Shown: positions 1 to 64,000 of the stretch, in pieces
How the letters are laid out: each line of letters begins with the position of its first letter
Numbering within the stretch: the first letter of the stretch is position 1
Source of the DNA: an uncultured virus (IMG/VR IMGVR_UViG_3300007986_000015)
Lineage: Duplodnaviria; Heunggongvirae; Uroviricota; Caudoviricetes
DNA length: 64,000 nucleotides
Virus record (IMG/VR): IMGVR_UViG_3300007986_000015
Direction: 5' to 3' (one strand)
Notes under the pieces: generated by a model
Databases searched by the model: none
The model's input: the letters and a program-made list of their open reading frames with translations, nothing else
Told to the model about the DNA's origin: nothing
Position numbers and translations under genes: made by a program

Positions 1-351
1 GAGAATTTCAATGAAAAGATTAGATCACGCCACCGCGATGATTTTTCATACGCATCCTTCTCAGAAGGTGAAAAGGCGCGGATTGATTTAGCGTTAATGT
101 TTACATGGAGACGTATTGCTAAATTGAAGCATAGCACTGACGTCAACTTGCTTATTCTTGATGAGATCATGGACGCATCACTTGACGAACCTGGGTTGAA
201 CGCATTAAAGACAGTATTTGACACGCTTGAAGCTGACAGTAATATTGTGGTTATTTCGCATCGTGGCGAAGTTAAAGAGTCATCTGATTTTAGTCGATTG
301 ATTAAGGTTTACAAAAAAGACTTATTCACCCACGCAGCTATAGAGACCTAA
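1..351 (+). CDS. 46: Recombination endonuclease ATPase subunit (T4 gp46/SbcC-like), 3' part, truncated by window
   Basis: Frame open from base 1: FSYASFSEGEKARIDLAL signature, Walker B LLILDE, ISH H-loop. Confidence 0.92.
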   Translation, partial: ENFNEKIRSRHRDDFSYASFSEGEKARIDLALMFTWRRIAKLKHSTDVNLLILDEIMDASLDEPGLNALKTVFDTLEADSNIVVISHRGEVKESSDFSRLIKVYKKDLFTHAAIET

Positions 352-393
352 ACCTATATAAATACTATAGAATAGCTAATCACAAGGATTTTT

Positions 394-1896
394 ATGCTTA
401 ATTTTATCGACTATCTTCATCTAAATGAAGCTGTTCGGCCGCCACAAACTGATGCAGAGATAATCACAATCCAATTTCTAGAAAAGCTGGATACTGGAAT
501 TCAGTCTGTAGATGTTACCGAAAGTTCAATCAACTCTAAAACAAATAGTAAAACAATCTATGTTGATCAGTATATGCCAGGACATTTACGCACCTCCTAT
601 GTATCTAAAGCTGAAGAAATTGTAAAGGCGGATGAAAAGTGGAAACTCGGCAAGGTCACCAAGCCTGATCGTATTGGTAAAGACCTTGCGCTCACTCATC
701 CCGATATTAAGAAGTCAGTATACATCCAAAACCGTCCCGCTGCAGGATTCAAGTCTGATGGCGATCCAAACGAATTATTCTCAGCAGCCATCGCACTGTT
801 GTCGTCAGTGCCCGATCCAAAAACGCCTGAAGAACTAGATACTATCATCGCTGAATTACAAAAGGTTGTAAAGAGCGGCAAAGTTAAAGGCGCTACGGCG
901 GGTCAGATTTCCGGAATGGCGGCTGATTATGGAAACCTTTGTGCTGCTATATCAGCGGCGGCAACGATTCCTTCTATGTATCAAGGTGCTGATACAGTAT
1001 ATCTTACCGGCCAAGCTTGGGACGATGACGTTAAGCAGTTCCAAGTTTCCAAGTATGGAATGAAGGATTTTAACTCTTCAGATTACATTATCAAAAAGGG
1101 TAAAAACTTTCTTGGTGTATCATTAAAAAAGAAGGGCTCTGGTAACGCTGCCGATCCCACGCTTATTAATAAAGGATTCACTGGATTAGCCGCGGCTCTT
1201 AACGAGATGGATGACAACCCTAATGCAGAACAACGAATGGCGTTGGATAAATTGGATGATCAAATTGGCAAGTTCTATTCAGGAATGATCATTGATAATG
1301 TAAATGAATTCCAACCAGCGATTCAAAAAGAATTACAAACAATTCTTAAAAAGGGTAAAGCTGCTGCGCTTACAGAGCTCATTGGTTCAGGCGCTAAGCG
1401 TCCATGGAAGACATTCGTGAATGCGCTTGATAATCGTTTAATTAATGCTGCTCTCAAATCGCAGAAGAGTGTGTTAAAAACGATTGATGAATTGTTTAAA
1501 GCTCAAGCTAAACCATTTGCCGAAAGTCTTATTAAACTAATCTTCAAATCTGAGCTGAAGGATCTTAAAGAGGTTAACTTTGATTTTGCTCTAGTTACAG
1601 GCATCGGTCGATATCTTAAGAGTGGCCCGGTTATTGAAAAGGGCGAGTATAAAGACGTTAACACGATGACGACTGTTCTTGACGACTTACTTAGCAAAGG
1701 TAAAATTGAAATGAAGCAAAACCCCAAGGTTAAGCAGGCATTTCAGGCTGGAGCAACATCGGCAACGTTAACATATATTTTGACGGTCGGTGGAACTCCT
1801 CTATTAGATATCGTTATGCGTTATAAAGGTAACTTTAGAAGTTCACCTTCAATCATGGCTACAATGCGTCCTGAACTCAAGGCGCTATTTCATTAA
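394..1896 (+). CDS. Hypothetical protein, probable capsid-packaged internal protein
   Basis: 500 aa ORF behind late promoter TATAAATA (357-364); N-terminus MLNFIDYLHLNEA resembles T4-type capsid targeting/propeptide. Confidence 0.6.
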   Translation: MLNFIDYLHLNEAVRPPQTDAEIITIQFLEKLDTGIQSVDVTESSINSKTNSKTIYVDQYMPGHLRTSYVSKAEEIVKADEKWKLGKVTKPDRIGKDLALTHPDIKKSVYIQNRPAAGFKSDGDPNELFSAAIALLSSVPDPKTPEELDTIIAELQKVVKSGKVKGATAGQISGMAADYGNLCAAISAAATIPSMYQGADTVYLTGQAWDDDVKQFQVSKYGMKDFNSSDYIIKKGKNFLGVSLKKKGSGNAADPTLINKGFTGLAAALNEMDDNPNAEQRMALDKLDDQIGKFYSGMIIDNVNEFQPAIQKELQTILKKGKAAALTELIGSGAKRPWKTFVNALDNRLINAALKSQKSVLKTIDELFKAQAKPFAESLIKLIFKSELKDLKEVNFDFALVTGIGRYLKSGPVIEKGEYKDVNTMTTVLDDLLSKGKIEMKQNPKVKQAFQAGATSATLTYILTVGGTPLLDIVMRYKGNFRSSPSIMATMRPELKALFH

Positions 1897-1905
1897 GGAA
1901 ATAAT

Positions 1906-3141
1906 ATGCAATCATTTAGAGAATACTTAGCCGAGGCGTATGCCGACGGTAAAAACACCCATATGACACACATTGATGACCTCGTGCTTTATGGTGGAGT
2001 CGGTGGTGTACGCAACGCTATTAACATGCTTCGGGGAATCCGCGATACAATGGCAGGTAACGCCACATCACCTATTAACCGCACGGTTAAATGGGACGGC
2101 GCGCCGGCAATTTTTGTTGGAGAGGATCCCGCAGATAACAAATTTTTTATTGCGAAGAAAGGACTATTTGCTAAGAATCCAAAGGTGTATAAATCTGTAG
2201 AAGACATTGATGCTGATACATCGGGTGATTTGGCAGAGAAGCTCAAGACGGCCTTCAATGAACTTAAGGATACGGGTATAGTGAATATAATCCAAGGGGA
2301 TTTAATGTTCACCAAGAGTGACCTGACAACCGAGACGATTGGTGGAGAGAAGTATATCACCTTCCAGCCCAATACGATTGTATATGCAGTACCTGTAGGC
2401 TCAGATCTAGCTAATAAGATCAAGAAGGCTAATATTGGTGTGGTATTCCATACGACTTATACAGGACCATCTCTTGATAACATGAAGGCTTCATATAAAG
2501 TTAACCTATCAGGTATTATGCAGAAACCTACGGTGTGGATGCAAGATGCCGAGTACCACGATCTTTCTGGTACAGCAACATTTACAAAGAAGGATTCCGA
2601 TGCAGTAACAAAGATTCTTTCAAATGCAGGCAAGATATTCCAAAAGTTATCTAGCAGCATTCTCAAGGATCTAGAAAATGATCCAGCACTCGCCCGTCTA
2701 ATCGAGCAGTATAACAATACACTCGTTCGAAAGGGAGAGCGAATTGGTAATACATCGCGGCATGTTTCAAACCTCATTGATTGGTTTAACGCTCGAGCAG
2801 CAGCTGAAATCGAAAAGCGTAAATCAGAAAAAGGCAAAATTTCAGTGCAGGCTAAACACGACGAGTTTATGGCTTTCTTCTCTAAGAAAAACATGGCTGA
2901 GCTTGACAAGTTATTTCAATTGCAGAACGCTATCGTCGATGCTAAAATGTATATCGTCAACAAGATGAACGAGATTCAACAGACATCAACGTTTGTTAAA
3001 ATGCAGGATGGTACATATAAAGTGACTGAGCCCGAAGGATATGTTGCTATTGATCAAAAAGGTAATGCTGTTAAGTTGGTTGATAGACTAAACTTTTCAT
3101 ATCTTAACTTCTCGCCGGACATTTTAAAAGGTTGGAATTGA
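1906..3141 (+). CDS. Conserved T4-like phage hypothetical protein (usually next to the cytidylyltransferase-like gene)
   Basis: KNTHMTHIDD, TVKWDGAPAIF, QGDLMF, EGYVA..KLVDR motifs; N-terminus MQSFREYLAEA. Confidence 0.7.
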   Translation: MQSFREYLAEAYADGKNTHMTHIDDLVLYGGVGGVRNAINMLRGIRDTMAGNATSPINRTVKWDGAPAIFVGEDPADNKFFIAKKGLFAKNPKVYKSVEDIDADTSGDLAEKLKTAFNELKDTGIVNIIQGDLMFTKSDLTTETIGGEKYITFQPNTIVYAVPVGSDLANKIKKANIGVVFHTTYTGPSLDNMKASYKVNLSGIMQKPTVWMQDAEYHDLSGTATFTKKDSDAVTKILSNAGKIFQKLSSSILKDLENDPALARLIEQYNNTLVRKGERIGNTSRHVSNLIDWFNARAAAEIEKRKSEKGKISVQAKHDEFMAFFSKKNMAELDKLFQLQNAIVDAKMYIVNKMNEIQQTSTFVKMQDGTYKVTEPEGYVAIDQKGNAVKLVDRLNFSYLNFSPDILKGWN

Positions 3142-3150
3142 ATTTAACTA

Positions 3151-3573
3151 ATGAAAAACTTTCTAACATATTTACGAGAAGCTAAAACAGTTTTTGATTA
3201 CTTGTTGTTTGAACCTAAGGGCGAAGAGCTTAAGATAGCAATAAAGATTTCGAAGATGATAAGCAATCCTCGTGAGGTGTATCGCGGGATGTGCATGAAA
3301 GAGTATAGAGCGCTTATTCATGAGAAGATGATTACCTCAATGGGTCAGGGCAACACGCGTGGAGGGGATTCACCATACGTTACAGAAGACATCCAGCTCG
3401 CAGGACGATTTGCAATTAGAGCTTGGAAGGATCATAAAGATGGCGCTGTATTAGTATCATTTGCCCGTGATAAATTACCAGAACTGCGTCCGGCCGATCC
3501 AACTAATTTTCGAGTTGACTTCATAACTTCGAATGCCATAACAAATAAATATATTTTAGGGAAACGATCATGA
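3151..3573 (+). CDS. Small protein, possible ADP-ribosyltransferase-like fold
   Basis: VYRG and YVTED..LA.RFA spacing typical of ART-like domains; N-terminus MKNFLTYLREA. Confidence 0.4.
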   Translation: MKNFLTYLREAKTVFDYLLFEPKGEELKIAIKISKMISNPREVYRGMCMKEYRALIHEKMITSMGQGNTRGGDSPYVTEDIQLAGRFAIRAWKDHKDGAVLVSFARDKLPELRPADPTNFRVDFITSNAITNKYILGKRS

Positions 3574-4376
3574 AATCATTTAGTCAATTTAGAGAAGAAA
3601 CCACAAAGACAGTTACGTTTGCCTTTGGCCGTTTTAATCCTCCCACAGTAGGTCACGAAAAGCTACTTGACAAAGTAAAGCAAACCGCTAAAGGTGGAGA
3701 CTTCTTTATCTTTCCATCACAATCAGAGGATCCTAAAAAGAATCCATTACCGTTTGAACTAAAGGGAAAATATCTCAAGAAGATGTTTCCGAAGTACGCC
3801 AAGAACATAGACATCGATCGAGCCATCAAGACACCCCTAGATGCCATTATAAAGCTATATGATATGGGATATACTAAGGCGCAGTTAGTAGTTGGTTCAG
3901 ACCGCCTGAAAGCGTTCGAGTTCCTTGTTAAATATAATGGTGTTGAATCAAATGGTAAGTACTATAACTTCCCTGATGGTATTCACCTGATCTCGGCCGG
4001 AGCTCGTGATCCCGATGCAGATGATGTAGTAAGTGCAATGTCAGCTTCTAAACTCCGCGCCGCCGCAGCAGATGGTGATCTGAAATTGTTTTCAACTGGA
4101 ATGCCTCGGGGTTTTAATGATGTCGAGAAACTCTTGAATGACATTCGTAAAGGTATGAATATGCCGGTTATAAAGTCTTTCCGCGAGCACGTGCAACTAC
4201 CGAAAAAGTCAGATGTTCGTGAACTTTATGTTGCTAATGAGATTTTTAGACTCGGTGAAACAGTATGTTCTATTAAGACGAACATACGCTTTGTCATTAA
4301 AGAGCGGAAAACAAATTATGTTGTTGATTATAGCGGAAAACGATATTTCATCAGCGATCTAATTCCTATATCATAG
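3570..4376 (+). CDS. Cytidylyltransferase-like nucleotidyltransferase (HxGH superfamily)
   Basis: FGRFNPPTVGH, VVGSDR, MSASKLR motifs. Confidence 0.85.
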   Translation: MKSFSQFREETTKTVTFAFGRFNPPTVGHEKLLDKVKQTAKGGDFFIFPSQSEDPKKNPLPFELKGKYLKKMFPKYAKNIDIDRAIKTPLDAIIKLYDMGYTKAQLVVGSDRLKAFEFLVKYNGVESNGKYYNFPDGIHLISAGARDPDADDVVSAMSASKLRAAAADGDLKLFSTGMPRGFNDVEKLLNDIRKGMNMPVIKSFREHVQLPKKSDVRELYVANEIFRLGETVCSIKTNIRFVIKERKTNYVVDYSGKRYFISDLIPIS

Positions 4377-4647
4377 CGCTAAGGCGTTACATGCGATAAT
4401 TTTATAATGAAGAATCTAACAGCGAGATTTCCAAAGTATACAAAGTTCTGGAATGACGTCGGTTTACAGACATTAGGTCAACACCTGTTTTATAATTCCC
4501 ATCCTCGCTACATACTAAGCATCCTAGAAGCAGCATTTGTTGATGTAACACTAACAGATGTCAATGAATTACCAGTTGTAACATAAACATCCTCGCCTGT
4601 AAAACAAATTCAATGGATGCGCGAATGTTTAAGTTTGTGAGGTGACC

Positions 4648-5276
4648 ATGATTATATCAAATAAACATAAAGTAGTTTTGTTGCAATTCCAAAAACGGGA
4701 ACACGTAGTGTATACAATTCTTTACGCAATGTGTTTGCAGGCGAATTGTATAAAGAACATCATAAAGTAATTCCTAAAGAATACAGAGACTTTTTCAAAT
4801 TCACAATTGTTCGAAATCCGTATGACCGTATTGTGTCAGTATGGTGGGCCACTACACACCGCGGACAAGCTGACGGACCAATAGAGCCAGTTCCGCCCCT
4901 GAAACGTTGGGCCAAGGGTGGAAAGATGATAGCTATTTTAGGAAATGACATTTCATTCGAAAACTTCTGTAGGCATTTGCCAGAACTCGGACAATCTGGA
5001 ACCCATTGCATCCACGCCCAGCCCCAAATCGATTGGATATATCCTAACATGTTCGATGCAATTATACCATTTGAAGATTTGAACGAAGCATGGTTATCGC
5101 TTCCATTCAATACTTCTAAAGATGAACTGAAGCATATAAATGCTACAGCACGTAAAGAAAATAATAATCCCATTTCCCGCCAAAGCGTAGATTACTACTT
5201 AACGCCAAATACAATTAAACATATCAACGAGTTTTATGCTGATGACTTTGCGATATTGGGGTACAAAAAGAAATGA
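4648..5276 (+). pseudogene. Sulfotransferase family 2 gene with a frameshift near codon 10
   Basis: SD GAGGTG + ATG 4648 gives MIISNKHKVV; PAPS-binding PKTGTRS and VRNPYDRIVS continue in the -1 frame after a T4 run at 4676-4679. Confidence 0.7.
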
Positions 5277-5519
5277 ATGAAACAACATCTATAGAGATAT
5301 CCAATCACCAAGTTGAGATGCTTGTAAAGAAGGACAAGCCTGTCATTTTCATTGAGCTACTATCAAGTCAATCGTTTGATGAAGTTTCTAAGTTTTGTAT
5401 GTCATATGGATATGACTCTTTTCGTTCATAGATGATCATGCTGAAACTGTCACACAGTGTGATAAACATATTAAAGCCGGAAATTATATTTTGCGACAGA
5501 AACGGAGTAATAGTTTATA

Positions 5520-7436
5520 ATGAATTCAAAACCAAAAATAGTTGTCAGCAAACCCCGTTGGGCCGCAGATGCTCAGACATGGTTGTACTGGAACGCAATG
5601 TATCAAGTCGTCTGTGATGTATATTCGAACGACTATGATATCGAAATATTTGAAGTAACGCCAACGACTCAAGGGATAACCGATTTAACACAACACATTT
5701 TAGTTAATCAGCATACGTTTGAGTTATTTCTAGCTCACCACTTAACATCGCCAGCATTACCTAAGACGATAACGTACAAATCTGTTTATTATCCAAACCA
5801 GTTTTATTTCGGATCGGGTGGATATAGTTGTTTTTCTGATATATGCCACAAACCTTTGATGTCTGGTAAAATACTTAGAGAATCAGTGTATAATGATTTT
5901 TACGAACAACACATTAAACCATGTCTAAGTGATACGAAATACAAAGAGAAAAACACTGCTCCTCTTGAAGCTGCAATTCCAAACGACTTTATTTTTGTTG
6001 CGTTACAAGTTGAAGACGATACAGTGATGACGCGCCGATTTATGTCGACGACTGTAATGATAAGACGCGCAATAGATGCCGCTCGTATGTTGGGTATAGC
6101 AACTGTCATCAAGATACATCCGGGTACTGATAAGCAGCATGTATCGAGAACTGCAATCGCAGCTCTTGTGAAAAGTAATTCTGACGTCTTTGTATCAACA
6201 GCTGATGTTCGCTTATTATTAGACAAAGCAATAGCAGTTTGTGTTATGAATTCGGGCGTTGGCTTTGAAGCGTTATGTCGATTAAAACCAGTGTTCACTT
6301 TTGCGCAGTCCGATTATTATCTTGGAACTTTTCAGAATTACACTTCTGATCAAATAGCTACAGCCCTTGCAAAAAAGGACGTCATTGACCCCGCTAAATT
6401 AAAACGCTTCCTATACAACTGGTGGCAAGAAATTTGTGATGTTAACATACCGACATTTAAAGAAAAGATAAAAAATTGTATCGACGAATATTTACAGCGT
6501 GATATGACTACAGCCAGTCCGGCAATGATAACCAATTTGCCGAAGGTCAATATGGTAATGTCCGGTAAGTCAGATTGGGTATTTGAGAAAATGCTTAATC
6601 TTTATAAAGAGAGATTTGCCGGCAAATACGAAATCATTGAAACATGTAATCCATTAGCAGATGCTGACATATATCAGTATTGGCGCCCGACGCGTGAAAT
6701 TTCAAAGAAGTTTTTTAAGACAATAGAACGTTCAAGTAAGTATTGCAAGCATGGCATTCATATGATGCATGACAGTCCATTTGATGAACAGCGGCACAAA
6801 CCAGGGTATCGTAGAATTATGATTAGTAGTTTTGCTAAAGTATTTTACACGTCTCAAGAACAACTAAAGTTTTACGATAATGTATCGGCATCCCGCCGGG
6901 TTCTTACACCATTGGCGCCTATTAACACTACACTCTTTAAACCTTCGCCAATAAACCGCACCCGCAAATTGCGGGTAGGATACATCACGCGAAGTTATCC
7001 TGATGGAGTTAAGGGCGAGAATCTATTTTTTGATATTATTAAAAAGCTTGACCCTAATAAATTTGAATTGGTTATATCTGAACACGCTGCTGTTATAAAT
7101 GATCCGCTGCTAAAAAGATTTACGGTAAACGCTGCTAAAAAGATCGACGTGTTAGTGATATGTTCGAAATATGAAGGAACACCTTTGCCGTTAATAGAAG
7201 CTACTGCTGCAGGTATCTATGTTCTAACAACGAAGTGTGGTGTCGCGTCAGAAATACTTCCACCTAAAAATATATGTTGGGATTTAGCAGAAGCGTTCGT
7301 TGACAAACTCAAAGATATTGAACAGGATCGTCAGATCCTTGCTGATTTTAAAAAGATAGCTCCAAGTTTGGTGGCTGATCGAACGTGGGATAACTATTTT
7401 AATATAGTCGAATCCGCATACAAAGACATGTTATAA
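5520..7436 (+). CDS. Two-domain glycosyltransferase: KpsS/KpsC-like capsule-synthesis domain plus GT4-like domain
   Basis: ALQVEDD, VIKIHP, NSGVGFEAL..KPV in the N-half; YEGTPLPLIEA in the C-half. Confidence 0.75.
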   Translation: MNSKPKIVVSKPRWAADAQTWLYWNAMYQVVCDVYSNDYDIEIFEVTPTTQGITDLTQHILVNQHTFELFLAHHLTSPALPKTITYKSVYYPNQFYFGSGGYSCFSDICHKPLMSGKILRESVYNDFYEQHIKPCLSDTKYKEKNTAPLEAAIPNDFIFVALQVEDDTVMTRRFMSTTVMIRRAIDAARMLGIATVIKIHPGTDKQHVSRTAIAALVKSNSDVFVSTADVRLLLDKAIAVCVMNSGVGFEALCRLKPVFTFAQSDYYLGTFQNYTSDQIATALAKKDVIDPAKLKRFLYNWWQEICDVNIPTFKEKIKNCIDEYLQRDMTTASPAMITNLPKVNMVMSGKSDWVFEKMLNLYKERFAGKYEIIETCNPLADADIYQYWRPTREISKKFFKTIERSSKYCKHGIHMMHDSPFDEQRHKPGYRRIMISSFAKVFYTSQEQLKFYDNVSASRRVLTPLAPINTTLFKPSPINRTRKLRVGYITRSYPDGVKGENLFFDIIKKLDPNKFELVISEHAAVINDPLLKRFTVNAAKKIDVLVICSKYEGTPLPLIEATAAGIYVLTTKCGVASEILPPKNICWDLAEAFVDKLKDIEQDRQILADFKKIAPSLVADRTWDNYFNIVESAYKDML

Positions 7437-7678
7437 ATAATGATGTACAATTCTATTGGATTATGATATACTATTACCAGATTATTCAGATATACCTATA
7501 TCTGGCCAGAAGAGCTATTATATGGTCTGTTATGGCAGTATATGCCAGCTAATGTATCATATAGTAGTCATTAAGCCAGTATAATGTACATTTTATGATC
7601 CATTAGTTTAATGTAATAAATATTAAGCTGTTTGATCCCTTCCTCTGCGTAAATCGTAGATAGGCCTAGCAGCGTCTT

Positions 7679-7754
7679 GCCCGTATAGCTCAGTTGGTAG
7701 AGCAGCTCACTTGTAATGAGCAGGTCGTTGGTTCGAAGCCGACTGCGGGCTCCA
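7679..7754 (+). tRNA. tRNA-Thr(TGT)
   Basis: Canonical cloverleaf, loop CT-TGT-AA, CCA. Confidence 0.95.
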
Positions 7755-7774
7755 ATGAAAAGGATAAGTTCAAT

Positions 7775-7816
7775 ATGAATCGTTTAATGACAAACAGGTT
7801 ATACTCGGTCTTCTAG
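7775..7816 (+). promoter_or_regulatory. Putative 13-codon upstream ORF (MNRLMTNRLYSVF) whose stop lies in a hairpin covering the next gene's SD
   Basis: AAGGA upstream; TCTTCTAG/CTAGGAGA hairpin 7809-7832. Confidence 0.4.
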
Positions 7817-7836
7817 ATAACAAACTAGGAGATAAT

Positions 7837-8127
7837 ATGAGCAGAACATATCGTACACAACTAAGCAGTTTTGTAAAAGTTAAAGGTAACATTTATCACT
7901 GGCGTGATGATTGGTCTCATGAAGATATTCCAAAATGGTCAGGAGTAGCGTGGTTTGAGAAGATCACTACACGCAATCGTGATCGCAAGCCTTGGAATAA
8001 ACCCTCAAGCCTTTTCAAACAAATGAAACGTCGCATCGAACGTGCAAAAGTACGAGATGCAATGGTTAACGAACGGTACACAAACATTCCTCTTTTTAAA
8101 CATACAGATCAGTGGGATTGGACATGA
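7837..8127 (+). CDS. Small basic hypothetical protein (MSRTYR... type)
   Basis: SD AGGAG; Lys/Arg/Trp-rich 96 aa. Confidence 0.75.
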   Translation: MSRTYRTQLSSFVKVKGNIYHWRDDWSHEDIPKWSGVAWFEKITTRNRDRKPWNKPSSLFKQMKRRIERAKVRDAMVNERYTNIPLFKHTDQWDWT

Positions 8128-8184
8128 ATATAAATAATATTTTGGTCAATAATCTAACCTAATAATACATAAGGAATACGTAGC

Positions 8185-8439
8185 ATGAGTAGTTTAATTC
8201 AAAGTATCGCAGAAGCCGTCAGCAAAGAGCCGGAGCAAAAGAAACCTATTGACGAAGCATTGAGCATTAAAGTAGGCGAACGCGCAAACAATAAACGTGC
8301 CGAAGGCCTCGTTCGCACAGCATCTATGCGGGCATTACGCACAGCGATCAACGAGATTGCAGAGGATATGCGTGATGATGGTTTTGAAGACGAAGATATT
8401 CATGGTTTCTTGGCTTCGTTCATTCTGCAGACAGTATAA
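8185..8439 (+). CDS. Hypothetical late protein
   Basis: TATAAATA and AAGGA upstream; 84 aa. Confidence 0.65.
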   Translation: MSSLIQSIAEAVSKEPEQKKPIDEALSIKVGERANNKRAEGLVRTASMRALRTAINEIAEDMRDDGFEDEDIHGFLASFILQTV

Positions 8440-8567
8440 AAATAAAGTAGCGATAAACTGTAGATAAATAACAGTGTACATTCTAGCTCGACTATGGTAT
8501 ATTAGTACCATAATCAAATTAGAGAGAAGGTGATGCTTGGAAATAGTGATGTATTGATTTAATAAAC

Positions 8568-8935
8568 GGGGGTGTTTTGGTTTCGACGTTTGGAATCTAA
8601 CACAGACCGCATGCAGAGGAATGACAAGGTTGGCCTCTCTAAAAGCCTTTCATGAAGTAGCTGATAACGCACTTCCTCTCGCTGCTTAAACCCAGCGATA
8701 CGAAACTAGTGAAGATATTCTTTGGGAGTAACTAGGAGTAGGACACGCTACGCAAAGAGACCAGAGTTGGTAACTGCTCTTGATTAGTTGCAATAGGGAT
8801 ATAGCCTGCATTACGTTCCCTTGGAAAGTGGCTATTGCGGCTAGTTAACGGCCAAGTAATTGTTAACTAAGCATGTAGAAGTTTGTATTTAATTTACTTA
8901 CGGACGAGGAGTTCGACTCTCCTCCACCTCCACCA
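8568..8935 (+). ncRNA. ssrA: tmRNA, tag peptide (A)ADNALPLAA at 8660-8689
   Basis: 5' GGGGGTG..GGTTTCGAC, tag ending LAA-stop, 3' T-arm GTTCGACT and CACCTCCACCA with G3:U70-type pair. Confidence 0.95.
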
Positions 8936-9097
8936 ATTTTTATGAATAATCCGTGGTGCGCAAATGTAACCGAGACTTTGCGCATATATAAGCCTCTAAG
9001 TGCTGGTAGAACCGATAAACATCCTTCTCAGGAGTTGCACTTTTGGCGTTGGGTAGACATTCCCAGCCGGATCTCCATTTTTAGTGAAAGGTATATT

Positions 9098-9451
9098 ATG
9101 ACAAGCGCCAACGTCGTGTATTATAAGGTGTATCGTGATGGTACACTAATTCTCGATGATCATCAGCATTTGCTATGCAAAAATACCATCGACGAAAAAC
9201 TATATTCTATAGATAATCCCGATGAGTGTACTCTGGTAACTATTTGGCCTGATGAATATGAGTGTCCACATGAAGGTGAGAATAATCTTGCCGCATTTCT
9301 TGCAGAGAAGACCAGACGTAAGTTACAGCAAAAGAAGTATTGCGGCGATTATATGTATTTGAAGAATAAAGGATACACACTGGAACAAATACAGTCAATG
9401 AGCAAATTTAAACGTGCTCTTATATTGTGGTGGAGAGACATTTATAAATAG
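9098..9451 (+). CDS. Hypothetical protein (start moved from 8942 to the SD-supported ATG 9098)
   Basis: GAAAGG SD before ATG 9098. Confidence 0.6.
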   Translation: MTSANVVYYKVYRDGTLILDDHQHLLCKNTIDEKLYSIDNPDECTLVTIWPDEYECPHEGENNLAAFLAEKTRRKLQQKKYCGDYMYLKNKGYTLEQIQSMSKFKRALILWWRDIYK

Positions 9452-9459
9452 GGATTATC

Positions 9460-9690
9460 ATGAGATGCCCTTGCCACGAAATGATTGCCGCTCAGCTAGA
9501 ATTTCTATCAGAACGTATAGCTATAAATAAATGGCATCGGTCGGAAGAAGCTCACCATGATGTTGGTACTAAGGTTGCTACAGCTGATTATTTCGAACAT
9601 CACTTATTTACTGATGCAGCAGAGTTTCGCGAAAAGTTCTGTGGTGGCAAGGATTGCTATTTGATTAGCCAACGCCCAACTCATGAATAG
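9460..9690 (+). CDS. Hypothetical protein
   Basis: TATAAATA upstream; KWHRSEEAHHDVG motif; 76 aa. Confidence 0.6.
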   Translation: MRCPCHEMIAAQLEFLSERIAINKWHRSEEAHHDVGTKVATADYFEHHLFTDAAEFREKFCGGKDCYLISQRPTHE

Positions 9691-9875
9691 ATTCCAATTG
9701 TGTATAAGTACCTGAGTGTAATAAGTTTAATTGTTAATGTCGTAGATTATGAATAGATTTTTGAAAAAGGGTTAATAGTAAAGCCAACAAACCAGTAACC
9801 CCGTAAGACCCAGCGACTCGAAAGAGTAGGCAGCTGTTAGGTTGGCACCTTATCTACGACGATAATTTAAAATTT

Positions 9876-10033
9876 TATTCATAGCGTAAGTGGGAATGAA
9901 TACCACAAAGGGCACATAAAGTCAGGGTTGCAGATGCGAACACGGTGAGACACTCTACTGCGTAAAGATTCCCGAAGCCTAGTGTAACGCCCCTGATAGT
10001 TCAGGGAGATGAAGGTTCGAATCCTTCTGAATA
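9876..10033 (+). ncRNA. tRNA-like RNA with a large D-loop insertion and no normal anticodon loop
   Basis: TATTCA/TGAATA acceptor-like stem, GCGT/ACGC D-stem, CCCTGA-TAGT-TCAGGG stem, perfect T-arm GAAGG-TTCGAAT-CCTTC. Confidence 0.55.
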
Positions 10034-10039
10034 TTTGTC

Positions 10040-10113
10040 TGGCCTATAGTGTAGTGGCAGCACAAGAGTCTTTGACACTCTTGGGACAGGTTCAAATCCT
10101 GTTAGGCCAACCA
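10040..10113 (+). tRNA. tRNA-Gln(TTG)
   Basis: Cloverleaf, loop CT-TTG-AC, CCA. Confidence 0.93.
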
Positions 10114-10119
10114 GCAGTG

Positions 10120-10157
10120 TTGCCATTGCAATACAATATTGCCATTGCAATACAATA
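10120..10157. repeat. Tandem duplication of 19 bp (TTGCCATTGCAATACAATA x2)
   Basis: Direct reading. Confidence 0.85.
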
Positions 10158-10488
10158 AGTAACTATAGTTGTAAAAAAACAGTGTACAATAATAATAGAC
10201 TATGGTAGAATAGATCCCTAGTTAAGGAAGGTATAAATTATGAATACGATGAAGAAACGAATCAATGTTACATGTGCAAATAGTGGTTGTGGTAAGGAAT
10301 TTTCAATCCTGCCTCGCACTGACGGCAAGCCACAGCGTAGTGAGTGTTTTACGTGCAAGCCGCGTCACGTGTTTTCAGCCCCTAAGTGAAATTAGACAGC
10401 GTTGTGGTCTGGTAGGTCGGCCCACGAAAGTAGCGTTGCCGTTAGAGTCGGAAGACCTAATCATTTTAATGAATTGCTGTGAAGACCA

Positions 10489-10698
10489 ATGACTGCTAAA
10501 GAGATTAAAAGAATTATTGGTTATCGCGCGTATGCGCATGGATTGCTTGATAAGTGTTGTCAAAACGGTGCGCCAACAGTTAGATGTATTGTTGGTGTGT
10601 TTTTGATACGGTGTGAACGCTGCGGCTATCATTTACAATCCCATGAGTTTCACCTTCTGTGCCGAACATGGAACGAATCAATAAGGAATAGAACATGA
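10489..10698 (+). CDS. Small Cys-rich hypothetical protein
   Basis: CC..., CERCG; stop overlaps next start (ATGA). Confidence 0.5.
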   Translation: MTAKEIKRIIGYRAYAHGLLDKCCQNGAPTVRCIVGVFLIRCERCGYHLQSHEFHLLCRTWNESIRNRT

Positions 10699-11315
10699 AA
10701 ATAGTTTGTATATCAGATACGCACCGCTACCACGCCCAAGTTGATAAGGTACATGCAGACGTTGTAGTGCATGCAGGAGATGTGTGTGGCCATGGAAGCG
10801 TTAATGAATTAAAGAGCTTTATTGAATGGTACAAGGATTATCCTTGCACACATAAGATTTTCGTTGCAGGAAATCATGATAGATGCCTTGAAACGCAATT
10901 AAATCTCGAAGATGACATCCGTGCTGCAGGCATTATATACTTAAAGGACTCCAGTGTTGTAATTGATGGCATTGAGTTTTATGGTACGCCATATCAGCCA
11001 TTCTTTTGCAATTGGGCTTTTAATGTTCGTGATGTATTTCAACTTCGAGAGATATACAGACAGATTCCAGAGTCTACAGACTTTTTAATCACGCACTGCC
11101 CGCCTTATGGTGTCATGGATGTATGTCGAGATGGTAGCGTGGGATCATCAGAGCTGCAGATCGAACTTAGAAGGGTTTCCCCTAAGTATCACCTTTTCGG
11201 CCACATCCACGAGGCCCACGGGCGTATTGATATTGATGGAACGACATATATTAATGCATGTCAATGTGATGAACACTACGATATAACAAACCAACCAATT
11301 ACGGTTGAAATATAA
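10695..11315 (+). CDS. Calcineurin-like metallophosphoesterase
   Basis: ISDTH, HAGD, GNHD, THCPP, FGHIHE. Confidence 0.92.
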   Translation: MKIVCISDTHRYHAQVDKVHADVVVHAGDVCGHGSVNELKSFIEWYKDYPCTHKIFVAGNHDRCLETQLNLEDDIRAAGIIYLKDSSVVIDGIEFYGTPYQPFFCNWAFNVRDVFQLREIYRQIPESTDFLITHCPPYGVMDVCRDGSVGSSELQIELRRVSPKYHLFGHIHEAHGRIDIDGTTYINACQCDEHYDITNQPITVEI

Positions 11316-11329
11316 TAAGGAATATATAT

Positions 11330-11947
11330 ATGATGAATAAAGCGAGTACGATAATTGCTTTGATGCTGATTACAATTGGCTGCAGAGCTGAAGAGCTGGA
11401 TAAGAAAGCTATATGGGAGAATGAGCGCATCACTTTGCCGACCATGACAAACTATGTATGGGGTGTAATTGCACATGCCGACGTCGTCAATTATAGCGCG
11501 GCCGAGAGGGTAGAACCAACCACAGCGAGCGAAGAGCTAGTAACGAACAGTTGGACTCAATGCATATCCAATTATGACCGCGGTCTTAAGCAAATATGCG
11601 CGCCTGAATATGCATACATGGTTGGCCAATTCAATGATTATGTTTTTGCGGCGACAAATTCTGCTTGTATTATTGGTGATGTTAGGATGGGATCATTCGA
11701 TGGCCACATGTTTGCTATCAGTTGTAATAAAGAACATATTGATGATTATCCTAAGGTGCAAAAGATATATCGAGGCGTGCAAAAACGAATTACCTACAAG
11801 AAGACTATTTTTATTGCAGGTGATGAGATTGAAACGACTTGGGAAAAGTATACATATCCTCATCAGAAACTCACTAAGACAATCACCGTTAAAATTGTTA
11901 AGGATGTGGTGGTAGACGAAGCTGTTGAGGAAACATTTCGCAAATAG
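11330..11947 (+). CDS. Hypothetical protein with N-terminal signal-like segment
   Basis: MMNKASTIIALMLITIGC; SD AAGGA. Confidence 0.65.
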   Translation: MMNKASTIIALMLITIGCRAEELDKKAIWENERITLPTMTNYVWGVIAHADVVNYSAAERVEPTTASEELVTNSWTQCISNYDRGLKQICAPEYAYMVGQFNDYVFAATNSACIIGDVRMGSFDGHMFAISCNKEHIDDYPKVQKIYRGVQKRITYKKTIFIAGDEIETTWEKYTYPHQKLTKTITVKIVKDVVVDEAVEETFRK

Positions 11948-12051
11948 TCTAACGTTTTGCAATCAAATGGACTAATGCAGCAGTCATAAATAGATCCAAG
12001 CTTCTAGATGTTATAAATAACAATAGAATAACACTGGAAAAGGATCTATTT

Positions 12052-13830
12052 ATGACTTCACCTATAAAGTCAATCGCCGGACGTGTGCTTGACAAACATT
12101 CAAAATATCAACTAGCTGGCGTTAAAGGCAGCAATACGGAAATCTCAAATTGGTACTCGTCTCGCGAAGAGGTGCAGGCCATTCAAGAAGAGATTGAAGC
12201 ATTGTCGATCTTTGACGCCTTTACTATTACTAAAGCTCTTCCCCACCAAGCTGGTCTAAATGACCCAGCTACACTTGAAGAGTACACTGTGTTGAACATC
12301 GATGAAATGCTCAACGAATCACTTTCTACAGGCGCTATTGACAAAGCCGCGAATATTATTCTTAAGTACATTCGACGTAAGACCGGAAATAAGAAAATCT
12401 TTACAAGCTTGGGTGTTGAAGAGTATAAGAATTCAACAAGTTCTGGTGTAGGAATTCGTTTCTTTGCACCTGGGAAGAAAATTGAATCATGGCGCTTTAA
12501 CTGGAAATCAGAATCCAGCGCTGATTATCATAACCTCAATTCAATCGATATGTGGAATGGTAAAACTCAAGGCCCTACGTACCATATAGTCTTTGAAAAA
12601 CCTATTTCTCTGGTGCAGGTCCTTCCACAATTTGTGGATATGCTTATGAGTGGCGTTAAGAAGGGTGGGTTCATGACCTATCCAACAGACATTTCATTAA
12701 AGGAAAGTGTTGATACTGTTGAAATGGTCTTGGCTGAAGCAATAGATCCAATTGAAGCTTTTGATGGAGTTTTAAATTTGCTTGCATCACCAAATTTCAC
12801 CAAGAATAAAGTATGGTCTATTTGGAAGTCAATGGGTCTTAAGATCTTTGATGCTTTGGAAATGGCCTATCCTGAACTTATCGTTAAAGCCGGCCGTGGT
12901 TATACCTGGGAAGGCACTGACGATGACATCAAAGAGATGAGCAAACAAAAGGATACATTCCTTCATCAGCTTGGAGCTGTTAAGGGTCGTGTTGGAGGCG
13001 GAGCTTCAAAGGAGAGCTACACATACAATAAGAAACTGGATGATCTCGAAGCGCAAAAGGAACGTATCACATTTGAGAAGCAGTTAGATGACTTAGAGAA
13101 TCTTATTAAGTTGACCATTTCAGGCGCTTCCAATGCCTTATTCGTGGCAGGTCGAGGTGGTGTAGGTAAAACCCACACCGTTGAGAAAACCCTCGAATCC
13201 GCCGGTCTGAAGGACGGAGATGGCTACTTCAAGAATACTGGTACAGCATCGGCTGCTGGTATGTATACACTGCTATTCAAATACCAAGATGGTATTATTC
13301 TATTCGACGATTCGGATGATGCTCTCAAGGATCAAGAAGCCCGAAATATGATTAAAGCAGCAACTGATACGAAACCTATTCGTAAGTTGGTGTGGAATAA
13401 AATGGGTAAGAACGTTATCGAGCCTGAGAATTATGATGGCACACATGACGAGATGATTGACGATGGTAAGATTCCACGTTATTTTGAGTTCACAGGTAAG
13501 ATCATTTTTATCTCGAACCTACCAATGGATAAGCTTGATCCTGACGGTGCTATTCGTACTCGCGCCTTCCTTATTGATATTGATCCTACTGATGCAGAGA
13601 TTTATGATTTCATGGAAAATATCTGCGATAAGATCCCTCTTGATGGTGATTTATTCTTAGATAAGAAACAGCGTGTTGAAGTTGTAGCTCTGCTTCGTAC
13701 AGGTGGATCAAAACAAACAGCTAACCTACGTAAGTTAGCCCGCGCTTTAAACATGAAGGCCGGTGCACTTAAGTCCGGTGTGGATGTCAATGGACCAGAA
13801 CTGGCCCGAATGATTGCAACTTACGCATAA
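12052..13830 (+). CDS. P-loop (AAA+-like) ATPase, late, probably virion-packaged
   Basis: GRGGVGKT Walker A, IILFDD Walker B, IIFISN sensor; late promoter; LNES/LKES/LAEA candidate prohead-protease sites. Confidence 0.75.
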   Translation: MTSPIKSIAGRVLDKHSKYQLAGVKGSNTEISNWYSSREEVQAIQEEIEALSIFDAFTITKALPHQAGLNDPATLEEYTVLNIDEMLNESLSTGAIDKAANIILKYIRRKTGNKKIFTSLGVEEYKNSTSSGVGIRFFAPGKKIESWRFNWKSESSADYHNLNSIDMWNGKTQGPTYHIVFEKPISLVQVLPQFVDMLMSGVKKGGFMTYPTDISLKESVDTVEMVLAEAIDPIEAFDGVLNLLASPNFTKNKVWSIWKSMGLKIFDALEMAYPELIVKAGRGYTWEGTDDDIKEMSKQKDTFLHQLGAVKGRVGGGASKESYTYNKKLDDLEAQKERITFEKQLDDLENLIKLTISGASNALFVAGRGGVGKTHTVEKTLESAGLKDGDGYFKNTGTASAAGMYTLLFKYQDGIILFDDSDDALKDQEARNMIKAATDTKPIRKLVWNKMGKNVIEPENYDGTHDEMIDDGKIPRYFEFTGKIIFISNLPMDKLDPDGAIRTRAFLIDIDPTDAEIYDFMENICDKIPLDGDLFLDKKQRVEVVALLRTGGSKQTANLRKLARALNMKAGALKSGVDVNGPELARMIATYA

Positions 13831-13850
13831 TAAATATTATAAGGAACAAA

Positions 13851-14096
13851 ATGACAGGCATTACAAAAAGTCTAATAGCCTCAGCAACAGCGGTTTTAAC
13901 CGAAGAGAATCTAGTTATTATTCCAAAGGAAGATCTTCCAAAAGATTCAAAGATGATCACAAAAGTTACTAATAAGCTCGCATTTTTTGGCCATGGCACG
14001 ATGTGGAATAGTAAAGACGATAGTATTATGGTTTCGCCAACATCTGGCCGCGATGTTAAAAAGGACATCGTAAACGTATTGAAGCAATTTAGCTAA
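13851..14096 (+). CDS. Small hypothetical head-associated protein
   Basis: N-terminus GITKSLIASATAVLTE shared with the next gene. Confidence 0.6.
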   Translation: MTGITKSLIASATAVLTEENLVIIPKEDLPKDSKMITKVTNKLAFFGHGTMWNSKDDSIMVSPTSGRDVKKDIVNVLKQFS

Positions 14097-14130
14097 CAAC
14101 ATTAAATTTAATAGAAACAGAGGAAATAAA

Positions 14131-15984
14131 ATGGCATCGAATGGTATTAGTAAAAGTCTTATTGCAAGCGCAAGAAGTGTATTATGTGAAGCTTCAGGCG
14201 ATAAAGAAGATTATCAAAAGTTTTTTCAGAAGGCTCTTGACAAATATGGAGTGAAGTCACCTAGCGAACTCGACGACGAGAAGAAAAAGTCATTTTTCGA
14301 TTACATCGATAAGAATTGGAAGGGTGATTCAGAAGATAAGAAAGAATCTACCGATATTGATGAATCTTCAACTATTTTTGAAGGAGATTTTAAGAAGTCA
14401 GGGAAGTCAGGCATTGAAGATCTTGGCGGCGGTTGGGAATTGGTTTGGATGTTTAATAACAGCGGCAATGAGATTTATGGCAGCGTTTCGAAGAATGGTA
14501 AGCTTGAGAAATCCGCGACAGGTTGGTATCGTACTGCTAAGGTTGTTGATGCTGTTAAGTTAGCTAAGTCGCTTGTTGGTATTAGTGAATCAGTTGAAAT
14601 TACCGAAAAGAAGACTATCACAAACGTTGATGCTGGTGGTGTTGAAGCCACAATGAAGAAGTATAAGGTGAAGTGGGACGGCTGGGACGAAAGCGATCCA
14701 GACAAAATCGTTTACACATTTAAGGGTAAGCCTGTTGCAACATACGATTTTACTGATCTCTTCATCGAAGAGGCTACTGAACCCACTCTTATACTTCCTG
14801 AAGCAAAATCGACAGAGGACACATATCGGACGATGGATACACTGAAGATTCTTAAGGCAAGTGGCATGTCTCAGGAAGAAATTTTGAAAATTATCAATAG
14901 TCTTAAATTGAAAAACTTTTCAGTATCAAAGAAGGATTTTGCACAATTGGACAAAAATGAATCCGTTGAAGAAACAGAATTAGATGAAAAGAAAATGTCA
15001 GCATCTGCAAAGCGCGATGCGGCAATCTATCGTAAAAAGAACAAACTGAAACTTAAGAAGTACGCAGCAAAGCGTAACAAGAAGTTGAAGGCCGGAACAC
15101 TTAAGGTCAATAAAGCTAAGAGCCGACAAATTAAGAAAGCTCGTGCTAAGTCTGGTATTTCAGATGATGTGAATGTTGGTATAGAAGAGGCTGTAGTGAA
15201 GACACAGTACGATTCACAATATAACGATTTGATCAAAAAGATTAGCCAACTTCCATGGAGTGAAAAGGCTAAAAAGACTAAGCAGTCAGCCATGACATAT
15301 ATCGATTTTGTTATGAATGGCTGGGCATTTACTCTTGAATTCTGGATGCCAGATTCTAAATGGGGTACATGGTGGAATTATCAAGGCCTGCTTATTACAT
15401 CACCTTCATATAAAATGTCCGAGATGTTCAAAAAGACAGGTGCAGAGATGAGTGCTCTTCCTCATAATGCTAAGCCAGATGATAAGCTTCAGAAGGCAAA
15501 CATTAAGGAACTCGAAGATACGTATAATTGGTTGAAGAAGAATGCCAGTGGTATGACAGAGGATGTCAGCGAAGACGAATATTTCACGGCATATGATGAA
15601 GAAGTATTTGCCGATGAAATCAAAATGATTGACGCTCTTATTGAGAATGGCATGGATCCTGATATTGCAATCGATGTTGTTATGAACGATATGGAAGAAT
15701 CTCAGATTGATGAAGCCAGTTTGATGAATAGAGTGCCAAAGGGACTATCTGATATTGGTAAAGAGTATACGATTAAGAAGGGCACATTGGGCTTTATTTT
15801 TACAACTCAGCGCCAGAACATTCCAAAATTCAAAACTAATCGTGAGCTGCAGTTGAAGAGTCTTGGTGCAGAAGAGCGTGGTTCGGGTGAGTTTGCTCAC
15901 AAGTTGATTTACTTCATCATTCCAGATGTGTTTAGTCACACTGGAAAAGACGAATTGGTAGCATTCCGTGATGACGCGATATAG
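14131..15984 (+). CDS. Prohead core/internal head polyprotein-like protein
   Basis: N-terminus GISKSLIASARSVLCEA; alternating acidic linkers ending (I/L)xE and very basic modules. Confidence 0.6.
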   Translation: MASNGISKSLIASARSVLCEASGDKEDYQKFFQKALDKYGVKSPSELDDEKKKSFFDYIDKNWKGDSEDKKESTDIDESSTIFEGDFKKSGKSGIEDLGGGWELVWMFNNSGNEIYGSVSKNGKLEKSATGWYRTAKVVDAVKLAKSLVGISESVEITEKKTITNVDAGGVEATMKKYKVKWDGWDESDPDKIVYTFKGKPVATYDFTDLFIEEATEPTLILPEAKSTEDTYRTMDTLKILKASGMSQEEILKIINSLKLKNFSVSKKDFAQLDKNESVEETELDEKKMSASAKRDAAIYRKKNKLKLKKYAAKRNKKLKAGTLKVNKAKSRQIKKARAKSGISDDVNVGIEEAVVKTQYDSQYNDLIKKISQLPWSEKAKKTKQSAMTYIDFVMNGWAFTLEFWMPDSKWGTWWNYQGLLITSPSYKMSEMFKKTGAEMSALPHNAKPDDKLQKANIKELEDTYNWLKKNASGMTEDVSEDEYFTAYDEEVFADEIKMIDALIENGMDPDIAIDVVMNDMEESQIDEASLMNRVPKGLSDIGKEYTIKKGTLGFIFTTQRQNIPKFKTNRELQLKSLGAEERGSGEFAHKLIYFIIPDVFSHTGKDELVAFRDDAI

Positions 15985-15998
15985 GAATAAATAACTAT

Positions 15999-16349
15999 AT
16001 GATGCTTAATGAAAAGAACTTTTTCGAGTTCGCTGTGAAGAGTTATACTAATCCGCGATGCTTCTCTGTAGAGGAATTTATGGAGGACTTTGCGAGGATT
16101 AAGTATGTTAAACGGTTATTGAATCGATATACTAAAAGTAAGAATCTACAAGAGCGACTTTTGGTTAATCATTTAGTGTCAATATATAATGTTTTTGATA
16201 TTGCTTGCGCGAATGAAATGTTATTCTTTAGATGTGATAAGAGTTCGCATCCGGCTTTGCGAGGGTTTTTGGGATTTTTGAATTATCTTCCTCCAGAGTC
16301 ATCTGGCGCCATTGATCAAAATGTCGTTAATCGATTGAAGTTACTGTAA
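15999..16349 (+). CDS. Conserved T4-like phage hypothetical protein
   Basis: Y.NP.C.S.EEF.ED..RIKY.KRL, ERLLVNH motifs. Confidence 0.7.
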   Translation: MMLNEKNFFEFAVKSYTNPRCFSVEEFMEDFARIKYVKRLLNRYTKSKNLQERLLVNHLVSIYNVFDIACANEMLFFRCDKSSHPALRGFLGFLNYLPPESSGAIDQNVVNRLKLL

Positions 16350-16367
16350 TATTTGGAGAGTATTGAG

Positions 16368-17219
16368 ATGGGGTTATTAAAGAGAGCATCGGATACAGCA
16401 TATGCATTTAGATTCCTACGTTTGTTGACGCAGGATTGGGACAAGACTCAGGCGTATGAAATGGGATTGATCGATGATAATGGCGCGCTTATACGCAAGC
16501 CAGAAACAGGCGATGAGAAGAGTGCCTTTACATATTTCCATCGTTTAGTGTTTAACATTAAACGTGTTATGCAGCGGATGCCTTCAATGCTTCGCAAAGT
16601 TGGATCATACGCCGCAGCGCTATATCTTCTTAAGGCTCATGTTGAATGCACTGAAGAGCAATTGGTTGAAGCACTGGGCATTGATATTGATGAATTGAAC
16701 GAATCAAACCAAACGCCTTTTGACCTTAAAGAGAATTGCCTTTATCAGTTGGGTAATTCTGTGCCACTACATACTTTGCAAAATCAGTATGTCGAAGCCG
16801 CAGCAGGAACGACTATAGTAATTAAAAAATCCTTGGGCATTCATTTTGCTACTGAGTTATTCGAGGCTACACATAAGCTGACAGGCTGTCCTGTTATTGT
16901 TAGTGGCCATGATATTTCAGAAGACTTGATGAAAGAAGAGGTAATGACTACTGCAGACATGCCCGATATTCCAAAGCCGTTAGTTCATCATACTGGTGCA
17001 AAGTATCAGCATTTCAAAGTACCTTCAGACGTATTTCGTAGATTTGATACAGGTCGCAACAAACATGAGCGTTGGAATAACTATCTCGATCTTGCAGATG
17101 ACACACAAACACAAATCCGTAGCTTTGTAAAGAAGTATCCAAAGGCTACAGTAATTCTTCAAGATGAAGATACCGGTGCTGTAAGATCTATTCGTAGACG
17201 TGCTGCCAACGGATTCTAA
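16368..17219 (+). CDS. Conserved T4-like hypothetical (probable head) protein
   Basis: FRFLRLLT..W..T.AY..GLID..G, FHRLVFNIKR motifs; start uncertain (16353 or 16368). Confidence 0.65.
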   Translation: MGLLKRASDTAYAFRFLRLLTQDWDKTQAYEMGLIDDNGALIRKPETGDEKSAFTYFHRLVFNIKRVMQRMPSMLRKVGSYAAALYLLKAHVECTEEQLVEALGIDIDELNESNQTPFDLKENCLYQLGNSVPLHTLQNQYVEAAAGTTIVIKKSLGIHFATELFEATHKLTGCPVIVSGHDISEDLMKEEVMTTADMPDIPKPLVHHTGAKYQHFKVPSDVFRRFDTGRNKHERWNNYLDLADDTQTQIRSFVKKYPKATVILQDEDTGAVRSIRRRAANGF

Positions 17220-17304
17220 GAACATCATTCCCATAATAACAGTGTACAAGACTTGAATTATGTGATAAGATAGAACATGATTTAATAAGTAAAAGGAAAC
17301 TAAC

Positions 17305-18612
17305 ATGAGCATTCGAGCGTTACAGGATTACATTTTTTATTCACGCTATGCGCGTCATCTTCCAGAGAAGAAACGTCGTGAAACATTCCGCGAAACAGTG
17401 GATCGGGTTTTTGATATGCACCGTAGAAAATATGTAAATGAGCTTGCACAGTCGGAAGAACTTCGCGAGCTCATTTCTATTGCAGAACGGGCATTGGCTT
17501 CAAAGACAATCCTTGGTTCACAGCGAGCATTGCAATTTGGAGGAGAAGCTATCCTTAAGAAAAACGAACGAATCTATAATTGCTCATCTGGTCATGTTGA
17601 CCGCCCTCGGGCATTCCAAGAAGCCCTATACCTTTTGCTGTGTGGAGTTGGTGTAGGATTTTCGACGCAGTATTGTCATGTCAACAAGTTGCCAAAGGTT
17701 CAAAAACGAGTATATCGCGAAACCGTTGGTGCTAAAAAGTATGTCGTTGAAGATAGTGTCGAAGGTTGGGCCGATGCTGTTGGTGTTCTTATGTCTTCCT
17801 TCTTTGTTGAAGATCAGCCATTTCCAGAATACTTCGGTTGGCACATTGAATTTGATTTTTCCAAGATTCGTCCAAGAGGTTCTTTGATCAGTTGGGGTGG
17901 AATTGCACCTGGTCCTGAGGGCCTCGAGAGGGCGTTGGAGCGTATACAGGGGTTGATTAATAGGCGAATAGAATCAAGTGATTCTGGAACCGTCCAGTTA
18001 CCTCCAATTGACTGCTATGATATTCTGATGCACATCTCTGACTCGGTTCTGTCAGGTGGTATCCGTAGATCCGCTTGTATCAATTTGTTTTCGCCAGAAG
18101 ATACAGAAATGGCCATGGCAAAAACTGGAGATTGGTTCCTGACTAATCCCCAGCGTGCTCGAAGTAATAACAGCGCTCTTCTTATTCGAAATGATGTGGG
18201 TCGTCAGCAATTTGCAGATCTATTCAAACAGACCCGCGAATTCGGCGAGCCGGGGTTTGTATGGGCCGAGCATGAAAATGTAAGTGTAAACCCATGCGTG
18301 ACTGCTGATACATTGGTCAACGTAAAAGTGAATGGCGAAGAACGGCTTGTGCGAATGGACGTTTTGGTTAGTTTGTTTATATCGAAGAAGGTTACGCTAG
18401 AAGCATTAAGTATGAATATTGAGACTAACGTTCGTGAATGGAAAACGATTACTAATGCTGCGATGACTCGTGCTGACGCGGAAATAGTTAAAATTGAATT
18501 ATGCAATGGTCAGTTTCTTAAATGCACGCCCGATCATAAGATATGGACAACTAATAGAGGATATGTTGAAGCAAAAGATTTGACAGAAGACGATGATGTT
18601 GAAATTCTATGA
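17305..18612 (+). CDS. nrdJ: Class II (B12) ribonucleotide reductase, N-terminal part plus N-intein (18295-18609)
   Basis: IYNCS, GVGVGF, GGIRRSA, GEPG, NP|CVTADT; intein block B KCTPDH. Confidence 0.92.
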   Translation: MSIRALQDYIFYSRYARHLPEKKRRETFRETVDRVFDMHRRKYVNELAQSEELRELISIAERALASKTILGSQRALQFGGEAILKKNERIYNCSSGHVDRPRAFQEALYLLLCGVGVGFSTQYCHVNKLPKVQKRVYRETVGAKKYVVEDSVEGWADAVGVLMSSFFVEDQPFPEYFGWHIEFDFSKIRPRGSLISWGGIAPGPEGLERALERIQGLINRRIESSDSGTVQLPPIDCYDILMHISDSVLSGGIRRSACINLFSPEDTEMAMAKTGDWFLTNPQRARSNNSALLIRNDVGRQQFADLFKQTREFGEPGFVWAEHENVSVNPCVTADTLVNVKVNGEERLVRMDVLVSLFISKKVTLEALSMNIETNVREWKTITNAAMTRADAEIVKIELCNGQFLKCTPDHKIWTTNRGYVEAKDLTEDDDVEIL

Positions 18613-18627
18613 TTTATAAATAATAAC

Positions 18628-19392
18628 ATGGATTCACAAATGTTATTTTATAGATTATATGGAAAATATGATTCGTGCCATCCCTTTTGGTGTAATTTTA
18701 CTCAGAACGAGCGCCAAAACTTCAGATATGAAAGAATGCTTTCACCCACAGGTCAAGAATTGTATGATTTGCTAAATAAAAGATACCTAATAGACAAAGA
18801 AGGTCTAAAGGTCATTGCTAAGGAATTGAACACGTCATATATGTTAATGCGCCAAGTGATGAATCTATATCAAATTCCACTTCGCAAAGGACAGTCCGTT
18901 GTAACTGACGCTCTACGAAAAAGAAGATCTGATAAAGCAATTAGTGAATGGAAAACGCATAGTGGATGGTTTAATCCAGATATTAGACGTAAAATTAAAA
19001 AGTACAACGCCCGAGGTGTTCAGGGGTATTTTTATAATAGCACAACAAATAATGATGTTTGGTTAAGATCAACATACGAATTCATCTTTGCGAAGTGGCT
19101 CAACCGTACTAAACAAAATTGGAAAATTGAAGTTACGCATTACGTAATGCCAGATGGCCGAATCTATCGTCCGGATTTTTTTCTATATGACGATAACTGG
19201 AATTTGTTAAAAATTGTTGAGATTAAAGGATATTGGGATAATAACTCAGATAAAGCCATTATCCTCAGTGAAATTACTGATGTTGAAGTTTGCATTATTA
19301 AAGGAAAGTCAATTTGTAAATTTATTGAAGAAAGATCAACTTATGAAAAAGAATTACAGAAATGGAAAGAGGTAAGACGTGTCCAAAGTTAA
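18628..19392 (+). CDS. Free-standing endonuclease (PD-(D/E)xK type) between the nrdJ halves
   Basis: RSTYE, YRPDF, VEIKGYW; own TATAAATA. Confidence 0.8.
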   Translation: MDSQMLFYRLYGKYDSCHPFWCNFTQNERQNFRYERMLSPTGQELYDLLNKRYLIDKEGLKVIAKELNTSYMLMRQVMNLYQIPLRKGQSVVTDALRKRRSDKAISEWKTHSGWFNPDIRRKIKKYNARGVQGYFYNSTTNNDVWLRSTYEFIFAKWLNRTKQNWKIEVTHYVMPDGRIYRPDFFLYDDNWNLLKIVEIKGYWDNNSDKAIILSEITDVEVCIIKGKSICKFIEERSTYEKELQKWKEVRRVQS

Positions 19393-20773
19393 AAGACTCT
19401 CAATTGAACGCAATGAAGATGTATATGATATTACTGTAGAAAGTAATCATAACTTTTTTGCAAATGGAATGCTTGTACACAACTGCGTTGAAATCGGGAT
19501 GTGGCCCATTTGGTATAATGATGATGGATCTGAAGAATCAGGCTTTCAGTTTTGCAACCTTACAGAGATTAATGGGAAGAAGGCTTCTGATGAAGAAAAG
19601 TTTTATGATGCGTGCAAGGCCGCCGCAATTCTGGGTACACTTCAGGCAGGATATACAGACTTCCCATATCTTGGTGAAATAACAGAAAAGATCACCCGCC
19701 GCGAAGCTCTGCTTGGTGTTTCTATTACAGGTATGATGGATAATCCTGAAGTATTGTTTGATGAACGTATTCAGCGAAAAGGCGCGAGAGTCGTCAAGAA
19801 GTGGAATCGGATTACAGCAAATCTTATAGGCATCAATCCCGCCGCACGCTGCACATGCGTCAAACCGAGCGGAAGCGCAAGCTGCATATTGGGAACTGCT
19901 TCTGGAATTCATCCTCATCACGCCAAACGATATATGCGTAGAGTTCAAGCTAATAAACTAGAGTTTCCTGCACAACATTTCAAATCCGTAAATATTGATG
20001 CTGTTGAAGATAGTGTATGGAGCGCTAACGATACCGATGAAGTCATCACCTTCTTGTGCGAGGTGCCAGATGGCGCTAAGGTTAAGAATAAGATGTCTGC
20101 TATTGATTTGCTTGAGCATGTTAAACTGACTCAAATGAATTGGGTCGAAGAAGGCACAACAAAGGAATTATGCGTTAGAGACTTTGTACGGAATAACGTC
20201 TCTAACACTATCACACTTCAGGATAATGAATGGGATGCTGTCGAAAGCTACATTTATCGTAACCGTAAAAGCTTTGCTGGTATTTCCCTATTGTCGTTCG
20301 CAGGTGATAAGGACTACGACCAAGCGCCATTCTGTGCTGTATACTCACCTTTAGAACTAGTCAAAATGTATGGAGATGCTTCAATGTTTGCATCTGGAAT
20401 GATTGTTGATGGCCTAGCGGCTTTCAAGAATCTATATCGTGCGTGTGATACATTATTAGGTGTTGGCGAAAACACAGAATTTGAACCAATAGACGCTTAT
20501 GATTGTCCATCAAACGATTTTATACATTCCCGCACGGCAAAAATGGATTGGATCCGCCGGGGCCGGCAGTTTGCTGATCGCTATTTCAATGGCGATCTTC
20601 GTCAAATGACGTATTGCCTCAAGGATGTTTCTAACTGGAAACTATGGTGTGACCTATCACGCACATATAAAACTGTAGATTGGGTGAACCTCGTGGAAGA
20701 GAGCTTTTTAATAAAGGCAGATGAAATGGGCTCTCAGGCATGTGCAGGCGGCGTGTGCGATCTTAATATATAG
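19379..20773 (+). CDS. nrdJ: C-intein (19379-19483) plus C-terminal part of class II ribonucleotide reductase
   Basis: VYDITVESNHNFFANGMLVHN|CVEI, FCNLTEI, VKPSGS, C-terminal CAGGVC. Confidence 0.92.
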   Translation: MSKVKRLSIERNEDVYDITVESNHNFFANGMLVHNCVEIGMWPIWYNDDGSEESGFQFCNLTEINGKKASDEEKFYDACKAAAILGTLQAGYTDFPYLGEITEKITRREALLGVSITGMMDNPEVLFDERIQRKGARVVKKWNRITANLIGINPAARCTCVKPSGSASCILGTASGIHPHHAKRYMRRVQANKLEFPAQHFKSVNIDAVEDSVWSANDTDEVITFLCEVPDGAKVKNKMSAIDLLEHVKLTQMNWVEEGTTKELCVRDFVRNNVSNTITLQDNEWDAVESYIYRNRKSFAGISLLSFAGDKDYDQAPFCAVYSPLELVKMYGDASMFASGMIVDGLAAFKNLYRACDTLLGVGENTEFEPIDAYDCPSNDFIHSRTAKMDWIRRGRQFADRYFNGDLRQMTYCLKDVSNWKLWCDLSRTYKTVDWVNLVEESFLIKADEMGSQACAGGVCDLNI

Positions 20774-20854
20774 GCGCGCGCGCGGTACGGGAAACTATTT
20801 TTAGCCCTAAGTACCTGATAATGGCCAACTTAGCAAAAAAGTTACCGAAAACTG

Positions 20855-20980
20855 AAAATAATGGTGTACATGCCATGGCCATTGTGTTATACTAGATCTA
20901 GATGCTAAAGGGATAGCAACCTGAAAGCAGCGGTTATTGAAAAATAACGGTGTACAATCCACGGACATTGTGGTATAGTA
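20855..20980 (+). promoter_or_regulatory. Two tandem early-type promoters ahead of the tRNA leader
   Basis: AAAATAAYGGTGTACA followed by TGTTATACT / TGGTATAGT, same motif as about 13 other intergenic sites. Confidence 0.8.
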
Positions 20981-21050
20981 TTACCAGAGTTTGAAAATAA
21001 TTGAAAATAATTTGAGATTGAAGGCAGTAAGTTGTATAAATAAGAGTAGA

Positions 21051-21152
21051 ATGATAAAGAAGTTATATAGATTTAGTAATCCCCTGGCAGGGACATGTTC
21101 CACACAATGGAAACATAATGCCGAAATTACACCTGATGAGGGTGTCGGTTAA
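21051..21152 (+). CDS. Putative attenuator leader peptide, 33 aa, containing all 20 amino acids
   Basis: MIKKLYRFSNPLAGTCSTQWKHNAEITPDEGVG-stop; TATAAATA at 21035-21042. Confidence 0.75.
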   Translation: MIKKLYRFSNPLAGTCSTQWKHNAEITPDEGVG

Positions 21153-21190
21153 GACGCATACATAGCTCGTTTATGTTTGCCTCTTAGCTG
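21146..21190 (+). promoter_or_regulatory. Antiterminator helix containing the leader stop codon
   Basis: 21146-21164 pairs with 21172-21190 at 17 of 19 positions (2 G-U). Confidence 0.75.
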
Positions 21191-21210
21191 AAAAGCCAAG
21201 AGGCTTTTTT
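21179..21210 (+). terminator. Intrinsic terminator (attenuator) upstream of the tRNA array
   Basis: GCCTCTTAGC-TGAAAA-GCCAAGAGGC followed by T6. Confidence 0.88.
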
Positions 21211-21324
21211 GTTATCGATCATTGACAATTGAATATAGTTTTGAAAATTGGAAAAAATCCAAGGATAGAGAGCTGACACTCTACAACCTTGTTATCAAAA
21301 ATGCGAGTGTCCTTTTTTCAAGTT

Positions 21325-21400
21325 GCCCCCGAAACATTATATGGATGATGTTCCGGCTCTTAACCGGAAGAATTCGGATCGTTACCGAACGGGGGTACCA
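21325..21400 (+). tRNA. tRNA-Lys(CTT)
   Basis: Loop CT-CTT-AA; atypical T-loop ATCGTTA; CCA. Confidence 0.85.
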
Positions 21401-21410
21401 TTTTTACGTT

Positions 21411-21485
21411 AGGTTCATAGTGTAATGCGTAGCACGAGAGTCTCCAAAACTCATTGTCTCAGTTCGAATCTGGGTGGACCTGCCA
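21411..21485 (+). tRNA. tRNA-Trp(CCA)
   Basis: Loop CT-CCA-AA; CCA end. Confidence 0.9.
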
Positions 21486-21491
21486 ATTTAT

Positions 21492-21566
21492 CCGCGATTA
21501 GTATAAAAGTTATTACTCCTGTCTGATACACAGGGAAAGGTGGTGCGTTACCACCATCGCGGACCA
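21492..21566 (+). tRNA. tRNA-Ile(GAT)
   Basis: Loop CT-GAT-AC; T-loop TGCGTTA. Confidence 0.85.
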
Positions 21567-21573
21567 TTTTAAT

Positions 21574-21651
21574 GCGAGGATAGGCAAATCGGTGAAGCCG
21601 GCTGGCTTATAACCAGTTGATATGGGGGTTCAAGGCCCTCTCCTCGTACCA
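21574..21651 (+). tRNA. tRNA-Ile(TAT)
   Basis: Loop CT-TAT-AA; CCA. Confidence 0.85.
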
Positions 21652-21801
21652 ATTGCATAGAAGTTGTTCAAAGTTCGCAAAGTATATTTCTCAGCTTAAA
21701 GCTGAATTTTGCTTATCAACATTATCATTTTCGAAATTTGTTGATATGGTTGTAGACCGTGATCAACAGCTAAAACATAGATCATTATATTTTCATTTTA
21801 A

Positions 21802-21876
21802 GGGCGATTAGTTCAAAGGCTAGAATCTCTGACCTGCACTCAGAGGATGCCGATTCGAGTTCGGCATCGTCCACCA
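21802..21876 (+). tRNA. tRNA-Ala(TGC)
   Basis: Loop CC-TGC-AC; G3:U70. Confidence 0.9.
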
Positions 21877-21888
21877 ACAATTTTTAAT

Positions 21889-21963
21889 GCCCCTGTCGTC
21901 TACTGGCTAGGATCTTTGGTTTTCACCCAAAGGGAGGCGGATCGAAACCGCTCAGGGGTACCA
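21889..21963 (+). tRNA. tRNA-Glu(TTC)
   Basis: Loop TT-TTC-AC; CCA. Confidence 0.88.
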
Positions 21964-21967
21964 ATTT

Positions 21968-22040
21968 GCAGAGTGGGGTGCTGGTTCCCCGCTGCGGCTC
22001 ATAACCCCAGTGACGTTGGTTCGATTCCAACCTCCGCTAC
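21968..22040 (+). tRNA. tRNA-Met(CAT), initiator-like, imperfect stems and no encoded CCA
   Basis: GGCTCATAACC anticodon arm, GTTGG-TTCGATT-CCAAC T-arm. Confidence 0.6.
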
Positions 22041-22095
22041 TTTCAGAGTCTAGTCAAGACTCGAACTTGTATAAATAAGAACATGGAGTAATTCT

Positions 22096-22764
22096 ATGTT
22101 CTATACGATATACAAGATAACGAATCGGATCAATGGCAAGTTCTATATTGGAAGCCATAAGACCATTGATCCGAATGACAATTATATGGGTTCAGGTAAG
22201 TATCTAAAACGAGCTCAAAAGAAGAATGGTATTGAAAACTTTACCAAAGAGATTTTGTTCGTTTACGACAACCCTGAAGACATGTATGCTAAAGAAGCTG
22301 AGATCGTTAATGAAGATTTCTTAACTGAAGAAAACACATATAACCTAAAGGTTGGTGGTTCTGGAGGTTGGGATTTAATCAATAAAAACAATCTCAATGG
22401 ATTTTCCAACGTTGAAGTTGCCCGTAAAGGCCGGATCGCTGCAGATGAAAAATTAAAGGCGAAGTATGGTCCTAATTGGCGAAGTATTCTCGCAATTCAA
22501 GGGGTTACGGGTTTGAAACTAAAAATTGAAGATGATCCAGATTTCTTAAAGCGTAAGAATACTCGAGCATTTCTTGGCAAAACTCATTCAGAAGATGCTA
22601 AGAAAAGAATCGGGTCGGCTAATAAAATTAGTCAATTGGGCAGTCGGAATTCCCAATTTGGGACCAAGTGGATTTACAACCCATATGAAAAGGTCTCAAA
22701 ACGAGTTCCAAAAGATATGCTGGTGCCTGAGGGCTGGCTTATCGGCCGTAAGATAAAGTTTTAA
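22096..22764 (+). CDS. GIY-YIG homing endonuclease (Seg-like) inside the tRNA array
   Basis: IYKITN..NGKFYIGSH, YMGSG, YNL; NUMOD3-like GKTHSEDAKKRI. Confidence 0.92.
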   Translation: MFYTIYKITNRINGKFYIGSHKTIDPNDNYMGSGKYLKRAQKKNGIENFTKEILFVYDNPEDMYAKEAEIVNEDFLTEENTYNLKVGGSGGWDLINKNNLNGFSNVEVARKGRIAADEKLKAKYGPNWRSILAIQGVTGLKLKIEDDPDFLKRKNTRAFLGKTHSEDAKKRIGSANKISQLGSRNSQFGTKWIYNPYEKVSKRVPKDMLVPEGWLIGRKIKF

Positions 22765-22773
22765 TACGGTATT

Positions 22774-22848
22774 GCTTCTTTGGTGAAACGGATATCACAT
22801 CAGGCTACGAACCTGACGTTGTAAGTTCGAGTTTTACAGGAGGCACCA
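22774..22848 (+). tRNA. tRNA-Arg(ACG)
   Basis: Loop CT-ACG-AA. Confidence 0.88.
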
Positions 22849-22855
22849 ATTTATC

Positions 22856-22933
22856 GTCCCCATAGTTTAAACGGTATAGAATACTGGACTCTCAATCCGG
22901 CGATTCGGGTTCGAAGCCCGATGGGGGCACCAA
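22856..22933 (+). tRNA. tRNA-Glu(CTC)
   Basis: Loop CT-CTC-AA. Confidence 0.88.
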
Positions 22934-22943
22934 TTTTTACAAT

Positions 22944-23018
22944 TTGGCCATAGCTTAACGGCAAAAGCACTGCACTGTGAATGCGGGGATACGGATTCGA
23001 TTTCCGTTGGTCAACCCA
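22944..23018 (+). tRNA. tRNA-His(GTG)
   Basis: Loop CT-GTG-AA, C discriminator. Confidence 0.85.
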
Positions 23019-23159
23019 ATATTGCCTGTTGATTCTGTTACGAGGGGTTTCAGAGTAGGGCAAGGACGTAGAGGTTTCTAAAGACTTCTCCTATCCGGAA
23101 ATTAAATGATCATCACAAATTTAGAATAGTGATGGTAAGGATCCTCTCTCATTTTTCGA

Positions 23160-23234
23160 GCGGCAGAGGTGTTAATAGATACACGAATGGCTTCCACCCA
23201 TTAGTTCTGAGAGCGTTACTCAGTTGCCGCACCA
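23160..23234 (+). tRNA. tRNA-Gly(TCC)
   Basis: Loop CT-TCC-AC; T-loop AGCGTTA. Confidence 0.8.
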
Positions 23235-23242
23235 ATTTACAA

Positions 23243-23316
23243 GCCCCATTGGTGTAATGGAAGCACACTACCCTGTCACGGTAGCAGAAGGAGATCGATA
23301 CTCCTATGGGGCGCCA
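23243..23316 (+). tRNA. tRNA-Asp(GTC)
   Basis: Loop CT-GTC-AC; GCCA end. Confidence 0.9.
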
Positions 23317-23324
23317 ATTTTAAT

Positions 23325-23410
23325 ACCTAGGTGAGCAGAATGGTATTGCAGCGGGCTGTTAACCCGTCGACGAAAGTCAACTGTAGGTTCGACTCCTACC
23401 CTAGGTGCCA
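23325..23410 (+). tRNA. tRNA-Asn(GTT) with long variable arm
   Basis: Loop CT-GTT-AA; extra GAC-GAAA-GTC hairpin. Confidence 0.85.
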
Positions 23411-23421
23411 ATTTATAAGAT

Positions 23422-23496
23422 GCCCTCTTATTTCAACGAATAGAATACTCGGCTACGAACCGAATGATGGGAGTTTGATTCTCTCAGAGGGCACCA
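23422..23496 (+). tRNA. tRNA-Arg(ACG), second copy
   Basis: Loop CT-ACG-AA; CCA. Confidence 0.8.
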
Positions 23497-23501
23497 ATTT
23501 A

Positions 23502-23600
23502 CAGGGATTGGAAGAGTCTGGTTATCTTCGTCCGGCTTGGAACCGGATAGGTATACTAAGCGTGTATGCCTCGTGGGTTCGAATCCCACATCCCTGACCA
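23502..23600 (+). tRNA. tRNA-Pro(TGG) with long variable arm
   Basis: Loop CT-TGG-AA; C1:G72; extra GGTATAC/GTATGCC hairpin. Confidence 0.85.
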
Positions 23601-23606
23601 ATGAAC

Positions 23607-23676
23607 GTTCGGAAATGCAGGTTCGAGTCCTGCTTACTCCACTGCGGGGTGGTCGTCTAACGGTAGGACACCGAAC
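23607..23676 (+). ncRNA. Circularly permuted tRNA-like RNA (Y RNA/YrlA-like topology)
   Basis: Order: GTTCGG, T-arm, closed acceptor stem, D-arm, CCGAAC. Confidence 0.7.
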
Positions 23677-23686
23677 AATTTTTTAT

Positions 23687-23777
23687 GGATGGATAAGCCA
23701 AGTCGGTCTACGGGCTGCTGTCTTGAAAACAGTTAGTGGTAAAACACGTGTGAGTTCGAGTCTCACTCCATCCGCCA
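23687..23777 (+). tRNA. tRNA-Ser(TGA)
   Basis: Loop CT-TGA-AA; variable arm; GCCA. Confidence 0.9.
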
Positions 23778-23785
23778 ATTTTAAT

Positions 23786-23850
23786 GCCCTGTTAGTTCAA
23801 AGGTCTAGAACCTCTGTTTTACACGCAGATTGTGGGGGTTTGAAAGTTCG
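23786..23850 (+). pseudogene. Truncated tRNA-Val(TAC), broken in the T-arm
   Basis: 5' acceptor strand, D-arm and TT-TAC-AC loop present; 3' end replaced by late promoter and HNH gene. Confidence 0.75.
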
Positions 23851-23869
23851 CAAATATATAAATAACCTT

Positions 23870-24550
23870 ATGAACTACAAATATATTTACGATTCACTAA
23901 TCAATACACGTCTTCAGCACCCGGCCATAGGCTATACCGAGCGGCATCACATATTACCCAAATCAATGGGTGGTGATTATTCTTTAACTAATATAGTAAT
24001 TTTAACAGGTCGTGAACATTGGATTGCTCATCTACTTTTATTTAGAATATATAAAAATAAACAGATGGCCCATGCTTGTCATATGATGGCAATGAGATGT
24101 GAAGAACGTGGTATTCCTCATATTCGCAATTCCCGCATGTATGAAGCGGTTCGAAAAATGTGCTTAGATACATGGCGCGCTAATGGTAAGAAGCGCGTTG
24201 GTAAATTTAATGGCTCGTTTGGAACAATGTGGATTTCTAATATCGAGCTTAAAGAGAATAGCCGAATTTCTAATGATACCATTATTCCGAAAGGGTGGGT
24301 GAAAGGCAGAAGCGCTTGGAATAAAAGGGGTTCTGGCCTTTGTAAAAACTGTGGTAAATCAATTAGCTTGGATCGTATGTCTTGTTCAGAGAATTGTCGA
24401 AGAGCAATTGTAAAAAACGCGCTTAAGGGCACACCAAAAACACTTGAGCATGTAAAAAATGTAAAAGAAGCATTGATTAAGAGATACGAAAATACACAAC
24501 ATCACACGAAAGGCCGCAAACGAGATGGTCTTCGTGGAAAATTTATGTAG
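23870..24550 (+). CDS. HNH homing endonuclease (Mob-like); true start 23870
   Basis: ERHHILPKSMGG....NIVILTGREHWIAHLLL; TATAAATA 5 nt before ATG. Confidence 0.9.
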   Translation: MNYKYIYDSLINTRLQHPAIGYTERHHILPKSMGGDYSLTNIVILTGREHWIAHLLLFRIYKNKQMAHACHMMAMRCEERGIPHIRNSRMYEAVRKMCLDTWRANGKKRVGKFNGSFGTMWISNIELKENSRISNDTIIPKGWVKGRSAWNKRGSGLCKNCGKSISLDRMSCSENCRRAIVKNALKGTPKTLEHVKNVKEALIKRYENTQHHTKGRKRDGLRGKFM

Positions 24551-24626
24551 GGACAGTCGCCTAATGGTTATGGCACCTCGTTTACACCGAGAAATAATTT
24601 CAGTTCGATTCTGAACTGTCCTACCA
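24550..24626 (+). tRNA. tRNA-Val(TAC)
   Basis: Loop TT-TAC-AC; ACCA. Confidence 0.85.
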
Positions 24627-24630
24627 TTTT

Positions 24631-24789
24631 GAAAGATTCACCAGTCTGTGGTCAGTTTCTAGTTTTGTCTGGCAAACGTCCTTAAATCGACTCTCGCCGC
24701 ACCGGATTAGCTATCCAATCGCAAGATACGTCAGCAGAGAAAGCTTAACATCCTAGGTAATTGTTGAGCGTTTATGGTGAACCTCTTTC
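24631..24789 (+). ncRNA. Unassigned structured RNA of about 160 nt
   Basis: Terminal helix GAAAG-A-TTCACCA / TGGTGAA-CCT-CTTTC, bounded by AT-rich spacers like the tRNAs. Confidence 0.5.
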
Positions 24790-24859
24790 AAAAACAAATA
24801 GCATGGCGTTAGCCCCTCGCGCGGTCGAAAACCCGTAATAAGGGCCCATATTTTTATTT

Positions 24860-24948
24860 GGGAGATGTACCGTTCATTGGTCTGTAAAACCAACGTCGAA
24901 AAACAGAACGGAAGTAGACAAGTGGTGCGTTACCACCATTTCCCACCA
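24860..24948 (+). tRNA. Atypical D-armless tRNA-Tyr(GTA)
   Basis: Acceptor GGGAGATG/CATTTCCC-ACCA, arm TTGGT-CTGTAAA-ACCAA, only about 9 nt where the D-arm should be. Confidence 0.65.
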
Positions 24949-24957
24949 ATTTAACAC

Positions 24958-25041
24958 GGCGGAGTTGAGCAGGTAGTGGGCTCAAGTGATTGTAAATCAC
25001 CCTCTTCGGACTTGTAAGTGCAATTCCTACCTTCGCCACCA
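24958..25041 (+). tRNA. tRNA-Tyr(GTA)
   Basis: Loop TT-GTA-AA; variable arm; ACCA. Confidence 0.78.
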
Positions 25042-25048
25042 ATTTCAT

Positions 25049-25124
25049 GGTACAGTAACTCAGTTGGTAGAGTAGCAGATTGAAACCCTGCCGGTCGTGG
25101 GATCATTCCCCACCTGTGCCACCA
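25049..25124 (+). tRNA. tRNA-Phe(GAA)
   Basis: Loop TT-GAA-AC. Confidence 0.82.
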
Positions 25125-25132
25125 ATTTTAAT

Positions 25133-25208
25133 ACTCTTATGGTGTAAGGGAATAGCACAAGAGCCTTCTAAGCTTTTAGTCTAGGTTCGAGTCCTAGTAG
25201 GAGTACCA
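25133..25208 (+). tRNA. tRNA-Arg(TCT)
   Basis: Loop CT-TCT-AA. Confidence 0.9.
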
Positions 25209-25215
25209 ATTTATT

Positions 25216-25291
25216 GCCGCTATAGCTCAAAGGCTTAGAGCCCTGGTTTTGTACTCCAGTGATCACAGTTCGAGTCTGTGTGGCGGCTCCA
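25216..25291 (+). tRNA. tRNA-Thr(TGT), variant loop
   Basis: Loop TT-TGT-AC; TCCA. Confidence 0.85.
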
Positions 25292-25298
25292 ATTTAAT

Positions 25299-25373
25299 TC
25301 GCGTGTAGTTCAGTGGTAGAGCGTTTGCCTGTTAAGCAAGTTGTCGCTGGTTCGAATCCAGCCTCGCGAGCCA
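25299..25373 (+). tRNA. tRNA-Asn(GTT)
   Basis: Canonical; loop CT-GTT-AA. Confidence 0.92.
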
Positions 25374-25379
25374 ATTTTT

Positions 25380-25470
25380 GGAAGTAAATCCCTGATGGTG
25401 ATGGGCGCTGTTTGCTAAACAGTTGGACCGTGTAAAAGCGGTTGGGGTTCGATACCTCTTACTTCCGCCA
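25380..25470 (+). tRNA. tRNA-Ser(GCT)
   Basis: Loop TT-GCT-AA; long variable arm. Confidence 0.88.
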
Positions 25471-25475
25471 TTCAT

Positions 25476-25550
25476 CCCTAGGTAGCTCAGAGGCAGAGCG
25501 TTCGGTTCATATCCGAAATGTCGAGATTTCGAAATTCTCCTTAGGGACCA
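25476..25550 (+). tRNA. tRNA with CAT anticodon (elongator Met or Ile2)
   Basis: Loop TT-CAT-AT. Confidence 0.82.
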
Positions 25551-25556
25551 TCTTAT

Positions 25557-25632
25557 TGGCCTGTAGCACAATTGGCGGTGCGGCTGACTCTGACTCAGCA
25601 GGTTAGTGGTTCAAATCCACTCAGGCCAACCA
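25557..25632 (+). tRNA. tRNA-Gln(CTG)
   Basis: Loop CT-CTG-AC. Confidence 0.9.
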
Positions 25633-25643
25633 TTTTTTTTAAT

Positions 25644-25719
25644 GCCGACATAGTTCAACTGATTAGAATTCATCCTTGGTACGGATGGGAACTGAGTTTA
25701 AGTCTCAGTGTCGGCTCCA
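25644..25719 (+). tRNA. tRNA-Thr(GGT)
   Basis: Loop TT-GGT-AC. Confidence 0.85.
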
Positions 25720-25728
25720 CTTTACAAT

Positions 25729-25804
25729 GCCTCTGAAACATTATATGGATGATGACCGGGCCTTTACCCCGGAGAATTCGGATCGTTACCGAACAGAGGT
25801 ACCA
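25729..25804 (+). tRNA. tRNA-Lys(TTT), variant loop
   Basis: Loop CC-TTT-AC; body nearly identical to tRNA-Lys(CTT) at 21325. Confidence 0.82.
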
Positions 25805-25813
25805 ATTTAAAAT

Positions 25814-25889
25814 GCATCGGTAGCTAAATTGGCTTAGCAACGCACTTTTAATGCGTGAGATCAGGGTTCGAGTCCCTGCCGGTGCACCA
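25814..25889 (+). tRNA. tRNA-Lys(TTT), canonical
   Basis: Loop CT-TTT-AA. Confidence 0.9.
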
Positions 25890-25894
25890 ATTTC

Positions 25895-25968
25895 GCCGAT
25901 ATAGTTCAAAGGAAGAATATCTGTTTCGTAATCAGATGATGTCAGTTCAAGTCTGTCTGTCGGCTCCA
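25895..25968 (+). tRNA. tRNA-Thr(CGT)
   Basis: Loop TT-CGT-AA. Confidence 0.82.
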
Positions 25969-25974
25969 GTTTAT

Positions 25975-26050
25975 GCGATAGTAATTCAACTGGGAGAATA
26001 CCACGTTGCCAACGTGGAGGTTGCGGGATCGTACCCCGCCTATCGCACCA
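25975..26050 (+). tRNA. tRNA-Gly(GCC)
   Basis: Loop TT-GCC-AA. Confidence 0.88.
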
Positions 26051-26101
26051 TCGATTAAAGTAAGAGAGATGAAGGTTCGAATCCTTTTAGTGTCAATTCA
26101 T

Positions 26102-26183
26102 GCGGATGTACGCAATCTGGCAAAGCGGCCAAGCTTAAACCTTGGTGATTTATTTGCGAGTTCGAGTCTCGCCATCCGCACCA
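26102..26183 (+). tRNA. tRNA-Leu(TAA)
   Basis: Loop CT-TAA-AC. Confidence 0.88.
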
Positions 26184-26306
26184 ATAATGGGCACTGACGA
26201 GTGTCAAGGCCAATGAGGAAAGCCTCTTGTCTAAGCAATATTCCCAGCGCATAAGTAGCAAGAATATAGATAATGCTCAAATCTCCAAAGGGCCGAAACC
26301 TTTTAT

Positions 26307-26390
26307 GTGGATATGATGAAATGGCAGACATGCAACGTCGAGAACGTTGTGCTGAAAGGCGTGGGAGTTCAAGTCTCCCTATCCACACCA
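26307..26390 (+). tRNA. tRNA-Leu(GAG)
   Basis: Loop TC-GAG-AA; variable arm. Confidence 0.85.
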
Positions 26391-26554
26391 TTTATGTTTA
26401 GTCATGGTATCACACTGTGAAATACGTTGAAGATAGATGATATCACATCTACGAGGATGGTTGATGCTAACAGAAGTAATTGCTTGATATAGCGATTGTG
26501 GAGCGAAGCAATAAATTCTCGCGTTGTAAAGTTCACTACTAAACACATTTTAAT

Positions 26555-26636
26555 ACCAGTGTACGCAATCTGGCAAAGCGGCCTGCCTTAGAAGCAGGTG
26601 ATATGTTTGTGGGTTCGATTCCCTCCACTGGTACCA
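26555..26636 (+). tRNA. tRNA-Leu(TAG)
   Basis: Loop CT-TAG-AA. Confidence 0.88.
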
Positions 26637-26642
26637 TTTTAT

Positions 26643-26716
26643 TGCTTCATAGTGTAATAGCAGCACAGGAGTCTTTGAAGCTCTTTGTCTGGGTGCGAAT
26701 CCCGGTGAAGCAACCA
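26643..26716 (+). tRNA. tRNA-Gln(TTG)
   Basis: Loop CT-TTG-AA. Confidence 0.82.
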
Positions 26717-26725
26717 TTTCAAAAT

Positions 26726-26807
26726 GCGGATGTACGCAATCTGGCAAAGCGGCCAAGCTCAAACCTTGGTGAATTATTTGTGAGTTCGATTCTCACCATC
26801 CGCACCA
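26726..26807 (+). tRNA. tRNA-Leu(CAA)
   Basis: Loop CT-CAA-AC; near duplicate of Leu(TAA). Confidence 0.88.
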
Positions 26808-27020
26808 ATTTACACATTCAATCGGTATACGCATAATAGGAGACGTCAAATTGGACGTATGAGTCTCCGATATATGTAATATGTGAAGAAGCAATTCCAA
26901 TAATGCGACTTAAAGGTTGACCTATTTAAAGTCCTAAGGTGAGAGCTTTCACCTTGGGCAGCAAAACTAATGGTGTACAATTACACCTAAATATGTTAAT
27001 ATAGATCAAAGTAGTTTAAT

Positions 27021-27096
27021 GGGTGTATGGCTGAATGCTAAAGGCGCACGGCTGCAAACCGTGATTGTGTGAGTTGGATTCTCACTGCATCCTCCA
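27021..27096 (+). tRNA. tRNA-Cys(GCA)
   Basis: Loop CT-GCA-AA; U discriminator; own early-type promoter at about 26965-27000. Confidence 0.88.
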
Positions 27097-27112
27097 AATT
27101 GAAAGTAATATT

Positions 27113-27724
27113 ATGAAAAGAGACGCACTAGTTTTAAACAAGGTTTTCATGCCTATACATGTTATCAATTGGAAGCGTACTATGTCGCTGCTGATGCAGG
27201 ACAAATGCCACGTAGTGGATCAAAACTATATTCAATATAACTTCAAAAGTTGGCTAGACGCTTCTCTTAAGATTGAGCAGAGCCCTACTCAGCACATCAT
27301 CCATACGGTTAATAATCGTATAGCTGTACCACAGGTTGTAATTCTAACCCAGTTCGATCGTCTTCCAAAGAACCAAGTAAAGTTTTCGCGTGAAAGCTTA
27401 TTTGTGCGCGATGGATATCGTTGTGGTTACTGCGGCCAAACATTCACCAAAAAGGAATTGACGGTTGATCACATCAATCCGAAATCATTCGGTGGACCAA
27501 AGTCATGGCAGAATACAATTTCTGCATGCAAGCCCTGCAATCATTTCAAGGCTGACCGTACACCTGAAGAAGCAGGAATGAGATTGTTGTTTGAACCTAA
27601 GAAGCCTTCGTGGTTTTTGCATATGAATCAAATGACTGCTCATATCGATATGAAGCCTCAGTGGAAACCCTTCTTGGATTCATTCCTTGTTAGGGAGAAG
27701 ACTAATGACGACGATGATGAATAA
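27113..27724 (+). CDS. HNH endonuclease (McrA-like); start 27113
   Basis: ALVLN, RDGYRCGYCG, LTVDHINP..GG...W.N...CKPCN..K. Confidence 0.9.
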   Translation: MKRDALVLNKVFMPIHVINWKRTMSLLMQDKCHVVDQNYIQYNFKSWLDASLKIEQSPTQHIIHTVNNRIAVPQVVILTQFDRLPKNQVKFSRESLFVRDGYRCGYCGQTFTKKELTVDHINPKSFGGPKSWQNTISACKPCNHFKADRTPEEAGMRLLFEPKKPSWFLHMNQMTAHIDMKPQWKPFLDSFLVREKTNDDDDE

Positions 27725-27732
27725 ATAGTCAT

Positions 27733-28062
27733 GTGATAACGACTATACAAGATAAATTGAAGGCCTCGGTAAGAGGTGGCGACTGGCGTAAGGTCAGGAA
27801 GAGTCACCTACTTACCGAGGCCTTTTGTCAATGTTGTGGTCGAATCAAACAATTAGAAGTTCATCATATCCAACCATGGGCAATGGTAACAGAACTTAGA
27901 TTCGATCCAGATAATCTTATCACTCTTTGCCGTGAATGCCATTTTCGTTTCGGCCATCATTCATATTGGCGAGATTGGAATCCACATATTCGCAAGAATT
28001 GTATTCAGTTTGGTCAAAGAGATATAGTGATACTTAAGCGTGGCTATCACGACAAGGTATAA
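27733..28062 (+). CDS. Small HNH endonuclease
   Basis: CQCCG, EVHHI.P, NLITLCRECH. Confidence 0.85.
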   Translation: MITTIQDKLKASVRGGDWRKVRKSHLLTEAFCQCCGRIKQLEVHHIQPWAMVTELRFDPDNLITLCRECHFRFGHHSYWRDWNPHIRKNCIQFGQRDIVILKRGYHDKV

Positions 28063-28070
28063 ATAACTAT

Positions 28071-28499
28071 ATGAATGAATGGATATATGATGGCAAAGAG
28101 TTTACTAGTGAGATGATTGGCGATGCTGTAGGGTTTGTATATTGCGTCACTAATCTTCAGAATAACAAAAAGTACATCGGACAAAAGCGGTTCTTTCGCA
28201 AAGTTTCGCGACCACCACTAAAAGGAAATAAGCGTAAACGCGTTTCATACCCAGAGTCCGATTGGAAAAAATACTGTGGATCAAGCGAAAATATTAAGCT
28301 GCTGCTTGAAGAGCATGGCCTTGATATCTTTCATCGAGAGATCCTTCATCTCTGCTACACTAAAGGCGAACTATCGTATCGCGAAAGCGAAGAGCAATTT
28401 ACGCGCGGCGTTTTGCTGAAGCAGGATGAATATTATAACGGCATAATTAACTGCAGAATTAACGCAACTCACGTTAAACATATGTCCATAGAAAAATAA
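28071..28499 (+). CDS. GIY-YIG endonuclease, T4 endonuclease II (DenA)-like
   Basis: GFVYCVTN...KKYIGQK, SDWKKYCGSS, YYNG.I. Confidence 0.8.
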   Translation: MNEWIYDGKEFTSEMIGDAVGFVYCVTNLQNNKKYIGQKRFFRKVSRPPLKGNKRKRVSYPESDWKKYCGSSENIKLLLEEHGLDIFHREILHLCYTKGELSYRESEEQFTRGVLLKQDEYYNGIINCRINATHVKHMSIEK

Positions 28500-28560
28500 T
28501 AGTGTACAACACCGCTCCTTTATGTTATATTAGATCTAGAAATTAACATAGGAATATATT

Positions 28561-29436
28561 ATGACAATTATCGATTTTTCAGGAATTTCCGTAGCAAGTA
28601 TTTTTGTGCAGCATGGTAGAGAAGAACTGTCTGAGAATATGATGCGGCATATGATTTTGAATAGCATTAGCTTCTATAATCGAAAGTTCAAGCAATCACA
28701 TGGAGATATAGTTCTCGCATGCGATCATGGGTCTTGGCGAAAAGAAGTTTTTGAGTTCTACAAAGCCAATCGTAAAAAGGGCCGAGAGCTTTCGCCTATT
28801 GATTGGGTTGAAGTTTATGGTTGGTTGGATAATATTAAATCGGAGATTGATCAATACTCCCCATTTACGGTTGTAGATGTTCCTAGAGCGGAGGCAGACG
28901 ATGTCATAGCAGTATTGGTTAAGGGAACCCAAGAGTTCGGATGTCATGAGCCCGTGATGATCGTCTCGGCTGATAAGGATTTTCTCCAACTACAGCGATA
29001 TTCCAACGTCAGTCAGTATTCGAATCTGCTAAAGAAGAAGCTTGTGGAGAAAGATCCGAGACGTTATCTGTTTGAGCATATTGTTAAGGGCGATACAGGT
29101 GATGGAGTTCCCAACATCTTTTCTGATGATGATGTTCTAGTGACTGAAGGAAAACGCCAAACGCCTGTGTCTAAGAAAAAGTTAGAAGCATTATACCATA
29201 GTTTTCTAAACGATGAAGATACTGCTTTCGAAAAGGATGTTCATCGAAGAAACTTTGATCGCAATCAAACTGTCATCGATTTAAATTTTCTCCCCCGTGA
29301 TATCGTAGAAGCTATTCGGACTGAGTTCGAAGCTAAGAGTAAGGTTGGCAAACCTGTCAACAAAAATGCATTCTTGAATTATCTCATCAAGAAGCGTTGT
29401 AATACAATGATCGAAAAGCTGCCTGAGTTTTTCTGA
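28561..29436 (+). CDS. rnh: T4-type RNase H (5'-3' exonuclease/flap nuclease)
   Basis: IIDFS, SWRK....YK.NR, EADDVI, SADKDFLQL, GDTGDGVPN. Confidence 0.93.
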   Translation: MTIIDFSGISVASIFVQHGREELSENMMRHMILNSISFYNRKFKQSHGDIVLACDHGSWRKEVFEFYKANRKKGRELSPIDWVEVYGWLDNIKSEIDQYSPFTVVDVPRAEADDVIAVLVKGTQEFGCHEPVMIVSADKDFLQLQRYSNVSQYSNLLKKKLVEKDPRRYLFEHIVKGDTGDGVPNIFSDDDVLVTEGKRQTPVSKKKLEALYHSFLNDEDTAFEKDVHRRNFDRNQTVIDLNFLPRDIVEAIRTEFEAKSKVGKPVNKNAFLNYLIKKRCNTMIEKLPEFF

Positions 29437-29466
29437 TAAATACTAATACACAATGGAGATATAATT

Positions 29467-29979
29467 ATGGCCGCAGATGCTAAAAACCGCGCAACACAGA
29501 CCACGCCTGGTGTCGTACTAAACGAAGAAACACCAATTTTAAATGGTACCATTACAGCAATTTTCGACAACATTGTTGATTTGTCAAAGCGCAAGCGCGC
29601 AGGTAGACCGTCCGCAAAGCGTGATCGTGAAGAGCTTATTTTACGTTTAAAGGAAAACGAATCGTTTGTCCTTAAGACAATTCTTGCAGCAAATTTCAAT
29701 GATAAGGTGCAGTTCCCATTTCCCGAAGGTGAACCGCCATTTAAGCCAAACACGACAGTTGTTAAAGTCACCGACCGTATAATTTCGGTAATGGGTCAGC
29801 TGATTGTACAGGCAAAAGGGTCGAAGCTGCAGAAGGAAGCTGCATTTATAAGCTTATTGGAGACTGTAAATATTGCAGACGCGCAGTTGATCTGTGTTGT
29901 TAAAGATAAAAAGCTTGAAGAGCTTTATCCAAAGATTACCAAAGATATTGTTAAAGAAGTATGGCCAAACATTCTATAG
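29467..29979 (+). CDS. Conserved T4-like hypothetical protein
   Basis: PEGEPPF, FISLLE, KDKKL..YP.IT motifs; follows rnh. Confidence 0.7.
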   Translation: MAADAKNRATQTTPGVVLNEETPILNGTITAIFDNIVDLSKRKRAGRPSAKRDREELILRLKENESFVLKTILAANFNDKVQFPFPEGEPPFKPNTTVVKVTDRIISVMGQLIVQAKGSKLQKEAAFISLLETVNIADAQLICVVKDKKLEELYPKITKDIVKEVWPNIL

Positions 29980-29985
29980 GATGAT

Positions 29986-30249
29986 ATGATATACCAATAT
30001 GTGTGTGAAAATTGCAATGAGGTGTTTTGCGTTGACTTATCAATAAGTGATCGTGAAGTACCCATTGGTGAAAAATGCCCGAAGTGTTCGACCAAAGGTA
30101 AGGTTAGACGCGATTATTCTGGCATTAGTTTTGTTTATGACACAGTGTCAGTGCATAAACGTGCTGAACGTAAAATGGGATCCCGATGGGGCGAGGTATT
30201 GAGAGGCATTCATAAGAGTGCTGGTAGCCATAGTAAAATGGAGATATAA
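29986..30249 (+). CDS. FmdB-family zinc-ribbon protein
   Basis: IYQYVCENC ... CPKC. Confidence 0.8.
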   Translation: MIYQYVCENCNEVFCVDLSISDREVPIGEKCPKCSTKGKVRRDYSGISFVYDTVSVHKRAERKMGSRWGEVLRGIHKSAGSHSKMEI

Positions 30250-30257
30250 ATACTAAC

Positions 30258-33200
30258 ATGGCTACTATAGATATAGGCAGAAATGCAACTCAAAGATTTA
30301 CGATCGATTTTAGTTTTCTACAACCGATATTCGATGCAGCGCAACAGGGCCTTCTAGACATTCTAGCAAATAATCCGGGCTGGGCCGGCACTGGTTCTGT
30401 GTGGATTGAATTCCTAACGTTGCAAAAGCTTGGCTTCATTTTAAGTGATATAAACAATCTTGGCAATAATACGGCGCATGATTCATTGGACGATTTTTTA
30501 GATGCCCTTGCCGCAACACCTGGAACTGGGTATAGTGTTAGCAGATCTGGAAATACTATCATTTTTGAAGCAGACGCCGGTGTTCCAATTGGACCAATGG
30601 AGCAATTGTCAGGAATGCAATACGGAGAGTATGTTGATTACTTACAATGCCTTTACTCATATTGGGATGGTTCTTCTGATGCATCAGAAGTTGTCCGCAT
30701 TCCTAACACGACAGTTAATAGCAATATTTCGTTAATCTCTGGCACGCTTGCTCTTAATCAAGAAATCAAAGATGCTATTCGCAATCTTATTGAATGGCCA
30801 ACTGATATCGCCGGGGTAGTAGCAAATCGCGATGCGTTTAATACCGATGTTTCAATACATAGAGAAGTAGAGGATCTTGGTGATGATGACCCCCGCCATT
30901 TAGCTTCAAATATAGAGCTAGTAATTCCAACTGATGATGATATTAGTTTTGATTACGCTTCGCCGTATTACGACCATTGGTGGCTTGATCCTCTTTATAA
31001 TACACAGAATATTGATTGGGCGAGTCTTGAAGCATTTTACACTACACTTGGTTTTAGTAATTTACAAGATGCGATCGATTCAATTTATTCTCACGTCACT
31101 CGTCAAACGGCAGCTCACACACTTGAGCAAGTGGCGTTCTCAGAAGCAGGGCTTTTAACGATCAATGCTATTTCTGGTTTTGCTGATGTTGACACGCTGT
31201 TATCTTCATTCATTCGCATGTACGATGGCATTCAGACGTATAAACCAGAATTTACAAAGCATAAAAACGCAATCGATTATTTTCATACAGCAGATACGAT
31301 TCAAGATAGCACTCTCGATTCAAATCCCGCAATTAGAGCATCATACAAGCTTGAGTTGGTTGAAAACGAATATACGGTATACACTAACGATCCTCTTGTT
31401 GTGACTATAACACAGGTTGTCGGTAATAAGCCTGATGCTAATCCTCTAAATGATGTGCCCGCGTCAATTGAATTTGATCTTAGCAATCTCGCAGCGATCA
31501 TGGACAATCCAGTGTTATTTGGTAATGTGACTCTCAGCGGGTTCAATATTTTGTCAACTACAGGTGTAGATTTAAGTGTACTGAATGACGTGCTTAACAC
31601 TTCATATGCTTCCATGGCTGCATTAGAATCAGCAGTAGCAGGCGTAACTATACCAAGCTTTAGTGTAACCCTCGCAGCAAACATTCTAACTGTTTCTAGG
31701 TTGCAGATCGACACCGTGCACAACGAATCGCTCACACAGGATTTTGATTTGTTAGCATACTGGATGTCTGAACCTTACGATGGAATAGAGTTTCCTCCAG
31801 CTACTGCACCGGCAGCGGGTGATATTTCTGATGGATCTTTGGCGCAATCATTACGCGCACTTTCGTGGATTGCTGTTCTAACCGAGGGTAGAATTCCCAC
31901 ACCGCCTTATGACATATCTAGAGACCTTTTAGCCAGTGCTGAAGAATCTCGCGTTACTACTGCAGCTTCAGTTAATAGCGCTCTAATAGCAGGCTTTGCA
32001 AATCTTGATGCCAAACTAGCGAGTTTCGTGCATAACCCTGCAGCTGACTTCATTAAAGGCACGCCTGCTACAACAACGCCTGCTCAACATCAGCCATGGA
32101 GACTTTACGAGTGGTATGGCAGAGCGTTAGGTACCAAATTAACAAAAATGTTAGTATTGAATGAACGTCTCTACGTATTGGCGGAATCACCTTCATATTG
32201 GTTTGCTGATTTCGTCGTTGACATTAAGGAAACACTTCCATCACCACCGTATACGTACCCAACCGAAGAGGATCCTCGAGCCGAAGCGTTGCCTGGAGAT
32301 ATTTGGGATACTGTTGATGAAGCGGTCGCTGTTGACCATGCTGACGCCACATATCGATATAGCATTCCAGATGAAAACACGGACCTTGCCACAACTGATC
32401 CGCGTACAACGCACACGTTAGGTGATTCTTATTTGAATCGAACTGTAACTCCAGTTATTGAACGCCGAATGCTTTCACCAAGTGTTCTTAATAGCAGCAA
32501 CGATCCAGTTGCTAATTATCGCATCACTGAATTTGAATCACACCAAGTTGCGTTACCATCACTTAATGCGGCCAACTCAACTCAATTTGAATCTAATTTC
32601 GTAAGTGCCAACGCTTCGTTAACGATGAATACGATTCCTCTTTATGATGATGTGTGGGGAATCGCAAAAGATTACGTTGATGGTGGATATTTTGATGTTA
32701 AAGTTACAGGTTTAGTATTCAGAACGACTGTGGATCCTACGGCCTTGTATCATCTTAACATGGCGTTAAATGATCTATTAGTAGTACCTCCTGGCGATTA
32801 TAGCACACCTGGATCATTTAGACGTTATATTATTTCGAAGATTCGCGCTGCAAATGAGCTCATTCCAAATTACACAATTACGATTAATGAAAACGGCTGG
32901 AATCATGATTACGAGAATGGCGATGTAGATCCATTAGTAACACGCGATCCAATGACATTTAGTATTGTTGCTAATGATCCAACAAATACTGAATTAATTT
33001 CAGTGGACGCTACGTATGATGTACGTCGTAAAATCGAAGTTGAAGGCGAGCAATCGTGGGAAGAGTACACAACAACGCCTCCAGTATACGAATCAGAACC
33101 AGGTGTTCTTATCGAAGAAGGTTCATCGATATTATGCGATTTTTCTGCACTTAATAATGTGTTCCTTGCAGCTCATCCAGTAGGTGAAGCTAATGCTTTT

Positions 33201-35753
33201 TGGGGCGTTACATTAGAGGGATTTAAATTTGTAAGTAATGTTGGTTCACCTAGTGCACTAACACAATTGAATGCTGATTTAAACAATGGCATATTCTTTA
33301 CCCTTGATGATTTAAAAACAACTATCACTGAAAAAGATTACGGTCCAGATTATCTAATAACCTTTCAAGATAATACGTTGCTTATTAAGTCGCAAACACT
33401 CAATAGCGAAGAAGTTCTGTCACAGGTTGTTGGTGTTATTCCTGCTATAGTTAAATCGACCGAAGTAACGTTCGAGCCAAATAATACAATTCCTATAGCA
33501 AAATATATTGATCCCGCAACATCAGCTGAAACTGAAGTTAAACTTGAATCACTTAACCCAGCTCTCGCAGAAAGTGTTATTGGTGACGCCGGTGCAGTCA
33601 GAGCTTCGTTAACGTTTGATCTTAAGCAACTATTCAACCGAATGATTCCCGTAGGCGAAGATAAATATTGGTACCCATCGTCGTGGTTGCCAAGCAGCAT
33701 TAACTCTTCGCGCGAAGCATGGGAGCAACCTCAATTATGGTTTTCTGATTTTGAAATTCATTCAACAGTTGATTCTAATGCATTCAACGAAGTGTTTGGA
33801 TACTTCTTTAATCAAATCAATGAGAATGATAGTTGGGACTATTTTGGATACCATAATGGTGGTATAGCAATGAACGATGGACGCTTTTATCGCGAGGCTT
33901 CGTTGCTAAACGAAACAGCATTCCCTCCACTTGACAATGGTCCCCGCGCGCCTAAGTTAGATGCTAATGGGAATATTGAGTATTCAATTGGACGTATTGA
34001 TCAAGTTAAATGGGCAATTCAAAATCTTGCTGATAGGACTGTGAATCTTGGAAACAAGTACACCATTAACGTATCAGATGATTATGTTATGACGATTGCC
34101 GCTGTTAAAGCGGTTGATGGCGAAGTGATTTACTTTGGCAAGACTCCATGGACTGAGTGGCCAATGAAAATCCAGACGACCTGGACGACATATGAAGAAT
34201 TATATCTAGATGGGTATGCCAACAGGAGTCGTTATCAGCCGGCGTTTTCATATTACGAATTCAACACGATTAAGGAATACAAGCCAATCGTGCAAAGACA
34301 AACTGGCCGAACCACTTCTGGCGCAGCGTCACTGGCATGCGATTTCTCTGATCTTGCAACTGCGTTCGACGATATGTCAGCAGCTGGCGCTACTGAGTTA
34401 ACGATCTCTGGCTTTAAAGTTGCAACGACTGAAGGCGTTGATTTTTCTCTATTGAATAGTAAAGTTAATCGAACATATTCATCTATGGCTGCGTATCGCG
34501 ACGTGATGAGTGAAATGGGTTGGAGGGTTACTAATGCAAATAGTATGTTTAATCTTGGGTATTCAGTTACGTATGGTATTGCATCTCCCGATGAATTGAA
34601 AATCATAGCAAGAGCATTTACTGATAATGAAGAAATAACACAACAGTTTGTGGTATCTGATACTGTTCGTAACAATGAAGTATATTCTACTATTCAGTCT
34701 AATTACGATTACGTTGCGACTGGGGGTGTCCTAACACTAAACTTCCCAGCAGGATATTATAACTTTAGTACAGGTTTAGATCTGAATCGCATTGCTCTAC
34801 CAGGCGCCGGTAAGATTATTCTTCGCGGCGAACGCGAACTAGAGAGTGCTGAAAGTCCATTGCTCGCATACAACTATTCTAATATTCTAACGACATTTAG
34901 TTTTTCTGGATCGTCTGGTATTACGTATTCTTCTGGTCCTGACGCATGCAATATTGAGCTTAACAGTATTGAGCTGCATGCTACAGGCAATGGTTCAACA
35001 GCTGTATCAGTAACGAATAATAGCAAGCTAGATTTTGTATGTCCAATGAAGCTATCGGGCAAATGGAATAAGTTTGGCATCTTCGTTGATGATCGTAGCA
35101 CGGTTGATATATTCCAGTCAAGTAAGCATGTTGTAAATTTAACATGGCCTAATGTTCCTGAAGCATTGTCATTTGTATTTGAAGGACCTCTATTAGACAA
35201 TACTGAAAGCACTAATGTTGGACAAGCTATCGCAATATGTTGCAAGGGTAGAAGTCATCTGCGCGCTATTTCGCAGTATAACGGAAATAACACAGATAAA
35301 GGCTTAACGACATTTGAACTATATGAAAACACTGCGTTTGTTCCTCTATCTGTTTTGCATTTTATCGGTGCAGGAAGTAATCTATATCATGGTTGGTATC
35401 AGAATATTGTTATTGACGAACGTTCAAGCTTTTATCTATACGGACCAATTGCGATAGGAGATGGTCGCAGAAGTCTTCAAGCTTCCTTCTCGATGGCTGA
35501 AAAGAATTTCATTAGTAATCCCCTATCGTCATTAGCAGTGCGCTCTGTGGAGATTAGAGGCGGTAGCTTATTTTTGAACTATAACGATTTTGTTCATGGC
35601 CAGTGGAACACTCATAAATATTCAACACCTGGCCAATTGCAGTATAATCAAAGTACTACACGAAATACCGTGGGAGTTGATAATCTTTCTACAGCAATTA
35701 CGTTAACCGAAGCTTCATTAGAAAAGGGTACATGGCTTTCACGTTATAACTAA
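30258..35753 (+). CDS. Very large acidic virion protein (1831 aa), probable tail/fibre-associated
   Basis: Late promoter; repeated DFS.L / G-Y-S/T-I/V modules; C-terminal beta-rich region. Confidence 0.6.
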   Translation: MATIDIGRNATQRFTIDFSFLQPIFDAAQQGLLDILANNPGWAGTGSVWIEFLTLQKLGFILSDINNLGNNTAHDSLDDFLDALAATPGTGYSVSRSGNTIIFEADAGVPIGPMEQLSGMQYGEYVDYLQCLYSYWDGSSDASEVVRIPNTTVNSNISLISGTLALNQEIKDAIRNLIEWPTDIAGVVANRDAFNTDVSIHREVEDLGDDDPRHLASNIELVIPTDDDISFDYASPYYDHWWLDPLYNTQNIDWASLEAFYTTLGFSNLQDAIDSIYSHVTRQTAAHTLEQVAFSEAGLLTINAISGFADVDTLLSSFIRMYDGIQTYKPEFTKHKNAIDYFHTADTIQDSTLDSNPAIRASYKLELVENEYTVYTNDPLVVTITQVVGNKPDANPLNDVPASIEFDLSNLAAIMDNPVLFGNVTLSGFNILSTTGVDLSVLNDVLNTSYASMAALESAVAGVTIPSFSVTLAANILTVSRLQIDTVHNESLTQDFDLLAYWMSEPYDGIEFPPATAPAAGDISDGSLAQSLRALSWIAVLTEGRIPTPPYDISRDLLASAEESRVTTAASVNSALIAGFANLDAKLASFVHNPAADFIKGTPATTTPAQHQPWRLYEWYGRALGTKLTKMLVLNERLYVLAESPSYWFADFVVDIKETLPSPPYTYPTEEDPRAEALPGDIWDTVDEAVAVDHADATYRYSIPDENTDLATTDPRTTHTLGDSYLNRTVTPVIERRMLSPSVLNSSNDPVANYRITEFESHQVALPSLNAANSTQFESNFVSANASLTMNTIPLYDDVWGIAKDYVDGGYFDVKVTGLVFRTTVDPTALYHLNMALNDLLVVPPGDYSTPGSFRRYIISKIRAANELIPNYTITINENGWNHDYENGDVDPLVTRDPMTFSIVANDPTNTELISVDATYDVRRKIEVEGEQSWEEYTTTPPVYESEPGVLIEEGSSILCDFSALNNVFLAAHPVGEANAFWGVTLEGFKFVSNVGSPSALTQLNADLNNGIFFTLDDLKTTITEKDYGPDYLITFQDNTLLIKSQTLNSEEVLSQVVGVIPAIVKSTEVTFEPNNTIPIAKYIDPATSAETEVKLESLNPALAESVIGDAGAVRASLTFDLKQLFNRMIPVGEDKYWYPSSWLPSSINSSREAWEQPQLWFSDFEIHSTVDSNAFNEVFGYFFNQINENDSWDYFGYHNGGIAMNDGRFYREASLLNETAFPPLDNGPRAPKLDANGNIEYSIGRIDQVKWAIQNLADRTVNLGNKYTINVSDDYVMTIAAVKAVDGEVIYFGKTPWTEWPMKIQTTWTTYEELYLDGYANRSRYQPAFSYYEFNTIKEYKPIVQRQTGRTTSGAASLACDFSDLATAFDDMSAAGATELTISGFKVATTEGVDFSLLNSKVNRTYSSMAAYRDVMSEMGWRVTNANSMFNLGYSVTYGIASPDELKIIARAFTDNEEITQQFVVSDTVRNNEVYSTIQSNYDYVATGGVLTLNFPAGYYNFSTGLDLNRIALPGAGKIILRGERELESAESPLLAYNYSNILTTFSFSGSSGITYSSGPDACNIELNSIELHATGNGSTAVSVTNNSKLDFVCPMKLSGKWNKFGIFVDDRSTVDIFQSSKHVVNLTWPNVPEALSFVFEGPLLDNTESTNVGQAIAICCKGRSHLRAISQYNGNNTDKGLTTFELYENTAFVPLSVLHFIGAGSNLYHGWYQNIVIDERSSFYLYGPIAIGDGRRSLQASFSMAEKNFISNPLSSLAVRSVEIRGGSLFLNYNDFVHGQWNTHKYSTPGQLQYNQSTTRNTVGVDNLSTAITLTEASLEKGTWLSRYN

Positions 35754-35770
35754 GCCGTATAAATACAGAT

Positions 35771-37435
35771 ATGAGCACAATAGATTTAAGTAAAACAATA
35801 GGGTCTGACACTAATGCGCCGACTCAGGGTCAAGTAGACATTCTTCGTTCAGTGTTGGGAATTGCAGCTGACATATTGACACAGAACGCGGCAAATGCAG
35901 CAGCAATCTATGAATTGAACCAACATATAGAAGGCAGCGTTGTTGGTGCCCATCGTGCTGATCAAATTTCAACAGCTGACCTTACTGATCTAGAAAGCAA
36001 CACTGTTAATAATGTTGCCGAAGCACTTATTCCTCTTTATGCTCATATCAATAACACGGCCGAAGTGTCCCACGAAGCTCCTTCAATTCGAGTTGATAGA
36101 CTTGGTGCAGATGCTGCTCTACGCGCATTAACGACTGCAACAAATCTCGAAACAGTAATAACCGTATTAGCCAATGTAATTGTTGGACTTCAATCTGATC
36201 TTGTCAATCATGCGACTGGGGCCACTACTTCGCATTTAGCTTCAACTATTAAGATTGATAATGACTACACAGCATTTGATGAAGATAATGTCGCAGATGT
36301 TCTCCATGCATTAAACACCACGGTCATTCGAACTAACAACATTATTACTAGCCAAGAAACTGCCAATGCTGCGGCGCTTCAGCTAGCATCGGACGCTTTG
36401 GATCAGGTCGTATCAGATAATTTGGCGTTAGATACTGCTCTAAACGCATTAGTAGTGAGCTCACTTGATGATAGGGATCAGGAAATTAATGATGCCATCC
36501 TTGAGTCAGAAACGTATGAAGCGCAGTGGGACAATTTGTCAGCACAGTATCTAGAATTAATTGACCAGCGCGCCGCGTTTGAAGTATATATGGATGAAAT
36601 GCTCGATTTTTATCAAACGGCAGCGTCATATGATTATGGTACTAAGCTTGGATATTTCCGTGGATATAATCGTATAGTTTCGTGCGACCAAGATACGCTG
36701 TTTGTCATTAATCCAGATGAAACAACATATAGCTCAATTGAACAATTACAAAACGCTCTTCGCGCTTTCGATTATATAAGCCCAGACGTCACACTTACAA
36801 TTCAGTTTAATAGACCATTAGCCACACCCGTTGATGATATGGCAACACTTGTGGTGGGTGATTCAAATCTCACTGATTATCTCCCTAGTGGTCCAGGAAA
36901 AGTGGTTATCACAGGTGAAACAATCGCTTCTACTGGCGATACAGGTGTGACGATTCAAGGCATGGATCTTTCTTTCACTGGTCGTAAACATGCAGCAGTT
37001 GAATTCGCATATCTAAATTTTGATACATGCACATTCACATTGAAGCAGGATTCTAACATATCATTTATAGCGCCATGTAACTTCAGCAACTGCACTTCAG
37101 CATTCAAAATCTGGGAAGGTTCACAAGTAACATTCCGTCCTTCAGCACTTGGGTTCACATTTACTGATTGCTCAAACATCTTCGCGGGGGCGATCAATGC
37201 TGCAGCTTCAATCATCCAACCTTCTGCTAATGTGTATAATCCAACTTCTACAGCAACAACTATCAGAATGACATTATTGGGCGATTCTACTCTACTTAAT
37301 ACTGCAGAAAATGCCACGTACGGAAATACTTTATCATTCTTCTCTCACTACAGTATTGACGTCTCTGGAGCTACAGATCCCGCCCAATTGCCAACCGCAA
37401 ATAGCCATTATTTCTATCTTGCGTCCCTAGTTTAG
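35771..37435 (+). CDS. Probable tail fibre/spike-like virion protein
   Basis: Late promoter; H.A..I...V..AL repeats, coiled coil, beta-helix-like C-terminus. Confidence 0.6.
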   Translation: MSTIDLSKTIGSDTNAPTQGQVDILRSVLGIAADILTQNAANAAAIYELNQHIEGSVVGAHRADQISTADLTDLESNTVNNVAEALIPLYAHINNTAEVSHEAPSIRVDRLGADAALRALTTATNLETVITVLANVIVGLQSDLVNHATGATTSHLASTIKIDNDYTAFDEDNVADVLHALNTTVIRTNNIITSQETANAAALQLASDALDQVVSDNLALDTALNALVVSSLDDRDQEINDAILESETYEAQWDNLSAQYLELIDQRAAFEVYMDEMLDFYQTAASYDYGTKLGYFRGYNRIVSCDQDTLFVINPDETTYSSIEQLQNALRAFDYISPDVTLTIQFNRPLATPVDDMATLVVGDSNLTDYLPSGPGKVVITGETIASTGDTGVTIQGMDLSFTGRKHAAVEFAYLNFDTCTFTLKQDSNISFIAPCNFSNCTSAFKIWEGSQVTFRPSALGFTFTDCSNIFAGAINAAASIIQPSANVYNPTSTATTIRMTLLGDSTLLNTAENATYGNTLSFFSHYSIDVSGATDPAQLPTANSHYFYLASLV

Positions 37436-37545
37436 GCTGCATGTCAAGATTATTTTCAGTCTTAAAGGTCTCTTGTAGGCCAATTTACGCATTTTGGCTA
37501 AAATAATGGTGTACAAATGGGCCCAAACTGTGGTATAATGGTATC

Positions 37546-40023
37546 ATGATAGATACAATACCAAAGACCAATGATGCTGTCCATTCGCCCTTCGCCGTCG
37601 ACGTACAAAATACTGTCGGTCGATTACTCGCCAAGGAAAACATCAAAATCCATCGTTCTGCAACATATCGCACGGCCTTCTTTAATATGGAGACACGTAC
37701 GGTGGGATTGCCAGTGATGCTTGATGCTCCTCGTGCAGTGTACGATCTCTTTATAGGTCACGAAGTGGGGCATGCGCTATGGAGCTCAATCGAAGATTTT
37801 AATGCTCTCAAATCGAACCCGAAGTATCGTCGCTTTCATTCCGTCTTCAACATCCTTGAAGATATCCGCATTGAGAAGAAAATTATGCGGTCTTACCCGG
37901 GCCTCATCAAGGACTTCCGCGCTGGGTACAAATATCTATTCGATATCGACTTCTTCGGAAAGAACGTCAAGGATCAGATTGCTCTTGATAGCATGAACGT
38001 CCTTGATCGCTTGAACGTCCTTGCCAAGTGTGGTACGGGTATAATTAACCCCAATTTCACACCCGAAGAAAAGTCTCTTGTAGATGATGCTTTCTCTGTA
38101 GAAACTGCGGAGGACGTCGAGCGTGTCGCTAATCGCATCATCGATAACTTTATGTCTAAGGAAGCCGAACCTGAAGTTAGCGCAATGCCGGAAATTAAGG
38201 TCGACATCAGCGATACTGAAGCTGATCGATCAGATTGCGAAGACGTTGGGGGCTTTGGCGGTGAAGAGGATGAACCCTCAACCGATGAAGAGCCTGAGAA
38301 GTCTGAGGACAATGTGATCCCCACGAAGTCTGGCGACGAAACTGAAGATTCTGACAACGATAACAACATTCCCACGAAGTCTGGCGACGAAACTGAAGAT
38401 TCTGACTCGGCCAAAACTGAAGATTCTGATAATGATGAAAGCAGCAATCCTGACGATGCTAATGCCAAGTCTACGCAAGGTGATGATAACGGCAAGAGTA
38501 ATCCGGATGCGGCGCCGGATGGGGATGGCACTAACGTAGATAACGAACCTGAAGAGGAATTCGTTTCTGAAACTGAAGAGGCTTTTAACGAGGCTCTCTC
38601 TGAAAAGTCGCAGGAAATTGGTCAGACTGACTTTGCGCTTGATTGCGAATTTATTGAGCCTTCTCGCGAAGCTCTAGACTATGTTGTTACGCCGTGGGCC
38701 AAGGCTATTGCTGCTCGCAATGCGGATTCTTGGTATAATTCGCACATTTTATCAATGGGAAATAAGCCTGACATCATTAATAGGTGGAATGTATTCACCA
38801 AGGATAGTAAGAAGTTAGCTAGCCAGTTAGCCAATGAGTTTGAGCGTAAGAAGGCTGCGTTTCAGTACACCAGAGCAGGTGAGTCCCGCCGTGGTGTCAT
38901 CAATGTGAACTCGCTGCATCGCTACAAAACTGATGATAATATTTTTAAAACCATAATGCAGTTGGCTGACGCCAAGAACCACGGAATGATTTTTCTTGTG
39001 GATTTCTCGGGTTCAATGTCGAGCTGCATCGGTGCAGTAATTGAAAAGACGATCATTCTAACGGACTTCTGCAGAATCACTGGCATACCATTTTCGGTAT
39101 ATACCTTTACTTCTGTACGTGATGAAGTGCGTCCTGGTAATACTAAAAAACCTGAGTTGCAGACGCATGAGCTTTCGCTTCTTAATCTTCATCTTATAGA
39201 AGTGTTATCCTCGTCCATGCCTAAGTCAATATATCTCCGAGCGAAGAAGGACCTTTATCTTGGTCTTATTGAATTCCCTTGCAAGGTAATTTCTAGTTTT
39301 GAACACATGGGTTCCACACCGTTAAACGAAGCTCTCGTGGCAGTTACTTACATACTGAAGGAATTCATTGCGAAGACGAATGTTCAGGTATCGAACCTCA
39401 TTGTCCTATCTGACGGTTCTGGTTCGCGATGCAAGATTGTCAATTATGATGTCTATACTCCATGGGATAAACGCAATGTTGAAACCGCTGCGTATGGCAG
39501 GATAGCTGGAGGCAAGGTGAAGTTGACAAATGGCGTCGGCAAGACCCGCACAAATACGCATGTGCATAACGTTCACCATCATGCATTATTAAAGAACATT
39601 AAAGCTCTATATGGTACGAATACGTTATGCTTCTATATCTCCAATAGTCAGAGATCGTTGAAGAATACAATCGGGTGTATGAATGAATCGTATGACTTGA
39701 CCCGCCGTCCTTATAGTTACGAATATGGTCAAGAGGATCTTAAGATGCTTGAGAATATATCCGAGACTAAGATTGATATTAACAACGCAATGCGGGAACT
39801 GCGTAAAGTTGGCATCGCTGCCTACGAAAACATCATTGGGTACGATCAGTACATCTATGTCTTAACTGCGAATAGTGGTAATATATCGTCCTTTGGTGAT
39901 ATTGAGTGTGAAGAAGAAAACATCAAGGAAATCACACAAACCTTCATGCGGTTTGGTAAGTCTCATAAGTCAAAGAAGCTGTTCTGTAGTATCTTTGCTT
40001 CTGCAGTTTGTGGGCAGTTCTAG
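37546..40023 (+). CDS. CobT-like protein: HExxH metallopeptidase-like domain, acidic linker, VWA domain
   Basis: HEVGH, NILEDIRIE, MIDAS DFSGSM, GSTP, LSDG. Confidence 0.85.
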   Translation: MIDTIPKTNDAVHSPFAVDVQNTVGRLLAKENIKIHRSATYRTAFFNMETRTVGLPVMLDAPRAVYDLFIGHEVGHALWSSIEDFNALKSNPKYRRFHSVFNILEDIRIEKKIMRSYPGLIKDFRAGYKYLFDIDFFGKNVKDQIALDSMNVLDRLNVLAKCGTGIINPNFTPEEKSLVDDAFSVETAEDVERVANRIIDNFMSKEAEPEVSAMPEIKVDISDTEADRSDCEDVGGFGGEEDEPSTDEEPEKSEDNVIPTKSGDETEDSDNDNNIPTKSGDETEDSDSAKTEDSDNDESSNPDDANAKSTQGDDNGKSNPDAAPDGDGTNVDNEPEEEFVSETEEAFNEALSEKSQEIGQTDFALDCEFIEPSREALDYVVTPWAKAIAARNADSWYNSHILSMGNKPDIINRWNVFTKDSKKLASQLANEFERKKAAFQYTRAGESRRGVINVNSLHRYKTDDNIFKTIMQLADAKNHGMIFLVDFSGSMSSCIGAVIEKTIILTDFCRITGIPFSVYTFTSVRDEVRPGNTKKPELQTHELSLLNLHLIEVLSSSMPKSIYLRAKKDLYLGLIEFPCKVISSFEHMGSTPLNEALVAVTYILKEFIAKTNVQVSNLIVLSDGSGSRCKIVNYDVYTPWDKRNVETAAYGRIAGGKVKLTNGVGKTRTNTHVHNVHHHALLKNIKALYGTNTLCFYISNSQRSLKNTIGCMNESYDLTRRPYSYEYGQEDLKMLENISETKIDINNAMRELRKVGIAAYENIIGYDQYIYVLTANSGNISSFGDIECEEENIKEITQTFMRFGKSHKSKKLFCSIFASAVCGQF
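38320..38406 (+). repeat. 36 bp in-frame direct repeat (PTKSGDETEDSD x2) in the acidic linker
   Basis: CCCACGAAGTCTGGCGACGAAACTGAAGATTCTGAC twice. Confidence 0.85.
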
Positions 40024-40350
40024 TATAAACTGTAGTTTCGGGGCCTTCGGGATCACTCCTGAGGCCCTCGATTCGTATCCCCTTGGGATATACCCTCCTG
40101 CTGGTTCTAGATGCCCGTAGGGCTCCAGAATGACTCTACAACCACAACAATAACCATATCCCTACTGATTATATGACATCTAGACTATTTTATGGCTATA
40201 TTCCATCCAGAAGCCAATTTATGCATCTGGCCGAAAATAACGGTGTACATTTAGTCTTAACTGTGGTATTATTATATCACAATCGAGTACAGTAATAAGG
40301 AAGAAGAAATCACGGCGCATCTCATCAAAGACGAATCACTCACACACCTC

Positions 40351-41526
40351 ATGCAGTCCATTATGGCTGACCACGGCGCATCCGTATCCCGTAGTCAGAT
40401 CCTCACTGCAGCAGCTGCCGCCGGCATTGAGGACAAGATGATATATAAACACATCTGCAAACCCGAGTTTCGGACTGCAAAGCGTGGTCATTACAACATC
40501 GCCAAGATATTGGGTGACGAACCGGTCTCTGCACCGGCTGCTGACCAGCCGCCTTCGCCGATGATTCAGCGGCGAGCTATTGAGACTAAGACTCTCGAAA
40601 TGGCGCCAATGCATAGTCATGTGTTGGATGAAGCCACATACATCCCCCACATTGATCCGTTTTACGTTCGGTGGGGTCACCATTCCACGTTGGAGAAGAT
40701 CATCAAGTCCGAACAGTTTTTCCCTGTCTATGTGGCAGGACCTTCGGGTAATGGAAAGACCATCATGGTAGAGCAGCTTTGTGCTAAGCTCAAGCGGAAG
40801 TTCATCCGTGTCAATCTCTCACCGGAAACGGATGAGGACGATCTGATTGGTGGGTTCCGCTTGCAGGATGGTGACACGGTGTTTGCCAAGGGTCCCGTAA
40901 TTCGGGCTATGGAAGAAGGCGCTGTACTTCTCCTCGACGAAATCGACCGTGCTACGAACAAGATCATGTGTCTGCAGTCTATCCTCGAGGGTAACTCGGT
41001 CCTCCTAAAGAAGATTTGCCAGACGGTCTACCCTGCCCCTGGATTCACCATCATCGCTACTGCTAATACAACTGGTCGTGGGGATGAAGATGGACGATAT
41101 ACTGCAGCTAGTCTCTTGGATGAAGCATTCCTCGAACGCTTCCCCATCATTGTGAAGCAGCCGTTCCCGTCTCGGACAACTGAGCTTAAGATTGTGCTGC
41201 GTTCTATGGAACGCTATAACGCAATGGATGAGGACTTTGCTACCAAGTTGGTGGATTGGGCCAAGATCATCCGCCAGACGTTTGATGCCGGCGGAGTTGA
41301 TGACGTCATCTCCACCCGCCGCCTCGATCACACGGTAAAAACCTATGCGATCCTCGGTAACCGCAAGGCAGCAATCGCCCTGGTGACAAACCGCTTTGCG
41401 GCCGAAACCTCGGAGGCTTTCGAAGAGCTCTACTCTAAGATTGACGCCGGTGAAAAGGTCTTCACCGACGAGGAAATCGAGCTCGATCCCATGGGTGATC
41501 CCAGGGACGATGACGGCCTCGTATAA
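40351..41526 (+). CDS. CobS/MoxR-family AAA+ ATPase
   Basis: GPSGNGKT, LLLDEID, ATANT, LDEAFLERF, ISTRRL. Confidence 0.9.
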   Translation: MQSIMADHGASVSRSQILTAAAAAGIEDKMIYKHICKPEFRTAKRGHYNIAKILGDEPVSAPAADQPPSPMIQRRAIETKTLEMAPMHSHVLDEATYIPHIDPFYVRWGHHSTLEKIIKSEQFFPVYVAGPSGNGKTIMVEQLCAKLKRKFIRVNLSPETDEDDLIGGFRLQDGDTVFAKGPVIRAMEEGAVLLLDEIDRATNKIMCLQSILEGNSVLLKKICQTVYPAPGFTIIATANTTGRGDEDGRYTAASLLDEAFLERFPIIVKQPFPSRTTELKIVLRSMERYNAMDEDFATKLVDWAKIIRQTFDAGGVDDVISTRRLDHTVKTYAILGNRKAAIALVTNRFAAETSEAFEELYSKIDAGEKVFTDEEIELDPMGDPRDDDGLV

Positions 41527-41560
41527 TCTTAACATGCTATAATACAAGAAAGAAACGAAT

Positions 41561-42811
41561 ATGAATATTATTACTACAGATACTGGTAAGGAGATCCGTT
41601 CTTGGGCTCCTGATGTGGCCCAGAATGCTATCGATCAGATGAAGGTAATAGCTAACCTTCCTTTCACTGTACACTCCTGTCTGATGCCTGATGGCCACCT
41701 TGGGATGGATATGTGTATTGGTGGAGTTGTTGCTACAGACAACATCATCGTACCCAACTTTGTAGGAGCCGACATCGGCTGCGGAATGTGTGCAATGAAA
41801 ACCGACCTCCTAATTGATGACCTCAGTGATGATGTTCGTCAGAAGTTATTCAGCAACATCACTCGTCGTATCCCTACGGGCTTCTCTCACAATTCGAAAG
41901 ACCGGGCTCGGGAACTTTCGATTGTTTTTGAGAAAGACTTCAATGATATGGAATTTGAATTGGATGATAACGCTATTAAGCACGCGCCTGTTGATGACTA
42001 TCCTCGGGCAGTTTGGGATCAGCTTGGTACGTTGGGCGGTGGAAATCACTTCATCGAAATTCAGGCTGACGAAGCTGGAGGTATCTGGGCTATGGTTCAC
42101 TCGGGTTCACGTAACTTGGGTAAGGTGACGGGTGATTATTTCAACGATCTTGCGAGGTCAGTATTGAGTAATTATTGCATTTCCCACGATATTGCGTACA
42201 TCCCAACGACCACTGAATTGGGTAAGGGCTATATTTCGTGGATGAACTTCGCTTTGGACTTTGCCTATCTAAACCGTAGAGTGATGATGCAGGAAGTTAA
42301 GGCTGCATTCAGGGATCACTTCCCAGATGTTGAGTTTATCACATGGTCCAAGGTGACTGGCCAGGCTGAGTATAATATGATCAACATTCACCACAACTAC
42401 GCGGCGCTGGAGAATCACTATGGTAGGAACCTATGGGTACACCGGAAGGGCGCAACTAAGGCATCAGAAGGCCTCGTAGGCATCATCCCGGGTTCTATGG
42501 GTACTCCATCATATATTACCAAAGGTCTTGGGAATCACTTATCTCTGATGTCGTGTAGCCATGGGGCTGGACGAACGATGAGTCGTAAGGCTTACTCACG
42601 TTCTATGGCTGGCTCTCCTGATGTTGAGGCCTCATTAGACGGCATCATCCATAGTGAATTCAAACCTTTCCGTCACGGTAGAGATAAGGGCCTCTTGGAT
42701 GTCTCTGAAGCCCCCGGCGCTTACAAGGATATTGATACTGTTATGGCGAACCAGAGTGATCTTGTAGAGCCTCTCGTGAAGCTTCGTCCTTTGATATCGG
42801 TCAAGGGATAA
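41561..42811 (+). CDS. rtcB: RtcB-family RNA ligase
   Basis: MPDGHLG, VGADIGCGM, LGTLGGGNHF, HSGSR, HHNY, HRKGA, SHGAGR, final SVKG. Confidence 0.96.
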   Translation: MNIITTDTGKEIRSWAPDVAQNAIDQMKVIANLPFTVHSCLMPDGHLGMDMCIGGVVATDNIIVPNFVGADIGCGMCAMKTDLLIDDLSDDVRQKLFSNITRRIPTGFSHNSKDRARELSIVFEKDFNDMEFELDDNAIKHAPVDDYPRAVWDQLGTLGGGNHFIEIQADEAGGIWAMVHSGSRNLGKVTGDYFNDLARSVLSNYCISHDIAYIPTTTELGKGYISWMNFALDFAYLNRRVMMQEVKAAFRDHFPDVEFITWSKVTGQAEYNMINIHHNYAALENHYGRNLWVHRKGATKASEGLVGIIPGSMGTPSYITKGLGNHLSLMSCSHGAGRTMSRKAYSRSMAGSPDVEASLDGIIHSEFKPFRHGRDKGLLDVSEAPGAYKDIDTVMANQSDLVEPLVKLRPLISVKG

Positions 42812-42903
42812 TTTAGTAGTGTACAAACGGCTAACAGTATGGTATAATAGATCCATACTTTTAATACAGAAAGAAAGAAACACAAAAACATGAAAAGGAC
42901 CAC

Positions 42904-43599
42904 ATGCAACTAACCACCGAAACACTTGCGATCTTGCAGAATTTTGCAATGATCAATCCCAACATCGTCGTTGAGGAAAACACTGGGAAGCTGAAGACGG
43001 TTTCTGAAGCGAAGAATATTATGGCTATGGCCGATATTTCTGAGCAAATCGATTCCACCTTTGGTATCTATGACCTCAACGAGTTCTTGTCTGCGATCAA
43101 GCTAATTAATAAGCCGATGTTCACGTTCGATGGCACCATGATCGCAGTGGACTCCTCATCTGGTACACAGGGATTGAATTATTTCTGCTCTAATCCAGAG
43201 ATTCTGACGTATCCCAAGAAGGATATTAAGGATCCTGAATATGAGGTCACACTTAAGATGGATGAAGGCATGCTGGCCCAGATTAAGAAGGCCGCTTCAG
43301 TTCTCCATTGTGAGACGGTGTCATTGACGAAGCAGGCCGATGCTGATAGCATTTGGGCCGTAGTTTCTGACCCAACGAATAAGTCGTCTAATGCCTATCG
43401 GGCCGAAGTCGCGACGGATGAAGCATTTGCCTCTCTGCCTGCATTCTCATTTGACATCCTCATTGGAAATATGAAGATTGTCCCGGGTGATTACACCTTG
43501 CAGCTCAGCTCACGAAGCATCAGCAAGTGGGTATTGGACAGCACCTCACCTATCACATACTGGATTGCTCTTGAAAAGTCGTCCGAATATAACGCATAA
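42904..43599 (+). CDS. 45: Sliding clamp
   Basis: TLAILQNFAMIN, FGIYDLNEFL, YWIALE. Confidence 0.93.
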   Translation: MQLTTETLAILQNFAMINPNIVVEENTGKLKTVSEAKNIMAMADISEQIDSTFGIYDLNEFLSAIKLINKPMFTFDGTMIAVDSSSGTQGLNYFCSNPEILTYPKKDIKDPEYEVTLKMDEGMLAQIKKAASVLHCETVSLTKQADADSIWAVVSDPTNKSSNAYRAEVATDEAFASLPAFSFDILIGNMKIVPGDYTLQLSSRSISKWVLDSTSPITYWIALEKSSEYNA

Positions 43600-43618
43600 C
43601 AAAAGAAAGTAAAAGTAT

Positions 43619-43900
43619 ATGCATAAGAACAAAGACAACCCCACCATCGACTTCCCGTCCCAGCCAGCGCCGGTAAAGGAAGTTCCAGTTGACGTCATTA
43701 TCAACGCGCTTAAGTGCATCGACGCAGCAGCAGCTCGCGGCGCATATCAGGGAGGCGAGTTGAGCTCAGTTGGAAAGATTCGTGACACTCTCTACACCGT
43801 AGTAGAGGTCGAAATCGACCAGCTGGTCGAAGCGCAGAAGAAAGAAAAGGCTGCTGCTGAAGAAGTACAGCCTGAACCAGCTGTTTCCATCGACGACTAA
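43619..43900 (+). CDS. Hypothetical protein
   Basis: IDAAAARGAY.GGELSSVG motif; 93 aa. Confidence 0.7.
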   Translation: MHKNKDNPTIDFPSQPAPVKEVPVDVIINALKCIDAAAARGAYQGGELSSVGKIRDTLYTVVEVEIDQLVEAQKKEKAAAEEVQPEPAVSIDD

Positions 43901-43925
43901 TCAACTCAAACACAAGGCGAAGCAA

Positions 43926-44870
43926 ATGAATAACCTACTTTGGAGCGAAGAATATCGCCCGAAGACCATTGACGAATGTGTTCTTCCTACAAACCTCAAG
44001 ACAACCTTCGAGCAGGTCGTCTCCACTGGAATGGTTCCTAATATGCTGCTAACGGGCAGTCATGGTCGAGGTAAGACCACGGCTGCCCGGGCCATGTGTG
44101 AGGAACTTGATCTCGATTATATGATGATCAACGGATCTGAAGATTCGGGTATTGAGGTGCTGCGCACAACGTTGAGGCAGTTTGCTTCAACGTGCTCTTT
44201 GCAGGGTGGTGACAAACCGAAGGTCATCATTGTTGACGAGGCGGATTATCTCAATCCTGTTTCAACACAGCCCGCTCTCCGTGGGTTCATTCAAGAATTC
44301 AATAAGAGTTGCCGGTTTATTTTTACTTGTAACTACCCAAACAAGATCATCGAACCCATTCGTGATTCTCGTATGACAAAGATCGAATTCAAGATTACCA
44401 AAAAGGATTTGCCCCTCCTCGCTGCGAAATTTCATAAGCGTATGTGTGGTATCCTTGATCTGAATAAGGTTAAGTATGATCCAAAGCTTGTTGCTCAGGT
44501 CGTTATGAGTCATGCGCCGGATTGGCGACGGGTTATTGAAGCATGCCAAATCCATTCAATGAGTGGAACATTATCTCCTGAGGTTTTGCATTCACTTTCT
44601 GATGATTCGTTCGCAGAAGTGATCGGTTATCTCAAAGATAAGAACTTTGGTGCGATGCGTAAGTGGGTTGGTATGAATTCCGACCTGGATGCAACCGCAA
44701 TTTATCGTAAGATTTATGACTCGCTTGCACTTAAAGCCGAGCCATCATCAATTCCGGCAGCATGTATTATCATCGCGGAATATCAATACAAGCATGCTCA
44801 CGTCAGTGATCATGAAATTAACACTGTCGCGTGTCTAACTGAACTGATGCGCGACTGCAAATGGGCATAA
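43926..44870 (+). CDS. 44: Clamp loader large subunit
   Basis: W.E.YRP.TI.EC.LP, GRGKTT, DEADYL, FIFTCN. Confidence 0.95.
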   Translation: MNNLLWSEEYRPKTIDECVLPTNLKTTFEQVVSTGMVPNMLLTGSHGRGKTTAARAMCEELDLDYMMINGSEDSGIEVLRTTLRQFASTCSLQGGDKPKVIIVDEADYLNPVSTQPALRGFIQEFNKSCRFIFTCNYPNKIIEPIRDSRMTKIEFKITKKDLPLLAAKFHKRMCGILDLNKVKYDPKLVAQVVMSHAPDWRRVIEACQIHSMSGTLSPEVLHSLSDDSFAEVIGYLKDKNFGAMRKWVGMNSDLDATAIYRKIYDSLALKAEPSSIPAACIIIAEYQYKHAHVSDHEINTVACLTELMRDCKWA

Positions 44871-44878
44871 GGAGTACC

Positions 44879-45019
44879 ATGAAGAATACAGGACCAACGA
44901 AGCTTATTGACAAGCATGGTGAAAAGTCACCAAAGCACAAGTGCAACAATTGCGGTTGTATGCGATACAATCCGTGTGGTTGCACTGTGGGTAAGACTAC
45001 GGATCGTAATAGGAAGTAA
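44879..45019 (+). CDS. 46 aa Cys-rich small protein (not in ORF track)
   Basis: SD AAGGAG; KCNNCGCMRYNPCGC; fills the gap between genes 44 and 62. Confidence 0.7.
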   Translation: MKNTGPTKLIDKHGEKSPKHKCNNCGCMRYNPCGCTVGKTTDRNRK

Positions 45020-45022
45020 CTT

Positions 45023-45421
45023 ATGGCCAAGTTGTCGCCATTCGATTTTATAAGCGCCATTAGTTCTCGGGAAAAGCCAGATATCATGTCTGACGATCCT
45101 GAGAACGAAAAGGCGTACCTGCCGTTCATAATTAATAGGCAGTTTTCGTATTTTGCTGATACAATCCTCGCTGCGAACATGATGAATGCTTCTAGTAGAA
45201 TTGATAATCGCCTGCAATTTGACTTCTATCGCGCAATTGTTCGGCCAAGTAAACGATTTGCAAAGTGGCCTAAGGCTCTTAAAGATGAGGATGTTAATAC
45301 TGTTGTCGAATACTACAATATGTCTCGTGAAAAGGCAAGGGGTGTTTTAAAAATTCTGAGCAAAGAAGCTATAGCGTCTATGCGATCGCATTTATCCCAT
45401 GGTGGATTACAGAAAGCTTGA
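45023..45421 (+). CDS. 62: Clamp loader small subunit
   Basis: SPFDFI, Y.PFIINR.FS...DT, KRFAKW. Confidence 0.9.
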   Translation: MAKLSPFDFISAISSREKPDIMSDDPENEKAYLPFIINRQFSYFADTILAANMMNASSRIDNRLQFDFYRAIVRPSKRFAKWPKALKDEDVNTVVEYYNMSREKARGVLKILSKEAIASMRSHLSHGGLQKA

Positions 45422-45553
45422 TTATTCGGTACGATAATACGATTAAAGTCGGTGATATCGTAACAACCTAGCATCTCGCTAAAGCACAACATAAGATAAA
45501 TAAGTTCTGTCAGCAGCAGAATGAATTTGTTGTGTGTACCATGCGAGATGTAA

Positions 45554-45994
45554 ATGAATGATGATACTTTAGTGAGTGATAAATGGACTGCTGCCAACAT
45601 GGTAGAAGTCACGTTGAAAGAACCAGATGATTTTCTGCGTGTAAAAGAAACACTCACCCGCATAGGAGTATCAGCAACGTCCGAAGGCCAGGTGCTGTAC
45701 CAATCGTGTCACATTTTGCATAAGCAAGGTCGGTACTTCATTGTACATTTTAAAGAGTTATTCTTGTTGGATGGCAAGCGCAGTTCGTTTAGTGAGAACG
45801 ATCGACTCCGTAGAAACACTATCACTACTTTATTGTCTGACTGGGGACTATTGGAAATAGTTGATGCTGCAAAGACGACCGATAGATGCTCGGTCAATCA
45901 GATTAAAATTCTTCCTTTTAAGGAGAAGAAAAACTGGAACCTCGTTGCAAAATACACTATTGGTTCTGATCTCAAAAATTCGGTTTATAAGTAA
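45554..45994 (+). CDS. regA: Translational repressor RegA
   Basis: PDDFLRVKETLTRIG, LYQSCHILHKQGRYFIVHFKELF. Confidence 0.96.
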   Translation: MNDDTLVSDKWTAANMVEVTLKEPDDFLRVKETLTRIGVSATSEGQVLYQSCHILHKQGRYFIVHFKELFLLDGKRSSFSENDRLRRNTITTLLSDWGLLEIVDAAKTTDRCSVNQIKILPFKEKKNWNLVAKYTIGSDLKNSVYK

Positions 45995-46060
45995 TTTAAT
46001 ATCCACTTCAGGGAGCATTTTGTTGTGTACAATCTGCTCCCTTTGTGTTATAATAAATCT

Positions 46061-47551
46061 ATGAACAGTGAATTTTATACATCAATAGATAGATTTGGTA
46101 ACAAGCTGCTTTACTGCGGCTACGATGGTGAAGGCAAACGCATTGAGAAACGCGTTATGTTTAAGCCAAAGGTTTTCATCCCCACTAAAGACAAGAACGA
46201 AGCTACTGATAAGAAGTCGATCTTTGGCGCACCGGTTAAAGAGGTGCGCCTTGATTCTATGCGCGATATGCGCGACTTCGTCAATCAATATAAACATATT
46301 CCTAGCTTCGAAATCTTTGGTACCGACCGTCATGTCATGGCCTTCACCCAGGAAAAGTTTCCAGGCCGTGTTGACTATGATTCTCGCTTCATCAATATTT
46401 CCAACATGGATATTGAGACTGCAGTGGGCGATGGGTTTCCTAATCCGGCTACCGCGGCCGAGGAAGTCCGCGCCATTACTATTAAGCAATCGCGGGACGG
46501 TCAGTATTACGTCTTTGCTTTCAAAAAGCAGTATGCTCCACATATGGACGGTGTGAACTTTATCCCATGCAAAGATGAAGCCGATATGCTTAACACCTTT
46601 TTAGAATGGTGGCAGCAACCATATAATCGTCCCGACGTTTTAACTGGTTGGAACACAATGTTTTTCGATGTTCCGTATCTCATTAATCGTATTGAAGCGG
46701 TGTTAGGTGAGGGCACCGCTAAGTTGCTTTCGCCATGGAAACTTATCTCAGCACGAGACGTCAACTTCTATGGTCAGAAGCGCCCGACGTTTGAGATATC
46801 AGGCATCCAGCATCTTGACTATATTGAACTCTTCAAAAAGTTTGCATATACCTATGGCAACCAAGAGTCATATACACTCAATCATATCGCTCACATAGTC
46901 CTTGGTGAAACGAAGTTGGACTATTCTGAAATCGGCAACCTTAATGACCTGTACGAAAAGAACTTTCAAAAGTTTATTGAATACAACATCAAGGACGTTG
47001 GTTTGGTTGACGCTTTAGATGATAAGCTTGGATTCATTGACATTTGCTTCACACTATCATATATGGCCGGCACGAATTATGCTGACGCTTTGAAAACCAC
47101 ACCAATCTGGGATGGCATCATTTATCGTAGATTGTGCGAAGCTAATGTTGTACCTCCCATCTCAAATGCTGGAAAAACCGCAACCAGTTATGCAGGAGGT
47201 TTCGTTAAAATACCGCAGGTTGGTATGCATGATTGGGTGATGAGTTTCGATTTAAATTCGTTGTACCCATCGTTGATTATTCAGAACAATATGTCTACGG
47301 AAACTCTTTTGCCTAAGCGCAATCTTGAGGCATCTGTCCAAGGTTTCATTGACGAAACGTTTAGAGTTGATGATCCAGATATAACCGTAGCTGCGAATGG
47401 CGCTCAGTTCAAAACTAACAAAGTGGGGTTCATCCCAATGATTGTTAGTGAAATTTATGCTAAGCGCAAAGGTCTCAAAGGCAAGATGATCGAAGCGATG
47501 CAGGAAAGGGAAGCTTTGTTGAACGATCTGAGCTTGCTGGAAGCCGTATAG
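46061..47551 (+). CDS. 43: Family B DNA polymerase, N-terminal subunit (exonuclease to start of fingers; gp43A)
   Basis: DIET, GWN..FFD, YNIKD, SFDLNSLYPS; stops in the fingers helix. Confidence 0.93.
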   Translation: MNSEFYTSIDRFGNKLLYCGYDGEGKRIEKRVMFKPKVFIPTKDKNEATDKKSIFGAPVKEVRLDSMRDMRDFVNQYKHIPSFEIFGTDRHVMAFTQEKFPGRVDYDSRFINISNMDIETAVGDGFPNPATAAEEVRAITIKQSRDGQYYVFAFKKQYAPHMDGVNFIPCKDEADMLNTFLEWWQQPYNRPDVLTGWNTMFFDVPYLINRIEAVLGEGTAKLLSPWKLISARDVNFYGQKRPTFEISGIQHLDYIELFKKFAYTYGNQESYTLNHIAHIVLGETKLDYSEIGNLNDLYEKNFQKFIEYNIKDVGLVDALDDKLGFIDICFTLSYMAGTNYADALKTTPIWDGIIYRRLCEANVVPPISNAGKTATSYAGGFVKIPQVGMHDWVMSFDLNSLYPSLIIQNNMSTETLLPKRNLEASVQGFIDETFRVDDPDITVAANGAQFKTNKVGFIPMIVSEIYAKRKGLKGKMIEAMQEREALLNDLSLLEAV

Positions 47552-47584
47552 AGAGTTAAAGCTTCTAAAGTATAAATAGTCTGT

Positions 47585-48340
47585 ATGAACATATACTCAC
47601 AACATTATTACGGTCGTTACCAGCGCTTTATTGAACACTATAGTTCGCAGATTATTTCTGAAGGTGAACTACACCATATTATACCTAAGTGTGCTGGCGG
47701 AACAGACGACGAAACCAATATCATAAAACTTCCATATCGCGCGCATTTTATCGCCCATTATTTGCTTGCTAAAAGCACAAATAATAGCAAGCTTTGGTTT
47801 GCATTCAATATGATGAAACGAGTTTGTAATGGTCGGTCGGTTTTATACGAGGCTGCTAGAAAATATATTAGTAGTGCTATTTCAACATCAAACCGTGGCC
47901 GGAAGCGTAGCCAATCTGTCCGTGATGAAATATCTAAACGTTCAACGGGTTATGTTGTCGTGAAGAACGCAATTGGCGAAACGTTTAGAGTAGCAGTTAA
48001 TGATCCACGATACGTCTCGGGGGAGTTAGTATATTATAGAACTGGATCTAGTCATAGCCATGCTACACGATCAAAGATGTCGAAAAATGGTATTAGAGGC
48101 CGACGCTTATACTCTAATCATTTGACGGATGAAACAATATATTTACGAGATGGTGAAGCTATTCCAATGGGATTTGTCCAAGGCATAACTCCTTCCGTTA
48201 AACAGCGTCAACTATTGCAGCTTCGTAAACCACGCTCTCTAAAGCTAGTGAAGTGCCCTCATTGTGGTGTTGAAGGCAGTGGAGGTAATATGACTAGGTA
48301 TCATTTTTCAAACTGTAAAAACATCAGTGTACATGCTTAG
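47585..48340 (+). CDS. HNH homing endonuclease (Mob-like) between the polymerase genes
   Basis: ELHHIIPKCAGG....NII.L..RAHFIAHYLL; C-terminal CPHCG. Confidence 0.9.
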   Translation: MNIYSQHYYGRYQRFIEHYSSQIISEGELHHIIPKCAGGTDDETNIIKLPYRAHFIAHYLLAKSTNNSKLWFAFNMMKRVCNGRSVLYEAARKYISSAISTSNRGRKRSQSVRDEISKRSTGYVVVKNAIGETFRVAVNDPRYVSGELVYYRTGSSHSHATRSKMSKNGIRGRRLYSNHLTDETIYLRDGEAIPMGFVQGITPSVKQRQLLQLRKPRSLKLVKCPHCGVEGSGGNMTRYHFSNCKNISVHA

Positions 48341-48380
48341 TGAATTGTGGTATAATGGTTCTCTAATGAAAGGTAGTTTT

Positions 48381-49287
48381 ATGAATAAAGAAGAAAGAAT
48401 AGCAGAGCTGCGATTGAAGATACACACTCTCGATGCTAAGATTGAGGTGTTCTCTAATCAGCAAATGGCTTACAAGATCCTAAAATAGTGGGACCGTGAG
48501 CAGCGATGCTCACGTTAACACCGTGTGAATTCAGTGAAGGCTTTCAAATGCTAATACTGAGCCAAGCCACAAAGTGGAAGGTGCAACGACTATCCGCAAG
48601 GAGTACATTCAAGTGAATGGAAGCGCTCGGCAACTCATTGAGTTGAAGATATAGTCTGATCTCGTATGAAAATATGAGCTGGGGAAATCCCGGGAATACC
48701 GTAACGCAGTATTTTGAACACAATGATTAAATAGCCTGTATGGCGCCTTGGCTAATCAATACTTTCGTTACTTCGACTTGCGTATTGCAGAAGGTGTTAC
48801 ATTAACAGGTCAAGCTGTTATTCAGTTTGCTGAACGTATCATCAATGAAAAACTTAATGCTTTCTTAGGTACGAAGGACAAAGATCGTGTAATTGCGATT
48901 GACACTGATAGTGTTGCTGGTTCAACCAGTCTTTTGGTTAACGGTCAGGAAACGACTATTGCTGAATTTTACGAATCTGTAGATGAAGACCATTATATCC
49001 GTAAGGACGACTTTAACCGCGATTACGTCAAGTCTACAAGCCATTTAGATTGCACGACCCTTTCTGTATCTTCTACAGCAAAGCTTGAGGAAAGACGTAT
49101 TAACTATGTCATGAAGCATAGTGTTAAAAAGCGGATGTTCCGTATCAAGACACCAAGAGGCAGTGTTGACGTCACAGAAGATCATTCTTGTATTGTTCGG
49201 GATAGAACGTCTAAAAAGGTTTTTTCGATTAAGCCAAAGGATCTTAACACCAAAAAACACCAGATTATAAATATTGTACATGCATAA
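48381..49287 (+). CDS. 43: DNA polymerase second subunit, N part: exon 1 48381-48481, exon 2 48726-49287, ending in an N-intein (48910-49284)
   Basis: Splicing restores QQMAYKILLNSLYGALAN (motif B); motif C AIDTD is followed by intein SVAGST...VTEDHS. Confidence 0.88.
48482..48725 (+). mobile_element. Group I intron without ORF (244 nt)
   Basis: Exon ends in T, intron ends in G; P1 TCCT/GGGA; R element AACGACTA and S element AAGATATAGTC; removal restores reading frame. Confidence 0.92.
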
Positions 49288-50359
49288 GATACAGATAAAA
49301 CACTATAATGCGCTTCGGGCGTTAATTCCATATATTCCAGACATTGATAAAATTGATTATGACGACTTTATGATTATTTGGAGATATCGCCGAACTGTGG
49401 GATTCCGCCGCCTTATTGCTCGCAATTTAAGAACATGGGAAGAATTCTGCTCTGCTTGCATTCGATTAGCGGAAATCGCCGCAGCCAATACTCTTGAACG
49501 GTATCAGCTGCAATACGGTGATGAAGAAGGGCAAATACAGTATGATCTCCATCGGCCAAGGGGGGTTTCGTTAAAGATACTGATAGAAAGGTACGGCAAG
49601 AGCGAAGGCCAAAGACGCTTCACTGCTTATCGCAAAAGACAGGGTGAATCAAATACATTCGAGTATAAGAACAGAAGGTTTGGGTGGACGAAAAAGGAGT
49701 TTGACGAGTTTAATCGCTCTCGCTCTTGCACGCTAGCAAACTTCATTAGTAGACATGGCGATGTAATTGGTAGAAAAATGTGGGAAGACTACCGATCGCG
49801 ACAAGCATATACTAATTCTGAAGAACACCTGGGAACTGAGCGCTACCGTAGTATTAATCGTCAAAAGAGCCATACTTTACCAGTGTACATTGAAAGATAT
49901 GGTGAGGAGAATGGCACTGATCGATACTATGCATATATTAATTCCCAAAGATCTTTCTACAGCAAAAAGTCTTTCGCGCTTTTTTCACGTCTTGCTAATA
50001 CTAAATTATTTGAAGATTCACGAATGTTTTATGGAGAGAATGAATATGGTGTTTGGTGCGATGTGAAAAATTGCTTATTCAAGTACGATTTTGTATCTCT
50101 AAAGTATAAATTTGCGATTGAATTTAATGGCGATCATTATCATGGCAACCCCAGTTTATACAAGCCGAGCGATAAATTACGAGGTAGAGGATGCACCAAT
50201 TTAACCGCAAGGGAAAAATGGGCGGCTGATGATTTCAAAAACAATTATTTGTTTATAAGTCGCAAGTTTCCTGTTATAATGATATGGGAGAGAGATTGGG
50301 ATCGTAACCCCGCAGAGTGTATTGAAAGGATTTTAGATTATGTTAGAACTCGAGTATAA
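49274..50359 (+). CDS. Free-standing endonuclease (Vsr/DUF559-like C-terminal domain) between the split intein halves
   Basis: YDF......IEFNGDHYHG, IWERDW; repeated I.RYG...G modules. Confidence 0.82.
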   Translation: MYMHKIQIKHYNALRALIPYIPDIDKIDYDDFMIIWRYRRTVGFRRLIARNLRTWEEFCSACIRLAEIAAANTLERYQLQYGDEEGQIQYDLHRPRGVSLKILIERYGKSEGQRRFTAYRKRQGESNTFEYKNRRFGWTKKEFDEFNRSRSCTLANFISRHGDVIGRKMWEDYRSRQAYTNSEEHLGTERYRSINRQKSHTLPVYIERYGEENGTDRYYAYINSQRSFYSKKSFALFSRLANTKLFEDSRMFYGENEYGVWCDVKNCLFKYDFVSLKYKFAIEFNGDHYHGNPSLYKPSDKLRGRGCTNLTAREKWAADDFKNNYLFISRKFPVIMIWERDWDRNPAECIERILDYVRTRV

Positions 50360-51257
50360 TGATTTCGAAGTAGAGGATTTAGGCATACAGGAAATAGATG
50401 TCTATGACATTGAGGTTGAACGCAATCACAACTTTTTTGGTAATAATATATGCGTGCATAATTCGCTGTACATCAGCGTTAAGGATGTGATTGAAAAGTT
50501 TAAGCCAAAGGATCCTGTTAAATTCCTGAACGAATTTGGTGAGCGCTTTATGGTGGAGGTTTTCAATGAAGCCTTCGAACGATTTGCAGCACACCATGGT
50601 GCGATTGAAAATCGTATGGTGATGGCCCGTGAGGTAATCGCCGACCGTGGTCTTTGGACAGGCAAAAAGCATTACATCCTTAATGTACTTGACTCTGAAG
50701 GTGTACGCTATGCTGAGCCTAAGCTTAAGGTCATGGGATTGGAATGCGTTAAGTCATCTACACCACAGATATGTCGTACTGCGATGAAATCTATCTTCAA
50801 TGTTATCATGAATGAAGACGAACATGCTGTTCAAAATGCTGTAGCTAAATTCAAGGTTAAGTTTTTCAATGCACCTATTCATGAAGTATCTTTCCCTCGC
50901 TCAGTATCAGACGTCGCCAAGTATGTTACGAACAATGGATATGCAAAAGGCACACCTATCCATGCGAGAGGTGCGATCCTTTATAACAATATGCTTAAGA
51001 CAAAGAAGCTGCGGAAATATCACAGTATCTTCAATGGCGATAAGATCAAGTTCGTTTATCTTAAGTTGCCTAATCCTATAAACGAAAATGTGATATCGTA
51101 CCCTGATGATAAGTTGCCAACTGAATTGGGTCTTGAACGCTATATTGATTATGAACTTCAGTTCACTAAAACATATATTGATCCTATTCAAAATGTGTTA
51201 GACGCTATTGGATGGTCAACGGAACCGAGAGCAAGTTTGGAGGACTTCTTTCAATGA
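50340..51257 (+). CDS. 43: C-intein (50340-50462) plus DNA polymerase C-terminal palm/thumb
   Basis: VYDIEVERNHNFFGNNICVHN|SLYI, KKHY, KVMGLE..KSSTP, clamp-binding tail SLEDFF. Confidence 0.93.
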   Translation: MLELEYNDFEVEDLGIQEIDVYDIEVERNHNFFGNNICVHNSLYISVKDVIEKFKPKDPVKFLNEFGERFMVEVFNEAFERFAAHHGAIENRMVMAREVIADRGLWTGKKHYILNVLDSEGVRYAEPKLKVMGLECVKSSTPQICRTAMKSIFNVIMNEDEHAVQNAVAKFKVKFFNAPIHEVSFPRSVSDVAKYVTNNGYAKGTPIHARGAILYNNMLKTKKLRKYHSIFNGDKIKFVYLKLPNPINENVISYPDDKLPTELGLERYIDYELQFTKTYIDPIQNVLDAIGWSTEPRASLEDFFQ

Positions 51258-51487
51258 GCGAGTATCGCAAAACACGAGTGTTAAAACGTTCTCTTGAAGT
51301 TGTTGGAGACGATAATGGTCCATCATCATTTGACGTTGAAATTATTAATGCCGGAGGAGGCGAGTATATTCGACTTACAGGTTATACTGAAACCACTGAA
51401 GAATTTTTAACAATTTCAATTGATCCTGAAGATTGGCCGCATTTACGTAAATTGATTAACACAATGATTAAGGAATGCCGAAAATGA
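51254..51487 (+). CDS. Hypothetical protein
   Basis: ATGA overlaps on both sides. Confidence 0.6.
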   Translation: MSEYRKTRVLKRSLEVVGDDNGPSSFDVEIINAGGGEYIRLTGYTETTEEFLTISIDPEDWPHLRKLINTMIKECRK

Positions 51488-52431
51488 AAGAGCTAACTGT
51501 ATTCAAATCGATATTCTCTAACGCCACCACGCGTGGTTTAACATTTGAGAATTGGGATAAGTTTGAGGAAGCTTTATTCGGAATGAGTAAGGTGCCGGGT
51601 TTTAAGCTTAAGCGCGGCGAACGCCACCGCCGCGGCGCAGCGCCTCTAATATCACCTGCGAAGTACAAGCCTAACACGACTAGAGCTAACGATAATGTTA
51701 CGCATTGGTCATCCTGGACTGCTATCGACATTGATAACTATGAAGGTTCATTCCAAGAGACGCTTGAGATGTTTAAGGAGTATCGGGGCATATGTTATTC
51801 ATCTGCATCTAGCACCAAAGAGCATCCAAAGTTTCGAATCGTCCTTAATCTAAGCAAGGATATTCCCGCCGATAAGATTAGACACTTTTGGTTTGCTCTC
51901 AATAAAGAGTTCAACGATGTAAGTGATCCTCAGACCAAGGATTTGTCTCGGATGTATTATGTTCCAGCAGAGTATCCAGACGCTTTCAACTTCATATTCC
52001 GACTTGGAGGCAGCACTGTCATAAATCCTGATGTGCTTATGGCCAAAACTAAATACGTTGAGCCGCCTCGTGACTTCTTGTCTAAGCTGCCAGAAGACGT
52101 ACAGCGCGCAGTGATCAAGCAACGTAAGCAATCTCTCACCAATAATAACTTTCAATGGACGTCATATCAGGATTGCCCATTCGTCAATCGCAAACTTCTG
52201 CGGGAATATCAGTCAATAGCATTTCAGGACGGTACAGGCCGCTACGGTCTCTTCTATAAGATCATGACTTCTATCGCAGGAAATGCCATTCGGCAGAAAT
52301 ACCCCATCACTCCATTTGAGATAGCCGAGCTTATGTCGGGTATAGATTTAGACTTTGGCGCACGATATCAGAAGAGGCCTCTGCAGTTGGAGGCTGCAAG
52401 AGCCATATCGTTCATCATACGGAACACCTGA
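51484..52431 (+). CDS. AEP-superfamily primase-like protein
   Basis: AIDID, YSSASS...KFRIVL, DPQTKDLSRMYY. Confidence 0.7.
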   Translation: MKELTVFKSIFSNATTRGLTFENWDKFEEALFGMSKVPGFKLKRGERHRRGAAPLISPAKYKPNTTRANDNVTHWSSWTAIDIDNYEGSFQETLEMFKEYRGICYSSASSTKEHPKFRIVLNLSKDIPADKIRHFWFALNKEFNDVSDPQTKDLSRMYYVPAEYPDAFNFIFRLGGSTVINPDVLMAKTKYVEPPRDFLSKLPEDVQRAVIKQRKQSLTNNNFQWTSYQDCPFVNRKLLREYQSIAFQDGTGRYGLFYKIMTSIAGNAIRQKYPITPFEIAELMSGIDLDFGARYQKRPLQLEAARAISFIIRNT

Positions 52432-52619
52432 GTCACTCTAGAAGCTCATCGTCATATGAATCAAGGTAAACATATAGCCAGCAAGACTTCAGTGATCCTG
52501 ACGGCCTTCTGTAGATGAAAAATAATGGTGTACAAGATGTCTACTTTATGGTATATTAGATCCATGACAATTAATACTAACTCGAACAAATTTCACAAGA
52601 ACTCAAAGGAGAATACATT

Positions 52620-53054
52620 ATGTCAGTAGACTGGTTTAGTGATATGAAAGCAATGCACCAAAAGTTTGGTGTGAATACGTGGATGAAACAACAGATTGAC
52701 GATGGGAATATCGATACTCTTCGCAAGTATCTGTCTTTTCGCTTGTTGATGATTAATGAAGAGTTAGCTGAGACTTTCTCTGCTGCTTTAGTACAAGGCG
52801 ACAGTGAAGAAGTGGTTGATGGTCTCATTGATTTGTGTGTCTTTGCAATTGGAACACTTGAAGTTCTGGGTGTTGATGCACATAAGGCATGGGATACAAT
52901 CCTTAATGCTAATATGGCAAAGGAGCCTGGTGTTAAAGCTGAGCGTCCTAATAAATTTGGTCTCCCAGATTTGATTAAACCTTTGGGCTGGAAGAATCCA
53001 AATCATAAAGGCAATCACGGCGACATTCCAATGATTTTAGGGGAGCAACAGTAA
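52620..53054 (+). CDS. All-alpha NTP pyrophosphohydrolase (MazG/PRA-PH-like), candidate dCTPase
   Basis: EELAE, EVVDGLID, ANMAK, DLIKP.GW..P. Confidence 0.82.
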   Translation: MSVDWFSDMKAMHQKFGVNTWMKQQIDDGNIDTLRKYLSFRLLMINEELAETFSAALVQGDSEEVVDGLIDLCVFAIGTLEVLGVDAHKAWDTILNANMAKEPGVKAERPNKFGLPDLIKPLGWKNPNHKGNHGDIPMILGEQQ

Positions 53055-53500
53055 TGAAGAATGATGCAGGAAAACCGACGATCGAACTGATTCCGCCTGA
53101 GTGTATTATGGCGATCGCTCAAGTATTTGCAATGGGCAAAGCCAAGTACGGTGCTAACAATTGGCGTGAGGACCTCAACGGGACTCTTTATTCCCGTACC
53201 TATGGATCCATACAGCGACACCTCACGAAGTTCTTTCTGGGTGAAGATGATGATCCTGAGAGTGGCCTCCCGCATATTGACCATGCTCTTACCCAGCTTT
53301 GCATTCTCAAGATTCAGACAATGTATGGTAAGGCTGCGGATGATCGTTGGAAAGGCGATCAGTCACCTAAACTCGGTGATGAATTCGCCGAGGTTGCCGG
53401 TAAGTCTGAGCCGGAGCTTTTAACTGAGTGTACATTTGAGCTCGGTGAATTACGTAAAAAAGACTGGCACAAACAGCGCAAGATTGCCGCTCGGCATTGA
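53054..53500 (+). CDS. dATP/dGTP diphosphohydrolase-like (DUF5664) protein
   Basis: K.D.GK...LIPP, G.AKYG.NNW, RH, D.ESGLPH..HA. Confidence 0.82.
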   Translation: MKNDAGKPTIELIPPECIMAIAQVFAMGKAKYGANNWREDLNGTLYSRTYGSIQRHLTKFFLGEDDDPESGLPHIDHALTQLCILKIQTMYGKAADDRWKGDQSPKLGDEFAEVAGKSEPELLTECTFELGELRKKDWHKQRKIAARH

Positions 53501-53514
53501 AAGGAAATATAATT

Positions 53515-54219
53515 ATGAACGTAGATCAGATACGAAGACACTTCCGCACAGCTCTAATGCATGAAGATTTTACCATCGATCGTACAGGCGCTAAGACCAT
53601 TGAGCTCATTGGCGCTTCATTTATCGCAGACGAACCTGCAATCTTTGGTAACCCTAATAACGTTTATATTGATGCAGAGATCAAGTGGTATGAATCTGAA
53701 GATGCTAATGTTAATACACTAGGTGAAATCTATGGATCGATTCCAAAAGCATGGGCGGTATCGGCCAACAAACACGGTGAGGTTAATTCTAATTATGGAA
53801 AGCTTATCTTTTCAAAGAAGTATTACAACCAGTTTAAGCACGCTGTCACTGAGCTTCTTGTGAATCCAGATTCGCGCAGAGCTCAGATCATTTATAATCG
53901 GCCAAGCATGTGGCTTGAATATAATGAAGATGGGAAGAATGACTTCATCTGCACTAACGCTCAGTCATTTTATATCAGAGATGGTAAGCTTCATATGGTA
54001 TCACAGATGCGTTCCAATGACGTAGTTTACGGATATATGAATGATTACTCTTGGGCGCGATATGTGCAAAATATGGTGCTAATGAATATGAACATGGCGC
54101 GTGATCGAGATGATCCTCAGCGCAAGTTAGAAGCTGGCGATTTAATCTGGCAGGTCATGAATCTGCATGTATATGAACGACACTTCAAACTTGTAGTGCC
54201 TGAGGGAAGCCAAGCATAA
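53515..54219 (+). CDS. 42: dCMP hydroxymethylase (T4 gp42-like)
   Basis: VNSNYG, DSRRA, DFICT, MRSNDVVYGYMND (Asp at the dCMP-specificity position), NLHVYERHF. Confidence 0.88.
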   Translation: MNVDQIRRHFRTALMHEDFTIDRTGAKTIELIGASFIADEPAIFGNPNNVYIDAEIKWYESEDANVNTLGEIYGSIPKAWAVSANKHGEVNSNYGKLIFSKKYYNQFKHAVTELLVNPDSRRAQIIYNRPSMWLEYNEDGKNDFICTNAQSFYIRDGKLHMVSQMRSNDVVYGYMNDYSWARYVQNMVLMNMNMARDRDDPQRKLEAGDLIWQVMNLHVYERHFKLVVPEGSQA

Positions 54220-54265
54220 TCATTTCAAAACAGCCTTTTGTATAAATAATTACGAAAGGCTGAAT

Positions 54266-54874
54266 ATGGAAACTACTTATGTGTACTGGGTGTATGATGA
54301 AACGTGTCAAAACATTAAAAACGATGGTTACGTTGGAGTTACAGCAAATGTTGCGCGCCGTTTTAAAACTCATTTGCTAAAGACTAAAAATATACCATCT
54401 AATGCAAAAGTTAAAATCATTTATGAAGGTTCTCGAGAAGAGTGTTTTGAACGCGAATTTGAATTACGACCGACTAAAGGTATTGGGTGGAACCGAGCAG
54501 TCGGCGGTTCGCAAGGTTGGCGTATTGGTTTTATTCATGATGATGACACCAAGCAAAAACTTAGAGATGCTTGGACACCTGAACGAAAAGCTGAACAGAG
54601 ACAAAGAGCGAGTATTATGTCCAAGACTCTCATTGGCCAAAAACGCCCTGCTCAAAGTAAAGCTATGGCTGGTGAAAAGAATTCTATGTTCGGCCGAGGG
54701 CATACTCTTGAAAGTCGTAAGAAAATGTCAGAAAACCGCGCAGGAAAGCCTACGTGGAATAAGGGTAAGTCTGCACCACAACAGATTGTTGAATGCCCTC
54801 ATTGTGGAAAATCTGGCGGGAAACAAAATATGACAAGATATCATTTTGATAACTGCAGACCGGAAAAGGCATAG
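54266..54874 (+). CDS. GIY-YIG homing endonuclease with NUMOD3 and Zn ribbon
   Basis: YVYW...GYVGVT, NSMFGRGHT..SRKKMS, CPHCG. Confidence 0.85.
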   Translation: METTYVYWVYDETCQNIKNDGYVGVTANVARRFKTHLLKTKNIPSNAKVKIIYEGSREECFEREFELRPTKGIGWNRAVGGSQGWRIGFIHDDDTKQKLRDAWTPERKAEQRQRASIMSKTLIGQKRPAQSKAMAGEKNSMFGRGHTLESRKKMSENRAGKPTWNKGKSAPQQIVECPHCGKSGGKQNMTRYHFDNCRPEKA

Positions 54875-54875
54875 T

Positions 54876-55343
54876 ATGGATAAAAGTAGAATAGTTGCGT
54901 ATTCCCCGAAGTGGGATATAAGATTCTTAGATCTGGCGAAGCATATATCTGGCTGGTCTAAGGACCCTTCAACGAAAGTTGGAGCAGTGATTGTAGATGA
55001 TGATAGGAATGTCTTAAGCTTAGGTTATAATGGATTCCCTAGAGGAATACAGGATCGCATTCCCCGCTTGCAAATCCGTAAACTTAAATATGAATTAATG
55101 GTTCATGGTGAAATGAACGCGATATATAACGCCACATCAAAGGGTGTGTCTCTTACAGGATCTACGATATACATCCATGGGTTGTTTGTATGTGAGGAAT
55201 GCGCTAAGGGCATTATTCAAGTTGGAATAAAACGAGTAGTAGTTGAGCTTAAACAGCTCCCCCAACGTTGGGTGGAGTCTTGTCGTAAAGCGTTGGATTA
55301 TTTTAACGAAGCCGGCGTTGATCATATTGCGATTGAGATGTAG
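54876..55343 (+). CDS. cd: dCMP deaminase
   Basis: SKDPSTKVGA, GYNGFP, HGEMNAI, CEEC. Confidence 0.92.
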   Translation: MDKSRIVAYSPKWDIRFLDLAKHISGWSKDPSTKVGAVIVDDDRNVLSLGYNGFPRGIQDRIPRLQIRKLKYELMVHGEMNAIYNATSKGVSLTGSTIYIHGLFVCEECAKGIIQVGIKRVVVELKQLPQRWVESCRKALDYFNEAGVDHIAIEM

Positions 55344-55352
55344 AGAAATATT

Positions 55353-55829
55353 ATGAATATGAACAAACAACTTGGTGATATTGGTGAGAAGATTGTTGCA
55401 GAATTATTAAATGCTAAATTTTCTGTAAATTATTTTGATGCAGAAAAGGATCTTATTGGACCCAATAACGAAACTATTGAAGTGAAAACTCAATATCCAT
55501 TGCATCACCATAGTGGTGAATTGTGCACAATTAGAGCGAATCAATTAAAGAAATGCCTAAATGTAGATCGATTGGTATTTGTAACATATGATGAATCATC
55601 ACAAATATCAATATACGAAGTTCCAAAGGACAGACGATTCAACTTTCAAACATACACTGCTAGGTTGTTCCGACCAACATCACGGCAAACAATGCATGGA
55701 TGGAGAATTGATGATATGAAACTTTTAAAGCAATTTACCGATTCATTTTTAGCTCGACAAATGCAAGAATTATCAATAGCTAAAGCTATAAAAAACACAC
55801 TAAACAAAAGATATAATAAGGAGAAATAA
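55353..55829 (+). CDS. PD-(D/E)xK nuclease-like protein
   Basis: LGDIGE, KD, IEVKT. Confidence 0.6.
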   Translation: MNMNKQLGDIGEKIVAELLNAKFSVNYFDAEKDLIGPNNETIEVKTQYPLHHHSGELCTIRANQLKKCLNVDRLVFVTYDESSQISIYEVPKDRRFNFQTYTARLFRPTSRQTMHGWRIDDMKLLKQFTDSFLARQMQELSIAKAIKNTLNKRYNKEK

Positions 55830-57068
55830 ATGAGAAGCAAAAAAGTAGCAATCATATTGGGCCGCGGCACCGAAGGGTGTGGCGTAACAAAGTTTACCCT
55901 GGAGCAAAACCGTTGGTTGATTGAACATGGGTATGACACGACCATTTTTTCGGTGGCGGATAAAGCATGGACTCGAAAGAATGCTCATGATAACAGCGCA
56001 ATTGAGCTAGTGAAGTTTAAGGATAATGCTGCAGTTGACACTGTCATTCATGCGTGTAATACGTGTGATTATGTCATCATCAATTCGTTGCCATCCAAGG
56101 GACATCCTGTTGAATGTATTGCAAACTTCAAGCGTTTGATTGAAGCCATTAGCGTTCCTGTAATGCTTGTGCAGTTAGATCACATGAGTGCATCTATTCG
56201 TAGGAATGAATGTATGGATGAAGTTATTGACAAGGCCGGCGTCATATTCTCACTCAGCCCAGATAATGACTTTGGTCAGTATGTCAAAGAGTACAAAGAA
56301 GTAGGCGAGCTTAGCAGTTTCTTTGGTGAAGACGAAATTGAGATTTTCGACTATCAGGTTGGTCTGTATTTCGATACGATCCGTGATCAATATTGGAAAG
56401 ATGATATTTCAATTCAGGATGCCAAGCATCACAAATGGATTGGCCGAACCACGTCTTGGAAGGGTTATGATAAACTGTTCCAGTTCCATGATTGCTATCT
56501 TAAGGGTAATGGCTGCCTGACAACGTTTGAGGGCATTGAACGTTCCCCGGCATACCTTGGCTTCCGGCAGCTAGGTGAGTTTGACGGGCATATTGGAAAA
56601 GATGATGATATTGCCACTGACGATTTGTCTAATGCATACGGAAAACCTGTCCAAGTGTTTGGACCTTACGTCCATGCTGAAATGCTCGACCGCATGTCAC
56701 GTTGTGGCTTTGGTTATCAACTGACGGTATTCAAGCCGCGCTTCCAGCGCCGGGCATTAGAGTACACCCACATGGAAATCGTGTGTGCCGGTGTGGTGCC
56801 AGTTTTTCGCGAGCTTTATGGCAAGCAATGCCATCACCGTGTGTCAGGTGATCCACTTATTGAGTGTAAGGATAACGGCACAGTTTGGTTGGCTGAAGAT
56901 ATTGTTGAAATGTCTAAGGCATTTGAATTGATTAAGAAGCTCGAAGCCGATGATGGCATGAGAGATGAATGGCGCCACATGGCGTATGAGTTCTACAAAG
57001 AACATCAGGATGCAGAGAATGTCTTTGCTGAAATGTTCGCTACTGCGGAGGCTAAAATTGCGAGTTAA
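55830..57068 (+). CDS. agt: DNA alpha-glucosyltransferase (T4 agt-like)
   Basis: GRGTEGCGVTKF.LEQ, INSLP, WIGRTT.WKG, GIERS, LEYTH.E. Confidence 0.9.
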   Translation: MRSKKVAIILGRGTEGCGVTKFTLEQNRWLIEHGYDTTIFSVADKAWTRKNAHDNSAIELVKFKDNAAVDTVIHACNTCDYVIINSLPSKGHPVECIANFKRLIEAISVPVMLVQLDHMSASIRRNECMDEVIDKAGVIFSLSPDNDFGQYVKEYKEVGELSSFFGEDEIEIFDYQVGLYFDTIRDQYWKDDISIQDAKHHKWIGRTTSWKGYDKLFQFHDCYLKGNGCLTTFEGIERSPAYLGFRQLGEFDGHIGKDDDIATDDLSNAYGKPVQVFGPYVHAEMLDRMSRCGFGYQLTVFKPRFQRRALEYTHMEIVCAGVVPVFRELYGKQCHHRVSGDPLIECKDNGTVWLAEDIVEMSKAFELIKKLEADDGMRDEWRHMAYEFYKEHQDAENVFAEMFATAEAKIAS

Positions 57069-57146
57069 ACATGCTCTGCAGCAGCCCTTGCGCTGGTGAA
57101 AAGTTTGCTAGTTATAAATAACACAAACCAGCGCAAGGAGTTAATT

Positions 57147-57716
57147 ATGACAGGGTATGTTTATCACATTCGGGATCCTAAATGTAGCGATTTAGATCAC
57201 GGTTATATTGGTGTTACGAAGCATCTTAACAAACGATGGAAAGCACATCAAGGCGATCCACATTGTACAATGCATCATTGGATTCGAATTCATAATTTGA
57301 AGTTAGAAGATGTTGATATTATTTTTAAAGGTGATATTGAAGAGTGCTATCAAATGGAAAAGAAATTGAGACCAAAACAGAAGATGGGTTGGAACGTTGC
57401 ATCTGGCGGTGGTTGCGGCCCATACATTTCAGGAATTGAAGATCTCAGTGCACATAGATCAAAGGCTCAAAGCGAACGTATGAAAGATGAAGCACTTAAG
57501 AAAAAACAGGGAGAAACCTTTAAAGAAAACTACTACAAGAGTGAAGATTCGCAAAAGTTACGGTCGCGCCGTACTACAGAACATATGCAAGATCCTATTA
57601 AGAGAGCAAAATGCTTAGGTGCAATGCATAAATTGGTCCAATGCCCGCATTGTGATTATAAAAATAATGCAGGAAATGTGGCCTTACACATAAAAAGAAA
57701 ACATAAAAATGAATAA
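57147..57716 (+). CDS. GIY-YIG homing endonuclease
   Basis: VYHI...GYIGVT, LRP...GWN.A.GG, CPHC; late promoter and SD AAGGAG. Confidence 0.82.
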   Translation: MTGYVYHIRDPKCSDLDHGYIGVTKHLNKRWKAHQGDPHCTMHHWIRIHNLKLEDVDIIFKGDIEECYQMEKKLRPKQKMGWNVASGGGCGPYISGIEDLSAHRSKAQSERMKDEALKKKQGETFKENYYKSEDSQKLRSRRTTEHMQDPIKRAKCLGAMHKLVQCPHCDYKNNAGNVALHIKRKHKNE

Positions 57717-58905
57717 ACACGCCGTAATTATACCTCTAATTGGAGGAATGCCCATTGCTATGGAGCACGTCTTCAAAAGACCGCCTGAATATATCTTGTC
57801 ATACACTCCCTTTGCTGCGAATGATGCGCAATACCGTGCATACCGCCCAAATGTGCCGTATATGTTCATTGATAAGAATGAAGCGAAGTCTTTTAAGCTT
57901 GCGCCAGTTGATATTGTGACAACCCTCTGCCCATGCGCAGGGCTATCTTCATTATCACCATCGGCTGCTGCTGAGTCGACTACAAATGATTGGATGACAA
58001 TTACGGCTAAGTATGTTCTATCTGAACTAGAGCCAAAGGTCTTTTGGGGAGAGAATGCACCTCGTCTTGCAAGTAAGATGGGCGAGCCAACCGTGAATAG
58101 ACTACGTGAGATAGCGAAGTATAATGGCTATACCTTTTCGCTTTACAAGACTAAGTCTATACTGCATGGCTTGAGTCAAGTGAGGGACAGGTCATTCTAT
58201 TTCTTTTGGAAAGGTACAGAGACGCCTATCCTGAAGTACTTTCGCAGAAAGCATGAAACGATTGATGAAACAATTCTGAATGCGTTTGTATCGAAGGATG
58301 ATCCTATGAATATGCCAGCTAATAATAGAGCGCCAATGGATGATCCATATTACCGCTTCATTAGAACGAAGATATATCCTAACTTCACCCACGCAGAAAT
58401 CGTGGAGAAGCAGGTGAAGTCAATTAATGGTATGAGCCTCATTGAAGACAATGGCATCTCATATGATGAAGTAGCTAAATGGATGGAACAACAAGGTGAG
58501 CTCAAGAAAGCCGCGCGTTGTCGGGAAATCAAAGTGAAGCTCGCGTCTGGGGGAAACATTATGCGAAAGATCTGTGAATTTCCAAAGGATCACATAGGTG
58601 CGTTTGTAGGACACATGCCATCGCAATTGATGCATCCTTTCGAAGAACGCTTCCTTACAGTCCGTGAATGTTTGGCAATTATGAAGATGCCTAGCGATTT
58701 TCAGTTACAAGGTGGGTTGAAGAACTTAAATATGATATGCCAGTCAGTTCCAGTGACAACGGCTGCTGATCTCGCTAGCGAGATACTAGCGTACCTAAAC
58801 GGCAAGCGAGACACAGTAACAACGTCATTCCTAGTGCAGGATAATAAGAAGCAAACTTCGTCAATTGCGCCTATGCCGTGTGTAACACTTAATGAATTCA
58901 TGTAA
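57709..58905 (+). CDS. Divergent C5 cytosine DNA methyltransferase-like protein
   Basis: PCAGLS (IV), ENAP (VI), QVRDR (VIII), HP...R.LTVRE (IX); motif I reads PLIGG instead of FxGxG. Confidence 0.75.
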   Translation: MNKHAVIIPLIGGMPIAMEHVFKRPPEYILSYTPFAANDAQYRAYRPNVPYMFIDKNEAKSFKLAPVDIVTTLCPCAGLSSLSPSAAAESTTNDWMTITAKYVLSELEPKVFWGENAPRLASKMGEPTVNRLREIAKYNGYTFSLYKTKSILHGLSQVRDRSFYFFWKGTETPILKYFRRKHETIDETILNAFVSKDDPMNMPANNRAPMDDPYYRFIRTKIYPNFTHAEIVEKQVKSINGMSLIEDNGISYDEVAKWMEQQGELKKAARCREIKVKLASGGNIMRKICEFPKDHIGAFVGHMPSQLMHPFEERFLTVRECLAIMKMPSDFQLQGGLKNLNMICQSVPVTTAADLASEILAYLNGKRDTVTTSFLVQDNKKQTSSIAPMPCVTLNEFM

Positions 58906-58937
58906 AAGAAAATTCACTACAGCATAGCGTTAACGCA

Positions 58938-59290
58938 GTGCGTAATCCATTATATATCAATATGGCATATGCGAATGGTAAAGGCTGCTTTGGTATGACT
59001 AAATCGCATTGGAAAGGGAAACGAGGTTCAGAGTGCCCGTGGTATGGGGTGAAGAAATCTAACCGAGAAAATTATGTAAAATCACGTCTAGGCGATAAGA
59101 ACCCCGCCGCTAAGTCTTATAAAGTGTTCAATGAGCATGGCGAACTCATTTTAGAACGTAATGCCAACATTCAAAAAACACTGTATTGAGCATGGAATTC
59201 CAGAGTATGTCGCACGAAAGCTAAAAATTCTAACGATAAGCCTCTAGAATATCCAAAATCAAAAAGTAACAATAAAGTAAATTAGAAACC
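58938..59290 (+). pseudogene. Homing endonuclease remnant (NUMOD-like fragments)
   Basis: NPLYINMA, CPWYG, GDKNPAAK.Y; lacks catalytic N-terminus and goes out of frame. Confidence 0.5.
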
Positions 59291-59331
59291 ATTTATCCTG
59301 AATATCGGGGGTGGTACGTAGAAAGGCAAAC

Positions 59332-59973
59332 ATGTTTATTACATTCGAAGGACCCGAAGGATCGGGCAAATCAACTCAACTCAAAATGCTCGCTGATCGC
59401 TTAACGCTTAGCAATTACGATGTGATCACTGTACGAGAACCAGGCGGAACGATCATGGGTGAAGCTGTACGGAATATCCTACAGCACGATTCATGTGGAC
59501 CTAACATTTCTCCAGTAGCTGAAACGCTATTGTTCGAAGCAAGTCGCGCACAGCTCATCCATGAAGTCATTGGCCCGGCATTAGCGCAAAATACAATTGT
59601 GCTTTCAGATCGCTTCATCGACTCAACCATGGCTTATCAAGGCTATGGCCGGAAGTTCCCGCTAAAAGATATTGAAGCACTCAACTCATTTGCCACGCAG
59701 GAACTGATGCCGGATATTACAATCTTACTTGACCTTCCAGTTGAGGCAGGGTTCGAACGTATCTTTAAAGAGACCAAAGGAAAGGCAAACCTCGATCGTA
59801 TGGAACGTGAATCCATGAACTTCCATAATCGGGTCGCTAATGGATATCGTGGCCTCGCGGCGGCTGATAATAACCACCGCTTCACTACAATTGACGCTAA
59901 TAGGTCTTTGGAAGAGGTTCACGAGGATGTTTTGGCTGTAGTTCTTCTATCGTTGGCCTCAGACGATACCTGA
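59332..59973 (+). CDS. tmk: Thymidylate kinase
   Basis: FITFEGPEGSGKST, REPGG, DRF.DS..AYQG. Confidence 0.93.
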   Translation: MFITFEGPEGSGKSTQLKMLADRLTLSNYDVITVREPGGTIMGEAVRNILQHDSCGPNISPVAETLLFEASRAQLIHEVIGPALAQNTIVLSDRFIDSTMAYQGYGRKFPLKDIEALNSFATQELMPDITILLDLPVEAGFERIFKETKGKANLDRMERESMNFHNRVANGYRGLAAADNNHRFTTIDANRSLEEVHEDVLAVVLLSLASDDT

Positions 59974-60035
59974 TATGATGGTATTTCAAAACTACAGTAT
60001 GTAAGCGGCAGCTAGAGCCCTACTTATGCATTTTA

Positions 60036-60076
60036 CGCCCTCATGGGTCATTTTGAGCCCATCGAGGGCGTTTTTG
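60036..60076 (+). terminator. Intrinsic terminator
   Basis: ACGCCCTC-ATGGG.../...CCCATC-GAGGGCGT then T run. Confidence 0.8.
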
Positions 60077-60214
60077 TCTCAAAAGTGATTGTGTAAGTGC
60101 CTTCTGAAGCCATACTTAGCAAAAAGTACCTTCTGGATGAAAATAATGGTGTACATAGCCGTGGAAACTGTGGTATAATAATATTAGGAACAAGTTAAAG
60201 GAAGAGGATACAGT

Positions 60215-60715
60215 ATGAGCAAGCAGATCACCAAGCGTCAAAGAATCATCGATTTTGTTAAGGAAGGCGGAGTTGAGGGCCGCACGTTCTCGGAATGTCA
60301 GGAGTTTATTTGTAAAGTTAACGGTCGTGACTGGAACCTCTTCCGCCAGGAGAAGAATTGGAATACTGACGAAATGGTGTTTCGTCGGGTAAACCGCGGT
60401 TATTACTGCACCGGTCTTCGTGGTTGGAATCGTCCAATCCTTGACGGTACAGTTATCATCAAGGACTCTTTCACCGGTCGGTGGGTCCATAGTGACAATC
60501 TTAAGGAATCCGTGCCGCCTACGATGGTTACCACCTTCATTTTTAATGGCGAGCCAGTCATTATCACAGGTGGTGTATTCCCGAGTGCTGACTTTATGAC
60601 ATGCCGGGTGATCACACAGGTTCGCATTACGTTTGAAAATGGCAATAGTAAGGACGTTGATTTTGAATCGCTTCTCCAGCTGGAGGATGCGAGGGAATTC
60701 ACATTTAAAGGATGA
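60215..60715 (+). CDS. Early hypothetical protein
   Basis: Early promoter at 60140-60180, SD GAGGA. Confidence 0.7.
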   Translation: MSKQITKRQRIIDFVKEGGVEGRTFSECQEFICKVNGRDWNLFRQEKNWNTDEMVFRRVNRGYYCTGLRGWNRPILDGTVIIKDSFTGRWVHSDNLKESVPPTMVTTFIFNGEPVIITGGVFPSADFMTCRVITQVRITFENGNSKDVDFESLLQLEDAREFTFKG

Positions 60716-60782
60716 TCGCAAAATAACGGTGTACATCGGTCATCGATTGGTGTATAATAGATCCAGAATAAAGGAAGACACT

Positions 60783-60956
60783 ATGGCAACTACAGTTATT
60801 ACTGACAGAGCAAGCGAGTTTTGGGGCATTGAGGCCAATGTGGAATACGTTGTCATTAGGTCCTATTTTTATAATGGCGAAGGCTGGTACAGTTTACGCC
60901 GCCCTGACGGATCTATATTTGAAGCTCCCGACGTGTTTTTCATGAACATCAAATAA
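60783..60956 (+). CDS. Small early hypothetical protein
   Basis: Early promoter at 60720-60758, SD AAGGA; start MATTV. Confidence 0.6.
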   Translation: MATTVITDRASEFWGIEANVEYVVIRSYFYNGEGWYSLRRPDGSIFEAPDVFFMNIK

Positions 60957-60967
60957 AGAAAGCGAAT

Positions 60968-62098
60968 ATGAACATTAAAACATTTCCAACCCTATACCGC
61001 CAGCGTCAATCCGGTGCCATCCAGACTTGGACGATCTCAACTGAAGATAACGTCATCGTAACCCGCTGGGGACAAGAAGACGGTTCCATGCAGGAATCTC
61101 GTGATGAAGTAAAAGAAGGCAAGAATATTGGTCGTTCCAACGCCACTACGCCAACTGAGCAGGCCCAAGCTGAAGCGCAATCCAAGTGGGAACGTAAGCT
61201 GAAGCGAGGCCATGTACAGGAACGAACCGGGGCAAAAACCGGGCAGATTGACGCAATCATTGAAGGTGGTGTCTGGCCTATGCTGGCCCATCGATTTGAT
61301 AAGGTTGGGCATAAGATCAACTTCCCAGCATTCACTCAGCCCAAGTTCGATGGCCATCGTTGTGTGGCCATTATTGACGACAAGGGGAAGTGCGCTTTGT
61401 GGTCACGCTCACGGAAGCCCATTACCTCTTTGCCACACATTGTAGAAGCATATGAGGCACTGGATGTACGTAACATGGTGTTTGATGGAGAACTATACAA
61501 CCATAAGTATCATGATGACTTTGATCAGATCTCGAGTTTGATTCGGCACGACGAACCCGTTGAAGGTCACACGGAAGTACAGCACCATGTTTACGACCTA
61601 GCCATGTCAGGTTTGGACTTCAGTGAACGCCACTATATCATTGACGACCTCATATCAGGGGCCTCCGAGTATTTGGTCATCGTAGAAACCCTTGAAGCTG
61701 AGGATGAGATGGAAGCTATAGCTGCGTTCGAACACTTCCTTGAGGTGGGTTACGAAGGCGCCATGCTGCGGAACAAGGTTGGGGAATATGTTTTCTCTCC
61801 TTCTAAGCGGTCCTACGATCTGCAGAAGATTAAGAAGTTCCACGATGACGAATTCGAAATCACCGGGGTCAAGGAAGGCCGCGGCAAGATGGCAGGCCAT
61901 GGTATCTTCATCTGCCAGACGAAGGATGGTTACTCATTTGACGCCAAAATGAAGGGCTCGCTGGCGGATCTGAAGAAGTACTTTGACAGCCCAGATAAGT
62001 ACATCGGACAGATGCTCACCGTGCAGTATCAGGCGATCATTAAGAAGACGGGTGCCCCTCGCTTTCCTGTGGCTCTTCGCCTACGAGAGGATATCTGA
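60968..62098 (+). CDS. ATP-dependent DNA ligase
   Basis: PMLA, QPKFDGHR (motif I), FDGELY, YEGAMLR, K.KKF, PRFP. Confidence 0.93.
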   Translation: MNIKTFPTLYRQRQSGAIQTWTISTEDNVIVTRWGQEDGSMQESRDEVKEGKNIGRSNATTPTEQAQAEAQSKWERKLKRGHVQERTGAKTGQIDAIIEGGVWPMLAHRFDKVGHKINFPAFTQPKFDGHRCVAIIDDKGKCALWSRSRKPITSLPHIVEAYEALDVRNMVFDGELYNHKYHDDFDQISSLIRHDEPVEGHTEVQHHVYDLAMSGLDFSERHYIIDDLISGASEYLVIVETLEAEDEMEAIAAFEHFLEVGYEGAMLRNKVGEYVFSPSKRSYDLQKIKKFHDDEFEITGVKEGRGKMAGHGIFICQTKDGYSFDAKMKGSLADLKKYFDSPDKYIGQMLTVQYQAIIKKTGAPRFPVALRLREDI

Positions 62099-62353
62099 AG
62101 TGATTAAGATCTACGGAAAATCCTTTGATATGAAATACCCTTCATTCTGCGAGTCGGAGATTGATATGGGTGCAGGAGGAATATCCTCCCGCTTCACTAT
62201 TATTGGCATAGTAGAGAATGCAGTATCATGGTATGATGGCAGGTTATGTTTAGGTATGGTTGCTGGTGTTACATGGCCTGGAGATTTTCCGGAACCGACA
62301 ATAGATACGTACGGTAGAATTCTAATTGATGAAGACGATTGGACAATGACATA

Positions 62354-62905
62354 ATGGCAGCTTATTTTACATCAGACTTGCATTTCGGTCATGGCAGCAT
62401 AATAAAGTATTGCCAACGCCCGTTTCGAGACCGCGATCATATGCTCAAACATATGATTACGATCATTAATCAACGGGTAAAACCTAATGATACGTTGTAT
62501 CATATTGGTGACTTTTGCGCCTATGGACGCGAAAAGGGTGTCATGGGAGATAAGGCCCCGGCGACGTACTATGAGGATTTGATCAATGCCAAGGTTATTC
62601 ATATCATGGGTAATCATGACTCGAATAACAAGGTCAAGGATGGTGTTGAATATGCAGTCATGCGAATGAGCAACCTAAATGTCCTTATGGTGCATAAGCC
62701 CGAGTGTGTTTATGTGGACACGCTATTGGCAACCGGCGCAATCGATTTAGTTCTGTGCGGGCATGTTCACGAGAAGTGGGCGGAACGCGTTATAGATGGC
62801 ATTCTCCGCATCAATGTTGGTGTAGATGTACGTCGGTTCGTCCCTATGAGTAAGATGGACGTTTTGAAAATATACCACAAATGGAAGGGTGGACAAAATG
62901 ATTAA
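62354..62905 (+). CDS. Calcineurin-like metallophosphoesterase
   Basis: FTSDLHFGH, GDF, GNHD, GHVH, NVGVD. Confidence 0.9.
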   Translation: MAAYFTSDLHFGHGSIIKYCQRPFRDRDHMLKHMITIINQRVKPNDTLYHIGDFCAYGREKGVMGDKAPATYYEDLINAKVIHIMGNHDSNNKVKDGVEYAVMRMSNLNVLMVHKPECVYVDTLLATGAIDLVLCGHVHEKWAERVIDGILRINVGVDVRRFVPMSKMDVLKIYHKWKGGQND

Positions 62906-63509
62906 GAAGATTTATTTAGATGTTGATGGAGTATTGGCAGATTTTACCACATCAGCGTTGCTCTATCATGGGATTAGACCCGAAGAGGTTAATTGGCCTG
63001 CAGGTTGTGATCGCATGGGTCCTATGCTAGGTATGACATCTGATGAGTTCATTAAAGAGCTGGATGATTATGACTTTTGGTCAAACCTTGGTGTTTTGCC
63101 TAATGGTAACCTCATCTACAACCTAGTGGCAGAATTCTGCCATCTCCACCGCATCCCATTTGCGATCTGTACTCAATATCCCGAGGGGATGAAAGATAAT
63201 TTTATTGCTGGAAGGAATGATTGGCTTGACCGTAACGCATTTTCCGATGGTGAACGTATATATGTCAGCTCGGCAGTTGGCAAGGGCCCTCTAGGTGAAC
63301 CAGATGCATTGCTCATCGATGACATGGATTATATCGTCGATGCGTTCAGTGCCAATGGCGGTTATATTCATCAACCGGCTCGATATTGGAATAGATTCCA
63401 CGATCTTGCCGGCCCGAACCATCTCTTTAGTAGTCGGGCCCGCCTTGATGAGCTCGCTTTAATGACTAGCGTATTGAATCACTTTCATTCTTTGGAACCT
63501 ACGGCATGA
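62898..63509 (+). CDS. HAD-family 5'(3')-deoxyribonucleotidase-like protein
   Basis: YLDVDGVLADF, LLIDD. Confidence 0.85.
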   Translation: MIKKIYLDVDGVLADFTTSALLYHGIRPEEVNWPAGCDRMGPMLGMTSDEFIKELDDYDFWSNLGVLPNGNLIYNLVAEFCHLHRIPFAICTQYPEGMKDNFIAGRNDWLDRNAFSDGERIYVSSAVGKGPLGEPDALLIDDMDYIVDAFSANGGYIHQPARYWNRFHDLAGPNHLFSSRARLDELALMTSVLNHFHSLEPTA

Positions 63510-63832
63510 GCAGATCGTTCAAAAAGACACCAATCCATGGTATAGCTAAATGCTCTTCTGAAAAGCAGGATAAGCGTATCTGGCATCAGCGGTTGAGAAC
63601 TCATAATCGTATGTTATGCAAGTCTGCTACGCTCTCCACAGCCGACGCTGCAGAAGCGTTGATGTTCCCTATGGAACACGACGTGTCAAATAAATGGTCA
63701 ATGGCCAAGGACGGTAAAGCTTACTGCGCGTATGATCCCGATAAAACATATCCAGACCGGAAAGATCCATCACAGCGTCTACCGTTTTGGAAAAGCGAGT
63801 ATGAATACTATCGCTCTATCTTAAGTAAATGA
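63506..63832 (+). CDS. Small basic hypothetical protein (MSRS.KKTP type)
   Basis: MSRSFKKTPI, SEKQDKRIWH, W.M.KDGK. Confidence 0.75.
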   Translation: MSRSFKKTPIHGIAKCSSEKQDKRIWHQRLRTHNRMLCKSATLSTADAAEALMFPMEHDVSNKWSMAKDGKAYCAYDPDKTYPDRKDPSQRLPFWKSEYEYYRSILSK

Positions 63833-63841
63833 GAATATATT

Positions 63842-64000
63842 ATGTCAAGAAAGAAATCCCTGCCTAAGAGTCATGTCTTTGACGATATTCGCTACAGATT
63901 AAAAGATCAATCGGGGCTCCCAGAAGGCAAGCTTGGAGAATGTAACTACGAAAAGAAGACTCTCTATATCCCACTCGAGGGAAATACCCTAGAAGATCTG
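63842..64000 (+). CDS. Hypothetical protein, truncated by window end
   Basis: ATG 63842 open to the end (MSRKKSLPK...). Confidence 0.55.
   Translation, partial: MSRKKSLPKSHVFDDIRYRLKDQSGLPEGKLGECNYEKKTLYIPLEGNTLEDL

Follow-up and report, generated by a model that had tools for sequence, protein, structure and literature searches.

Why do phages carry large sets of tRNA genes, and how is the expression of these genes timed? The locus studied here bears on this open question: a leader of 345 nt, counted from tandem promoters to the tRNA array, contains a short ORF and, by prediction, a long hairpin and an intrinsic terminator. The analyzed stretch of DNA, referred to below as the window, is 64 kb long and corresponds to the minus strand of positions 52770-116769 of a 141,905-bp IMG/VR record with direct terminal repeats. 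Coordinates are those of the window unless the full record is named.

As judged from its gene content, the source phage is a distant T4-like myovirus. Its T4-like marker genes are those for the sliding clamp, the clamp loader, RegA, a split DNA polymerase, a glucosyltransferase, an RtcB ligase and numerous homing endonucleases. The closest cultured phages by the clamp loader (about 50% identity) are the Pelagibacter phage HTVC008M, cyanomyoviruses and Methylophilales phages. The metagenome runs containing the stretch carry the labels aquifer, cold-spring and hot-spring.

The tRNA array occupies 21325-27096 on the plus strand and is split by homing-endonuclease genes at 22096-22764 and 23861-24550. 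The preliminary description of this DNA had held the tRNA set to be complete, and the 34 tRNA genes of the array do cover 20 of the 20 amino acids. The first of them, Lys-CTT, was called by ARAGORN only, without Rfam support. The translation-rescue genes of the phage include 36 tRNAs, a tmRNA and RtcB. Phage tRNAs are tied to escape from host tRNA-cutting nucleases in the available parts of two reports (PMC10264068, PMC11555353). The regulatory element that precedes the array is compact, about 200 nt in size.

Two predicted, mutually exclusive structures in the leader RNA

We established by computation that two leader structures exclude each other, how stable each of them is, how rare the arrangement is, and where the stop codon and the late motif lie. 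The predicted intrinsic terminator lies at 21179-21210 on the plus strand. It consists of a GC-rich stem of 10 pairs (GCCUCUUAGC/GCCAAGAGGC, 21179-21204) followed by U6 (21205-21210), and its energy is -12 to -15.6 kcal/mol. A simple terminator scan missed it, and a loose scan and a fixed-criteria scan both recovered it. The terminator is located 3' of the promoters P1 and P2 and of the late motif TATAAATA, all described below, and about 115 nt 5' of the first tRNA.

A longer hairpin, the antiterminator, is predicted at 21145-21191 on the plus strand. Its two strands, 21145-21165 and 21171-21191, form 19 pairs in blocks of 10, 3 and 6, with three G-U pairs, two single-base mismatches and the loop CUCGU, and the energy is -19.8 to -20.6 kcal/mol. 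The UAA of the leader ORF (21150-21152) is inside the 5' strand, 5 nt in. The preliminary description had given this helix as 21146-21164 with 21172-21190; the helix itself and the stop codon in its 5' strand were found again, but the coordinates and the number of pairs had to be corrected to those given here. That description had also held that the helix and the T6 terminator exclude each other. This proved correct, since positions 21179-21191 are common to the 3' strand of the antiterminator and the 5' arm of the terminator, and the computed folds are alternatives.

Only when the antiterminator is formed is a mini-hairpin of 7 bp (AAAAGCC/GGCUUUU, 21191-21208, plus strand) predicted, which ties up the U tract. 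Another small hairpin of 5-6 bp (21129-21145, plus strand) lies in the last codons of the ORF and is possibly a pause hairpin. It had been described as a further hairpin at about 21120-21149 that overlaps the start of the antiterminator. A stem is indeed present there, but it adjoins the antiterminator, and the two are not in competition.

The minimum-energy fold of 21035-21215 had a z value of -3.78, and 0 of 200 shuffles folded as well. In ribosome-free leader RNA, the antiterminator had a mean pair probability of 0.83 with the 5' end at 21048 and 0.91 with the 5' end at 20986, and the terminator had one of 0.088 and 0.001, respectively. When positions 21135-21164 were masked, which represents the footprint of a ribosome with the UAA in its A site, the minimum-energy fold was the terminator. 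When the footprint was masked farther upstream, the minimum-energy fold contained the antiterminator and the U-tract mini-hairpin. That is, the long hairpin wins in the naked RNA, and a mask at the stop codon restores the terminator.

The antiterminator is complete once the 3' end of the transcript is at 21191. With the 3' end at 21204 and the 5' end at 21048, the terminator state had -43.7 kcal/mol and the hairpin state -41.6 kcal/mol; with the same 3' end and the 5' end at 20986, as from P2, the hairpin state had -47.8 kcal/mol and the terminator state -46.3 kcal/mol. At 21204 the states differ by no more than about 2 kcal/mol, in a direction set by the 5' end, and kinetics rather than equilibrium would decide between them. 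In the leader folds we found no convincing anti-antiterminator (1:2) pairing that would allow termination without translation. The nearest was an A-U-rich, long-range pairing between 21049-21066 and 21162-21178, seen for one 5' end and one transcript length. Both the small energy difference at 21204 and the missing 1:2 pairing count against gating by a ribosome, the reading set out below. The distance from the stop codon to the U tract is 58 nt, and that in the trp leader is of the same order.

We then compared this terminator with others of the same phage. Terminators were called compact when the hairpin was at most 35 nt long with at least 7 pairs, a loop of 3-8 and an energy of -12.5 kcal/mol or better, and when the tail had at least 5 T. 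The 142-kb genome contained nine of them, seven on the gene strand and two on the other. When 40, 60 or 90 nt of upstream sequence was added, the leader terminator kept 0, 3 and 3 of its 10 pairs, respectively. Under the same additions, seven of the other eight stayed fully intact, and the eighth lost pairs (3 of its 10) only in the 40-nt case. The leader terminator is thus the sole one of the nine that is predicted to be hidden by its upstream sequence, and dinucleotide shuffles of the upstream 60 nt disrupted it in 12 of 2000 cases. This RNA switch is the strongest and best-supported result of our analysis.

The switch might be a coincidence, that is, a leaky terminator left by promoter/stem-loop shuffling, with an upstream fold and an ORF that arose by chance and with nothing being sensed. 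A looser terminator scan was uninformative (23 matches on the gene strand against 25 on the other), which fits this explanation, but the z value of the leader fold argues against it. We come back to this point with the ORF.

On the predicted folds, the leader probably holds a conditional intrinsic terminator before the tRNA array. Our leading reading, to which we give a probability of roughly 40%, is that this terminator is gated by the ribosome that finishes the leader ORF, so that the capacity for translation would feed back on the transcription of the tRNAs. As long as the RNA is naked, the hairpin of 19 pairs would form first and take the 5' arm of the terminator, the mini-hairpin would occupy the U tract, and the polymerase would continue into the 34 tRNA genes. 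A ribosome close behind the RNA polymerase would reach the UAA at 21150-21152 and cover or unwind the 5' strand of the hairpin; once the hairpin was opened, the terminator would form, and transcription would stop about 115 nt before the first tRNA. Because a close ribosome would favor termination, read-through would increase at any time when translation of the leader falls behind the polymerase. The net effect would be negative feedback from translational capacity on the supply of phage tRNAs. In this reading, the terminator would be functional, and transcription-translation coupling would set the outcome. The genes for translation rescue are an investment by the phage, and they count in favor of ribosome gating.

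A less probable explanation is that the terminator is conditional but responds to a trigger other than translation of the ORF, which would then be incidental. The choice might be made by a protein (of the phage or the host), by a small RNA or a tRNA, by RNase III if it cut the 19-pair hairpin, or by where the transcript begins (early versus late promoter). This explanation retains the switch itself, which is the best-supported part, and it agrees with the shift of the state balance at 21204 toward the terminator with the 5' end at 21048 and toward the hairpin with the 5' end at 20986. However, no candidate factor was found, and apart from tRNA-related matches there was no match of an Rfam family, T-box included, in the leader (20000-28000 at E <= 1, and the window at the gathering score). 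In addition, the position of the stop codon is precisely the one from which a ribosome at termination would free the arm of the terminator, and this speaks for gating by the ribosome.

Promoters that would read into the leader

Two tandem promoters lie upstream of the ORF on the plus strand. P1 is at 20865-20893 (TGTACA-N17-TATACT with TG) and has an upstream box, GAAAATAATGG, from about 20850. P2, the second tandem copy, is at 20951-20979 (TGTACA-N17-TATAGT with TG), and its transcript would start near 20986. They belong to a conserved early-type family that approximates AAAATAAnGGTGTACA-N13-TGTGGTATAAT. A loose pattern for the family gave 29 matches on the gene strand against 5 on the other, and by this measure both of the tandem promoters claimed in the preliminary description are genuine family copies. 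In several early-type copies, a small palindromic stem-loop box (ACTTAGCAAAAAAGT) was seen before the promoter. Direct reading of 20991-21011 on the plus strand revealed two further tandem copies of the promoter upstream box, TTGAAAATAAT and TGAAAATAAT, with no -35/-10 elements. These boxes look like half-promoter remnants. As extra promoter boxes in the 5' UTR they could bind a regulator, which would suit a trigger other than translation.

A T4-type late promoter motif, TATAAATA, is present at 21035-21042 on the plus strand, 8 nt 5' of the ATG of the leader ORF. This signal was missed in the preliminary description. The motif occurs 32 times on the gene strand of the genome and once on the opposite strand, and in ten copies an ATG is exactly 5 nt 3' of it. 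Sixteen copies have an ATG 5-9 nt downstream; fourteen of these ATGs open ORFs of at least 76 codons, and of the remaining two, one starts a frame of 2 codons and the other is the leader ATG. The leader ATG thus shares its late-motif context with real genes of the phage, and this context argues against a trigger that leaves the ORF incidental. A gp55 homologue is encoded at 119332-119661 of the full record (33% identity, E = 2e-11). All the marks of T4-type late promoters, namely the strand bias of TATAAATA, its position before genes and an encoded sigma factor of the gp55 type, are found in this phage. If the spacing between motif and start site is that of T4, late transcription would initiate near 21048 and leave the ORF with almost no 5' leader, as is the case for many real genes of this phage.

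Scanning of the region 21210-21325 for both conserved promoter types gave none. Therefore, array transcripts from P1, P2 or TATAAATA must cross the terminator. A weak sigma-70-like candidate promoter, TTATCG-N16-TATAGT, was read directly 3' of the terminator, with its -10 at 21235-21240. It could supply the tRNAs independently, and this counts against gating. Just 5' of the first tRNA, at 21275-21318 on the plus strand, a 7-bp stem with a large loop is followed by CUUUUUUC; the stem was no better than shuffles (z = -0.83), and its significance is doubtful.

The promoters bring up another explanation, namely that the leader is a separate mini-unit, in which a late promoter expresses a 33-residue ORFan or a small stable RNA that has its own terminator. 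The unit would be a cassette of the kind that PeSLs shuffle in the hyperplastic regions of T4-like phages, and the tRNAs would be expressed via leaky read-through or from the weak promoter after 21210. In accordance with this explanation, TATAAATA, the ATG, the ORF and the terminator form a compact unit, and a possible weak promoter follows it. In T4, small stable RNAs are encoded beside the tRNA cluster. The half-promoter remnants also agree with a shuffled cassette, as does the repeated promoter family, in several copies with a small stem-loop box. PeSLs, in the part of their description available, are composite stem-loop/early-promoter motifs of T4-like phages that are dispersed, duplicated or degraded at plastic sites (PMC4122927), and P1, P2 and the half boxes fit such repeated or degraded copies. 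However, a plain gene terminator needs no stronger competing hairpin, and none of the other eight compact terminators has one. The peptide itself also speaks against such a unit, as given in the next section. We regard this explanation as rather doubtful and prefer the terminator gated by the ribosome on the leader ORF.

The leader ORF and its 20 amino acids

The leader ORF (21051-21152, plus strand) begins with ATG, has 33 sense codons and ends with TAA, and a weak Shine-Dalgarno sequence, AAGAG, is at 21042-21046. Its translation is MIKKLYRFSNPLAGTCSTQWKHNAEITPDEGVG. The claim that 33 codons hold all 20 amino acids and 28 different codons was borne out by direct reading; the 28 distinct sense codons include AAG (twice) and AAA, GAA and GAG, ATA, AGA and TTA. 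Each amino acid occurs 1-3 times, and ten of them occur once. At -2.4 kcal/mol, the Shine-Dalgarno energy falls short of the median of -4.0, and in 67% of long ORFs it is as good or better. This weakness counts against gating by the ribosome and is a point in favor of a trigger other than translation. Translation of the ORF is presumed in the ribosome-gated reading.

The probability that 33 random codons contain all 20 amino acids was 0.0009-0.0011 under the genome, local, ORF-own and codon-usage compositions. At about 0.001, such content is rare. The leader ORF was the sole all-20 case among genome ORFs of 20-33 codons (1 of 572 with the longest ATG, 1 of 931 with every ATG). The property was seen in 28 of 79,854 stop-free 33-codon windows in six frames. 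In real proteins it occurred in 1 of 13,079 windows of 33 residues; 20 residue types in 33 positions are almost never found there, which argues against a 33-residue ORFan. In addition, the peptide had no homologue in either protein set searched. A phmmer search with the 33-mer against 1.84 billion representative proteins gave four weak multi-stretch matches, to proteins of 122-965 aa, and no homologue, and the 53-residue form that starts at TTG had no homologue in a word-indexed protein library. Back-translated patterns of the peptide returned three identical contigs and two chance matches within a long coding region.

The all-20 property is rare, yet it was noticed after the fact and is without independent backing. 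This bears on coincidence as the explanation of the locus. Our hypothesis was formed after viewing the sequence, and a very large scan yields ORFs of 1-in-1000 rarity. On the other side, four roughly independent rarities coincide here: the switch (0.006), the position of the stop codon (about 0.06, the chance on the non-coding strand that any one 21-nt window holds the stop of an ATG ORF with 30 codons or more), the ATG 5-9 nt after TATAAATA (about 0.09, an estimate from base composition) and the all-20 content (0.001). We think that coincidence is unlikely.

The codons of the leader ORF were also compared with the phage tRNAs. Of the 33 codons, 15 were read exactly, 12 by wobble and 6 by neither, and the corresponding fractions in genes were 0.51, 0.33 and 0.16. 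That is, relative to ordinary genes, the leader showed no enrichment for codons that are read by phage tRNAs. Clustered or repeated regulatory codons for one amino acid are absent from the ORF (at most three each).

The preliminary description saw in the all-20 content a candidate universal sensor of tRNA depletion. In the form considered here, the 33-codon frame would be a test message for any limiting aminoacyl-tRNA, that is, a universal sensor of decoding capacity wired to counter-defence. Starvation or a host anticodon nuclease would make the ribosome lag, the antiterminator would stay closed, and a full replacement set of tRNAs would be made. Such a sensor would act alongside the phage tmRNA and RtcB, and Val, perhaps Asp, would escape it through a position near the hairpin. 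Codon 32 (21144-21146) is the one Val codon of the ORF, and codon 29 is its one Asp codon; with a ribosome footprint of the usual size, a ribosome stalled at either codon would cover part of the 5' strand of the hairpin. Stalling at the sole Val codon would hide the hairpin under the ribosome, and no sensor of this kind could respond to all 20 amino acids. With this escape of Val, with no codon matching and with 0 of 16 other arrays having such an ORF, the claim of a designed universal sensor is unsupported, and we consider it unlikely. It is a subset of the ribosome-gated reading: the all-20 content fits gating, and gating does not require it.

Relatives, other tRNA arrays and known systems

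We searched for relatives of the leader. A blastn search of 20780-21330 against 50,697 phage records gave no match. Relatives in IMG/VR were located via the ribonucleotide reductase, exonuclease and clamp-loader genes, and the leader was found in IMG/VR only as 100%-identical copies in three contigs. In the relatives that come next (58-77% identity), the corresponding place is without a tRNA array and other genes follow the reductase, and blastn of the leader against the whole records of five relatives returned nothing. In the closest relative with an array (G006), the array starts at the edge of the contig and its upstream side is absent; the first bases of this array, searched in viral and metagenome contigs, returned only the same contig. 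Four DNA runs, of which two came from the same sample, supplied contigs in which the ORF and the helices were unchanged where covered; one run was without one base at 21004, 5' of the ATG. Since only identical copies of the leader exist, they allow no test of covariation or ORF conservation. Comparative evidence is thus absent, not negative. The lack of conservation evidence among identical copies is one of the points in favor of coincidence, and the dependence on a single sequence counts against gating.

Then we examined 16 arrays of cultured phages, namely CF1, BUCT695, JG004, CZ01, KaOmega, AM_K4 (two arrays), Milchi, f2b1, Kpn6N, T4, T5, KVP40, S-CRM01, Bxz1 and GAP32. When ORFs of 20-70 codons were scored on both strands over 450 nt upstream of the arrays, none of the 16 had an all-20 ORF (the best forward ORF had P = 0.10), and none had a terminator-like hairpin in the approximately 750 nt upstream of the first tRNA. 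The arrangement seen here is therefore not a general design, a point that counts against gating.

We also examined three large arrays of uncultured phages. A 47-codon all-20 ORF (P = 0.018) lies 102 nt 5' of the array in the relative G010; it has a hairpin over its stop codon, no U-tract terminator, and a consensus promoter 3' of the ORF. Since dozens of forward ORFs were scored by our own tally, one such case is roughly to be expected by chance, and it is in line with coincidence. G004 had no all-20 ORF upstream of its array. G004 and G011 each have one upstream terminator, and an ORF of 23-25 codons ends about 25 nt 5' of it; neither terminator is hidden by upstream sequence.

Taken together, the explanations rank as follows from most to least likely: gating by the ribosome on the leader ORF, a conditional terminator with another trigger, a separate mini-unit, and coincidence.

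Among known elements of T4-like phages, PeSLs are promoters and terminators that serve as recombination points, and they include, in the part of their description available, no competing antiterminator or leader ORF (PMC4122927). The array itself resembles the tRNA clusters of T4, T5, KVP40 and S-CRM01 in that clustered tRNA genes occur with homing endonuclease genes; the available part of one report places the segB homing endonuclease gene among the T4 tRNA genes (PMC2330249). In contrast to the phage studied here, these four arrays have no upstream terminator (about 750 nt) and no all-20 ORF (450 nt). A search of the literature for comparable control of tRNA genes found none.

The closest known counterparts are leader-peptide attenuators, which include trpL, hisL, leuL, thrL, pheL and the ilv leaders of enterobacterial amino-acid operons, and pheM of pheST. 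As in those attenuators, a short ORF lies 5' of an intrinsic terminator and a mutually exclusive antiterminator. Their stop codon, too, lets the terminating ribosome mask the 5' strand of the antiterminator, and a ribosome held upstream gives read-through. However, the phage leader has no runs of one regulatory codon, and it has a weak Shine-Dalgarno sequence and possibly a near-leaderless start after a T4-type late promoter. Because it has no convincing 1:2 pairing, its default without a ribosome would be read-through and not super-attenuation. The genes under control also differ, being phage tRNA genes here and biosynthetic or synthetase genes in the known attenuators.

T-box riboswitches are similar in that the choice between a terminator and an antiterminator in a leader reports tRNA status, but they bind uncharged tRNA directly and have no ORF, and the phage leader has no T-box match. 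In E. coli pyrBI, as would be the case here, the outcome is set by the closeness of the ribosome to the RNA polymerase and not by one amino acid. The polarity is opposite: a close ribosome prevents the terminator hairpin of pyrBI, whereas it would favor termination in the phage leader. If ribosome gating is true, this leader would represent the first case described in which decoding capacity feeds back on the transcription of tRNA genes, and leader-peptide attenuation would be extended from one amino acid to translation as a whole.

Short ORFs and terminators before the tRNA genes of other phages

The window differs from the IMG/VR genome record of its phage (G000) at 16 single positions, and none of these differences lies within 20780-21330.

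In another uncultured phage carrying a tRNA array (G010), a 47-codon ORF possessing all 20 amino acids is located on the minus strand of the stretch L072 (10657-10800), 102 nt upstream of the first tRNA gene (Pro). Upstream of this ORF are a sigma-70-type promoter and a copy of the T4-type late promoter motif TATAAATA, its stop codon is spanned by an 11-bp hairpin, and a promoter with the consensus TTGACA-N17-TATAAT follows. The P value for its all-20 content was 0.018. We think that this ORF is probably a product of chance.

Strong terminators were also found 16 nt and 230 nt upstream of the tRNA genes in two other uncultured phages, G011 (stretch L125, reverse strand) and G004 (stretch L073, about 2529-2553). 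Each possesses an ORF of 23-25 codons that ends about 25 nt upstream of the terminator stem, and in neither phage does the upstream sequence hide the terminator.

Translation-rescue genes and unusual tRNA-like sequences

The phage encodes its own tmRNA on the plus strand of the window (8568-8935; Rfam RF00023, 100.5 bits), shortly downstream of a copy, at 8475, of the early-type promoter family described below. This gene is absent from the ARAGORN calls. tmRNA genes are also present in L034 and L035, two relatives reached via the ribonucleotide reductase gene. In addition, an RNA ligase of the RtcB type, to which enzymes that rejoin cleaved tRNAs belong, is encoded at 41561-42811 on the plus strand (phrog_1075, E = 1.5e-107). 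The tmRNA, 36 tRNAs and RtcB constitute a translation-rescue toolkit.

Two tRNA-Lys-like sequences on the plus strand, at 21325-21400 and 25727-25804, form a related pair. The former was called as Lys-CTT by ARAGORN only, with no Rfam call; the latter was called by neither program and is 81% identical to tRNA-Lys(TTT) of a relative, G006. The pair may represent tRNA genes that are atypical or in decay.

Several of the called tRNAs exceed the usual length (window 23502-23600, 23325-23410 and 23594-23695), including Pro at 99 nt and Asn at 86 nt, and the same stretch holds weak sub-threshold Rfam matches (YrlA-like, tmRNA fragment).

Interrupted genes

The DNA polymerase gene (46061-51257, plus strand) is split into pieces at 46061-47551, 48748-49287 and 50340-51257, between which lie a group I intron (48472-48678, 95.7 bits) and homing-endonuclease-like ORFs (47585-48340 and 49280-50359). 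The ribonucleotide reductase gene (17305-20773, plus strand) is interrupted as well: an endonuclease-like ORF (18628-19392) lies between its halves, and the second part begins with an intein-like C-terminal motif (…HNFFANGMLVHNC).

Late and early-type promoters

Across the whole genome, TATAAATA occurs 32 times on the gene strand and once on the other. At 10 sites an ATG stands exactly 5 nt downstream of the motif (for example, window 30245-30260, 35758-35773, 28058-28073 and 18615-18630), and nine of these start ORFs of 138-1831 codons without a Shine-Dalgarno sequence. If the late motif and the start site are spaced as in T4, late mRNAs from these sites would have their 5' end at the A of AUG and would be leaderless. 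The relative L044 has the same TATAAATA-N5-ATG arrangement.

Promoters of one strongly conserved family, GAAAATAAtGGTGTACA-N13-TGTGGTATAAT, occur at about 28 places, nearly all on the gene strand (for example, window 20824-20893, 60110-60178 and 37470-37538), and the box ACTTAGCAAAAAAGT(G/A)C lies upstream of several copies. This family is similar to the PeSL motifs of T4-like phages (PMC4122927), in which a stem-loop accompanies an early promoter motif.

Follow-up and report, generated by a model that had tools for sequence, protein, structure and literature searches.

Covariation supports a strand-swapped tRNA-Tyr(GUA) fold in phage tRNA clusters and bacterial tRNA arrays

INTRODUCTION

Can a phage tRNA gene without a D hairpin still specify a tRNA that is charged and used in translation? 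The question is raised by an 89-nt locus with a GUA anticodon in the 64,000-nt stretch of DNA analysed here (the window), which is part of a 76.9-kb phage contig. The original prediction, made from the sequence of the window, read this locus as a D-armless tRNA-Tyr whose missing D-stem may be rebuilt from the variable region, and regarded it as a possible nuclease-evading variant or decoy. Reviews place D-armless tRNAs in mitochondria (PMC9976931, PMC7609411, each in part), and the words "phage" and "pseudoknot" do not occur in a 2020 review of non-canonical tRNAs (PMC7609411). No description of a strand-swapped tRNA fold was found in the full-text literature, a scope outside which subscription journals, figures, and bioRxiv supplements fall.

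RESULTS

A tRNA-Tyr gene with separated D strands

The gene and its parts, together with the surrounding cluster and the neighbouring tRNA-Tyr, are as follows.

21325..27096, plus strand: phage tRNA cluster that contains the rewired gene; 34 ARAGORN calls, 20 of 20 isotypes at a relaxed threshold
24860..24948, plus strand: strand-swapped tRNA-Tyr(GUA) gene, 89 nt, predicted pseudoknotted core, encoded CCA; single copy in the window
24860..24867, plus strand: acceptor 5' strand, 8 nt, with G1; pairs with 24937-24944
24868..24869, plus strand: 2-nt linker, equivalent to positions 8/9; 2 nt in all members, CC in 52 of 97 and AT in 28 of 97
24870..24875, plus strand: first strand (CCGTTC) of the 6-bp D-like helix, sitting where the canonical 3' D strand would
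24877..24893, plus strand: anticodon arm, 5-bp stem, loop CTGTAAA, anticodon GTA at 24884-24886
24895..24897, plus strand: variable stem 5' strand (GTC), partner of 24917-24919; the stem crosses the D-like helix, as in a pseudoknot
24906..24911, plus strand: second strand (GAACGG) of the D-like helix, moved into the variable region; supported by covariation
24912..24915, plus strand: AAGT motif, likely the relocated D-loop (A18-G19-Y20), which would touch G55-C56 of the T-loop
24917..24919, plus strand: variable stem 3' strand (GAC); supported by covariation
24922..24936, plus strand: T-arm, 4-bp stem, loop TGCGTTA (G55 type); supported by covariation
24937..24948, plus strand: acceptor 3' strand, discriminator A73 (24945), and CCA; A73 and CCA conserved in the family
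24958..25041, plus strand: neighbouring cloverleaf tRNA-Tyr(GUA), A18/G55 elbow type, with a low score of 33 bits

The GUA anticodon arm, the CCA, the acceptor strands, and the GTC...GAC around GAACGG are all present at 24860..24948 as originally described, and TACCGTTCA stands in place of the D-arm. CCGTTC and GAACGG, which had been singled out as exact complements, form a perfect 6-bp helix that is present in the MFE fold. The description of the acceptor and T-arm as intact needs qualification: both arms are present, with an 8/4 branch, and the T-loop has a non-canonical G55 and reads UGCGUUA instead of UUCRANY; by textbook standards, therefore, this T-arm is not intact. ARAGORN made no call at 24860..24948, and Rfam gave no match there up to an E value of 10. 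Since the two ends of the gene pair as a normal acceptor bearing CCA, a circular permutation or a Y-RNA-like module was rejected for this gene. The fold energy of the window gene (z -1.8) was equalled by 11 of 200 shuffles, and shuffling the variable region produced a perfect partner strand in 1.6% of cases; on the window sequence alone the helix match is therefore weak, and homologs were required.

Genomic setting of the gene

Around the cluster the phage encodes a ribonucleotide reductase, an RNase H-like exonuclease, and homing endonucleases, along with a tmRNA and a group I intron; three homing/HNH endonuclease genes lie in or beside the cluster (22096-22764, 23870-24550, and 27065-27724). 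The rewired gene is flanked by A/T-rich spacers and directly followed by the cloverleaf tRNA-Tyr, which has one mismatch in the anticodon stem and one in the T stem. Metagenomes containing the window DNA come from aquifer, cold-spring, and hot-spring sites, with seven runs as its possible source. An assembly error was rejected, because the identical rewired gene is present in six IMG/VR contigs and is spanned by one contig of a DNA run from which the window DNA may derive.

Directly upstream lie an RNA of approximately 165 nt with a long terminal helix (24628-24795) and a hairpin of approximately 47 nt (24803-24849); the pair (24628-24849) has no Rfam match and is kept in phage G001 (L068 1298-1525) with 88.6% identity over 229 nt. 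An RNA run yielded identical contigs for the tmRNA and for 24682-24844 (163 nt, within the upstream RNA and hairpin), the latter ending 15 nt before the rewired gene, and the coding DNA between the two was without contigs, which gives a weak hint that the tRNA cluster is transcribed. In this single run no contig covered the rewired gene or any tRNA of the cluster, so the absence of the rewired gene there is uninformative. A promoter scan stayed at chance level (19 versus 14.2 +/- 4.3).

The window also holds a tRNA-like module (23604-23680) whose T-arm precedes its D-arm, giving it a circularly permuted look that presumably resembles the Y-RNA YrlA module; it drew no ARAGORN call and no Rfam hit at gathering score. 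A structured stretch between two tRNA-Leu genes (26190-26300), likewise without an Rfam hit at gathering score, contains CTGACGA...GAAA, which we take to be a hammerhead-core-like motif. The T-arm 15-mer at 24922-24936 is identical to 21540-21554 in tRNA-Ile(GAT) (two matches versus 0.09 expected), which may reflect either a shared module or gene conversion. Phage G001 carries a long RNA (L068 2230-2490), the ends of which presumably resemble the L11-binding region of 23S rRNA, and a minimal tRNA-like RNA of approximately 66 nt (L068 290-355) with an acceptor, a T-like arm, and CCA, without a clear D or anticodon arm.

A family in uncultured phages and bacterial tRNA arrays

Exact and near-exact pattern searches of the element returned only identical copies and chance matches. 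Searches by blastn of the element or its region and of a second Tyr-type member against cultured phages, and of a bacterial member against plasmids, gave no record covering 80% of the query, and no cultured phage carrying the Tyr type was found in the blastn searches of cultured phages. No comparable tRNA cluster lay in the vicinity of RNase H relatives, and a pattern built on the upstream RNA gave 38 genome matches, all by chance. The motif of the small upstream RNA led to a related phage, the cluster of which contains a diverged copy (L113:337-426) with compensatory changes in every stem.

A pattern built from the CCA end and the loops of the anticodon and T arms, and blind to the D-like and variable helices, matched at least 120 loci in IMG/VR (about 140 estimated). 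Among the 120 loci listed, 107 passed the stem filter and 13 failed, leaving 57 unique sequences; two failed loci (L196 and L224) were restored by eye, giving 59 unique phage sequences, the window's own included. The anticodon loop began 22 nt from the 5' end in 57/57 unique members among the matches listed, and 40 phage records gave one strong match each to the family model. Under model R1, the window gene, which was among its training sequences, scored 96 bits. A GTDB pattern without the acceptor, D helix, and CCA matched at least 120 loci; among those listed, 80 of 120 failed and 40 passed, of which 39 were full members and one (L314) was dropped as chance. The bacterial set provides no unbiased test of the D helix, because its filter required at least five D-helix pairs. 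Three loci (L457, L480, and L488) showed a non-cloverleaf RNA with 8/4-like ends, AAGT, an AGCGTTA T-loop, and a different middle, and failed the family test.

The family thus defined comprises at least 97 distinct sequences from uncultured phages and bacterial tRNA arrays, mostly of Verrucomicrobiota. By recorded name, 26 of the 39 bacterial loci among the matches listed belong to this phylum, among them strain LW23 (L287) and a chromosome of 5.9 Mb (L302), and almost all of the 39 sit in tRNA arrays. Verrucomicrobiota are known for tRNA arrays that are long and have spread laterally, and 23 of 26 array tRNAs are charged in Anabaena (PMC8421152, in part). The GTC/GAC variable arm of the window gene resembles the Verrucomicrobiota copies, which may offer a hint, and only a hint, to the host.

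Compensatory changes support all five helices

The 59 phage sequences were aligned solely on the 5' end, the AAGY motif (with AAGT as anchor), and the T-loop. The D-like helix was paired in 353/354 cells, compared with a mean of 248 and a maximum of 274 in 2,000 shuffles, and its middle pairs took four or five different pair types; the pairing of CCGTTC with GAACGG, for which a covariation check in homologs had been suggested, is therefore borne out by that check. The acceptor was paired in 459/472 cells (shuffle maximum 393) and the anticodon stem in 294/295. With G8-C in 55/59 sequences and C.C or A.C at the fifth T-stem position in 53/59, the acceptor/T branch is 8/4, and a 7/5 branch was rejected on the same two counts.

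The five-helix test used the 23 of the 59 sequences with equal spacing, because MAFFT misaligned the AAGT block when all sequences were included. The five-helix pseudoknot was 96.9% paired in these sequences with 13 two-sided pairs, a result reached by none of 500 shuffles, and slid controls gave 34-54%. The variable stem was 90% paired in the same 23 sequences, one of its pairs showing nine two-sided changes, and 17 different 3-bp stems occurred among the 97 sequences when the register was picked per sequence. Kinship was controlled with a tree of the 97 phage and bacterial sequences built without the helix columns, on which D-helix pair 3 changed 28 times per side in only 30 joint steps, versus 37-43 for non-partner controls, and pairs 4 and 5 needed 27 joint steps.

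All five helices are supported by compensatory changes, and since the GTC/GAC variable stem also covaries, the core is read as a pseudoknot. The D-like and variable helices would form simultaneously, because both covary and share no bases. This covariation lends strong support to the idea of a rewired core in which the variable region supplies a strand of the rebuilt D-stem, and from sequence comparison it appears essentially certain that the fold is real and conserved rather than a product of chance. The contiguous D stem-loop between the acceptor and anticodon arm is absent throughout the rewired family, and the 5-bp anticodon stem, 7-nt loop, U33, and purine 37 are all present.

A relocated D-loop and an alternative elbow

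AAGT follows the moved D strand in 58 of the 59 phage members, and the source scan had not specified it. Among 563 cloverleaf tRNAs of carrier loci, AG(U/C) replaced GG in the D-loop in 122/178 with G55 versus 1/384 with U55, and the combination of AAGY with G55-C56 in the rewired family matches this A18G19/G55C56 pattern of cloverleaf tRNAs in the same loci. The alternative elbow, A18-G19/G55-C56 instead of G18-G19/U55-C56, is common in the phage and array tRNAs of the window and carrier clusters. AAGY is thus likely the relocated D-loop, and A18-G55 and G19-C56 would be the elbow contacts of the rewired tRNA. In all likelihood the first D strand has moved into the variable loop together with the D-loop, and "D-armless" holds true of the drawing only.

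The rewired gene in the place of tRNA-Tyr

An anticodon-free scan returned 110 loci, 106 with the fold and 4 that failed, and the loop read CUGUAAA in 106/106. In the bacterial loci among the matches listed, for which the 3' end was unspecified, A73 was present in 39/39, G1-C72 in 37/39, and CCA in 35/39. The identity elements of bacterial tRNA-Tyr, namely G1-C72, A73, GUA, and the variable stem (PMC9976931, in part), are all present in the rewired family.

The census of the Tyr slot covered the clusters of 22 carrier phages: the window itself, a 9-kb piece of G001, and 20 further stretches, each about 20 kb long. A true cloverleaf tRNA-Tyr was found in 2/22 (the window and L359), compared with 18-21/22 for every other isotype, and in 8/22 clusters 19 of 20 isotypes were called with Tyr alone missing. 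The count of 2/22 overstates independence, because the carriers are related (two of the eight Tyr-missing clusters share an identical gene) and many of the records are fragmentary. When the 22 carrier records were searched in full with a pattern covering the common T-loop types, no further cloverleaf tRNA-Tyr was found, and an ARAGORN Tyr call in L361 was rejected for want of a YUGUAAA loop. The suggestion of a decoy beside a normal tRNA-Tyr is therefore accurate as to adjacency in the window, the phage of which carries both the rewired and the cloverleaf form, and fails as a rule for the family. Since the rewired gene usually fills the Tyr slot, a translating tRNA fits better than a decoy.

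In bacteria, a normal tRNA-Tyr was present elsewhere in 33/36 carrier genomes (36 genomes searched for the 39 loci), which counts against the reading as a translating tRNA-Tyr. Two cloverleaf phage tRNA-Tyr genes (L053:577-663 and L359 near 12233 on the minus strand) have, by eye, an 8-bp acceptor and a 5-6-bp D-stem, and are candidate progenitors of the rewired form.

An Arg-UCU sister family

With a descriptor that specified neither the anticodon nor any loop sequence, the swapped fold was also found with an Arg-UCU anticodon in L297, where the T-loop has U55 and the motif ACGGA, equivalent to G18-G19-A20, occupies the place of the relocated loop; A20 is the main ArgRS determinant (PMC9976931, in part). 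No Ile-UAU member was found among the loci examined with this loop-free descriptor. A targeted Arg scan that specified GGA and the T-loop gave 55 loci, of which 21 had both stems and 34 failed; 11 of these 21, all of the 8/4 type, were 98.5% paired with 16 two-sided pairs, a level reached by 0/500 shuffles.

L297:4183 region; L501, L511-L513, L515, L528, L534, L541, L545, L546, L549; L551, L554: Arg-UCU sister, relocated loop NNGGA

The sister family occurs in Verrucomicrobiota, Vibrio injensis, Spirabiliibacterium pneumoniae, and the cultured phages Av-05 and Gary, where it is unannotated. The Arg fold was confirmed by script in Escherichia phage Av-05 and Vibrio phage Gary, and inspection by eye showed a shorter version of 3 bp in two more phages, A5-4 of Escherichia and Yaboi of Streptomyces. 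A shorter 7/5 Arg-UCU type (L517, L532, L543, L547, L552, and L555) shows by eye a swapped helix of 3-4 bp (CCC/GGG, CAC/GTG, CTC/GAG, CGC/GCG) followed by a canonical-looking D-loop sequence, and is annotated as tRNA-Val(aac) in Streptomyces phage Yaboi. The swapped fold of "tRNA-OTHER" in Rhodococcus phage Trina was unconfirmed by script. In an Endozoicomonas MAG, a tRNA-Arg(UCU) (L524:369-467) combines a normal D-arm with an enlarged variable region ending in the GGA motif, and is possibly an intermediate of the rearrangement.

DISCUSSION

The rewired tRNA shares with canonical class II tRNA-Tyr (RF00005) the GUA anticodon arm, 7-nt loop, G1-C72, A73, CCA, variable stem, 12-bp acceptor/T branch, and location in tRNA clusters. 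It differs in having no D hairpin, in a long-range D helix that crosses the variable stem, in a branch of 8/4 rather than 7/5, and in a G55 T-loop, and it has no RF00005 match; in tRNA mode, ARAGORN called 0/57 rewired members among the matches listed. tRNA-Sec has a 13-bp branch, a UCA anticodon, G73, and cloverleaf order, whereas the rewired family has a 12-bp branch, GUA, and A73. Bacterial tRNA-Sec also has an acceptor of 8 bp and a D helix of 6 bp with a 4-nt loop (PMC7609411, in part). The 8/4 allo-tRNAs of bacteria and phages are alike in the lengths of the acceptor (8 bp) and T-stem (4 bp), in a long D-stem closed by a short loop, and in a variable arm, but they are cloverleafs in which the D-arm is contiguous and identity is mostly that of Ser (G73/U73), whereas the D strands of the rewired family are split by the anticodon arm and A73 is present (Mukai et al., PMC5389517, in part). 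"Tyr" did not occur in one supplement file of that paper. Mitochondrial D-armless tRNA-Ser(AGY) likewise has no D hairpin between acceptor and anticodon arm (PMC9976931, PMC7609411, each in part), and the mitochondrial mode of ARAGORN called 15/57 rewired members tRNA-Tyr among the matches listed; yet tRNA-Ser(AGY) loses the D helix, whereas the rewired family rebuilds 6 bp from a moved strand, and the rewired RNA exceeds a normal tRNA in length instead of falling short of it. Judged by these comparisons, the rewired gene likely works like a class II tRNA-Tyr while standing outside the cloverleaf, allo-tRNA, and mitochondrial D-armless classes.

The order of parts runs from the acceptor, linker, and D strand through the anticodon arm, variable strand, D strand, and AAGY to the variable strand, T-arm, acceptor, and ACCA. 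In canonical tRNAs, the tertiary contacts are 8-14-21, 9-12-23, 10-25-45, 15-48, and 26-44. Displacement of a segment made up of the first D strand plus the D-loop into the variable loop would create three new junctions, 8/9 to 22, 44/45 to 10, and 20/21 to 48, and because the residues joined at each of them lie close together in the canonical L, the molecule would be expected to reach that same shape, with 24870..24875 acting as the canonical 3' D strand and A18-G55 and G19-C56 making the elbow. Host enzymes would then cut the rewired tRNA out of the cluster transcript, the host TyrRS would charge it via G1-C72, A73, GUA, and the variable stem, and it would top up the tRNA-Tyr pool in infection. 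8/4 tRNAs function in Escherichia coli translation, and some irregular 8/4 tRNAs are charged without use in translation, or are inactive (PMC5389517, in part). We put the probability that the rewired gene is a working, charged, and translating tRNA-Tyr of the phage at roughly 0.7.

If the RNA is instead a decoy, it would be a charged or uncharged tRNA-Tyr mimic, unused by the ribosome, that soaks up a host tRNA-Tyr nuclease of the PtuAB type or else some other sensor of tRNAs. Such a role would accord with the finding that phage tRNA-Tyr rescues infection from retron Eco7 PtuAB, which depletes tRNA-Tyr, and with the existence of charged, non-translating irregular tRNAs (PMC11555353, PMC5389517, each in part); a canonical anticodon loop would be expected there too, and the rewired and cloverleaf forms adjoin in the window and in G007. 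We nevertheless consider a decoy improbable: in most carrier clusters the rewired gene occupies the place of the sole tRNA-Tyr in a near-complete set, the 12-bp acceptor branch, A73, G1-C72, and CCA are all kept, and rescue from PtuAB depended on the anticodon and on strong promoter activity, in keeping with supplementation (PMC11555353, in part).

An extra-ribosomal role of a Tyr-charged or tRNA-shaped RNA, as an aminoacyl donor, a processing signal in the cluster transcript, or the ligand of a dedicated protein, seems quite improbable. The 8-bp acceptor and 6-bp D-like helix recall tRNA-Sec, a user of dedicated factors (PMC7609411, in part), and other non-tRNA structured RNAs surround the rewired gene; however, punctuation needs no invariant 7-nt anticodon loop, the neighbours vary among carriers (tRNA-Lys follows the upstream RNA in G001), and the same fold bears Arg identity in the sister family. 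A decayed pseudogene beside a normal tRNA-Tyr is very improbable for the window phage and is refuted by covariation for the family, for although ARAGORN and Rfam miss the gene, a second tRNA-Tyr lies next door in the window, and the gene is absent from RNA-run contigs (which include no cluster tRNA), the window copy has every helix intact (D-like helix 6/6 Watson-Crick) despite 18 differences from its nearest relative among the positions compared, and the family has kept its pairing through dozens of compensatory changes.

Given a translating tRNA-Tyr, the reason for the rewiring is a separate matter. Changes in the anticodon loop have been proposed as an escape of phage tRNAs from nucleases (PMC10264068, in part); escape mutations of this kind were rejected here, the loop being canonical and invariant in 106/106. 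Because the anticodon loop is unchanged, any nuclease escape must come from the altered core, and we regard escape by this route as a tentative reading on the unlikely side; the rewiring may just as well have arisen neutrally, by rearrangement of an 8/4 ancestor. Doubtful to the same degree is the broadest proposal, that bacteria and phages possess a second, strand-swapped and pseudoknotted tRNA topology for several amino acids (Tyr and Arg here), which would be translating, invisible to annotation, and selected for nuclease escape with a native anticodon loop.

Phages and the chromosomal tRNA arrays of bacteria share a conserved non-cloverleaf tRNA topology, and the rewired tyrosine tRNA goes unnoticed by the standard tRNA finders for bacteria. 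Phage tRNA censuses are accordingly systematically wrong, as many large phages that seem to lack tRNA-Tyr do have it in a form that is not called. The two forms of tRNA-Tyr in the window phage, rewired and cloverleaf, make a matched pair with which the reason for phage carriage of tRNAs can be tested, and the Arg sister in cultured E. coli and Vibrio phages also helps in testing it. If the rewired tRNA translates, the L shape would be reachable by another path of the chain, which bears on tRNA evolution, and the fold would offer a natural scaffold for engineered tRNAs.
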